Assembly (NCBI GenBank): GCA_964016885.1 | Contig: OZ024746.1 | Location: forward strand, 36,890,001 to 36,954,000 | DNA from: Eledone cirrhosa | Lineage: Eukaryota | DNA length: 64,000 nucleotides | Reading direction: 5' to 3' | Part shown: positions 1 to 64,000 of the stretch, in pieces | How positions within the stretch are numbered: the first letter of the stretch is position 1 | Layout: the number at the start of each line of letters is the position of its first letter | Program-made: the position numbers and the translations under genes | The notes under the pieces: model-generated | Database searches by the model: none | Seen by the model: only the letters and a program-made list of their open reading frames with translations | Told to the model about the DNA's origin: nothing

Positions 1-482
1 TATATATATATATATATATGTTACTTTTTCCTAACGTTTTCGATAAAATATATTTTTCTCTTTCCCTCTCTCACACATTTAATTTCCAACACACGCCCAA
101 TCACCACGTACACATATACATACAGAAGAACTCAAGCAGCACAGGCTCTCTTACTCTTTTTGTTTCTCACAGTTTATTAACATCTCTTCCATGCATATTT
201 GTTGCACATTGTTGTTTCTAGCTGTGACGGAATTTTGTAAAGAAAACTAGGTAAATTCAAATTTAAATTTGCTTTTTTCATAGTCCTCTGTCTCATAGGC
301 AGACAATGCAATGGTTATAACGTGATACCCTACTAAATAAAACACATAATCAGTAAGTCCATATAGCTGAGACTTCTACAAATTTCTTCTGTTAAGAAGA
401 TACGTCATTTGTCTCAATGTCTTCTATTCTATGACGGAGTTCACTTATTGGCTAGCTGCAGTGATAACAATCTACTATATAC

Positions 483-558
<76 letters not shown>

Positions 559-817
559 GATTGATATAATGGAGTAATTATCTGGAAATTAGTATATATA
601 TATATATATAGTAATAATAATAAATGTGAAGTCTAAAATCAAAACAGGACGTGATAAGGATAAATATATATCAAATATATAACAACCCTAGAGCAAATAT
701 TTATTAAAATAATTGATTAAAGTTTAAACAAAGAATCGCTGCATTCACCCTCAACGGGATCCTCTGAAGATCCCATTAAGGGTTAAAGCAGCGATTTTTT
801 GGTTGAAATTGAATCTG

Positions 818-853
<36 letters not shown>

Positions 854-1344
854 AAGAAATTATCTTTATAGGTAATCCAGTTAGAGGCTGTGGATAGTTT
901 ATATATATATAGTTTATATATATATAGTTCATATATATATATAGTTTATATATATATAGTTTATATATATATATAGTTTATATATATATAGTTTATATAT
1001 ATATATATGTATAACAAATTATCGTTATAGGTAATCCAGTTAGTATTGTGGATAGTTTTAGCCTACGGCGTTGTTTGACTCGTCGAGAGGTTTCCTTAGG
1101 TAGCGATTGTTTGATTTCTCGGAAGTTCTCGGGAGTTCCTATGCAAGTTAATCTTGGAGTAATAATAGTGAAAGAGTGATGATTTCGTTAAGCAGGCCAA
1201 TTTGGTTAAGCATGCCAATTTAATTGAGTGACACAACTTCAAATGATTAGCATTTTTAGACAAGTTAATCAATGAAACAATTGTTAATACAGTAAATAAA
1301 ACCTCTCCTTGTACAGTTGACCATGTTATTCTTCAATATTTCAC

Positions 1345-1405
<61 letters not shown>

Positions 1406-1929
1406 GTATGTACTATAGTGAGTTAGCTGAAATGAGATATGGAATCGTTTTCAATAAAGGATAGCCTGTGCTTGGAACACCAATTTCTCATATTGTTAAA
1501 AAGGAATATATGAATTGTAATAGAGTTAACATATACAGAAACTTATATATAAATCATATCTATGTGTATATGCAAAATTGAATATGTGACATATGAATAT
1601 TACATATGTATGTATACGTATGTGAGTAGTGTGTATGTGTGTGTGTGTGTGTACGTGTGTGTGTGTTTATATGTGATTGTTGGTATGCATGTAAGTGTTT
1701 GTATATAACTGCAGAAATGTAAAGAAAATATTACTTTTGTTAGGGGATTTCATCTTAGCATCTTGGTGTCATTATAATATCTGAAATCGCAAATTAATTC
1801 ATTTCAAGTTATTCCCAGTTCCATAAATCCATACATACATATACACATACATACGCACACATTCATTTATGCATGCATACATACACACATACCTACATAC
1901 ATGCATACATACATACATACATACATACA

Positions 1930-1963
<34 letters not shown>

Positions 1964-2025
1964 CATACATACATACATACGTACGTACATACATATTTAC
2001 ATATTGACATATATGCATAGTTAAA

Positions 2026-2558
2026 TCTGTATATATATAACATTAAGTATGTGTGTGTGTGTGTGTCTGTGTATTAATTATAGGGGCCTACATCGTACGA
2101 CCGATTTTCATGAAACTTTACAGGCTCATAGATTAGTCATCGGGGAGTGTTTTCTATATATCAGCGTATCGTTTCTTTTATTCCGGGGTCAGTAAATATT
2201 CAAAAATCAGTCAACCAAATACACAAAATCTTAGTTAAAACAAATTAACGGGAAGTAAATATTGATACCTAAGAAGCAGGACAGAAGGAATTGTTTCCCG
2301 TTGATAGTTACTCTAATCGGTTAAAACAATTGTCACACAATGGCAAATGACTACTTGGTCGCTCTACCAGCTAAAAATACATTGAACAAGATATTTAAGT
2401 AAAATCATCTTAAGAAACATCATCACCATTCTATCATGAGACACTACTAATGAAAAAGAACGAATGTAGGAGAAATATCACTCCATATAATCTTTCACCG
2501 TTAACTCGGCAGACGACATCACTTAATATCTACACTCCTACATCGATCTGTATGTTAA

Positions 2559-2614
<56 letters not shown>

Positions 2615-3850
2615 CTCTCTCTCTCTATTATATATATATAATCTTTCTCTCTATTTTATATATATCTGTATATATATATATACTTATATATGATTTCACT
2701 CAACATTTCGCCATTTGCTACAACTTACGACTGATTTTCTAGAAACTCGCCGGCTCATGAATTTCCAACCAGGTTTTTATTCCTACTTGCACTCCGTTCA
2801 TGTCAGTTCACACTATTGACCTCTACTACAACCGGGTATCAACGATAATTCTTTAACATTTTAAGTCTGCGATAAATGGTTACTTTGTACAATTCGGCTA
2901 TACAGTTCTCTGCATTAATCACTTTCATGGGTGCTATTCCAGATGTGCTTAAACTACTGTTTAGATAATGCCTCTGAAGAAGAGTAACAAAATTGGTCGG
3001 AAAACGGCGCGAGGCAGAAGTATGACAAATAGACGAGTAAGTGAGCTATTAGATGCCTACATAAGACGAACTAGAGGCGCAATTTCCACGGCCGCTGCAC
3101 GCGCTGCTGAAATGGAGGATCGGCGCGCAAGCAGACAGACAAGAGACACTGTGTCGAAGGCCAGTGCACGAGCTTCTGAAAATGAGGGTCAGCGCGTTCG
3201 CAGACAAAGAAGAAACGCAATGTCGTCGGCCAGTGCACGAGTTTCTGAAAATGAGGGTCAGCGTGTTCACAGAAAAGAAGAAACGCAATGTCGACGGCCA
3301 CTGCACGGTCTACGGAGACATTATCCGAAAGGCGTGATCGGTTGCAAAGTAATCTTCAAAGAAGCCTTTCCAGAAATTGTCTTTTTAGGCCTTCCAGCTC
3401 GCGATGGCTACTTAAGGCGTTTGAATATAGCCCAATCTTCAATCATGCCACCCATGCTGATGTGATCATTGGCGATATGTCCACCATTTGCCCCTACTGC
3501 AATACCATGAAGTGGCCAGGTGAACCATATGGGATGTGCTGTGCGAATGGAAAGGTCAGCTTACCTTTCCTCCTTGATCGACCCGAGCCATTGAAGACGT
3601 ATCAGGGAGGTGAAACAGCGGCGTCTAAGCACTTCCTTGAAAATATCCGGAAATACAACTGCGCCTTTCAGATGACATCGTTTGGAGCAAACATTGTTAA
3701 GGAAGATGGTTTCAAGCCTACAATTAAAGTTCAGTGGCAACTGTGTGTGGCCATAGAAGAGTCACCGAGAAACAGTCGCTAAGATCAACACTTTTTCATC
3801 AAAGTAGATATTATTTTACCTACCCAGGCGACGCTGAGTATTGCTGCTAG
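2026..3850 (+). mobile_element. Helitron, internally deleted, both termini present
   Basis: 5' end A|TCTGTATATATATAA followed by (GT)n and CCGATTTTCATGAAAC. 3' end has hairpin TACCCAG-gcgacg-CTGAGTA (3821-3840), then CTAG|T at 3847-3851. Encloses the RepHel N-terminal remnant. Confidence 0.85.
2968..3782 (+). pseudogene. Helitron RepHel N-terminal fragment (zinc-finger region), frameshifted and truncated
   Basis: ORF 3288-3782 has IGDMSTICPYCNTMKWPGEPYGMCCANGKVSLP...SKHFLENIRKYNCAFQMTSFGA...FKPTIKVQ, the typical Helitron N-terminal signature. It joins ORF 2968-3465 across a 1-nt deletion in a 69-bp tandem repeat. Confidence 0.9.
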
Positions 3851-3892
3851 TACATATATATATACACATACATATAGAAATACGCATACATA

Positions 3893-3954
<62 letters not shown>

Positions 3955-4356
3955 CGTCTGTGTGTGTGTGTGTGTGTGGTCGCGCGCGTTTGTATGTATG
4001 TATTCCAGCTATGCCAATTTATTTATAGGCTATGTTAAGCCCATTATATTTTACCAATATTCGCCACTGCTAATTTATACATACCTTATATTGACTACTA
4101 CATACATGAATACATAGCGGCCGATGGGTACTTATTTCTCCATCTTATAAGCTATTTATTGACATCAATGTGCCTGAGCGCACTAAACTAGATATACATT
4201 CATTGATACATAACACATACAAACATCTGATGAAAGCGCACTATAGTTTGCTCTGGTGGCCCTTGAAATATGTATAATGAAATAAATATGGTTTTATAAA
4301 TATAGTTTCCATTTGTTAATATATTGTATATATACATATATATTTATGCAAAAATG

Positions 4357-4445
<89 letters not shown>

Positions 4446-4479
4446 GCAATTTAGTCATTGTTATGTTAAGACCTTTAAG

Positions 4480-4975
4480 TGTTACCAATACTCGGGCGCC
4501 GAGTCTACTTTATACGTACCATTCATTGACGAACGCATCAGCTCTACATAACTCTCCCGGACAAAGTCTGACTTATTCGTCTCTTTCTTCCTACTCCTTT
4601 GATTCAGCGCATGACTTCACCTCTGATACATCACTTCCGTCTACTCCCTGGACACCTGTCACAATTGAACATTCCAATCACTTCCTCCATCTTCCCATCT
4701 CATTTTTGCAAACCCACCGACACACACCCTTACATAAACTTTAATTCCTCATATCTCACCCATGCCAAACTCTTCGACACTATTCCCATTGTTTTGCCTG
4801 TTCCGTCTGTGGAGTCCAACACATTATTTTGTGATTCAGGCTCAAAGCATATATCGACTCTTCACTACCCTGAACTAAGCCGACTTCAGCCATGTCCCTG
4901 GAATTGACCTCAGCAAAGCCTTTCACCTATACTATACACCTTAGACCACCACGGCCCCATCTACCAACCAACTAC
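4480..4975 (+). mobile_element. Degenerate Penelope-like RT thumb fragment
   Basis: ORF 4599 contains CKPTDTHPYINFNSSY...KLFDTIP, resembling the PLE YKPTD.H.YL...S.HP...K.SIP motif. The adjacent frame has HFLHLPIS (FLDL-like). Confidence 0.55.
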
Positions 4976-4994
4976 CATTAATTACCTCATGATG

Positions 4995-5188
4995 GGTAGA
5001 GGGCGGTGGATTGGCAGTCTCGGTAGAGGGTCGGACGCCATGCTTTGCAACAAAGAGTTACGGCCCCTTATGGTCTGAGTTCAAATCCCGCCGAGGTTAA
5101 CTTTGACTTTCATCCTTATGGGGTCGATAAAATAAAGTACCTGTAATGTACTGGAATAAGTGCTGTCCTTGTGCCAAAAGTAGAAATA
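4995..5188 (+). mobile_element. tRNA-derived SINE (Nin/Deu-like central domain) with 18-bp TSD
   Basis: B-box GAGTTCAAATCC and core CTTTTCATCCTTATGGGGTCGATAAAATAAAGTACC. TSD ATTAATTACCTCATGATG at 4977-4994 and 5189-5206. Confidence 0.9.
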
Positions 5189-5754
5189 ATTAATTACCTC
5201 ATGATGCTCGTTTTATTTAATTGTATACAGCCGGATGTATGAGTATGTAAGTAAAATGTAAACAGAAACAACACAGCAAACGACACAGTACAATGGAAAT
5301 ATACAGTAGTATGACGGCAGATATTGTATAAAAAACAGTTTAACGTTTCGGATATTAGTCCATTATCAATAGATATGTGTATCCTTGTGTGTGTACGTTT
5401 GTGCCTGTTTCAATTTACTAGTTTCATATATACACACATATGTACACACATATATATATATAAAATATATACAAATAAAAGACAAAGTTAATAACTCATA
5501 CTGATACCCTGTAATTAACAAGCTGAAAGTATTACTGAGCATATTAATAATATATGTAGTAATAAACACAGTCAATCGTCCGGATTTAATCTGTACGGGA
5601 GAGCTTAAAAGTTGGGTGTATTAAGGCTATATGTTGGGTGTGATAAGGCTATTGTTTCTAGCCGGTCCACTCACACCACTTTTGAATTCTAGCACACGTG
5701 GTGTAATATTCATCCGTGTGACTTTTGGCTTAGGTGTTTGTTTCATTTAATCTA

Positions 5755-5843
5755 ATTCTCCCGCTGATGATGACCATGGATTATCTGTTACAAACACAAT
5801 TCTCAGGGCGAAACAGATTAACTCCCTAATCTGTCAGGGAGAT
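5755..5843 (+). ncRNA. Type I hammerhead ribozyme motif
   Basis: TCTCCC-g-CTGATGA (5764-5770), degenerate stem II, GAAAC (5810-5814), perfect stem III ACAGATTA/TAATCTGT, GTC cleavage triplet (5833-5835), and AGGGAGA closing stem I. Confidence 0.75.
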
Positions 5844-5899
5844 GTAATAGTTATTGAGGCGGTCTGTATATATTTTCTGTATATATATATATATAATAT

Positions 5900-6061
5900 A
5901 ACAAGGGAGATTGGTTACTCCTTCATTAGGCTTATTGGTCTGACGAGCCGCGGTTACAGAGTCGGGTCACATCGATACAGATCCAACTTAGAGCTGATCA
6001 GTGGCCAAACGCGCGTCACCTACCAATAAACGTAATGATGGAGTAACCAATCTTCCTTGTT
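5900..6061 (+). ncRNA. Hammerhead-like motif inside a short inverted-repeat cassette
   Basis: TTATTGGT-CTGACGA-GCCGC...GTGGC-CAAAC (GAAAC variant)-GCGC-GTC-acct-ACCAATAA. Flanked by IR arms 5900-5928 and 6033-6061. Confidence 0.65.
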
Positions 6062-6202
6062 ACTTTATTTCACTATTATACACTCTGTCTAGCTCTACAA
6101 CTCGACACTGAAGTGAACATAAACATCGAGTGCTCACCTGGGTGAATCTGCAGTAACTCCAAGTTACACTCTTTGGAATATATATGTATATATACATATA
6201 TA

Positions 6203-6396
6203 TAACAAAGGAATTGTGGTAAGGAACCAGATGGACCATAACGTACCAGAGTACTCAATACTTAGGGTAGTAGAGTGGGAAATAGGAAAATGTATGACAC
6301 CCGACGGCAGAGCTCAAGCCGTTTCGACGGCTATTTCTGGACTCCAGAAATAGCCGTCGAAACGGTTTCAGCTCTGCCGTCGGTTTCATACATTTT

Positions 6397-6401
<5 letters not shown>
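6203..6401 (-). mobile_element. PLE-type fold-back cassette, family A
   Basis: Near-perfect palindrome 6282-6401 centred at 6342, containing GCCGTCGAAACGG. One-sided tail 6203-6281 is shared with the copies at 10697, 27110 and 40153. Flanked by (TA)n. Confidence 0.75.
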
Positions 6402-6433
<32 letters not shown>

Positions 6434-6438
<5 letters not shown>

Positions 6439-6481
6439 GGAATACTGTTGGCTGCTTGCTACAATATTTTCTATACCTTTC

Positions 6482-6542
<61 letters not shown>

Positions 6543-6663
6543 GATAAATCGATATGTAGATAAATAGATATGTACATATATATCCTAGAAACGATCGTTA
6601 AATAATGAACTTTTTTTGTTTAATATAAGGAACTGTTTCATTGTTTTATTCATTATTTGTTTA

Positions 6664-6761
<98 letters not shown>

Positions 6762-6804
6762 GGAATATTGTTGGCTGCTTGCTACAATACTTTCTATACC
6801 TTTC

Positions 6805-6862
<58 letters not shown>

Positions 6863-6908
6863 TATGGAATATTGTTGGCTGCTTGCTACAATACTTTCTA
6901 TACCTTTC

Positions 6909-6944
<36 letters not shown>

Positions 6945-6970
6945 GAAAGGTATAGAAAGTATTGTAGCAA
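6434..6970. repeat. About 52-bp unit repeated three times with (TA)n spacers, plus an inverted partial copy
   Basis: TATTATGGAATATTGTTGGCTGCTTGCTACAATACTTTCTATACCTTTCATTT at about 6434, 6757 and 6860. Inverted partial AAATGAAAGGTATAGAAAGTATTGTAGCAA at 6941-6970. Confidence 0.9.
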
Positions 6971-7018
6971 TTATATATATATATATACATGGAGAGAGAG
7001 AGAGAGAGAAAGAGAAAT

Positions 7019-7062
<44 letters not shown>

Positions 7063-7063
<1 letters not shown>

Positions 7064-9405
7064 TGTCTTTATTAGCCACTAGGGCACAACAGAAGGGGAC
7101 AAATACAAATGGGGAGTTTACATACAGGAATATGAAAATAAAACTATTAATACAATTACAAATAACAATTGAAATCCCCACTAGGGGGGATGTGTTACAC
7201 AGGTGTTTCACACACCCCGAAAAAATGTACAACTCTCTCTCCAGGAGCGCGAAGAATGAGTACTCCTTTCCTTTCTTCCTCTTTTTACTCAACCTACAGG
7301 CTTATATAGAGAGAAGGGCCAAGCACTCGGGCCATCTTTGCCACATTCACCCACCTTTTATAAAATTTGCTGGGGTACAGCACCTCTCTCTCCATCCTGA
7401 TTCTTCTTCCAAACTGATATTTGAAAAAACGAATCAGTTGCTCGCCGGAGATAAAGGTGTCTGACCTCAGCCTTTTTAACCTCGTCCACCATATAACCTC
7501 TTTCACCATAGCCATAACACATAGGAAAACCACCTCTCCCTCGTTTTTGAAGGAGGGTGGTGGTTTGATCATGACAATGGACTCGGTGGTCAACTGGATT
7601 CGTCCCACCCGCGACAATAGTCGTTCTACATAGCCCCACAGGGCGGTAACGCCAGGGCAGTGTACAAATGTGTGTGCGACGGTTTCCTCGTCGCGCACGC
7701 ATCTCGGAAGATCTTTTTCGAAGGGTCCCTACCCGGGCGCCCATGTCTGTAGAGCTTATCTAGAACTGGTAGTGCTTCTCGGTAGCACTGCCAGGCCAGG
7801 GACATTTGGAAGTTGTCCATTGGTCCCGGGCGGAAGGTCCTACCGAACAGACTGGCCAGTTCGTCCTCCTCTACGCCTAGAGTTTCTCTGAGCGTGTCGT
7901 CGCACTTGCTGCGGACCAACCCTCTATAGAATGTCGAAGTGGAGTCTCCACCGACCGCCCCGCCCGTTTGTTAGAGGACTGTGAGCGCCTGAGCACATTC
8001 GATGTGCCAGTCTCCTATTTTCCTAGGTATTTGCTTGACCCAGGACTGCAGCTCGGTCAGCAAGGCGAGTCGTTGGAAGGCTCGCCTCACGAACGGGGCC
8101 CAAACCGGTTGTCTGGTGAGGAATACGTGGAGGTGCCGCAGCCTGAGTGCGTGTTTGCGCATCGTCAGCCACGGCCACCCCATCCCTGCGTTTGAAGGGT
8201 GTTGGCAGCAGATGGACCTTCTCACCAAAGGAGCCCGTTTCTCCCAAAGGAATTGGAAGAGCACGCGCTCCATGTTGGGGAGCGTTTTGGCTGGACAAGG
8301 CACAACGGTCAAGCGGTAGTAGATGACGGACGCTATAAACGTGTTCGCCACCTCCGCTCGACCTTTCAAGGATAGTTTGCACCCGGCCCACTTCAGGTTG
8401 AGCGCAAACACCTTGGCCGTCACCTCGTTCCAGTTCTACCCCACCTGGAGGTCAGGACCAAACCAGACCCCGAGCAGCTTTACCAGTCCTTCCGTCCAGC
8501 GTCCGACGACGTTATCGGATGGCATCGGTTTGCCTCTCCGCGTTCCGAGTTGCAAACCGACGGATTTGTCCCGGTTCAGCTTCGCTCCTGTGAACCTCTC
8601 GTATTCCTCCAGTAACGTGCCGATCTCCCCGATTTGCGAGGTGCTCGACACCAGTACTGTTAGGTCGTCGGCGTAGGCTGACTCGGCTTTTCGCAGTCAC
8701 GTTCCAAAGGGATGCCCTGCAATAGCTCCAACTTCCGCAGTAGTGGCTCGAGAGTCAGTACGTACAGAAGGGAGGAGAGAGGGCATCCCTGTCGGATGGA
8801 TCGCATGATATGGAACGGCTCCGAGAAGTAGCCGTTCACCTTGACCCTTGAGCAGATGTGGCTGTTGTGCATTGCAGCAATCCAGCGACTGACAGGGGAC
8901 CCAAGCCTGCCGCTTCGAGCACCGCATCCAGGTAACGATGTTCAACCCTATCGTAAGCCTTAGACTGATCCAAGTTGATAAGGGCCCCACCGAAGCCGGG
9001 TTTACACCCTACCCTTTCTATGATGTATCGCATGAGGTGGAGGTTGTCGTGTATGGACCTCGTCGGGATTGTGCATGTCTGCGCTTCTCCCACCAGGTTT
9101 TCGACGACAAGCGCCAGTCTCTTTGCCAACACCTTGGCCAAAATCTGTATCTCTGTGTGGAGCAGAGTTATGGGCCGGAGGTTGCTTATGTCATCCTCCT
9201 TGTTCTCGTCCTTCCTGACTAATTTGATTACGCCCTTGGTCACAGAACTGGGAATCCTCCCGTTCTGCTGCCAGTTGCAGTAGACCGCTTTCAGGAGACC
9301 GGAGAACAAGTCCGGCATGCTACGTAAAATTCGTAGGGTAGACCGTCAAGACCTGGAGATTTGCGTTTGCCGCATTGGCTCAGCGAGTCCCCTATCTCAG
9401 CGGCC
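7063..9405 (-). mobile_element. Tx1/L1-clade LINE, 5'-truncated, frameshifted RT to C-terminal Cys region
   Basis: KSPGLDGLPYEFY, LRPITLL, LDQSKAYDRVEH, IRQGCPLSSLLY, LSLKGRAEVANT and ETVAHTFVHCP across ORFs 7294-9545. AATAAA near the 3' end, which abuts (GA)n. The 5' end abuts (GATA)n. Confidence 0.93.
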
Positions 9406-9418
9406 GATAGATAGATGC

Positions 9419-9493
<75 letters not shown>

Positions 9494-9500
9494 TATAGAT
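9406..9500. repeat. (GATA)n microsatellite
   Basis: Direct reading. Confidence 0.95.
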
Positions 9501-9510
9501 AGATATAATA

Positions 9511-10070
9511 GTGAGTAAAGTCGCAGTTGCATCTGCGATTAGCAATTTTCGAAATCAATCTTCTAAGGCTGGCACAAAGCACCCAATAAGGTGATATCGA
9601 TAAATCTATAAATTATAGCTAAGAGTAATAACAATACGTTAGGAGTTTGACACACTATACATTGTGACCGGAGACACGTTGCCATAAGGCTGCAATAACA
9701 ACGAAAAGAGAAAAGGGCATGGGTGTGTGTCCTTTCCATATTAGAATCCATAGTATTCTGAATGCTATACGCTCGCAAGGTTACAGGAAGAAATGTTATC
9801 CAATTTAAAGCTCTCTATTTTAATTTAGTCTGATTTAATCCCTCTTATGACCTAGCCACCGATAAATTAGTCATCTCTCCCTGATGCGCGAAGTCGCCGG
9901 ATGGTCAGTCAGAAGACCTTATTTACTGATTTGATGTTGGATTCCAGCTTAACCCCACATCCGGGATATACCATATACTAATTTCTATAAACACACGTAC
10001 CCGATTATCCTACTGATCAACTTATCTGTGCAATCAGAGTAATGGGTTGTATTTTTAACGTGCTGATCTG
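9511..10070 (+). pseudogene. Decayed coding-like segment, unknown product
   Basis: Manual translation of one frame gives YTLARLQEEMLSNLKLSILI*SDLIPLMT*...RMVSQKTLFTDLMLDSSLTPHPGYTIY*...THVPDYPTDQLICAIRV with scattered stops. No family recognised. Confidence 0.3.
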
Positions 10071-10637
10071 GTTATATCATCGCGCACGCGGGCGCGTCGT
10101 GTGTGTCTGCCTATAGTTAATTATACATGTAGATATGTTTGTGAAGGAATATGTGTGTATACGTTATGTGTGTATACGTTACATGTCGCTTGCTATCATA
10201 ATGATGGTGGGATTTCGTAAGACAGCCTTCACTTTTAACCAATGCAGCATATACATTTTTCTTGCAATTTTCTTCATATAAATCCACTGTGCTCAATTTC
10301 CTACTCACTTTTTCTCTCTTTCATTCTCTTTCTTTTAAATATTTCATTCAATAATTCCACAATTTTACTTCCTTTTCTTTGCATACATGTTCACGCAAAC
10401 CTTTTCCCTTTATCTCTATCTCTCTAGCAACAACAGACCATATACGTCTGGTGCTTTCTACATTATTTCACAGAACTGCTTTATCCCTAACTAACACATT
10501 CTTCTCAATATTTTCCTTGCAGTTCTCTGATTTTCTGATATGACACAGATTCTGCTTTTTCTCTCATTTTTCACCCAACCACATTTATTTATATATGCAT
10601 ATGTATTTATATATATATATATATATGTAAACACATA

Positions 10638-10696
<59 letters not shown>

Positions 10697-10701
<5 letters not shown>

Positions 10702-11467
10702 AACGAGTAGGACCCCGACGGATGAGCTCAAGCCGTTTAGACGGCTAATTCTGGACTAAATGAACATTTTTATCCTGGTATTTGAATAGCCGAGCTTCTC
10801 AAGGGGTAATTCCATATATGGTCAAAGTGATTGTCACAGGGATTGGTCAAAAGTTTGTTGTTGAGACATAGTAATTCTATGATGGCAATTTGTGGAGGGA
10901 AGGGGTAGCTAAACCTGCCAGTAGGAGGAAGAGGGAGAGGGGTGAAGGAGACCCATTCATGCGTTGATAGTGCCGACTTTTTTTTTACATTTAATTGTTT
11001 TTAACACTCTCAGTATTATTCTATGTATTTACTCCTTATTGTTCTACTTACTGTTTCGACTTTCTCCCCCTCCCTAGTGTCTTCTTTGACCTCATGCCCA
11101 GCTGTAGTCGGCACTATCAACGCATGAATGGATCTCCTCCACCCCATCTCCCTCTGTCTCCTACTGACAGGTTTAGCTACCCCTTCCCTCCACCAATTGC
11201 CATCATATAATTACTATGTCTCAACAACAAACTTTTGACCAATCCCTGTGACAATCACTTTGACCATATATGGAATTACCCCTTGAGAAGCTCGGCTATT
11301 CAAATACCAGGATAAAAACGTTCATTTAGTCCAGAATTAGCCGTAGAAACGGCTTGAGCACAGCCGTCGGGGTCCTACTCATTCCTATTACCCACTCTAC
11401 TACCCTAAGTATTGTGTACTTTGGTGCGTTATGGTCCACCTGGCTCCTTACCACATTTCCTCCGTTA
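10697..11467 (+). mobile_element. PLE-type fold-back cassette, family A (longest copy), with hammerhead-like motif
   Basis: About 280-bp inverted arms 10697-10978 and 11106-11388, then a tail to about 11467. Right arm has ACCCC-ttgaga...CGGCTA...TAGCCG-ta-GAAAC-GGCT...AGCC-GTC-GGGGT. (TA)n on both sides. Confidence 0.8.
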
Positions 11468-11552
11468 TATATATATATATATATATATATATGCATATGT
11501 GTTTATATATATGCATATGTGTTTATATATATATATATATATATGCATATGT

Positions 11553-11600
<48 letters not shown>

Positions 11601-11674
11601 TTATATATATATATATATATATATATTTATTAAAATAACAGATTTTTCTTCAAATTTATTATTATTATTATATA

Positions 11675-11812
11675 GTTACGTCCTTTATGATCTGAGTTCA
11701 AATCCCGCCGAGGTTGACTTTGCCTTTCATCCTTACGGGGTCGATAAAATAAAGTACCAGTAATGCACTGGGTGATTGCTGGCCTTGTGCCTAAAGTAGA
11801 AACAATTATTAT
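11675..11812 (+). mobile_element. Nin/Deu-type SINE, 5'-truncated
   Basis: GAGTTCAAATCCCGCCGAGG...TTTCATCCTTACGGGGTCGATAAAATAAAGTACCAG. Confidence 0.9.
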
Positions 11813-11913
11813 ATATAAACACATCTGCATACTTGACACTTGCATTTTATGCTTTTATATATATATATATATATATATACAGGTGGATAGATATATAAGT
11901 ATGTGTGCGTATG

Positions 11914-11949
<36 letters not shown>

Positions 11950-11970
11950 CAGAGAGAGAGAGAGAGAGAG

Positions 11971-12012
<42 letters not shown>

Positions 12013-12299
12013 GGGGAGGGGCAGAGACAGATAGAGAAGTACGTAGATAGAAAATTACAGAAAAGGCAGCGAAACTAAGAGAAACAGGGGACTGTAAAGT
12101 TAGGTTTGTAGATATGCTTGACTTAATAGGTAGTTGAATGTACGAGATAAGAGGCGGTTGTTGTACCATGTGGGAGGAAGAATTGGAGGTTGGGTTATCA
12201 GTGTACCCCGCGTCAACCAATCATGTTGCTTTACGAAAAAGGTCATGCACAAATTATTTTTATGTATGTAAGTTATGCTTATATATATATATATATTTA

Positions 12300-12421
<122 letters not shown>

Positions 12422-12434
12422 CATATATAATATG

Positions 12435-12472
<38 letters not shown>

Positions 12473-12486
12473 ATATGTATATATAT

Positions 12487-12541
<55 letters not shown>

Positions 12542-12636
12542 CATAACTTACATACATAAAAATATATATATATACATATATACATATATATATATAAGCA
12601 TAACTTACATACATAAAAATAATTACATACATAAAA

Positions 12637-12707
<71 letters not shown>

Positions 12708-12950
12708 CAAACATATATCTTCATTTGAATTATCGTAAATTATTTCTCATTTTGTCATTGGGTGCTTATATTTATATTGTATTATTATATTCTGTAGGCC
12801 TGTTAATGTAATAATTTAATATCTTTAATGAAATAATTTAATATCTTTGATTTTAACGTTAATTGAATCTGACTTGTGTGTGACAAAACACAAATGGTGC
12901 CATATACTTTCTATATGGAGAATATGTGATGTTTGAAAGTATATTTTCAG

Positions 12951-13321
12951 TCTGGAAATAAAGTAATGCGAAACTCGTGAAACAAAAATATTTAGCCCGG
13001 TATTCAAATGTTAAACTTGCAGCCGAACAACTCTCTAAAAGAATATATGGAATCAAAGATCGGCTCACGCCTGAAGACAAAAACAGTAATTCAATATTTA
13101 TCTCTATTTATACATTTTCTGAGAATAATGATTCCTTATTTTACTCTACTAAAATAAGTGATATACCTGTTATTGGGCACTTGCAATACGACGCCCGGAT
13201 ACCAATATTATTCAACTATTCTGCTCTACGCAACGAATTCATTTTTAGTCACAGCAGGTATCTTGATGACAAAACGCACCCTCAAAAGGAATGGCATTCA
13301 AATTAGCTTACCTTATAGAGA
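12951..13321 (+). pseudogene. Exon-like decayed coding segment, unknown product
   Basis: Acceptor TTTTCAG| at 12950, non-repetitive 109-aa ORF 12977-13306, donor |GTAAGT at 13322. In-frame stops near both ends. Next acceptor TTCACAG| at 13441. Confidence 0.4.
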
Positions 13322-13599
13322 GTAAGTAACTTAATTATTAAAAACTGTTTTCATACGCATATACACACACACACACATATGAGTGATAGTGCTCAGGCTC
13401 TTGTGTGTGTGTGTGTAATGTTTTACGTTCTTCATTCACAGGACTATGACCATTCTGCGACACCACCTTCATTTAGTCGGCCATATAGCGCAATTATTCT
13501 ATTTCAAGTGTGCTAATTATAGTCCCACTTTCTTTCGGCTACTAGCTAAACATAACTTACACAGACTCGTATATACAACTCTCTCTCTCTGTCTCTCTT

Positions 13600-13646
<47 letters not shown>

Positions 13647-13710
13647 TTAGCTCTCTCCCTCTCCCGCTCTATCTCTCTCTCTTATTTCTCTCTCTATGTA
13701 TATATATATA

Positions 13711-13883
13711 CAGGTAAAATTCCGTTATAACTAATTTTTTTCGAATAAAGAAATTGTTTTCCAATCATCGGGGTAATAACAAACAAACGGTCGATTTGTT
13801 TCGGTCTATCTCGTTGTAAAGATATTTTAGTTACAATGCATGTTTTAATACGACGTGAATTTCGTTATAACGGAATTTCACTG
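13711..13883. mobile_element. Tc1/mariner-pogo (Tigger-like) MITE
   Basis: TIRs CAGGTAAAATTCCGTTATAAC and GTTATAACGGAATTTCACTG. Preceded by TA; the 3' TA reads CA. Confidence 0.8.
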
Positions 13884-14149
13884 CATATATATATATATTT
13901 ATGTCCAGGCTAATTAGGTGCACATCCCACATTCCCACATACACTTAGTACGCACTCTGAGGCAGAATTCGACTCTTACAAGTTCATTCCATAATTAATT
14001 GAGGGAGTAATGTGTGCAAGCGAGTTTATAGTTGATACTTGTGCCTCGTCAATATATAAATCTATATTCCCACCATTTAACTGACAACCAATGGAAGTAA
14101 ATTGTATTTATTTCCGTTTTAATTATGTTTCTGTTCAATTCTCTTTTTC

Positions 14150-14435
14150 TCCCCACAAATCGGTTGAGATCTCAGTTTTAGGCGTACGGGCGTAGAGCTC
14201 TCTTCCTTTAAGATGCTTTTGCATAACCACCAAATCCCTGCTAATCAGGTCACCTGAATAAATCCCCGCCTACTAGAAGATTTATATGAAAGAAGAAATT
14301 CCAGAAGTCAATCCATCATAATATGGTGAAGTGATGAGTTAACATATTTCATTTCGTGTCATGTAATTGCTCTAATGAATACATTCTATTGTATATCACA
14401 GCATATCCTACGGACAAATTGCTCTGTCTTCATCA
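14150..14435. repeat. Inverted duplicate of 20850-21135
   Basis: CCCACAAATCGGTTGAGAT...GGACAAATTGCTCTGTC matches the reverse complement of 20853-21130 with scattered substitutions. Confidence 0.9.
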
Positions 14436-14461
14436 TATATATATATATATATATATATATG

Positions 14462-15075
14462 TATAATACAAAGAGTGAAAACAATGAAATTAAACAAAAT
14501 ACGGGTAATTCATAGTAAAACTCACTATTTTACGATCGTTTCTGTGGGGTAGTGCACCGTATGTTCATTCTATTAGTGATATATGTAAAATATATTACAA
14601 ATTATGAAAGTAAGAAAAATATACAATAGTCTTACCTACTCGCTGTCTTCAGAAATAATGAGTTTTATTTATTGAAGACATGTATGAATAATTATTAATT
14701 AATAACATAGTGTATACATGTATAATTACCACTAAGGACTCTAATCAATCCTATATTAGATCCACATCTAATCCGTTTAAATTGAGATTTTATGCGCATA
14801 CCCACAGTTTTCGAAACACAACATTAGCTAATACCACTTATTTAGCGGAAGCAGTTAATAATTGTAAAAAGAAGAAGATTAATTATAACCTAACTTGGAA
14901 GATTCTCAAAGAGCCATTTCTTATCAGTGCAATAGAAAGGAGTGTGGACTATGTTCTCAATAATTTTTTGCAATTACTAAATCGAAAGACATTCTATTAA
15001 ATAAAAGACAGGATTTAATTATCGCATGTAACCATAGAATTAGAAAGACATTCAATTATTATAAATACAACTAAA
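14462..15075 (+). mobile_element. Penelope-like element: inverted 3'-end copy (14462-14700) plus GIY-YIG endonuclease remnant
   Basis: IVYTCIITT...SYIRSTSNPFKLRFYAHTHSFRN...YNLTWKILK, then after a frameshift CGLC...LLNKRQDLIIACNHR. The left segment is the reverse complement of 19659-19900. Confidence 0.85.
14521..14662 (-). ncRNA. Type I hammerhead motif, family B
   Basis: Minus strand: CTCATTATTT-CTGAAGA-long stem II-GAAAC-GATC-GTA-AAATAGTGAG. Confidence 0.7.
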
Positions 15076-15129
15076 CAAATAAAGAAAAGAATATAAATGA
15101 AAAAATGTATTTATATATATATATATATA

Positions 15130-15313
15130 ATTGTTTCTACTTTCCGCACAAGGCCAACAATTAACTAGTACATTACTGGTACTTTATTTTACCGACCTCA
15201 TAAGGATGAAAGGCAAAGTTAACCTTGGCGGGATTTGAACTCAGATCGTAAAGGGATGCAACTATGCTAGAAAGCATGTGCAACCCTCTACCAACTCTGC
15301 CAATCCACCGCCC
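15130..15313 (-). mobile_element. Nin/Deu-type SINE
   Basis: Reverse complement of the SINE consensus, including the B-box and the head GGGCGGTGGATTGGCAG. Confidence 0.9.
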
Positions 15314-15374
15314 TATATATATATATAATAAACCTATGTTCGTAATGACTCTCTGTTTTGTTCCCGTTCCATTT

Positions 15375-15446
<72 letters not shown>

Positions 15447-15449
15447 GAT

Positions 15450-15805
15450 AAATCTACCAAGAGTTTACGGTAGTGTCCAATCCGTATGAAGAACTCAATG
15501 TATTCCGGATATCATGGAAAGAAGAGATGTAATGAAAAATCACTTTCGGTGAAAGATAAACGGTATACAGAGTCAAGATAAAATATTAAACAAATAATGA
15601 ATAAACAATTCCTTATATTAAACAAAAAAAGTTCATTATTTAACGATCGTTTCTAGGATATATATGTGTTAGAATTGGTATGCATATTCAACAGATCTAT
15701 GTACAAAATTATACAAAATTATACAAATTATCAAGATTAAATATACATACCAAACACATATATACGCCGTCTTCAGAAATAATGAAGTATATTTATTGAT
15801 AATAA
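15450..15805 (-). mobile_element. PLE 3' end, family B, with hammerhead motif (15632-15786)
   Basis: Minus strand: TTCATTATTT-CTGAAGA-CGGCG...GAAAC-GATC-GTT-AAATAATGAA. The tail matches 19975-20010. A partial plus-strand copy lies at 6575-6670. Confidence 0.75.
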
Positions 15806-16299
15806 CAACAATTCAAAATTTCAGGTCCGTTTGGGAACAAAAATTGACCAATGAAAACACAAAGGGTTAAATGCAGTTCGGTGTGTGTATATACATGTAA
15901 AACCCTTACACATATTTTACAAAAATGTATGTATAATTTGTATACGCATACTAAAAGGATGGATGCAAATACAAAATTTCAAGGTTAATGTCTCTGTAAA
16001 TTTATAATATACAGATAAGATGCGTATTGACACTTATGAAATTAAGTATACAAATATATTTTTTCATACTCACATATATCTGTACAATCACACATACACG
16101 CGCGTATATGCATAAATATACACATAACCACGAACATACAAACACACACACACACCCCCACTCACATTTATATATGTGGATATAAAATCATAAGCACATG
16201 GATATTAATTCACTCACATAAAACACTGGCACACACATTTTTAGATCAAGATACAGAAATTAGGTGGGAGGGGGGGGGGGTCAGTATTCAACGGTCTGA

Positions 16300-16487
16300 G
16301 CAGACTGCCTAATATAGATGTATCTATAAACTAAGAAAAATAAAAAAATAAAAAAATAAAAAAATAAAATATAATAAATAAACATTAAAGAGGAAAGAAT
16401 AGAAAGAAAAACAGAAAAAAGAAAAAAGAAAAAAGAAAAAAGAAATATATCAAGAAAATAAATATATATATATATATACACATATAT

Positions 16488-16530
<43 letters not shown>

Positions 16531-16722
16531 TATACATATATATAAATATACATATATATACACATAGACACACACACACCCATACATAAATATACACTCA
16601 TATACAAACACATACATACATATATACACATTCACACTAAGAACATACATACACACACATATATAAACATATACATATACACGCATACATACATATATAC
16701 ATATACACACAAATACACATAC

Positions 16723-16791
<69 letters not shown>

Positions 16792-17100
16792 TGTGTGTAT
16801 ATACACGTACATATACACACACATATACATATAATCACACATACTATATAGACACAGATATATATAACCACACACATACATGCACATATACAACACTTAC
16901 ATACTAATATACATACAGATATACACATACATAGCTATATATACACACAAATATATACAGACTTACATATATACGTACAGACAAATACTTACGCATCTAT
17001 ATATCGGTATATACATACAAACACCACTACACTATCACACAACTTAGAAATACAAAGAGAAAGGTATATACCTATACACACATACATATACAAATAGAAA

Positions 17101-17146
<46 letters not shown>

Positions 17147-17169
17147 TATACATATACATATATATATAT

Positions 17170-17207
<38 letters not shown>

Positions 17208-17443
17208 CAAATACACATACACACACATACAGATATATACACATACATACATGTACACGCACATAGAAATATTTACGCATACACACATACATACATACAT
17301 ATAAAGTCATACACACACTTACACCTACACGAACATACACATACACATATATAAATATATATATACACACACACACACACAACACATACACACATACACA
17401 TATATATAAAAAATAAATAATAAAGATATATACATATATATAT

Positions 17444-17510
<67 letters not shown>

Positions 17511-17880
17511 CACCTAAAAATATACATACACATACATACACACATACATAGACATACATGTACATACATACACGTACATCGATATACATATATATATATA
17601 TATACATACATAGATATATACATACAAACACACACAACTTACATACACACATATATATACATGTATATTCATACATAGAATTAGATATATAATCATACAT
17701 ACATATGCACTTACTTATACTCATATATACAAATACATACGCATCCATATATGCGTATATACATAAAAAACCACTACAACCTCACCTAACTCAGACATAC
17801 AAATAAAAATAATAATAAAAAGGCATATGTATATACATACACACACGCATTAATAGAGATATATATCTACACATACATAT

Positions 17881-17934
<54 letters not shown>

Positions 17935-18310
17935 ACTCATACATATATATATATATATATACATAGATACCCACACACTCATACCACCATAAATACACAT
18001 ACAAACACCCACTTATACATATATATACACACGTATATATATATATATATATACACACACATAAAAAACAGACATGCACATATATATATATATTTTTTTA
18101 CACTTATATATACACATATTATATACACATACACAACCTCACTTATACACACATACACATAAGTTATATTATAATAATAAAAAATAATATATATATATAT
18201 ATATACACATATATATATATATATATACATACATACGTATATACATATATAAACATATAAACATATACATACATATATACACACATACGAATATAGACAT
18301 ATATTCACAC
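16300..18310. repeat. Long degenerate (TA)/(CA)/(CATA) low-complexity tract
   Basis: Direct reading. Source of many YIYI/CVCV ORFs. Confidence 0.95.
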
Positions 18311-19025
18311 ATTAATCCATAGGTTCAATCCTATATCTCATCCATATAACTGTTTTAAATAGTTAACGATTAATGAACACTATTTATTACGTTATATTCA
18401 ACACTCTAACAAAATGTTAACAGACATGCATTTAAACCTATTAAGAAAACCAGATTATTAATGAGATTTATTATTCGAAAATAAAATTCACTACAGGTAA
18501 AATTTCATTCTGACTACTCTAACACAATACAATACTTATACAAATTCTATTATTTTCCTACATACATATTCTTTTATCTAAATTTTACTTTTCTTTTGTT
18601 CCATCTATATTCCTCTACTTGTTCTATTTTTAGAACAAATTATTCCTCTTGAACAAAGAAATAACAAATATTTAGGATCGTTCTATACTATTCTACTAGA
18701 GATAACACACTGATATCTACACCGCTTTTCCTCCAACTTTAATATTCTTTGACCGTCCACACTTTTCTATACAATCTGTCTAAATTCCTTTACACTTGCA
18801 ACTTTCTTTTCTTTTCTAAAGGTCATCTGAAACCCCATCCCCTGAATGCTAAGCTATTCATCTACTACTACCAGATTAATAATCTATATTTCCCCTTCCT
18901 ATTTTTACTATTGGTCAATCTCAATTGTGTTTTTCTATTGGCCAAGAACATTGTCATTGTGGTGAAGTTAGAATTTAATGTAAATTTTCAGTTTAGATGT
19001 TGTCTTCCTGTTTATTCTACAACAA

Positions 19026-19642
19026 CTACAACGGTACGCGATGGGGCCCACCCACAGCCCCGGCGGACAGAATGGAAAAGGCGTTTCCCCGGAAGACGGC
19101 GAGGGAGACGCGTGGAAGAGCCACTCCAACTCACGGGTCTCACACCTGCGGCTGGCCAGCTCAGCGCCAATGGTGGTGAGTAAGAAGGTAGCCATGGGGC
19201 CGAGGACACCAGAAGTCTCCACTGCCAGGGGTACGACCGCAACCTGTCGGAGAGCGACCGGTATTTGAGGAGTTTGGCACCCTCAGCCCGTCGTGCAGCA
19301 GAACCTGTGTCAGTCGCAGACTGCACCAGGTTCCGGCTAGAGAAAGTGTCGGTGCAAGTGGCATCCCAGACGAGGGTTTTTACACCGCGGAACGGGAAGA
19401 TGGTCATTCCATCTGGCCTTTTGCCGTCTCCTCGATCCACACCCACCGGCTCGATCAGGGTAGGGAAGCCTGCAGCGTCTAAACCATGCTTAATGACCCC
19501 GTTGAGGGCAGAATGGCGTGGAATGCGGCCGACACTGTGGCGACAGGAAAGCGGGTGGAGGCCGAAAGAGTCCACAGTGGAACCGCAGCGACATGGGTGT
19601 GGCTAGCAGATCCGGAGGCCGAGCCTCAGGGAAACGCCGATG
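19026..19642 (-). mobile_element. CRE-clade non-LTR retrotransposon 3' fragment (CCHC finger plus RLE)
   Basis: CGSTVDSFGLHPLSC...RHSALNGVIKHGLDAAGFPTLIEPVGVDRGDGKRPDGMTIFPF...LVWDATCTDT, then VETSGVLGP...LAVFRGNAFSIL after frameshifts. Confidence 0.88.
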
Positions 19643-19658
19643 ATCTTAAAAGGTTACT

Positions 19659-20020
19659 TATTCATACATGTTTTTATATTCTTCAATAAACAAATCTCAT
19701 TATTTCTGAAGACGGCGGGTAGGGAAGACATATGTATATGTTTCTTACTTTGATAATTTGTAATATATTTTACATAGATCACTAATAGAATGAATATACA
19801 TAGAACTCCCCGACAAAAACGATCGTAAAATAATGAGTTTTACTATGAAATACTCGTACTTTGTTTAATTTCCTTGTTTTCACTATTTGTATTATTTTGA
19901 CTCTGCTTCAAATGAATTATATCGTTGAAATTGTGTATTTTAAACTTTGCTTCACGACATCTTCTACATACGGATTACACTGAGTTCTTCATACGGCTTG
20001 GACTCTACAATTAATTAGTG
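19659..20020 (+). mobile_element. PLE 3' end, family B, with hammerhead motif (19696-19837)
   Basis: CTCATTATTT-CTGAAGA-CGGCGGG...CCCCGAC-AAAAAC (GAAAC variant)-GATC-GTA-AAATAATGAG. Ends in (TA)n. Confidence 0.78.
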
Positions 20021-20024
20021 GATG

Positions 20025-20089
<65 letters not shown>

Positions 20090-22138
20090 ACACACACGCG
20101 CCCTCACACACGCGCACACATATATATCTATATATAGATCCTTCAATATAGCCATGCAACTATTACAGTTATTCATATGACTGAAATTTTGAATCAATGG
20201 GTTGTTTAAAATTAGGGTTTACACGAAATATGAGAGCATTTGATTACTTTGCAAGAATAAACATACATGCATACACACACACACAATCACACACACACAC
20301 ACACACACAGCTGTGTGTGTATTACATTTGTAAATGCTTCTGTGTACGATGAGTGGCCTGATAAAATAAGAAAACGCAATGACATATATAGAAGAATTAC
20401 AACATCGATATGACGGACAATGTAAAGCTGATGCACCGATATAGTCGTATCTTATAAAAAAAAACATACATGTATGGGAATAGTAATATTTGAAGCTTTG
20501 ATTTTAGATTCATATTCAGGAAATCTAGAAAGTCATTCCCAAACCACTATCAAAGGTATGCGATGAATATATTTATTTCAACGCAAGTTTATATCACTTT
20601 GCTTTTCGATTATATATAATTTTACATATCAAATATAATAAAATAAATTGACATACGGACTAAATTTGTTCTATTTTATAGCTTTGCTTCATAACTTATT
20701 GATTCAGCTTGCGTAAACGATATCCAAAATTATTAATATTCAAGGAAATAAAGCAGTTAAAGAATTGTACACTTTAGAATTTGTGGGATTCAAATACAGA
20801 AAAGGACGTAAATACAAGCCCAATGAGTTTTGTTTTTCCGTACGAAATATGATGACAGAGCAATTTGTCCGTAGGATATGCTGTGATATACAATAGAATG
20901 TATTCACTAGAGCAATTACATAACACGAAATGAAATATGTTAACTCATTACTTCACCATATTATGTTGGATTGGCATCTAGAATATCTTCTTTCATATAA
21001 ATCTTCTAGTAAGCGGGGATTTATTCAGGTGACCTCTTTGCTAGGGGTTTGGTGGTTATACAAAATCATCTTAAAGTAAGATAGCTCTACGTGTATACGC
21101 CTAAAATTAATATCTCAACCGATTTGTGGGAAAAAAAGCATATATATCAATAACATTTCAAATATTTTGTGGAGATAGCTGAACGTAAAATGAAAACACT
21201 AGTTTAGATATTCCTGTATTGTTATTGGTAATGTTGAAACATCAATTCAAATGTGATTATTGGCAGATTACCATGTCTGAAACTCAGTATTCCTTGGACG
21301 TAGCCACGACCTTAGGATATATTTCGATAAACTATGTACATCAACATTTAGACAATTCGGGCTTGCTGCATTTAACTATATTTGTCCGTTTCAACTCTAG
21401 ACATTATAAAGCTAATAATTGTTTAACATATTTTTTTCCTTGAATATTCGATAATTATTTTACACAAACTTATTTCATAAGATAAGAAACAGTACTCACA
21501 TCATAGAACACAATTCATCTGCATGAAAATATATTTTATTTTGTCTGATATGTGAAATTGAATATCATCGAATATTTTAAAAAGCAAAGTAATATATACC
21601 TCAGTTAAAATATACTTATTTATCGCATACCTTTGATAGTCCGTTGAGTATAACTTTCTAGTTTCTCCTGGAGGGAAACCAGCATGGTTTCCTGAATATC
21701 AATAAAAAAACAGACTTCCAAATATGAATATTCTTATACATCTGGTTTTCATAAGATAAGGATATGCGTTTCCCTTCTTTACACAGTAATGCTTCTGTAT
21801 AGTTATACGATATTTTCCTATTTCAACAAGCCACTAAACATATACAGAAGCATTTACATACTTTATATATTTATGTTTCAGCATGTATGGGTGTTTGTTC
21901 GGATAAAGTAATCAAATACTCTGATTATAAACGGCTAATCCTCAAAATATTCTAGTTATATGAATCACTGTAATAGATGAATGGCTATGATAAAGTAATA
22001 TATATATAGCAATGAATTTCAAATCGAAATGTTCTGGGCAGACCACTATACGTACGATGTGAACAGTAATGTAAATATCCTCTGTCTGATTATGGGGTGT
22101 GTTGAACATTCTAATCAAACGATATTGAGAGTGCAATT

Positions 22139-22282
22139 AGGGCGGTTGATTTGCAGCATCGGTAGAGGGATGGGCGCCATTATTTGCAGCATAGAGTTAC
22201 GAGCTTTGAACTCTGTGTTCAAATCCCGCCGAGGTAAATTTGCGTAACGTGTTACCAGTAATACTGTGGCATAATTGCTGGC
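22139..22282 (+). mobile_element. Nin/Deu-type SINE, internally deleted
   Basis: Head GGGCGGTTGATTTGCAG and GTTCAAATCCCGCCGAGG present; central domain missing. Confidence 0.8.
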
Positions 22283-22399
22283 ATTTAGCGAAATTTTATT
22301 ACAGAAAATGTCTATTACTTGGACTTAGCCAAGAACATAGGATTGATTTGAGATAAACTTAGTTCAGAGACCACTGTAGGAATTCATTTCCTTACTTAC

Positions 22400-22877
22400 T
22401 TTCTATAATCTGAATGTTTAAGGCCCGAGATTTAAATTGCCAATATATTGTCCTTTTTATTTCACTATCTCCTCCATTTCGCCATATTCAAAGTGCGAGA
22501 TTCTAGGTTATATGTATACAAAATAGCCAGAGCGTTGTACACAAATATGTTTACCATATACTTTATTCACATACATAATCAGCACAATATTCCCTTCTTT
22601 TCTATCTGTATTGTCCAAGCGCTGACATCGTGCATAATAGATTTACTCGCGGGAAGGGACAGTAACATACCAAAATAAGACTAATATTTTAGCAAATAGA
22701 TTTACAGAAGTTGTCTAACCCTACAAAGTAGACTTAAATGTTTATATATCTCCTATCAACTTCCTCAATTTCATAATTTAAATTTGTTATACGTTTTGCT
22801 GATATCCGCATTTTGAAAGAAGTTATGTCAAGCTCAGACCATTGGTGGGTGTTTGAGTTATCATCACTGTTTATTCC
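22400..22877 (-). pseudogene. Exon-like decayed coding segment, unknown product
   Basis: Minus strand TATAG| ... |GTAAGT. Manual translation: GINSDDNSNTHQWSELDITSFKMRISAKRITNLNYEIEEVDRRYINI*VYFVGLDNFC... Confidence 0.3.
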
Positions 22878-24985
22878 CTATAATGTGAAAACAACATGAA
22901 TGCGAGATTCAGTGAATAATTTTCTATGAGAGTATCGTGTCATTGATGATTTCCTCTCATACGGCATATATATATAGAGAGAGAATTGCGATTGTCACTC
23001 CTCTAATCGATATTGTATAAATAAGGTGCTCGATCCGAAGTGAACAGAAAAACTAGCAACTGCCACTACCACATTAATTTACTATAAACACAATTATCAT
23101 CAATTACCGTACTGTCAAGACGATCTCTTAACCGGCTGAAATTAATAACCGGATCGTTAAACGCATAAGTAAATTAGATAATGTAGTTTTGGTATACTGT
23201 GTCTGTGGGCCTTGCGATTGGAAGGTCTGTAATTCTATAACAGCTCTCGGATATGACTTGTAGACTTGTAGCTCTCGTGCAGATTTAGTGCTTTGGTTTC
23301 GTTTGTAGTTGCACGACTACAAACCACATCAAACTAAACAGCTTAAAAATGTTAACATGTAGTAGTAATAGTAGTAGTAGTGGTGGTGGTGGTGGTAGTG
23401 GCATTAGTAGTAGTAGTAGTAGTGTTAGTACTATTACTCTGACAATGAAGAGGGTGAACATTTTGTGGTTGTCATTTTACGATTTTTTTGTGGTTATCAT
23501 TTTACAAGTATGTTTTATGATTATATGCGAAAGTGTGTGTCTGTGTGTGTATGTGTGCACGATACTATATATATATACGGACATCACATGTGCAGATGCA
23601 TCTATTCTAATACATACATGTACGTTTCCCTCACATTATCTAGCAGGTGAGCCACAGACGCGGTTTGGGCCGCATCCAAGCTCAGACAAAGAAACATTCT
23701 CACACACACACACACAATACACACACATATGCTCACCCACACACATATGTTTTCATACCTCCTCGACGCTTACCTCACCTGCAAGACTCCAATACACGGT
23801 CTTCAATCCGACAGTTATTTCTTCTAATTTAGCATTATGACTACTAGTGTTTTAGTGATAAAATTATATTTTGTCTATTTTTATTCTGTACTTAATATCA
23901 TCTATTTCATAATCTTTCGTGATTTCCAAACAACCACACTTCTCGCTTTCATTCTGTATTTTAGTGAAGGACTTCTTTTAGAAATTTAACACACTTTTTG
24001 CTATTCTATCAAGCGCTGAACTAATATACATCATTATATGATATTGGTCTACGTGTTTTTGTGAATGGGTGAGGTATGAACGTGTGTCAGCAAGTGTAAT
24101 CGTTTTGTTATATTCAAATGTATATGCACATGAATATAACGATAAGGGCATGAATCCTTTTCTTCTAATGTCTATATACAATATGATACTTTTAGCTTAT
24201 AATACTTGTGTCAGTATCCATAGCAAGCAGGCTGATAGCTACGTATTATTTTTTTTATTTAGAAAACATAATGTAGACTGATTCCTAGGACAAACAAAAT
24301 GTCCTTTATCTTCGCGTATTGGTTTTCCCTTCTTTATGTTAACTCGACAAATTATAACGTGTATAATTCTTAAACTGCTTTATTTCCTTGAATATTCAAT
24401 AATTATGTAAGTCTTATAAGCAAGCTGAATTAATAAGTCATGGAACAGAGCTATATAATATAATACATTTAGTCCGTGTGAAAATCTATTTTATTTTGTC
24501 TGATATGTGAAATGTTAAATCATCGAATGTTTTAAAAAGCAAAGTAATATATACATAAGTTAAAACAGATGCTTTATCGCATATCTATTATAGTCGGTTG
24601 AGTATAACTTTCTAGTTTCTCCTGAAGGGAAACCAACTTGGTTTCCTGAATAATAATACAAAAATCAGAGTTACAAATATTAATGGTCCCATACATAAGT
24701 AATTGTTTTCATCCTGATTCACAACATTACGTAAGGCAAGGGCCAAAACCTGTAGGTCAATTATTATTTTTCGACATAGCTGTTATTTGTCATGTTTACT
24801 ACACATTATCTCGCTTAGTTATTTTTGTCAAATCACCAAATCTAGCCAGACATCTATATATTCGCATATACTCACATCTTCACCCTCCTCCTCTCTCTCT
24901 CTCTCTATATATATATATATGCTACTTGGCAAATAACTATATGTATCACCGATCCCCCCTTTTTTTCTCTTTCTCGATACGTAAA

Positions 24986-25028
<43 letters not shown>

Positions 25029-25789
25029 TGCACACACATACACTCACATATATATATGTGTGTGCGTGTGTAGGTCTATAGATTTCCAGTAACTACAATT
25101 AAGGGATATAAACAATATAAATAAATATATATATATAGATACGAATATATGTAGATCTGATTTTTAACTATGATTCGGTGAACTACGTATGATTTCCTTC
25201 GTGAGGAACTAGTATCTCATAATCAAACGACTATCAATGACTTGCGATAAATTAATTAGCTTACATTAGGTGTACATTAGTTTCGATGAATTACAATTTA
25301 ATCCAGTAGGTTCAATTACATATATTTTAATAACCACTAAATATAATCTAACATGGAGCTCTTACTTGACGTATAGAATTAGTTTACCTTAAACATCCAT
25401 AACTAAACAAATTGATTATTTTTAACATTTTTCTTTTAACGAATGAATATAACTTATTTTGCACAGTTGTATGCTTAAAAGAAAACGCACTATTAAAGGG
25501 AACAACATGGGGAAATGAAAAAAATAAAAATAAAACAGTATGAAGCATTGGAAGTAAAGGAGAAGGGCAGGCACAACACCCTATCAGAGCGATGCCTCAT
25601 CTGATTCTCATAGACAAAATGACAACGGCAACCCCACCTCACGGGGCTTCCCACTCTCTTATTTTTAACACTTTAGGAACGTATCCTTTCACATTATGTT
25701 TCAATTTCAACAATTTAATAGAGGGCAAATGTAACAAGGACAAATATAGTTGTTTTTTTCCGCCTAAATTGAGTATTCAGTACTCACTG

Positions 25790-25960
25790 ATAGATATGTG
25801 GTAGAGCTTGCACCAGTGGGGACTTCCATCGGTCGAGGTCCCCGGACCACTGCTGCTCGCAGGCGAGAGCCCATTGTAACGCATCTCCCTCGCCATCCTC
25901 CAGGGCTATGTACGTTCCACCCTGTCGGCTGGGACCCTGAGCCGCAGGGTAAGTTAGTAG
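25790..25960 (+). mobile_element. CRE-like 3' terminal fragment
   Basis: GC-rich island translating to RISLAILQGYVRSTLSAG, similar to the end of the 19026 element. Confidence 0.55.
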
Positions 25961-26316
25961 GATGTGCATGATACTCGATCGGACATCACACCTTTCTTCT
26001 TCTCAACCCACTTTAACGCGCTCGATCTCACTTGACCATAAAGTCTTATGTGCTATACAAGTCTATTAACAACAGTCAGCTTGCGTGTTATTGATATTAT
26101 GCTCAGACTACTACATGCAAACACGCATGCACACTAGACAGATTACACTAAAGCAAACGAATCCCAACGCACGCAATTACGCACGCACACACGAACACAT
26201 CCGAAATGTAGATTATTTTCCTACATTATAAAGCGTTACAATTACATATTTCTTCATTATTCGGTATAGACTGGGTTGTTGTTTTCGTTTACTTTTACAC
26301 ACACACACTCACACAA

Positions 26317-26361
<45 letters not shown>

Positions 26362-26667
26362 TACAAAAAAAATCACCCCCACACACGCACATACACAGAT
26401 ACACAAACATCCACACACACATATATATATATTTAATGTGTTGTTTATTTACAGATGGGGCAGTAGATTGACAACTCAATGCTAATATTTTGGTCCTTCA
26501 AAACACTTCGACGACATCACGTTTGTCTATTAACGAAAGCATCATGTATCTGGTCCATATGTTGACATCAGAAACCAAATAATACCAACATTGTTTCTAC
26601 TGACTATACGTATGTTTAATGATTAAATCTCCGACTCTCTCGCCCTCCCCATCTCTCTGTATTATTA

Positions 26668-26870
26668 GCAAATGGGACCCACGTGCTAGCCGGCCGACTG
26701 CCTCGGTAGACAGAATGGAGAAGGCGTTTCCCCCGAGGATGGTAAGGGAGATGCGCTGGAAGAGACATTCCATCTCGCGAGGCTCACCCCTGGCCAGCTC
26801 AACGCCTATTGTGGTAAGTGGGGAGCGAGCGCTTTAGCCAAGGACACGACCGCAAACCTGTCGGTTACGC
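26668..26870 (-). mobile_element. CRE-like 3' terminal fragment
   Basis: GACAGAATGGAGAAGGCGTTTCCCC...GGCCAGCTCAACGCC is similar to 19065-19250. Confidence 0.8.
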
Positions 26871-27031
26871 AGATGATCAAATATTAATTTGAAACTCGGT
26901 GAGAACAACTGCTCAAACTATGATAGTAATCTACAGGCTTACAGTTGTGGCCAGCCGCGTATAGTCCCGCTATTAGAAAAATCAAAATGTATGCTTGATT
27001 GATCTTGAAAGGGGGATGACTGAAGATTAAG

Positions 27032-27083
<52 letters not shown>

Positions 27084-27109
27084 TTCTGCGTGTGCGTGTG
27101 TGTGTTTAA

Positions 27110-28060
<951 letters not shown>

Positions 28061-28149
28061 TATATATATGCTAGCATGAGTATGCATCTGTGTATATATA
28101 TGTTTCTAGATATACTAATTAATTCTTTATATATATATATATATTTCAT

Positions 28150-30044
28150 TTCTGAATTTGTTCAGCAAGATTCTTTATCTAAAAACATGTGTTGAGACCG
28201 TTATTGTTATGCTTTGGGAGGGCCATGTTGCCAATAAGAAACTCACGCAGAAGTTGCTTTCACTCCAATTTAAGAATTTATAAATTTCCGGTTGCTTGGT
28301 TGGTACCACAAATGGACGTTTGTTCATATATTGTCAATCTTTTTTCGTCACACATTATGTGACATCTTCAGTAATTGGGGATTATTTTCTTTGTTTTTGT
28401 GCCTCTCCTTTGTTCTGCCCTACGCCATCTTGTTTTTGCGTGAGTTGTGTGCTTAGTTTGCGCATGTGTTACATCCGGGTGCCTGTGTATTTATACTTGT
28501 TTATGTATTTGTTTATTTACATGTTACTGGTTGGTTGTTTGTTCTATGTGTGTGTGTTTGCCCTTAATTGTAAGTTGTGATGTTGCTATTCCATTCATGT
28601 TTTCCATTAAATTTTGGTTGGAGTTCATTTATGTTTATTGCCTCTGTGATTTGTCTAAACATTGCCTCTATTCTGTGTGTAGATTCTATTTTTATTTCTA
28701 TGTTCTCTAATTTACCCCATGTTCTATTTTAGCATGTTGGTGGAGTACAGATGATTCTTTTTTTATCTTGAAGCTCTCGCCAGTGTTCATTTATCCGTTC
28801 TGCTATACTACGAGCTGTCTCACTTATGTACACTTATTCTTATCTCTACATTGTCATTCAGTACATCTTTTGCTATATACTACATTTCTAGTTTTACAGT
28901 TAATATGGGGACTTATACATTTCTTATCTATACAGGGACGTCTTTGGAATTGTTATGTATTGCTAATAAGTGTTTTTATGGAGGTACCTGGTCTTTCTAC
29001 TATCTTAATATTGAGTTTATGTTTATCTAGGGCTCTTCTAAATGTGTAAGCTAATTCACTTCTAGGGGTTGTATCGAGGAACATTACCCTCTGGTATTTA
29101 TTGCTATATACCATGAGTTTATTCTATTAACCTTATCCCTAGTTCTTTCTATTCTATTCCAAAGTGTGCCCCTATACAAGGGGCATGTCCCATTTGTATC
29201 ATTATTTACCATTTTTTTCCATTTGCTTCTCGCTCCTCTATATACTCTGATTTTGTCTCTCTGATTGTAACCAGAGAACTGCATACGGTGGATGAAGTGT
29301 TGTATGTGTCTCTCTAGTTCTTTGGGGTTGCCCATGCGGGACACGTTTCTCATCACCCGTACTAAATCCCCAATCTGTATGTTGATTTTGGTGTGGTCCG
29401 AAACAGCTGAGTTTCGGTGGATCAGATATTTGGAAGTCATGGGTTTGGCATAATGGGGATGGATGATTTGTTTTTTGTTATTAATGGTTTCTAACCAGAG
29501 CTCTGTGTCTAGTAGATGTAATCGATGGCTGGGGTGTTTGCTTGGGTAGTTAATAGTAACTCTAATACTCTGGTGGATGGAGTTAGGTATTTGCTGGATG
29601 CTTTCCATGGTGTTTTTCTCTAATTCCTGACTGTTCTCTAGTGGGGGTGTTTTTACTACGATGTTTATATCATCAACATTGCTCTCACTGATCATTTCTA
29701 CGCATTTCTCCACAGCAAAATCAACGTCAATGGATGGATAAAGGGACACAACATCCATACTACCTATTATACAGTTAGTTAGGTCCCTAGATCGGTTACT
29801 TTCGCTCATTCTGCTGAGGAGGTCCTCCGTTCTGTCACATATATCTGGGACATTTCAATGATGAGGCGTATGATCAGGGAGAGGAAGTAGGAAAATCTGT
29901 AGTTACATGTTGTGCAACCAACCAACCAACCAATCGGAAATTTATAAAATCTTAAATTTATAAATCAATTTACAATAAATTGGAGTGAAAGCAACTGGTG
30001 CGTATGTTTCTTATTGGTAACATGACCCGCCCACCCCAAAGCAT

Positions 30045-30050
<6 letters not shown>
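28150..30050 (-). mobile_element. Penelope-like element, internally deleted RT plus degenerate GIY-YIG, with inverted terminal copy
   Basis: ORF 29084-29809: GSMDVVSLYPSID...VDD...LLDTELW...HYAKPMTSKYLIHRNSA...MQFSGY. Downstream NCKTRNVVY...GETARS..ER..EH...SVLHQH. 28203-28300 is repeated inverted at 29925-30050. Confidence 0.88.
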
Positions 30051-30114
<64 letters not shown>

Positions 30115-30761
30115 TGCAGGGGAGAGTAATACATTCACATATCTTATTAGCTCAGAATCTGATGGCATTAATATGTTTGATCCTCCAAGGGGAAATTATA
30201 CTTATGAGGTTTACACCCTAATTATAATTACATTCAGATCAATTAATCATTTATATATTGATTTCTCAAATTCATAAATTCGATAGATATGATTGATTTA
30301 ATTCAATTCAGTAATTCCTTGAAATTTATATTAGAAACTGAACTTGAATTCTGAAACATTTTCTCATTTTGCAACTACTAACGAAAGACTGTAGAATAAA
30401 CATAATAGACTACTTATACACTAAATATTAGAAATAACATTAATATAATGGACTAGTGCGTTTTATAACGTAGTCCAAAATGTAATCTTACACCTTCCGG
30501 CTAACGGAAACAAACACATTGACAAAAGAATCTCCGCATGACATATACTCACCTATACGAAATGTTCTGCGTCTAACTTTGTAAGCAATCAATACATGGA
30601 GCACGTTAGTGGATTGGGAGAAATGCCAGAGTACTTGTTTTGTTTCTTATTCTAAATTTAAAGCTTGTTGATATCAAAGTTACTTTCATCCTTCTGGGTG
30701 AATCAATTTTGCTTTTCTCATAAAACATGCTGACGATGGACTTAAATTGCAATGCAAATTA

Positions 30762-30900
30762 TGGGGCACGCAATACGTGGCTTAGATGTTAGAGAGGTTG
30801 GCTGCTCAGCATCGATAGGTCGCGACTTTGATTTCCAGTGGCGTGTTGTGTCTCTGAGTAATACACTTTACATCCAGCTTCCCAAATTGACTAACCTGGG
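30762..30900 (+). mobile_element. Degenerate tRNA-headed CORE-type SINE
   Basis: GTGGCTTAGATGTTAG head and GTGTTGTGTCTCTGAGTAATACACTTTA, similar to the 40975-41172 copy. Confidence 0.5.
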
Positions 30901-31080
30901 CAAATAAGTTATGTACCTGTAATTCACTAGCCGCTAAAATATCGTGAGTAGTTACTTTAAATTACACTTGTGTTTGGAATGATCAGCCATTTCCACGCAG
31001 ATTACTCACACAGAATGTTACGTAGAAAGTACAATCATGAATGTTTGACAACGGAATCGACGTAGTGTCTCTCTCACACG

Positions 31081-31115
<35 letters not shown>

Positions 31116-31199
31116 GCCCCAGCATGGCCTCAGCCGGATGGCTGAAACAGGTAAAAGAGTAAAAGAGTATATATATATATATAATATATATACACACAC

Positions 31200-31324
<125 letters not shown>

Positions 31325-31690
31325 CAGACACACACAAACACATATATATATATATATAAACATATGTTTAACATATGCAGGTAGATATTGAATGTCATAG
31401 CACTAAAAACGTAGACACCAGCAACGTATTAATTCTACATAAGCAACACATCACGCACTTGACATTGAAACAAAAAACAAAACGATAAACAGCGCATATG
31501 AAATATATACCCCAGTCTCTATAATAATACAACTCCCATTACACGTACTGTATCTACACAACGGACATTATATCACCAGAAAGAGCAAGCTAAACACAAT
31601 AAACAAAGAAAACTAATGTAGTATATTATCAGTTATATACACAAACCTGCCTGCATCTCCAAAGTAAAAGAAGTAAAATAAAAACACACA

Positions 31691-32320
31691 ATGGGATACA
31701 TACCATATAAACATGGAATGGCATCTGGGAATGCTATGGAAACTCACGAGGAATATTTGAAAGAAAAAATACTAATAGCAAAAGTATTCCTTTTTCGTGA
31801 ATCGTTACCTTCGACTACCAGCTCTCAAAGTGTGGCGCTGTTTGTCTATTGCTCTAATATTTATATTTGTATTGTTAGTATTTCTAATCCTTTTAGACAT
31901 TGCAGATACAGTGGTTATTATTCCCCGAACTACTCATAACTCAGCGTATCCAATTAAATACATGGATAGAATACACTGCGACGCTCCGACGACTGCCAAT
32001 TTGCGGCCTCTTCTATTGACTAACAATTCTGTAATTACGTATGGTTGAATCGATAACGAAAATATGACTAGCAGAGAATCAAATATAAAAATGCGACAAT
32101 TAGGTTTTAGCTGCTTTTTTCACACTCTTGACATTCAATTTCGTATTCCGATGTAATATTCTACCCAATATTAAACGAACAAATATCATCATCACCATTT
32201 TATCGATAATAATATATTTATCACTACATATGTGTTCGACACTTTATTGGATTGCGCACTACTATTCGCCATATGTAGCAATAGCTGAAATATATATCGA
32301 TTACTTGCATTGACACTTGA
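31691..32320 (+). pseudogene. Decayed putative membrane protein gene
   Basis: Overlapping ORFs 31691-31939 and 31797-32048. The latter has the hydrophobic segment LSIALIFIFVLLVFLILL. Confidence 0.3.
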
Positions 32321-32701
32321 TGATAAGTTTGTCATAAGTGGATGAAGTTCATGCAATACAATAAAAAATAAACTCCATGGAATCCTGGTATTGTATCTTC
32401 ATGATCATAATTCGGAGATAATATATTGATCCAGACATAACACAAAGAGACCTTGATAATGTTAGTCATTCGGTTCGGTTATCTGTTTTATGTTTGTTTT
32501 AATTTTTATTTCATTTTTTTTTTATGTTTGATGTTCCCAAGTAGTTTTAGATTGAAAAGTGTGAAAGTCCGCAACGTATTATTTTGCTTTTACTCTTTTA
32601 CAATTTTCACTCATTGAACTTTGGCCATGCCTTAATGTAGTAGATCATATACATGATAATAATGTATTATTCCCTCTGTGTATCTGTATAAGTATATGTT
32701 T

Positions 32702-32784
<83 letters not shown>

Positions 32785-33170
32785 GAAAAGAGAGAGAGAG
32801 GGTGCAGAAGGGAAGAGGTGTGTGGTGTACGAGGCTGCATACTCTCAGGTATCTTTTCAGTATGACAACGAGTGCATTGAACATTGAAATAAACATGACC
32901 AAAAGTATATATATTATTTCACAATTCTGCATACCTTAACACAGGCAACAGCATACCTGATCAGTTTCAAAGACACGTGGCTCTCCACCTGCAACATTAT
33001 AACAGATTCCCGAAATGATAGATTTTAGACAAATATCTTGTACTACTAATTCCATCGTTCTCCGTTTTGATGCTTAGTTTTACTCTTCTCTTCAGTTATT
33101 CCTCCCCATTTGTTTTGGGCAGTCCCTCCTGGTTCTTGTTGCTGACTTCAGCATCATCATTATTAGTGTT

Positions 33171-33356
33171 GGCGGGGGATTGGCAGTATCGGTATAGAGT
33201 CGGACACCATGCTTTGAAGCACAGAGTTACGTCCCTTTATGATCTGAGTTCAAACCCCGCCGAGGTTAACTTTGCCTTTCATCCTTACGGGGTCGATAAA
33301 ATAAAGTACCAGTAATGCACTGGGTATTTGCTGGCCTTGTGCCAAAAGTAGAAACA
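33171..33356 (+). mobile_element. Nin/Deu-type SINE, full length, with TSD
   Basis: Full consensus. TSD ATTATTAGTGTT at 33159-33170 and 33357-33368. Confidence 0.92.
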
Positions 33357-36300
33357 ATTATTAGTGTTGTTACTATTATAAATGTTTCTACATTTGGCTC
33401 AAATATTATGATAATAAAAAAGCCGATTAGAATTTAACTACAGCAAGATGAATAAGGATACGCCTCATATCAATGTAATATCTGGTTCTACCTGCTAGAA
33501 TGTTCTCTTTGGTATGATCTGTAGTGTACTAGTAAGACTACTTTTCTTCGTTTGTTGCCTAAACACGTAATTTATACATACAAATCATAGCGAGAGCCGA
33601 ATCACCCACACCCTCCCATTCCCCATACGTCTGTGTTAAAAACGTACGTGATGTGTTGCTTATGTAGAATTAATATGTTGCGGGTGTCTACGTTTTTATG
33701 TGTGTCTTGTTTTGGGTTTTTAAGGTGTAGCCTGCACTATTTATTTGTGTAATAATGTTTCTTTTACTACGTGCCTATGGTTTAAATTGTATATTGAATG
33801 TCAAGATTGTACTAATTGTTTTGTGCTATTGAATCGATAACGGGTTTTCCATTATTTTCGCTGTTTCGAGCAGAGGTATTTTTTAGCTTCCATAATTTTT
33901 GTTTAAATTTCTTTCATACAATATAGTGAATCAGGTGTTTATGGCAATGTTTCAAACATTATGATCCATATCCTGTTTATTACAATTACGAGAAACTTTT
34001 ATTTTGTCAGTTTTCCCCAAAAAATTATTTTGGGCACAAGCGACTATAATCCCTATATATGTGCATTAACATTTTCAGTTGTGTCGACAGATGTTGGATT
34101 TGTGCAGTGAGAATTACACCTGTTTCAGATTTTAGTTGAAGGCTTTTCTTTCAATGTTGAGTTTCGTTTGGGAATTATGTTTTAAATGTTGAGTCTTGCG
34201 CGGGTTTTCTAACCATTATTTGTACGTCATATACTGCAATTCCATGTTAATATTCTTTTTGTTCTCAGTGCCATTTTATGTTGTATTCTTGGCATCAATA
34301 TCTATCGTTTTCATGTGGTTAGTGTCCCTTTTTAATCATTTCTTGTAGTTTATAATTTATTTAATTTCATTTTTTATTGTATTTACCAATGATGATGTTA
34401 GCTTAACGATTATAGAATTTCTATGGTTGTTTTAGAGTGATTTTCCATTTTTATCCAATCAGACATCACTTGGAAGCAGACTAGATGTATTATAAACATT
34501 CGAAGTTAACATTTAGATATAACAGGATAGTTTAATCAGTATTCTTCGTATATGAACAGTGGGTGTAGTATACGTTGCTGAATTGGAGCAAGAGCCCTTT
34601 TGGTATGCATCGTAGACTTACTCAAAATATGTTTGACAAAACTTTGAATAACTTATATATGTTTACACATAAATAGATTATACAGGAATGAGAGAAGAAC
34701 ATATATCAGGGGCACGTGGGTGGGTGGTAAATTATACACCCTTATCAAGACAATACGTCTCAGATGTGTAGCACGGAGAAGACGTGAACAATGTCATAAC
34801 TACTGCATCAGCCATTTAACCTCACGGGACTCATTGGTAAGTTGAGATGCCTTGCCAACCATTCTGCAGTAGAAAATTGCAGAACTGTGATCGAGGACAA
34901 TGGAGTCACGATTGTGACTGGCACAAAAGGGAAGCAGTCATGTTCTCGTATCCTATAAATACGTATTTCTCTGATTAATTTTATAAATTCGGTCGGGCCT
35001 TTTTAAAAGAAAGTTACGTAAACCATTCATCAGTCATCTCATTTTCAAAACAGTAAGACATTATTTAACGGAAATGTCTCAGCTATTTCAACATAATTCA
35101 GCGACAAAATAGAGACTCATTTATTGGATCACATCTGACTATTCTCGCCGAATAAAAAGTCAATCCATCGTTAGTTAGATATGACATGAGATTATGAAAT
35201 AAAGATAAAGTAATGATATATTGATTGTGTCCTATCAGATACAACTTCTTGCTATAAACCAATATCGTGGATATTTTAACTATAGAAGAACAACTTAATA
35301 TCTACTGTTGTGAACATGCCTGTATAAACTTGATCAAATATACAATGTCACAAAAGTGATATGAATTCAAAATCGAACAACATTCTTCCTGTAATACTTA
35401 TTTTTGTCACATATATTCGTTGTTGTTTATTTCAGTTTCTAGCTTGCCGTAACCACGGAAAATAATGACCTATGTTCAAAGAATAGTTCATGTGATCTTC
35501 CCGTATGTAAAAGAAATGTGCCTGGAATTTACAGAAGATTAGGCAGCTAAACTGTGGTCTCTGAGTTATGAATTTGTAATCTTAAATACAAATTTCTTGC
35601 TGCTACAGCTAATGTGAATCACAGAAAGTTACTTATAGCTTGTTATTAAATTCAAGAGAGAGATCAGATTACGTTGGCGCTAATTCAAATTACGCCATGT
35701 CCGAAATATTATCGAAATATTACGTTTTTGTTAATTCACCGCTTTTCCCACCGACAACAATAACGGAAAATGTAAATATTTTTCTTCATTACTAAAGACA
35801 TGCACAACAAAATTATGTATGACGCTAACACCTCGGAACTATCTATCATCACGAAAGCGATTTGCTTCCCAATGATTTGCTGGAAAAGTGATTTGCTACA
35901 CATGGCTCTCCTAGAATAGAGCCTCTGATATATCCGAGAGTCTATAGGAAATAACACATTTTTTCGAAATTCAGTATGAAAATGAATTCTTTTATGTCAT
36001 GTGCCAATAATTAATCTACTTATTACTGCTTGATACGTCATCTTTTAAATGTTGGTCCCAATACAGTAGAGATAAATGATCGGTGCACATTGGTATCAAT
36101 TCCAAGTCCAGAATGTACATTTTACTGGAGAGCGGTATAGGTGTACCAGAGACCAAGAATAAATTATTTTAGTTGGAACCAATACAAATCTATAAATTCA
36201 ATTTTAGCTTAATCTACTCAAGCTGGTTCCTACCTACAATAAATAACATAGAGAGCAAAGAGCGATAAAAAAGAATGATTTCCCTGAACGTTTCCAGAAA

Positions 36301-37254
36301 GTGGTATATTTGCAAATAAAACTGCCTCTACCAATACACGTATGCATACACATAACTGAAACGTAACAGGATACTTATATATGCGACAAATACAATTCAT
36401 AGAGAAACTGTCTACCTACAAACTGGCTACTTCTCTACACAACTTTTAAATTAACAATTGTATATACTACATTTATTGGTGGTTTTGAATATACAATATG
36501 CTGCCGTTTACTGGTTAAAAGGATAGAGATAGGCTAACATACAATTTGTAATTTGAAGCACTTGTCATTGCTTCAATATTGTAACATCTAAGTGATAAAT
36601 GATTTCGTTTATTTAAACTGCATATTGAACGTCAACATATTTCAGTTATTAGTGGCTTGCTATGCTGTGTCTATTATCATTACTCCTTATAAAAATATAT
36701 GCATCGAAATAAATATGGATAAAGTTCTAGCTTCCGAGTGAATCAACACAATTCTGTTTCAATCTAAAAAATATGTTTTGCAGTTTTGAAAGCTTCTCTA
36801 TATTCTATATATCAAATATAAAATCTTTGAGAATCTGATGACGGTTTTAAGTGATATTAACATTAATTCACTCAACGTTGTTTTGTGAAACAGTGAATTA
36901 TAACTTTCTAATAAGAAAATCATTATCCGTAGATTATATTTGTTAAGGCCTAAATCTGAAGTAGAATGCTAATTCAAAATATATTCTTGATAAAACTATA
37001 GTGAAACTTATTTCATGCTGTAATATGAAAGGAATAATATCAGTGGGTATATAGCAGCAAGTATTCGAGAAAAAAATAGCAGCTAATGTCGAAACAGCAG
37101 TATCACTAGACAGAAGAATACAATTATGTCTGAATATTGCAAGCGTGAAAGAAAAACTGTGTCTGCAAATCAGGAAATAAGCTATTTACTAACGTATTAA
37201 TTCAATTATATTGTTTTCTGGGATTTCCTTTTGCATCCGGTATACTGTATTATA

Positions 37255-37442
37255 ATTGTTTTTAATTTTGGCACAAAGCCAGCAATTATCCCAGTGCATT
37301 ACTGGTACTTTATTTTATCGACCCCGTAAGGATGAAAGGCAAAGTCAACCCCGGCGGGATTTGAACTCAGACCATAAAGGGCCGTAACGCTTTGCTGGAA
37401 AGCATGGCGTTCGACCCTCTACCGATACTGCCAATCCAACTC
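37255..37442 (-). mobile_element. Nin/Deu-type SINE, full length
   Basis: Reverse complement of the consensus, flanked by a TATTATAAT duplication. Confidence 0.92.
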
Positions 37443-37482
37443 TATTATAATGATCAACAATCATTCAATGCAAGATTTAGTT

Positions 37483-38520
37483 TACAATATTAATCCTTAT
37501 AATCTTATCGGAGCTGATATGGCAGAAGCAAATGGTTTTCCTGTTTAAACCATTCAGAAACAATATTATGAGGATAACATCTCAGCTGCTATGAATATAA
37601 TGAACAGTTGTGAAGAGTTGTACAAAGAGAACAAATGTAGTTCAGACTGTCCGGAAATAATACTTAGCCACGGTGACATGTTTCGAATTTTTTCAATGAA
37701 ACAGAATTTTAAAGATCCCTAAAATTCCTGTTGTGATCTCGTACTTGTCTGAGAATCAATATTATACGCAATTTACAAAAGTGACTTCGAGGTAAATATT
37801 ACATTGCTAAATTTACTTGCAACCCTTCTGTGGGCGATAAGAAATACATCAAGCCCCTATTCAGAGAAAACTTTTCTAGTGTTTTCATTTTTATTTTAAT
37901 TAGTTCGTTTAGATGCAATCCTATTATCAAATAACATACGTCCTGATATAGCCTTTCAGGATATGGGATTAGTCCTTGAATATGAAATATTTCAGTTTTG
38001 TCTTAGAACATATAATGAAGCAAAATATATCGCTGAATATCTACTTACGTCAATTTAAATGATTTTACAGTATACTGTAATAATATAAGTATGAGGGGAG
38101 GTAATTAATTGGGAAACGGTATATCAGAGAATATACAATAAATTCAATATACATGAAATTAGATGCTATATACCCTAGCATATAAATCAGTGTTATTCAG
38201 TCATTGGTCACAGGAAAATCACGAGAGATAAAGTGTACATGTTTCGGGCTAATTGACTATTTTTATACAAGCACCCGTATGATCCAGTCCACGGAATCAC
38301 GGATATTCATACATATTTTTTATCAAATAGAAACACGTTCTTAACTGAAATAGCCGTATTTCTGATTACAAACATGTCCCGATTTGTGATTGATATATTG
38401 GGACGCGGAAATGCTCAACACGAAAAACCTTTAACGTAACTGCTAGCAAAACTATAAGAAGAAATGAGGCCAGTAAATGCGGCACGTTTCAAGAACCTGT
38501 AACAGCCTTTCTTCTACATT
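37483..38520 (+). pseudogene. Long decayed reading frame, unknown product
   Basis: By manual translation, one frame of about 345 codons has about 12 stops, fewer than expected at this AT content. Examples: VRLDAILLSNNIRPDIAFQDMGLVLEYEIFQFCLRTY and YKHPYDPVHGITDIHTYFLSNRNTFLTEIAVFLITNMSRFVIDILGRG. Confidence 0.45.
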
Positions 38521-39699
38521 CATTAAAAAAAAATGTGAATGTAGACTGAGCATATATATATATATATATTTATATATGTATGTTCAGTCTACATTCACAT
38601 TTTTTTAAATGAATGTAGAAGAAAGGGTGATCCTTGGAGGGTTCCGTGATCGCCGAAGTAGTTACAAATATATAATCACTTACAGAGTAGCAATACCATG
38701 TACATAATGATTTATTTTAAGTATTTGCATATGTTTCATGGGCGTATTTGGAAGACCATCTGGAAGTCACTAACCCCAATAATCTAACGGGAAAAATCGA
38801 ATTCAAATACGGTGTAATATTGTTTTAACAAAAAAATTGTCAAAACAGAATAACGACTTGTATTAGGGAGGACCTTATCAGATGGGTAGGCGTGTAGATG
38901 GGAAAAGAGTAGACATAAACGAGGAGAAAGACATTAAAATATAGAAATGAAAGAACGAACAAAAGAAAACCAGTTATTAAGAGTATATATAGAGAGAGAG
39001 TTCATAGTAGAGATTAAAAGTTTTTGGTGTTTGGTGAGTGGGTTATCTTGTTGGGCGTGGGAAGTCAGAGTCGGTGGGGTTGGTTGCTGATACGCTTACG
39101 AGGTGATTTGTTTTCCTCCGAAAAAAAATGTATTTCTCAACCGGAGAATATATTCTTCGGCCGAGTCGAAGAGGTGAAGTGTAAGTTACTTGGACCTGGA
39201 GGATACTCTTTCGGATGTCAAAATTATACCAATATACTCAAACACTTACACCGTCCACCAATATAATTTATCTCTATATTCCTGTCTATCAGTAAATCAG
39301 TTTACTAATCAAAATCACATTTAAATCACAGAAAGATAAAACAATATCACGGAATGGTGAAGTTTTCAACAATTGTAAAATGTACATAGACAAATGACAG
39401 GTCGTAACACTACACCTACAATATAGAAACACAACCACAAAAGTTACTCATTACAATACTTTCATAGACATGGCACACGAGATAATATGATGTAAAGGTT
39501 TTAAGTTCTTCTTTTAATAATCACATTGTAAACTGTTTGAAATACGTTCTTATTCTACGTTCACTTCCACCACCTACACACAGGTATAAAATCACACACA
39601 CACGCACATACACAGAGCCGAGAAAAATACCTTCATAATTAATTTCCTAAATATTCCAATAATTCCCTTCGAAATTTGGAATTATAAGATAATAGACTC

Positions 39700-39777
<78 letters not shown>

Positions 39778-39782
<5 letters not shown>

Positions 39783-40130
39783 GTGAGGTTTTTTTTACAA
39801 TATGAAAAATAACCGAGGTGTCCTACATGAGTGAAAGTATAAAGAATAAAAGATGAAATCGAAAATGCAACTGGAGTCTTATTTAAAAAAAATATATATA
39901 TATTTATTTGGTTCGTTTACCGGTTTCGCAGTTCTTCTGCTTTTCAAAAGTGAAGTTGAGATGGAGGGTCTGTGGTTTTTCTCACATCTGATGTGAGAAA
40001 AACAACAGACCCTCCATCTCAACTCTACTTTTGAAAAGCAGAAGACTTGCGAAACTGGTAAAGGAACCAAATACATATATATATATATATTTTAAATAAG
40101 ACTCCAGTTGCATTTTCGATTTCATCCTTT
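39778..40130 (-). mobile_element. Fold-back palindromic cassette, family D
   Basis: About 280-bp near-perfect palindrome 39848-40130 centred on 39989, containing GCGAAACTGGTA. One-sided tail 39778-39847. (TA)n flanks. Confidence 0.75.
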
Positions 40131-40152
40131 TTTCTATATATATATATATATA

Positions 40153-40341
40153 GGTGAAGAGTCAGGACCCGACGGAAGATTTCAAGCTGTTTCGACGACT
40201 ATTTCTGGACTCTTTCAGTCAAGAAGTACCCGTCGAAACGGCTTAAGCTCTGACTCTTTTCCTATTACCCATTATACTACCCAAAGTATCGAATACTCTG
40301 GTGCGTTAGGGTATATATGGTTTCTGACCACACTACCTTCG

Positions 40342-40345
<4 letters not shown>
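40153..40345 (+). mobile_element. PLE-type fold-back cassette, family A
   Basis: AAGAGTCAG...TTTCGACG and CGTCGAAAC...CTGACTCTT arms, followed by the family-A tail. Confidence 0.75.
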
Positions 40346-40392
<47 letters not shown>

Positions 40393-40453
40393 GATATGTG
40401 TGTGTATGTGTGTATGTGTGTATGTGTGTATCTGTGTGTGTGTGCGTGTGTGT

Positions 40454-40493
<40 letters not shown>

Positions 40494-40974
40494 GGGTGTG
40501 TGTGTGTACATATTCGGTTGATGTTGGATGGCTGCAATGATTGGTAGTTCTAGTTAATAGCCGTCGATAATGTTAAAAACAAGACCACTCGAGACGTGGC
40601 ATCTCGTGGCTGGTCGACGAAAGGAGGTAAATACACAGTGCAGAGGATGTCTATCACAGTGTACGCATCACTGGATTATCCGCCTCCTTATATTTTGCCG
40701 GAATCCAGTAGTGAATTCTGAACTGAATCTGCTAATATTTTAAAACTTATATGTTCATTACACCTGTAGACATTACCGATTATGCTCCATCATGGTCTCA
40801 TGATGGAGCATAGAAATACGTATTTTTTACTCAAAGAGTACATTGCAATGTCACCTTTCAATAAATATATGGAACAGCTGGCAGTAAAAATTGTTACTTA
40901 CACAAAAATAGGAAAGTGATAGAAGTGTTCGAGTATATATATCTATATATATATATATGGATCGATCGACTTTC

Positions 40975-41172
40975 GTCAAATCGGACCGAGGAAACAATGT
41001 TTCCGTCGGTCTTTCCAGTTGCTAGTACTATCTATCGGTCGCAACTCCCGGTAGAAAGAACAACGTGAAATAAAGTGTCTTGCCCAAGGACATAACGCAT
41101 CGTACGTTCCACGAATCGAACTCACAACCTGAAGGTTGTGAATCCAATTCTCTAACCACTCAGCCACACGCC
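40975..41172 (-). mobile_element. tRNA-headed CORE-type SINE
   Basis: Minus strand: A-box TGGCTGAGTGG, B-box GAGTTCGATTC, then TGTCCTTGGGCAAGACACTTTATTTC. Confidence 0.8.
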
Positions 41173-42677
41173 TTTACATATATACACATATTATTGCGAG
41201 GTACTAAACCTCTTTAAACTTGAGTTTCGCCTGTAAACTCAAAGCATAATAAGAAAAAGGCGCGCTGATATGTGTAACATTACTTAGCCTTCGTACATTT
41301 TCCTTCGTGGTTTTATTGTCATTAATATCTTTCAATCAATCATTTTTAGACTGCATTAATCGGATTCTTGATATATTTTGTTTGTAGTTTCCATATATAT
41401 TTCGTTTTTCTTAGCAATTGTACATTTTTATATCTCTTTCCATACTTGTCATTTCATTGCAGTATTTTTTGCAATGTTATCTCAGTTTTCAATGTTGTAT
41501 ATATATGTGCTACCTAAACTATTTTCATGCTTCATTAATTATCAAGGAAAATCATGAAATATAGTCTGAATTACTTCCTTTTGTTTTTGGTGCATTTCTA
41601 TTCTGCTAATGGGTGTGCCTTACAATATTCAGTAGACGCTTCTTATTACTTATGTGTATGTTTGTGTTGATTCAATTTAATTTAAAACAAAATGATCATG
41701 AAATAAGATAAAGCTATATTTTATGCACATGATTACACACAACCTGCACACATATATTTGCATATATTCATAGTATATAATGTTTCTACGGTACTTATTT
41801 CTAATGTGTACCGCTATTCCCTAAATCTCTAATAAAGTAGTTATAATTCATCTGATTACTTGCACGTTCTTTATCACAAATCTGTACTGAGGTTTATTCG
41901 TTGGCTTATTGTCGGTTGTTATTCTTTTTTTCTTTTTTTGTTTGTGCATAGGGGCATTGGTGCTGAAGACGTTGGTGGAGGTAATACTAGATTAGAAAAC
42001 TGAAGATAGATCTCAACAATACAACGTTTCAGCAAGTTACACATTTCTCTCTCTCACTCTATTCGTCTTTCCCTCTCTCTCTTTATCATGTTTTTCTTAC
42101 TCTCTTTTATGCTTACTCTCTTTCCTCATCTATCTTTCACTCTAACCTCTCCCTTTTTCTCATTCTTTTTCCCTGAGTTTCAGCATACCTTTTTAAGTCG
42201 AAGAGCTAGCTTACCAAAATGTGATACAAAAATACGGCAAAAATACAGATTTCAAGTGGTTCGTTTAGTATGTGATATCTCTATGTCTCTTGTTGTATTG
42301 TATTGTTGTTGAAACTGTTGGATTTAAGGGTTTTAATAAAGTCGTTCTTGATCACCATTTTGCTGTTTGTGCTCTTGTGATGTCAGTTAAAAATGTCACA
42401 TCATATAACGTATTCACGATTGCATACGAGTTTCGATTTTATGTTTTTTTGATTTCTGTGACGTCGGTGCTAACTATATCTCATGCAATAAACTGTACCT
42501 ATATATAATAGAAAACGAAAAATCAGTGAAGTATCTGATCAATTTATTGTGTGTTGTAAATGTTTCTACTCTATGATACTCTGTTCTGTAAGAGCATAGA
42601 GTGCTCAACCGAGATACCGCCTATGGAAGCATCTTAGTTACCATCAGACACACACACACACACACACATACATACAT

Positions 42678-42734
<57 letters not shown>

Positions 42735-43599
42735 GAATTGAAATATGTTTCGTTAAACCTCAGGCTTCCTCTAATAATCAGCCCCCCGACCTTTTTTCTC
42801 CCTTAATATCTGACTTTCTATAGCTCACTTTTCAATCCTGTCCATCAAGCCATTTTCTCAACGGTGTGACAAATACATTTCCTATCATAACGGTATAACA
42901 AACGTAAGAAACCAATTAAAGTCTTAACTGTGACCCAACACTGCTAATCCACACTTCGTTTAGCGGCCTTTACCATTTACTCCGTTCTACCCATGTCATT
43001 TAAGTGAAATTGGGTTCAGGCAAACTGTTTTTTGGAATGTTGTGGGATGGACTGTAACAATAATGCAAAGCCGTTTCACCCACTTTGCACTGCTGAATCT
43101 CCCTGCGTTAAGGGAACACATATGTCTGTCAAATGAACAGTTTTCAGCTGAGGTTGTTCCTTTAGCCGATGATCTCGTATGTTTCCCGTCGAAACCGACG
43201 TTGCTACATAGTATGTGTGATGTATTGTACAATATGATCGAAAGACGAAGCTCGTAAATGGTCGCCAGACTAGATAGGAATGGCAGCCCAAGTCGCTAGG
43301 AGACTATTTTGGCAGCAAATATCGCATTTACAAATGCACCATTGCAGCCGCCTATAGTCAATTTTCATGTACCATACAATTCCATACTATTTTATTTCCT
43401 TAGATATATTACAATTTCGGGAGTGACTTACATGTAAATCGGACATGATATAAATTATAGAAGATAATTCTTGGCAGATTATGTCATTTTCAGAAAATTT
43501 CCAACCAATTGAACGTTGAATTTGCTAATATAACATATGTAAATAAAATATAAATATTGTAGAAAGATCATGGATAGCACTATCGACTTAATACATATA

Positions 43600-44090
43600 C
43601 CTCTATATATTTGCCTCTGGGTATAGTTAAAGTACACTCTCATGCTAAAAATTAGGCTATAAATTAAAACATATACATATGGAACTGCGAATGATTCCCA
43701 TAATAACAGCCAACTCTTTATCTATGGTACATTGTTCTTTTCGTGAGCTGGGCATGTATTAATGTTTCATGATATGAAATAGTTTCTATCTGATGGAAGC
43801 AAATCTGTGCTAGATAGGGAACACATATCAATATTCAATTTCGGAATGATATGCTATGTTCCTCTAACATTTGGATGATATCTCCCATGCAATCTGAATG
43901 TTCAGCAATTGTATTTATAGCATAGTATTTCTCTGCATATTCGTTTTGTTGCTATTTTATATGAGCAATATTTATAGCTCATATTACATTGTTTTCTTAT
44001 CGTTCTTATCAATCTTATTGCTCTCTATATCTCTTCTAATCTTTCCTTCACACAGACTGTGTATCTATATCTATCTACCGAACTATCTCT

Positions 44091-44186
<96 letters not shown>

Positions 44187-46130
44187 CATATACTGACATT
44201 TGTATGTTTATTCATCTCTTTCTTTACTCATCACCAATATCTCCAAATTGTGCACGTGCTCTTCCACTTTATATGCAGATTTCAATGTTTCGTTTTCAAG
44301 GTCTCATTAATTCTTTCTTTCTTTCGCAGGAACTGCACCTCCACCCCTACGCAAAATGTTTATATTATCGTTCTTGAATATTAATGGACTTATATTTTTG
44401 TTAGCGTATAACATTTTCTGGATACGCTCCACCCCCTATCTCTCTCTATCACACACGCCCACACACATCCTTTCTCATTACTATGTCACACACTAGCATT
44501 GTCATACACAGCATATGTATATAACTATGCGTGTAACAATCCAACAATTGCAACTCTAAGGGAGGATATATCTGTAGAAATTGAGTCTTTCCAGCTCTAT
44601 GAGATGTTGCGACTAGAATGCGTGGATGACTGATTGCATGTTAAAGTAGTCATTTGAAATTTACATTTACAGTCATATATTTGCCGCTGAGATTCCGATA
44701 GACGAACCGAGACCTGAGAAATGGGCTGATAATGAGGACATGCACATACATATTTTTTATTATATTATATAACATCATAATATCATTTCGATAGTAAACA
44801 ATAAGCAAACCATCGTTGTTAGTTATAAAGCCTTCCAGTTCTTTCTTTCTTTTGCATTTTAGGTGGTAGGTCAGGCAATGGAAACCAACGTTAATTTTCT
44901 GAGAGTATTATCTTTGTGTGTGGCTTTGATTAGCAGAGATATTTGCGATTCTCGTACGTGTGTCTAGTTGGGAAATATTTGCTTTAATGTGTTATTTCAG
45001 CATGCAAACTATTCCTCTGTAGGAGTCAGCATGGCTGAATACACCAGCAACACTTCCAAACAGTATTTGTGGATATACACATGAAATATATTCCTACACT
45101 TGAAAATGTTCTGCAAGATGTTGATGAAAGTTTTCAATCTGCGCTTTATGCGTGCAAGTCAAAATCTATAGTTGATGCACCAAAAGGAATATGAAGATAC
45201 TTGCTTGATTCCCTCCGAATAGTTCTAATTAAAAGCTGATCAATTAAGGATTTACCACAGGTATTGGTAGTTTGGAAGCTAAATCAACATTCATCTATAT
45301 TCATGTGAATACCGTTTTTTGTAAAGCTATTAACATATCTTGTCGATCTCCATCCAACACACTTGAGCCCTCTCTTTCTTCCATTATCATCATTCCATCT
45401 TGGATTTTTTTAAATGAGAAATCATTTACCGGAGGATTTGTGGCAAACTCGAGCGCATGACTTCATTTATCTTTCTTAAGGCATTTTGGGAATTGTCATT
45501 TATTGTATAATATAAATAAACACATATCTAATTTTCACATCTCACAATACAACTACCATATTTGAATGTCGTATACTTTTCTATATATATATTCAACAAA
45601 TATTCTTCTTGCTGATTTTACAACAAAGCCTATGTATTGAGCAAGGTCGTTGTAGCAATATCCCCACTCATGACGTTCTCAGAGATGATCGTGTGTAAAG
45701 TTTGATATTGGAAATTTCCTCGTTCTAAATCCACTTTATTCTCATTGTCTGAGCATTAACAAATCAGTTTGATCACATTTCCTAAAACTTACTTACTCAG
45801 CGGTTCCCTAACGATAATATCCTTCAGGTAACATTCGCCATGTATAACATGTATGTTGTGTATTAACGTAGTTACTAAAAAAGTATGTCTGAATTGATTA
45901 TCCTTTGATTTTACTGTGTCCTATATACTGTCCAATGTTGAGTTTGTGCAGTCTCTTAGTTGAAAGGAAAGATTGTCTGCACTGCCTCGATTTCTATGAC
46001 ACCTGCTTTTAGTTTCAATAATATGTCCTGCTGTTACCGAAGATTTGTATTCCAGCACCTACACTATGCATGAGCATGTCATTTCTTTTCTAAAATTGTT
46101 GAAGATTGAAGATTACCGTAACTGAAAGTT
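43600..46130 (-). pseudogene. Decayed SF2 (RecQ-like) helicase gene with N-terminal extension and a probable intron
   Basis: Manual translation across frameshifts gives I LP.TCGKSLIDQL (45236-45270), Ia ASIFIFLLV (45178-45204), II IVCM.EI.H (about 44987-45012), III KPHTKIILSE (44897-44927), IV DGLLIVYYRNDI (44780-44815), V PRILVATS...DISSLRVAIVGL (44537-44625) and VI DIIQML (43865-43882) after an AG acceptor at about 43894. Confidence 0.55.
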
Positions 46131-47045
46131 TAGATATGGTAGGCTAATAACACAGTTAAACACTGTGACTATGCAACTGTAGCAGCATATATTTACGATA
46201 TTTTATTGAATACTTTGCGGTCTCTGTAATGAGGAAGGTATGTATTTTATTTTTAATAGTCAATGTTTGCCCAGTCTTTGGAGCCACTGGTATACCGAAC
46301 CATTGCAAAACTAAAGAAATAATTTGAGCTGAATCGTTAGTGAAAAACGTGTTGCGAAAATACGCATATGTTAAACAGAAATCAATAAAATGCTATTTAA
46401 AGATCTCACGATTCTTCCTCAATTCAGAACGTCAGGATACATTATGTTAGGCACTTCGTATAGAGCATGGAATGTAGAATATGTAACGGAACATTCATAA
46501 TTGATTTTTTTTAAATGGTCAAGAGACACTCACATATGAGTTCCCTATGATGTTGTATTTTGAATAATCCTTTAATATATCTAAGCGACTCTACGTTATA
46601 CTTTTAAGCTGCCTTTTAAAATCATTAATCGTTTATAATCATCCTCATTAATTGACAGCGTTATTGCATCACTAATCTCATTGCTGCAAGACAGGAAGGC
46701 ACTGTCAACTCTCATTAACACGTTGCCAGCTTATACAGCTTCTATAAAATGTCCCTAAATTGAAATACCTGCATTGTGTTAGGCGAAAATGTAGACAACT
46801 GAAATAACGTAATGATTTTTCTCCATACTGACAATCAGATGAAATGCTACAGTTTTCTCATGTACTTACTAGCGTATTTAGAACATTATTCATACTTATT
46901 TAGTCGTAGAGAACTGCCACATATTTGTATAAACCGTATATGTGATCTCATATACTCTAACCAATACAAATACCACAACGGCTGTATTTCCTTAATGTTA
47001 ACGAAGACGTAGTCATAGAGACTGTCAGACGAAACTAAAATTCTT

Positions 47046-47180
47046 GCGTTACGGCCCTTGCCATTCTCAGTTCAAATCCCGCCGAGGTTAACTTTGCCTT
47101 TCATCCTTACGGGGTCGATAAAATAAAGTACCAGCAATACACTGGGTTATTGCTGGTCTTGTGCCTAACGTAGAAATAGT
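47046..47180 (+). mobile_element. Nin/Deu-type SINE, 5'-truncated
   Basis: Consensus B-box and central domain. Confidence 0.9.
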
Positions 47181-49399
47181 TATTTAGATACTAGTAATTA
47201 ATGTTAATATCACTTAATATAACTAAAACAAATGTGTTCAGCCGGTTGTAAAGAATGAAAGGCAAATTTAACTGCGCTGAGATTCGGAACCGAAGCGCAG
47301 CGAATCGCAACAGAAACCACAAAATATTTGCTCCTCTACTCCAAAGATGTTGATAATCCAGGTAAATATATAATATGTTTCTTCTCTTAATCACCATTTC
47401 AAAATGTTATTGCTACGCATTTCTTTAAAGCTTTTAGTGCATGACTTCATGCTATATGTGTCTCAAAACAAATGTCACCCGTGTAGTGATAACGTCGGGC
47501 ATGCCCTCAGATTATGTAATGACATTTACATTAAGCCTTGCTTAATTTCTCAGGACATTATTATCGCATTTATCTTTAAAAGGAATTACTTCTATAACAA
47601 GAAGCAGTTCAATGATCATTTACACACAACCCACGCATAAAGAATGAGATACTAATACAAACATATTGATCTGATCAATATGATGGAAGCTATTGTCCCA
47701 AGTTTTAATTCCGAGAAGAAACATATCTTCCGAATTTTATATAAATCTGGGATATAACGTGTAAACCACAGACGCAAGGAGCATATGAACAACATAGCAC
47801 AAAAAACACTCCTGTAAACATGGGAATAGTCTGAGTTAGGTTTGACCTTTATCTCCCCCAACCTTGTGGGTGAGACTAGTATATGCTATTGTTATTTAAC
47901 GCAGGCGTTTACATATCTATTAAGGGATGTTATGTTTCGATTACTGCTGTTAATATATGAAAGTAATGTTACATTTCACCGCATCCATAGTATTAAGTTT
48001 CAAACGTATGCGTGTATTAAATGCTAGGGCAGATATAGCTAAGCTTCCGAAACAGTTCGTCATTTTTTCTGTTATATTTTCTTCCATTCATACCGCATCC
48101 ACTATACCACAACTGCCACAGCCATTGCGCTAGTAATTATCGTAGTTATCTACAAATAATTATCGTAGTTATCTACAAAAAAATTAATGATTATATTATT
48201 TCCATTAACTTTCTTATCCGTCTAGTTATCGTGTACTATTATTCATATATTTATAGGCAAAATGTTGGGAATTTTAAAGCAGCGTTGCCAACTTGGCTAT
48301 CAGGCAATATAATACTTTAGTAACGCATAATAGATGTTGGATTTGAACAAAAATATAAAGGAAATCACTAAATGCCTCATAATGAATTGCTCATCATTAT
48401 AATACTATTAATATTACTAAGTACTAATAATAACCAGAATCATCACAATGCAATTTAATTGTATGTGAATTAATAAACCAATGGTTATCTAGATATGATT
48501 GGCACCCACATATAAACTACGGGAACAATCTCTGCTAATTACACGTACCTGCGAAAATGCCAATAGAAAAATAATACAGCATTTCAAAATTCAGGAAACA
48601 ACGTAACTCTTACTAAATTTGATATGTTTTTTTCCAAGATAAATGATAATGTATTAATTATCGATAGAAAAATACCAAATAACAATGTTGTGTAAAACTG
48701 ATTTGAATGTATATGAAATTACAGCGTTGAAACTATAGAATTGAACCATTGAATCATAGTATTTATAATTTTTACAACTAAAATATTACACAAATACTTA
48801 AGAAAAAAATGCCAAACAAACAAACAATAACATATAAATAAGCACACTTCAGGTAGCAGTACTCATATTTGTAAATATTGCATAAAAGGAAATATTGGTG
48901 CATTTCTGAAAGCAAGAATAAATTAATATTTTAATATTAATGTAGATTGATTCTACTTCAAACAAGTACTTTTTCCTCATTCAATGTCTTGGAAAATAGA
49001 CATTGATACGCAACGTATTTCATTTAAAGTGAAGTGAGTTCTCTACAGATTTGAACGGAAAACTTACGGGAGAAATACAATCATTTGCAGTGTTTAATCC
49101 AACGTTCTAGAAGCTTGAATTAATACATTAAACTCAAAGATTTTATAAAAGTATTCATACTAAATTTTCATAATCCGTGACAAATCATTCCACGTCATCA
49201 TTATGTGTTCGGATTCATAGATCATTTCGTTATAATTAAATACGGATCATTAAAAAGTAGTAGAAATATTTGCATCAATATCTCATTAAAAATGATTTAC
49301 ACCGTTCTGCATAAAATATATTTTCTAATTTAGTGCAAGTTCATACATTTTCCAAGAGCATAATTAGACGCTATCTAATTTAGTGAACACGGAAGGATA

Positions 49400-50810
49400 A
49401 AATACAAACCAAATCTTGATCTGATTTTATCTGAGAATTTTACTGGATGTAACTAATATTTTTCGAAACATTGGCCTGGTTTTCTGCAGATTGTGTAGTT
49501 GATTTGTTAATTTTCAAATTACATGGCATTGACATTTGACGTGTAACATGCATCGCACTAACCTACCACCTTTAGATTCATATTAAGTATTTTATGTTAA
49601 GAAACTATAGTGTAGGGCGCTCATCATTCGTTGTAAGTTGCATCTACAGAAATATATGGCATTGCAATCGATCACTAGAAAATGATTAAGAATTGCCCAT
49701 TTATCGTATTTAGGTGTTCGACCGTAGTTTATATGGGCATATACCTATATTTGAAGTATGTGGTCATTATATTTACAATAAAACATTCGAAGGCAGTTTG
49801 AGCGCCGCTATACTAAATACCGACACTTTCAGAGTATCATCGATGATACAATTAAATTTGTGGATTCTGTGGTTGTTTGCTACTCACCTCAGTTTAGTTT
49901 CCTTTTCATCGTCTCCGCAGAATCATTCAGGTCGATATTACTACCAAACATATATCACCTCCCTTTTCTACTCTGGATCACCGATCAAATGGTTTTCAAA
50001 ACTGAACCCATGATACGTTAGTCAGGAGTTTGTACGGATAATATGTGTTACACATGCTATCACCACGCTGTTATTGTAGTTCCGGATATATACAGGGTTA
50101 CCAATCTAAGGATTGCTTTGTAATGTGGGTGTGCCGTGTGCTGTCATGAATATTTAACATCATGCCTTCTATTCCATTGAGATGACGTAGAACAACATAG
50201 CAAGCACATATCATACGTATGAAAAGTTATTTCCTATATTTCTGCCATAGTTCATAATTTAGTGCAGTGTAGACTTTGGTGATATACCGTAGGTTATCTT
50301 TTTGCTGCTACTACAACTTCTCCGGTATTTTTGCTGCTACAAGAAGTCCTTTCATTAATTTGCTTTAAACTCTTGGAAGAAGAGGTGATGAATTGATCAG
50401 TACCGTATTTATATCTCATGGGAAGGGTGCTGTCAATGTTTTTCCTGCCGTCATAACCAGTGATATCAATGCAGCATACTGGGCATACATTTGTTCAAAC
50501 TATTTGGAAAATACGAATTATTTATAATGAAAATGATCCCTTTCAGGAATGCTCTTTACGAAATCACTGTTCCCTCTCTGCTAACGTTCACTTCGGTTAC
50601 AAAACGCGATAGGTGTCGATATGTGGGGAACGCATTGAATAATTAAAGCATGTGACACCATGGAAAAGGATACATCCCCCCTGTCCTCCTCAGAAAAGTG
50701 TGAAATTAATACAACGTCAGAGGTCATATGAAATGAATGAGTGGCAACATCATTTTTCAGAGTGGAATCATTCATATCGTGATATCTCATGGTAATAATG
50801 TAAATCACAA
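49400..50810 (-). pseudogene. Decayed coding-like region, unknown product
   Basis: ORF 50581-50808 continues in frame past stops: QRGNSDFVKSIPERDHFHYK*...LRYITKVYTALNYELWQKYRK*LFIRMICACYVVLRHLNGIEGMMLNIHD... Confidence 0.3.
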
Positions 50811-52342
50811 ATCAGAGTCAGTAAATTATAAATTGTGAAGCATATTGCACAATATTGTATGGATAGGACATTATTGTATTTTTAAAAATGCGGAAACTTT
50901 ATTATTTGTAATTTAAATACAATAACATATATTTTAGAATGTCACTATATCTGGATATTATTTGCTGCGAATACACGCACCTTTCTATGTGTTATTGTGC
51001 ATATTAGTTGCAGGGGATTACGTATTCTGAATAAAAGGAATTACATGTGAACATGGTAATGTTTGGATAAACACTATTGACACGCTATGACAATAAGACG
51101 AAGAACCTTTTAATATATGGCAGTATAAATGAATGCTTCTATGTGTTATTTATAACATTCAAATGTGTATTGTGTTTTATCTGTTAAATCAATATTCTGA
51201 GCATTCTATTGTTCTATATATGTGAATTATTCAGATCATAACATACTGGTTATTGATCAAAGCATATACAATTATATTTGCATACGAGGTTGGAACATTA
51301 AGACATTGTATTAATATATTATACCTAAAACAACACACTACTGTTAAACACAAGGTTATTCAAAGATTAATAATTCGTAATCGTGATATGCCAACAATGT
51401 ACACATGTTGTAAAATGAAAAGAACCATACATAAATAATGGTATCGTAACATTCATGAGTAGTGTGTTCCATACACTCTCCTAATTTGAGACTGGTGAGA
51501 AAGTTCAGAAAATAACGTGTTAGCAAAATCCATAAAATTAATGCTATAAAACTACAGACGAAAAGGAAAAAAAAGTAACAAGACACTCAGGTTTTATTGC
51601 ATCAGTTTCTAGTCTGTACAATTTACAATTTTTTTTTTTTTATGGACCAAAGAACTGTCAGCCTCTTGGGTCTGTTGCGACATTTCAGATATACGTTTAT
51701 CTAGTAGGGTTGATACTCACCTACGTGTGCCTCCCATTGCCAATGTTCTAACGGTAGATTCCATTTAGTACGTGTCTTCTTAGCAATAATGTATACATAA
51801 GTGCATCAGATAAAGGGATCGAGATCATTGCCATCCTTTATTATCATTTATCATTTTGCAAACTACGTGACTGCTTTAAATTCTAAGCTGCCTAGTTAAT
51901 ACAATCACTATCAATATAATCGGCTTTATACTAAAAGACGCTATTTGGAGTGGATTAATTAAATATAATCTAAATTGAATTTCCATAAGACATCAACTCC
52001 CCAACTATAGATACGGCACGTACTCCGATTTGTGACAAATTATTTCTATAACTGAACAAGAATTACCTGGTATGAATGTCTGTCGAACACTGAGAAACTT
52101 TAGCTCAATTTTTTGATAGTTGGTCTTCCGAATAACCTTCATATTATTCCTTTTGGGGACATTGTATATGTGGCCACGGGCAGGATTATAATTGTTTCTT
52201 ATATTAAGGAGAAGAGCAAATAGATCTTACGTTACAAAATACTGTCGTATTGAATAAGATAGTGCTATAAGCAGCTCAGACACTAGATGGTGTACCTGAA
52301 CATGTTTCCATTTGATTAACTTCTTGGTGTGTTTACGTGACA

Positions 52343-52516
52343 AGGGCGGTGAATTGGCAGTATCAGTAGAGAGTCGGACGCCATGCTTTCCAGTATAGTT
52401 ACGTCCCTTTACGGTCTGATTCCAAATCCCGTCGAGGTTAACTTTGCCTTTCATCCTTACCGGGTCGATAAAATAAATAACCAGTAATGCACCGGGTAAT
52501 TCCTGGCTTTGTGCCA

Positions 52517-52547
<31 letters not shown>

Positions 52548-52597
52548 CTTCTTCTTCTTCTTCTTCTTCTTCTTCTTCTTCTTCTTCTTCTTCTTCT
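52343..52597 (+). mobile_element. Nin/Deu-type SINE ending in (CTT)n
   Basis: SINE consensus 52343-52517, followed by pure (CTT)n to 52597. Confidence 0.9.
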
Positions 52598-52599
52598 CA

Positions 52600-53575
52600 G
52601 CAATTCGCCAGAAAGGTGAAAAAGCATTATTTAGAATGTATAAATCACCAACTATGCATAGCAACATACGCAAGTTCTACCAAATGCATTTATTTCTGAA
52701 TGTCGCACAGTATCAACGCATTATATATATAATTGCACAGGTGTAAACTTGATACATCGATTTAAAATCAATTTTGTGACACTAGTAGCATGACCAGAAA
52801 AAAATCACCGCGCTATAAATTGATAGCTGGATATAAATCCTATTATCAAGATTTTGTAAAAAAGCAAGTTAACATTTTGGATCGCGATATTGAAAGGGTT
52901 ACTCAAATAATAAGAGTGTATTAGAAATCATGTAAAAATGTTTAAATTCTGTTATGTTTCAAATATTATTATACATACGAAAACTCAAAGAAAGTATAAA
53001 CAGTTACATATCATATCTTCTAAACTTGGAAATAAATGTCCAAACATTGAAGTGTCTTGTTCCTTCCATAATGGGGCAAGCATGGAGACAAATTTAGATG
53101 CGTAATATGCTAAATCACACATTTTATTTTTCCGAAAGCAAAATAAAGTGTGGATAAAGGATTATTAATGGTTTGCTTGCAGAATTCGCATTTATTCTAA
53201 TTACAATTAAATCAACAAAATATTCCATTATAATAAATTTCCCTAATCTCAATTTTTTCATCCAAAAGGCCGTAAGCCCGTAATTTTTTATCTAAATGAA
53301 ACCAGTATAAAAAGAAGAGTTTGCCATAAAATCATGGCTTTAGAATGCAGGGTAAAGATAGCAGCGTCATCAAAAATCATAAAATGGGTCTATCGTAAAT
53401 TGCAGGAAAATTTACGTCTATTCTTTTCTTTTTTCAAATTGTGCAATTAGAGACGTTCTCATGAGATATGGAATTCACCCGAAATTATTGGCTACTATGG
53501 TTGCACAAGTTTTCGTTGTAGGAGCTTCTACTCGTGTCGACACACATGGTTTCCTGAAAATCGAAGTATCGTAAT
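52600..53575 (+). pseudogene. Decayed coding-like region, unknown product
   Basis: Manual translation: AIRQKGEKALFRMYKSPTMHSNIRKFYQMHLFLNVAQYQRII..., KESINSYISYLLNLEINVQTLKCLVPSIMGQAW..., AIRDVLMRYGIHPKLLATMVAQVFVVG. Confidence 0.3.
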
Positions 53576-54979
53576 CGTAAAATATAATTGAGATGTGTTT
53601 TTTGCATGGTCTTAAATAAAAAAAAACAAAAAAAAAACAATATCTTTGTTTTAAAGCTTGCGTCAAAAATATGCATATAAAAGAAGGAATGTAAAATAAA
53701 CTCTCAATTACACAGTACAGTGAAAATAGTGTCTTACTTTAAAATTACGATGATTTGAAACACATTACATGTTTTTTCTGCAACAAATGTAAACGACAAA
53801 ATATTATTTTAGACTCACGGATCAAAGAAAAATCTAAGTATGATGTATAAGCCATAATAATAATAATTTCCTTTTTACACCGACACAGCTTACACCAAGG
53901 AAACATAAAATATAGCACAATATGATAAAATGTAAGGTTTGCGAGTAGAAAATGTTTAATAAAAGCAGCAATCATGTAAGTAACATTCAAAGAAAAAAAC
54001 TTAATCGCGACAGATTTCCAAAGAACGGTCAGTCTAACCGCTAGGGAAAGTGCCCCTCCCGCTCTTCGCCATCCGTAGCAATTACTTACCGACCTTTGTA
54101 GCCCAATCAAGAAGATGAACTGAAAAAATACATCTGTTGACCACACTTGGTCAAGGAGTCCCAGTGATGTCATATTCACGCATCAATAGTTATGGCATGA
54201 CCAGTCGGTCCTGTAGCGGGTGTTATCAGCAGATGGATAACAAGCGAGAGTATAATTACATTGCAGTCATAGATCAGTGCAAGTTACGATGTTTAGATGG
54301 TAGTAGTCGCTGTAGGACTACATGCATTCAACATATCCCCACGATTTTCCAAGAATAGCTTACTCTCGCTCCATTTCTACGCAAGAGTGGCCACCTTACT
54401 CGATACCTCTATCAGTACTCGACATAAAAGCTCACATCTCCAGATTGATTCCACACCAGTTATTCCTTCATTAGCTGCAGGATCGTTTCGTTTCAATTTC
54501 GGGTGATGCAATCAGTGTCCAACAAATTTCCACTTCGGAATCCATTCCGAGCTTGTTTCACGTGACATGAGCCTCTCGCCTCTGGATGCAACGGTCTGTC
54601 ACCTTTATATAACAAAAAATAAAAACAAAACATTATACCAGTGCTTTACAATGGTACGGTTTGAATATAAGGGCTAAAGCGCCCCCCAAATATGAGTCGT
54701 CCCTTCTTTGAGGCCAATACTGTCGTCGTATTTCCTCTTTGTAACAAACGATTGAATTGTGAGATGTCAACAAACTTACGAGAGCTTACAATAACTCGTC
54801 TGCACGAAACAATAACAACAACCACAATAACAATCACAACTATTATTATCATTATTGTGTTTATTATTATATTGATAGTAACAAACTTGTGTGTAATGAT
54901 GATATATGATATTGCCAATCATGATGATGAGGATGATGGTATTGTTGATGCTGGATGATGATTATTATGTTAAATGTAC

Positions 54980-55100
54980 TGATCTGAGTTCAAATCCCGC
55001 CGAGGTTGTCTTTGCCTTTCATCCTTAAGGGGTCGATAAAATAAAGTGCCAGTAATACACTGGTTAATTACTGGCCTTGTGCCGAACGTAGAAACAATTA
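54980..55100 (+). mobile_element. Nin/Deu-type SINE, 5'-truncated, within an (ATG/ATT)-rich tract
   Basis: Consensus B-box and central domain. Confidence 0.88.
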
Positions 55101-55369
55101 CATTAAAGGTACTATTGCATTTGATGATGAGGGTTATGATGATGATGGTTATGAGGATGATGAAGGCTATGATTAGAATATGGACGATGATATCGACAAT
55201 ATCGATAATGTGGATGCTGATTTCAATGCTGCGCTGGATCCTTGATAATATAAATGTAATAATAATAATAATACAGAAACATAGAAAACGCGTCAATAAT
55301 ATCAATATAAATACTACTACTAATTCTAATATTATAACAATAACTATAAAAAGAACAAGGCCTACCGGT

Positions 55370-56420
55370 TGTCACTTATATATTCGGTGTGTTGAACTGG
55401 AATATTAGTGAAATCAAAAGAATCAACACCACAGTCCGTAAGCTACTGACCTGTAATAGGATGCACCACCCAAAATCAGATGTGGATCGTCTTTACCTTC
55501 TTAGAACTCGAGGAGGCCGTAGCCTGATCCAATCTGAACTTGCTTACAAGACCACCATCATTGGACTGGCCAAATACCTTGAAACAACTAACGACTGTAT
55601 GCTGAACTTGTTGAAGAACATGAGAGATGTAAGAAGCAAAAGGGCAAAAGGGCAAGGACAATTAGCATCAAAATGGGAGCAGAAATCTCTGCACAGCAAT
55701 ATGTAGCAAACAAGCTGATGTTGACCAAAAGCATACCCATCTGTTGCTACGTAGTTCATGGTTAAAGGCGGAGAGTGAAGGCTTCATCTTAGCTGCCCAA
55801 GATCAAAACTTATTGACTCGTAATTACCAGGCCAATGTGATAAGAAACGGAATAAACCCAAAGTGCAATGCTGAGGTTGAAACAGTGGAACACTTAGTCT
55901 ATGTTTGTAATGTTTTAGCACCAGTAGAATACAAATATAGGCATGACAGAGTTGGCCAATATCTAAACTGGGTAACATGTCGCCATTACAAAATCAAAAC
56001 TGAGGACAAGTGGTACAATCATCACCTTGAGGATGTAACTGAAGGAGAAAAAGTAACAATTCTCTGGGACTTTCATGTACATACTGACAGAACCATAAGA
56101 GCAATTTAAACCTGAGATCATTGTAAATGATCAACAAGATCTGTTTATTGATAGATATGAGCATCCCATGTGATCACAATATCGCGGCAAAAGAATTTGG
56201 CAAGCTACGAAAATATAAATATCTGCATATTGAAATTGAGAAAACGTGGCATCTCAAGGCCGTTACAATACCAGTGATTCTGGGAGGACTGGGAATGATC
56301 AAGAAAGGAACAGAACAATATTTGCGAATGATTCCTGGTTTACCTTCTCTACACGAGGTGCAAAACATTGTTTTGACTGGTACTGCACACGTATTGAGAA
56401 GAGCACTAACTCTGTAAGAT
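55370..56420 (+). mobile_element. Dong/R4-clade RLE non-LTR retrotransposon, 3' portion (family 1)
   Basis: HPKSDVDRLYL..GGRSL, WLKAESEGFILAAQDQ, ETVEHLVYVC...YKYRHD, ILWDFHVHTDRTI, CLLIDMSIP and IPVILGGLG. Confidence 0.9.
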
Positions 56421-56599
56421 GGATATCCGCCCTTGTATATGCACATGTGTATATATGTATACCGTTTTTTTTTATTATAATCAATATGCTGTATGAAATG
56501 GCTTACCAATGCACACTGTGAATTTATTTGCCCTTGGTGTCAGGAAGACACTCAGCATATATCTCAGAAACAATAATGAAAGAAAATAAAAAAAGGTAA

Positions 56600-59500
56600 T
56601 AATAATAATAGAAATTAGAACGCAATAAGCCTGACCTGGTCGTTTTGGACACGGAAAAAATCGTGCCTGATTGTAGATGTAGCCTGCCCATTTAACACGA
56701 GAGTGCAAACATAGGAGAGGGAGAAAATTAACCGATACCAGGACTTAAAGTGTGAGCTAAAAAGGATTTGGAACTGTCATGACGTCAAGGTCGCCCCGAT
56801 TGTCATAGGCGCACTAGGTACTATCTCAAGAGTTTCCAAGGATGGTTAAAGAGAGTTAGTCCAGCTCCGCTTTTTGGAACACTTCAGAAGTCCTGTTTGC
56901 TGGGAACAACAAGAACCCTCCAATACGTCCTGAATATCTGAGGCTTCAGGTAGCGGCTTTATATTCATTACAACAAACTTTCCAGTTGAATAACATCAAT
57001 GACTGAGACTCAATAATTATAATAATAATAATTGATGCCTGGTGAGTACCAGAGTGGTTGACAAAAGGTACCACAGTTCTAGTAATGAACGACCGTATCA
57101 AGGGTAATGATGTTACCAACTATAGACCTATCACGTGTCTGTCCGTAATGTGGAAACTGTTGACAAGCATTGTGTCTAAGGAAATCTACCATCACCTCCA
57201 CACAAACAACTTGTTACCGGACGAACAGAAACGATGCCGAAAGAAGTCCCGTGGTACAAAGAACCAGTTACTTATTGATGAGATGGTAATGAGGAATTGC
57301 AAGAGGAGACACTGTCTTGCCATGGGATGGATAGACTACAAAAAGGCATTTGACATGGTGCCCCATCCTTGTATCACCAAAATCCTAGAGATCTTCAAGG
57401 TGGCAGATAGCATCAGACAGTTGTTGGCCAAAAGTATGAAGTCCTGGAAAATCCTTGGGAGGCGTGAAGATCAAGAGAAGTATCTTCAAGGGAGATAGTC
57501 TGTCCCCTCTGTTGCTTGTCCTTGCCATGATACCCCTGATGCCCCTGACCATTATACTGCGAAAAGTGAGAGCAGGATACAAGTTGGAAAAGGGAGAGCT
57601 TACCATCAATCACCTCCTCTTCATGGACGATCTTAAGCTCTTCGGGAATATTGAGAAGGAGTTGGATGTGCTTGTTGACACTGTCCGTATTTTCCGCAAT
57701 GATATATGTATGCCATTTGGTATTAGTAAGTGTAGAGTCCTTGTGATGAAGAGGGGTAAATTGAGCAGAAGCAACGGAATCCTGGTACCAACAAGTGAGA
57801 TGATAAAGGAAATTGACACTGAAGAAGTATACAAGTATTTGGGTATTCTGGAGGCTGATGACATCAAGAAAAAATAAAAGAAAGAATTGATAAGATCTGA
57901 ATACATTCGCAGTGTAATGAGCGTATTAAAGTCACATATGAAGAGTAGGTATGCCATAAGTGCAGTAAATTCCCGAGCTGTGTCTATTATTAGGTACAGT
58001 GCGGGAATTCTGAGATGGAATGTTGCGGAACAAAAAGAAATGGATAGGGAGACTAGGAAGCTATTGACTACCATACAACATTTTCCACAAGAGGAGTGAT
58101 GTCGATAGACTCTACTTAAGGAGATCTGAAGGTGGAAGAGGTCTTATCAGCATAGAGGACTGTGTTCAGATGGAGAAAAAGACCTACACAAATACGTAAC
58201 CGATAGTAACGAGCCAATGCTCAGAATTGTACTGAAGGAGAGGAAAATAGACCAGGGGATGTCCAAGGAGGATTTAACAACGAGGAGTAAGAGCAACATT
58301 CATGAAAGATCCCGTCATAGTACCTTCTTTGAGAAAACTGAATCAGAGATCCACGGATATGGAACTGGTTGAGAAGAGGAGGCCTCAAAAAGGCTACAGA
58401 AGGAATGCTAATGGCTGCGCAGGAGCAAGCCCTCAAAATGAAGTGGTTGAAACACCATATTTACAAGGAGGAGGCTATACCACTGTCCAGGATCTGTGGA
58501 GAGAAAGAGGAGACTGTGGCTCACATGGTATCCGAGTGTACACACCTAGCGAAGACTCAGTATAAAGGCTGGAGACATGATGTAATGGGCAGGGTGATCC
58601 ACTGGTACCTATGCAAAGTAAACAATTTACCACATTCTGAGAAGTGCTATGAGCATAAGCCAGAGTCGGTGATTATAAACAATCAGGTGAAGGTGCTATG
58701 GGATTTTAGGATACAGACGGACAAGAAACTGGAACACAATAGAACTGACCTGGTGGTTTTGGACAAGGAAAGAAGCTCGTGCCTGATTGTGGATGTGGCC
58801 TTCCCATTCAACACGAGTTGCAAGAGAAGGAGAGGGAGAAAATTAACCGATGCCAGGACTTAAAGTGGGAGGTAAAAAGGATTTGGAACTGCCATGAAGT
58901 CAACGTGGTCCCGATTGTCATAGGCGCACTAGGTACTATCTCAAAAAGTTTCCAGGGATGGTTAAAGAAAATTGGCCCTCCCCCGCTTTTTGGAACTCTT
59001 CAAAAGGCATGCTTGCTGGTAACAGCAAGAACTCTCCGATACGTCCTGAATATCTGAGGCTGCAGGTAGTGAGTTGATATTCATTTCAATAAAATTTCCA
59101 GTTTACTAACATCAATGACTGAGTCTCAAAGAATAACAATAATAATAATAATAAATGTTTGTCCTTGTTAGTCCTTGCCCTGATACCCCTGACCATTATA
59201 CTGCAAAAAGTGAGAGCAGGACACAAGTAGGGAAAAGGAGGGAGTACCATCAACTACCTCCTCTTCATGGACGATCTTAAACTTTTGGGGAAGAGTGAGG
59301 AGTTGGATGTACTTGTTGACACTGTTCATATTTTCAGCAATTATATATGTATGCAATTTCGTATTAATAAGTGTGGATTCCGAGTGATGAGGAGGGGTAA
59401 ATTGAGCAGAAGCAACGGAATCCAGGTAACAACAGGTGAGATGATAAAGGAAATTGACACTGAAGAAGTATACATGTATTTGGGTATTCTGGTGGCTGAT

Positions 59501-61825
59501 GACATCAAGAACGAACAAAATGAAGGAATTGCTAAGATCTGAATACATTCGCAGTGTAAGGAGCGTATTAAAGTCACATATGAAGAGTAGGAATGCCATA
59601 AGTGCAGTAAATTCCCGAGCTGTGTCTATTATTAGGTACAGTGCGGGAATTCTGAGGTGGAATGTTGCGAAACAAAAAGAAATAGATAGGGTGACTAGTA
59701 AGCTATTGATTATCTACACCATTTTCCACAAGAGGATTGATGTCGATAGACTCTACTTAAGGAGATCTGAAGGTGGAAGAGGTCTTATCAGCATAGAGGA
59801 CTGTGTTCAGATGGAGAAAAACAACCTACACAAATACGTAACCGATAGTAACGAGCCAATGCTCAGAATTGTACTGAAGGAGAGGACAATAGACCAGGGG
59901 ATGTCCAAGGGGGAATTAACAACGAGGAGTAAGAGCAACATTCATGAAAGATCCCTTCACAGTACCTTCTTTGAGAAAACTGAAATCAGAGATCCACGGA
60001 TATGGAACTGGTTGAGAAGAGGAGGCCTTAAAAAGGCTACAGAAGGAATGCTAATGGCTGCGCAGGAGCAAGCCCTCAAAATGAAGTGGTTGAAATACCA
60101 TATTTACAAGGAGGAGGCTAGACCACTGTCCAGTATCTGTGGAGAGAGAGAGGAGACTGTGGCTCACATGGTATCCGAGTGTAAACACCTAGCGAAGACT
60201 CACTATAAAGGCTGGAGACATGATGTAATGGGCAGGGTGATCCACTGGCACCTATGCAAAGTAAACAATTTACCACATTCTGAGAAGTGGTATGAGCATA
60301 AGCCAGAGTCGGTGATTATAAACAATCAGGTGAAGGTGCTATGGGATTTTAGGATACAGACGGACAAGAAACTGGAACACAATAGAACTGACCTGGTAGT
60401 TTTGGACAAGGAAAGAAGATCGTGCCTGATTGTGGATGTGGCCTTCCCATTCGACACGAGAGTGCAAAAGAAGGAGAGGGAGAAGATTAACCGATACCAG
60501 GACTTAAAGTGGGAGGTAAAATGCATTTGGAACTGCCATGAAGTCAAAGTGGTCCCGATTGTCATAGGCGCACTATGTACTATCTCAAAAAGTTTCCAGG
60601 GATGGTTAAAGAAAATTGGCCCTCCCCCGCTTTTTGGAACTCTTCAGCAATATATATGTATGCAATTTCGTATTAATAAGTGTGGACTCCGAGTGATGAG
60701 GAGGGGTAAATTGAGCAGAAGCAACGGAATCCAGGTAACAACAGGTGAGATGATAAAGGAAATGGACACTGAAGAAGGATGCAAATATGTAGGTATTCTT
60801 GAGGCAGATGACATCAAGAACAAAAAAATTAAGGAATTGATAAGATATGAGTATATTAGGAGAGTAAGGAGCGTATTAAAATCACGTCTACATAGTAGGA
60901 ATGTCAAAAGTGCAGGGAATTCCCGAGCTGTGTCTATGATTAGGTACAGTGCGGGAATTCTGAAATGGAATGTTGATGAACAAAAAGAAATTAATAGGAT
61001 GACTAGGATGCTATTGACTATCTACAACATGTTCCACAAGAGGGGTGATGTCGATAGACTCTACTTAAAGAGATCTGAAGGTGGAAGGGGTCTTATCAGC
61101 AGAGAGGACTGTGCTCAGATGGAGAAAAACAACCTGCACAAATACGTGACCGAATTCAGGGAGCCAATGCTCAGAATTGTACTGAAGGAGAAGACAATAG
61201 ACAAGGGGATGTCCAAGGAGGAAATAACAACGAGGGGGAAGACCAACCTTCATGAAACATCCCTTCATGATACCTTCTTTGAGAAAACTGAATTTACAGA
61301 TCCACAGATATGGAACTGCTTGGAACGAGGAGACCATAAAAATGCTATAGAAAGAATGCTAATGGCTGCGCAAGAGCAGGCACTCAAAACGAAGTGGGTG
61401 AAACACCATCTTTACAAGGAGGAGGCAAGCCCACTGTGTAGAATCTGTGGAGAGAGAGAGGAGACTGTGGCTCACATTGTATCCGAGTGTAAACACCTAT
61501 CCCAGACTCACTATAAAGACTGGAGCCATGATGTGAAGGGCAGTGGGATCCACTGGCACCTATGCAAGTTAAACAATTTACCACGTTCTGAGAAGTGGTA
61601 TGAGCATAAGCCAGAGTCGGTGATGGAAAACGATTAGGTGAATGTCATGTGGGATTTTAGGATACAGACGCATAAGAAACTGGAACACAATAGGCCTGAC
61701 CTGGTGGTTTTGGACAAGGATAAAAGATCTTGCCTGATTGTTGATGTAGCCTGCCCATTCATGTAAACACACTTTCCAGTTAAATAACATCAATGACTGA
61801 GACTCAAAGAACAATAATAATAATA
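56600..61825 (+). mobile_element. Tandem array of Dong/R4-clade RLE LINEs (family 2): 56600-57030, 57040-59150, 59155-60645, 60646-61825
   Basis: RT motifs NYRPITCL, WIDYKKAFDMVPH, IFKGDSLSPLL and HLLFMDDLKL. Zinc knuckle CRICGEREETVAHIVSEC. RLE VLWDFRIQTD...R(P/T)DLVVLDK...CLIVDVA.P. Most units end in GACTGAG.CTCAA + (TAA)n. Confidence 0.95.
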
Positions 61826-61829
61826 ACTA

Positions 61830-61897
61830 TCATTCTACTTTAGACACAAGGCCAGCAATTACTCAGTGCATTACTGGTACTTTATTTCATCGACCCC

Positions 61898-61900
<3 letters not shown>
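61830..61900 (-). mobile_element. 3' fragment of Nin/Deu-type SINE
   Basis: ACAAGGCCAGCAATTACTCAGTGCATTACTGGTACTTTATTTCATCGACCCCGTA. Confidence 0.85.
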
Positions 61901-61930
<30 letters not shown>

Positions 61931-64000
61931 TTTTCTTTATTAACCACAAGGGTTCACATAAAGTAGACATTAAGGACAGTACAGGACAATACAGGATGGT
62001 ACAAATGGGCATTTCTGCGTGTAAAAAAAAAACAGAGGTTGAAATAAAATAACAAAGAAAAATTCCCCAATAGGGGGGAGACTTCCAAGGGACATTTGTG
62101 GAGAAAGCCCATTAAAAGACCACAGTGGCCCTGACCACCAGGGCAAGTGCCCTCTCCCCGTTTTCCACCTTTAATTTACAGACACATACTCAGAGAAGGC
62201 CCATTCATTCGGGCCATACTTGCTTCTCTCACCCATCTTTCAACAAAATGCTGGGAAGAGAGCACTCCCTCTCTACCCTGACTTTCCTTTTCAAATGAAA
62301 TTTGAAAAAGTTAATCAGGGCATCACCGAAGAGGTAAGTGCTCGTCTTCAGCCCTTTCAAACGTGTCCACCATACTATCTCTTTCGCCATGGCCACCAGA
62401 CAGATAAAAACTGCCTGCCCTTCCAGGCTAAAGGAAGGGGGCGGGGAAATCCTCACGATGGACTCAGCTGATAGCTGGATAGGTCCTACACGTGACAGCA
62501 GGTGTTCGACATAAACCCACAAGTCAGCAATGCTCGGACACTGGACGAGTGCGTGCAGGACGGTTTCGTCGCCCTGCGCGCATCTCGGACATGCCCGGCT
62601 GACGGCACCTCCATGCCTGTAGAGTTTATCCCGAACTGGCAAAGCTCCTCGGTAGCACTGCCAGGCCAGGGATTTCTGGAAGTTGTCCATAGGCCCCGGC
62701 CCAAAAGTCCTTCCGAAGCGATTGGCTAGTTGATTTTCGTCGACGCCTAGAGTTTCTCCAAGTACGTCGTCGCTCTTCCCCTCCACTAATCCTCCTATAG
62801 AACGCCAAGGTGGAGTTTCCACCGATCACATTGCCCGATTGGTCGAGGGCTGTGAGCGCCTGAAGACATTCCAGTCTCCAAGCGCTCCCTCTCGGTCTTC
62901 GCTTGACCCAGGACTGCAGCTCCGTCAAGGAGACGAGCTGGGGAAAAACGTGTCTTGCAAACGGCGACCACACCTGATCACCGTCGAGGAAGAGGTGGAG
63001 ATGTCGTAGCCTGAGCGCGTGTCTGCGCATCATCAGCCACGGCATGCCCAGCCCTCCACGTAGCGGGTGTTGACAGCAGATGGACCGCCTGACCATCGGA
63101 GCGCGTCCCTTCCACAAGAAGCGAAAGAGCAAACGCTCCAACGCAGTCAGGCGGGGCTTAGGACAAGGTACGACGGTCAGGCGGTAGTAGATGACGGATG
63201 CGATGTACGCATTCGCCACCTCCGCTCGACCTTTCAGGGATAGCTTCCTCTCGGCCCATTTCTGGGTGAGAGAAGCCACCCTGCTCGTCACCTCGTCCCA
63301 GTTTTTGTCCGTCTGGAGGTCTGGACCGAACCAGACCCCTAGCAATTTAACCGGTCCGTCCGTCCAGCGCCCGACGACGCTGTTGGACGGCATGGACCTG
63401 CCTCTCCAGGTGCCGAGCTGCAGGCCCACTGACTTTTCCTGGTTGATCATTGCTCCTGTCACCGCTTCGTATTCTCTTAGTGTAGTGCCGATCGCCTCGA
63501 TGTGTTTGGCGTTCGACACCACTACGGTGACATCGTCGGCATATGCTGACACGGATCTTCCGCATCCTAGTTCGCGCGGGACCCCCCTCAACGTCTCCAG
63601 TTTGTGCAGTAATGGCTCGAGAGTCAATACGTACAATAGGGACGAGAGGGGACATCCTTGGCGGACCGAGCGCATGATGTTGAACGGTTCCGAAAGGTGA
63701 ACGTTCACTCTCACTACAGAGCAGATGTCGCTGTGCATGGCAGCGATCCAGCCTCTGAAGACGGGCCCAAAGCCAGCCGCCCTCAGGACTGCCGCTAGGT
63801 AACGATGGTCGACCCTATCGAAGGCTTTCGACTGATCTAAATTGATCAAAGACCCACCCGTGCCAGGTTCCCTAGCTACCCTCTCTACGATGTATCGCAT
63901 GAGGTGGAGATTGTCGTGGATGGATCTGTCGGGAATGGCGCATGTCTGTGCCTCTCCCACCAGACCACCAACGACAAGCGCCAACCTCTTTGCTAGCACC
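61931..64000 (-). mobile_element. Tx1/L1-clade LINE, RT to 3' end (continues beyond the window)
   Basis: ORF 62626-63999: LDQSKAFDRVDH, VRQGCPLSSLLY, YADD. ORF 62229-62822: CPRC...ETVLHALVQC. AATAAA then (ATT)n at the 3' end. Same family as 7063-9405. Confidence 0.95.

Follow-up and report, generated by a model that had tools for sequence, protein, structure and literature searches.

The window, that is the whole 64,000-nucleotide stretch of Eledone cirrhosa DNA analysed here, consists of AT-rich animal DNA (35% GC) with many microsatellites and retroelement debris, and on its minus strand it carries a run of short words that resemble the motifs of an SF2 helicase (Table 1). The initial annotation had read these words by eye, through stops and frameshifts, as a broken RecQ-like helicase, and all of those that it quoted are indeed found on the minus strand, in the order given, between 45285 and 43865. 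For the reading of the stretch as a relic, nine words in SF2 order on a single strand are counted.

Table 1. Helicase-like words, the pieces that hold them and adjoining features, in window positions
Feature	Position	Strand	Frame and remarks
Walker-A-like part, resembling RecQ-type motif I	45233..45285	-	split over frames -3 and -2
Motif I word	45262-45233	-	frame -2; LP just before in frame -3
Ia word	45204-45178	-	frame -3
Ib word	45075-45049	-	frame -3
"II" word, split	45012-45001 and 44998-44987	-	frames -3 and -2, respectively
III word	44926-44897	-	frame -2
IV word	44814-44779	-	frame -3
V word, split	44625-44602 and 44572-44537	-	frames -3 and -2, respectively
VI word	43882-43865	-	frame -2
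Piece with Ia, Ib and first half of II	45001..45204	-	frame -3; 68 codons, 2 stops
Piece with second half of II and III	44897..44998	-	frame -2; 34 codons, 2 stops; core residues absent
Longest one-frame stretch, including IV-like and first V-like words	44593..45075	-	frame -3; 161 codons, 4 stops
Piece with second V-like word, then stop	44531..44590	-	frame -2
VI-like part	43865..43909	-	conserved Gly-Arg out of frame
Spacer between V and VI	43900..44530		631 bp, A-rich, (TA)n/(GA)n at 44086-44192
Most coding-like segment, upstream of motif I	45310..45477	-	frame -3; 12-13 bits, 14/300 shuffles

Motif words, spacer and breaks in frame

If the words are read as one protein, the frame has to change five times between -3 and -2 and 8 stops are met in 318 codons; for the piece holding the second half of II and III an alternative register keeps frame -3 throughout. 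The in-frame cores of the helicase motifs, namely the DE of II, the SAT/TAT of III and the GR of VI, are all absent; no single frame holds an intact DExx (II), SAT/TAT (III) or QxxGR (VI), which is expected of a decayed gene and hence not decisive. Motifs I and V lie 212 codons apart. The spacing of the motifs, which had been called broadly plausible, is too short between III and IV, where 37 codons are found as against about 60-110 in five models used for the motif chain.

Between V and VI the initial annotation had seen a microsatellite-rich segment of roughly 640 bp, and had taken it for an intron ending in a CAG acceptor. Its length is about right, its richness is not, only 122 bp being microsatellite, and the intron is not supported, an in-phase donor and a pyrimidine tract both being absent: 9 of the 20 nucleotides upstream of the CAG are pyrimidines, and the CAG is in phase 1, whereas the GT sites ahead of the in-frame stop are in phase 0 or 2 (phases read off the sequence). 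A target-duplication reading of the spacer was rejected, since the direct repeat at its ends (9 of 11 positions) is no better than chance would give (41 of about 500 random pairs). The spacer is best called inserted or expanded sequence.

The stops and frame switches within 44250-46900 are true genomic breaks and not read errors. This span, outside of which the part with the VI word (43865-43909) falls, is covered by one short-read contig in each of two runs, with 6-7 substitutions and no indels among the motifs, both runs coming from one sample that is possibly the assembly's own source; RAD reads from a second study agree with the assembly at 45001-45230. Short-read depth over 44250-46900 is flat and no long paralogous contigs or copies were found at 85% identity or more, which makes the stretch single-copy. 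At 46754, outside the motif region, public contigs of the same organism show a 10-nt insertion, a polymorphism.

Frame -3 is stop-poor: the three frames of 44452-45480 hold 11, 31 and 17 stops, and the longest one-frame stretch, which spans Ib to V, may be set against a background of 6.1% stops per codon. A stop asymmetry of comparable size was present in all 20 of 20 shuffles of the 45-kb region. The segment upstream of motif I lies near the 99th percentile of shuffled tiles. Further upstream, 45480-46100 (-) may hold another decayed coding piece: 7 stops interrupt the 207 codons of one frame, versus 19 and 13 in the others.

Helicase profiles, motif chains and chance

Frameshift-aware profiles were built for bacterial RecQ (3 sequences), animal RecQ-like (27 full-length of 120, plus fragments), YprA/Hrq1-like (17 of 80 loci long enough), A18-like (78, from giant-virus contigs) and UL9-like helicases (12 of 23 loci); settings under which long gaps are cheap led to over-alignment, and their runs were left out. 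Along the proposed motifs all five SF2 profiles, both local and end-to-end, gave shuffle-level scores beyond motif I, and no significant alignment was obtained for any family tried, which is the outcome that the initial annotation had itself set against its call. The order of the words stands; support above chance from profiles or chains, whether measured against shuffles, tiles or models with deranged motif orders, is not confirmed.

Chance is a rival source of the words: once five frame switches, the stops and the missing cores are granted, AT-rich non-coding DNA, perhaps with a decayed frame of another kind in it, may supply such patterns by itself. We hold this tentatively, close behind the reading that we prefer. 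Several results speak for it. With profiles not selected on it, motif I scores 11.9-13.6 bits, which is reached in 3 of 15 whole-window shuffles and equalled or exceeded at other places in the window; a score of 21-22 bits (21.4) was set aside as circular, since the profile had been selected on that very word. The pooled motif chain reaches 38.8 against 32.0 ± 3.5 for shuffles, and scores as high are found in 8 of 200 shuffles and in 12 of 49 other tiles of the window; without motif I the chain is matched by 39 of 200 shuffles. For single-family chains the number of shuffles per hundred reaching the observed score was 33 (animal RecQ-like), 62 (bacterial RecQ), 21 (RadD), 8 (A18-like) and 1 (YprA-like, along an untraced path), the YprA-like figure counting for a relic and not for chance. 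The best local match of the YprA profile (0-1/100 shuffles, one background) was rejected as lying upstream of motif I and out of order. The VI word scores 3.3 bits in the pooled chain; with the UL9-like model it has 6.4 bits, a value equalled in 156 of 200 shuffles. Also in line with chance, the register in which this DNA is fitted changes from family to family, and on the coding test clear relics elsewhere in the window score 23-294 versus 13 for this stretch.

Motif order is likewise without effect on the fit, as chance would have it. A generic model of coding linkers and motifs gave a z of about 3 (1/300 shuffles), its best path running off the motifs of the initial annotation, and 87 of 200 models with deranged motif orders scored as well; DeaD, HsdR and Cas3 controls for the z test, probably taken on the wrong strand, are left out of account. 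When the model was restricted to the motif region the true order landed on the annotated I-IV sites, yet 188 of 200 deranged models scored as well; of eight decayed helicase controls, five beat all 30 deranged models. The coding-like signal is therefore not specific to SF2 order, because deranged motif orders fit as well.

Against chance, the marginal excesses recur on the same frame and strand, and the tests are underpowered for an SF2 gene outside the models at 20% decay: controls of that kind scored -3.5 to +9 bits over their own shuffles, where the window scores +6.8. Control genes from in-model families reached 80-103 on the chain test at 20% decay and 51-63 at 30%, versus 38.8 for the window. 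The profile results and the controls together make close membership of the RecQ, YprA/Hrq1-like and A18-like families unlikely and leave room for an unusual SF2 helicase. For the RecQ family, host or bacterial, no profile-level similarity was found across the helicase core, and decayed RecQ controls scored well above the window.

The putative "RecQ-like" label draws on motif I and on a non-significant alignment over IV-V. The animal RecQ-like helicases used for comparison come from coral-type contigs (P0004-P0123, L027-L146) and are presumably of AcademH type; they share the wording of motif I with the stretch, and the best alignment of frame -3 to them places motifs IV-V in register over a similar length, with scores not above shuffles. 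In HHalign comparisons of frame -3 with two animal RecQ-like alignments IV falls on IV and V on V (p 0.058 and 0.072), which is no better than for off frames (p 0.069), and a glocal run, whose path has no frameshift, also lands in the IV-V register, at a score reached by 61 of 200 shuffles. The animal RecQ-like helicases differ from the stretch in having about 290 codons between motifs I and V as against 212, a Cys-rich RecQ zinc region after VI and an exon boundary after motif II. Diverse RecQ-like helicases in two open frames, split just after motif II, were also seen in metagenome contigs (L076, L077, L085, L087, L105); they have a Cys-rich region after motif VI and thousands of relatives, including some WRN-like ones in corals.

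Likeness to other SF2 helicases is confined to short pieces. Around the Ib word 24 residues resemble E. coli RadD (YejH), with which nothing else aligns; this best pairwise match (45069-44998, 21.5 bits, reached by 4/200 shuffles) was picked after the fact from 26 proteins. Single words resemble motif V or VI of YprA/Hrq1-like, NCLDV A18-like or UL9-like viral SF2 helicases, while the whole profiles of these families along the motifs do no better than shuffles.

Database searches yielded no relative. Pfam searches with single frames read through with X, a treatment in which frame switches lower the power, gave no relevant match for 15 queries, DEAD, ResIII and Helicase_C included, so that no significant match points to SF2 membership in single frames. 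NCBIfam, PHROGs, PDB, phage and viral-contig searches with X-read frames returned nothing, a word-based protein search and Rfam gave no match, and a plasmid search gave a single match (E 2). When viral sequences were scanned with patterns derived from the motif I of the window, 0, 3 and 13 stretches were picked up, none of them related beyond the word itself. With phmmer, frame -3 had no match at E<=0.001 among 1.84 billion representatives; in simulated relics with relatives at about 36% identity this search recovered 14, 4 and 0 of 18 when decay was set to 15%, 25% and 35%, respectively, and the roughly 10 stops in 317 codons of the window's frame lie at the low end of the 15%-decay simulations (7-18). 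Malacoherpesvirus helicases were covered indirectly, through the word-based search and phmmer. Single-sequence fold predictions of the stretch are uninformative, that of 44560-44907 having a pLDDT of 36.5 and no fold match at E<=0.001.

Surroundings of the stretch

The stretch lies within 10.4 kb bounded by two inverted copies of a 22-nt sequence (36847-36868 and 47196-47217), which match perfectly and have TTAA at their outer ends; the longest match in 100 shuffles was 17 nt. The pair may be a dispersed short repeat, and its perfect identity fits badly with the decay inside. Helicase-carrying lineages of Academ and Kolobok transposons are known (PMC10799480, PMC9587614, PMC10045372), and the pair is what the stretch has in common with KolobokH and Kolobok-1_CCri as described in PMC9587614. 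There KolobokH is a Kolobok carrying a RecQ helicase, reported only from fungi, and Kolobok ends have the signature 5'-RR...YY-3' with a TTAA duplication; here TTAA is present, while the inner ends start with GT rather than RR and no DDD/E transposase was detected. AcademH is described in PMC10045372 with a 9-10 bp target-site duplication around inverted ends. At the stretch neither a transposase nor such a duplication was detected, and none of the 15 flanking inverted pairs has a duplication of 8-11 nt, though old ends may have decayed. The Academ transposase is without a Pfam model according to PMC5751038; a tblastn comparison of 30-55 kb with the reference loci collected, bearing on that transposase, had a best E of 0.05.

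No transposase or viral hallmark gene was detected near the stretch. Pfam scans gave nothing meaningful, either in 46.1-54.6 kb (six frames) or in most of the frames at 33.4-43.8 kb (all but those of 39.7-42 kb and, at 37.1-39.7 kb, two on the plus strand). Two plus-strand frames on the VI side of the stretch are stop-poor. At 37450-38500 (+), which may be the region's strongest candidate for a decayed gene still to be explained, one frame of 350 codons has 11 stops versus 28 and 30, and the segment at 37.3-38.0 kb has a coding score of 14-15.5 bits, equalling or exceeding the highest of 192 shuffled tiles; an Atlas look-up (0.95, unnamed/TPR-like, low recognition) serves as a lead only. The other, at 42964-43560 (+), converges on the stretch with 97 open codons and 5 stops in 185, has no Pfam match and gave an unnamed Atlas hit (0.75), again a lead only; over 42964-43520 (+) the three frames hold 5, 12 and 10 stops.

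Elsewhere in the window, relics of non-LTR retrotransposons occur at 8836-9342 (-), 57046-57874 (+), 59448-61634 (+) and 62229-62822 (-), called from RVT_1 or zf-RVT matches of which some are under the curated cut-off. Coding-like relics with no Pfam matches occur at 2965-3848 (+), 19012-19602 (-) and 29087-29854 (-), which would seem to resemble, in that order, the start of a Helitron, the end of a retroelement and a reverse transcriptase of Penelope type. Small palindromic or inverted-arm elements are found at 38503-38629, 39838-40140, 10697-11388 and 27402-28009, and one dispersed SINE-like repeat, presumably octopus-like, has copies at 37294-37410, 47046-47134, 52378-52517 and 54983-55044.

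Origin of the stretch and what it would mean

The reading that we prefer, at evenly balanced confidence, is that the stretch is a dead SF2 helicase relic of a mobile element of no assigned family. What is observed is that there is no intact frame, that the stops and frame switches are fixed and that neither copies at 85% identity or more nor a known relative were found. In favour of this reading count the nine ordered words, the few stops of frame -3, the z of about 3 of the coding-plus-motif model, the IV-V register reached by both HHalign comparisons and one glocal run, the YprA-like chain, the single copy with its true breaks and the existence of helicase-carrying Academ and Kolobok lineages. 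Against it count the empty database searches, the profile scores at the null, the equal fit of deranged motif orders, a stop asymmetry that shuffles also show, the short spacing and the lack of a transposase or viral hallmark gene in the neighbouring frames scanned. The stretch would once have encoded two RecA-like domains, from motif I to VI, and the helicase would have worked on the DNA of the element itself, as in AcademH, KolobokH or large DNA viruses. A mobile element probably brought the gene in long ago, after which neutral decay would have removed sequence between the motifs and the 631-bp spacer would have been taken up between V and VI, presumably leaving no function today; indeed, no present-day function of the stretch is evident.

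Within this reading the balance tips slightly towards a RecQ-like helicase of transposon type and away from a viral one. As a viral sub-case, the stretch and the frames at 37450-38500 (+) and 42964-43520 (+) would all derive from one endogenous large DNA virus, since decayed, with the stretch as one of its genes. The two neighbouring frames with their few stops, together with the coding score at 37.3-38.0 kb, would agree with this, and the lack of relatives would suit an unsampled virus, yet 37450-38500 (+) has no Pfam, PDB, viral-contig or word-search match, the A18-like and UL9-like profiles remain at the null, nothing was found in 46.1-54.6 kb, no hallmark genes neighbour the stretch in the scanned frames and the stop asymmetry is at chance level, so we consider this unlikely.

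It is more doubtful still, and indeed quite improbable, that the TTAA-flanked inverted repeat delimits a 10.4-kb element (36847-47217) with an SF2 helicase outside the five families and two opposite-strand genes of no assigned function. An origin as an ordinary pseudogene from a host RecQ, HRQ1 or Ski2-like gene would be favoured by the likeness of motif I to a RecQ-type Walker A, but it is highly improbable in view of the far higher chain scores that in-model families (eukaryotic HRQ1/Ski2-like profiles lying outside the models) keep at 20% and 30% decay, of the phmmer search, in whose library conserved animal orthologues would be expected, and of the low stop count, which argues against more than 30% decay.

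The initial annotation had put the stretch forward as the best anchor for identifying the surrounding fossil, and the results give it no support in that role. As it stands, the stretch mainly shows that motif chains drawn by eye through frameshifts can fail calibrated tests. According to PMC10294476, the reported occurrence of Academ and Kolobok in molluscs is nearly confined to bivalves, and in the cephalopod literature that we searched no report of such an element was found. If the 10.4-kb element were true, it would be an undescribed lineage of helicase-bearing transposons or DNA viruses in a group from which Academ and Kolobok are reportedly nearly absent. If the dead helicase is real, it would be one more mobile-element helicase gene among relics of an already known kind, and the stretch would then matter only as the trace of an unsampled element family.
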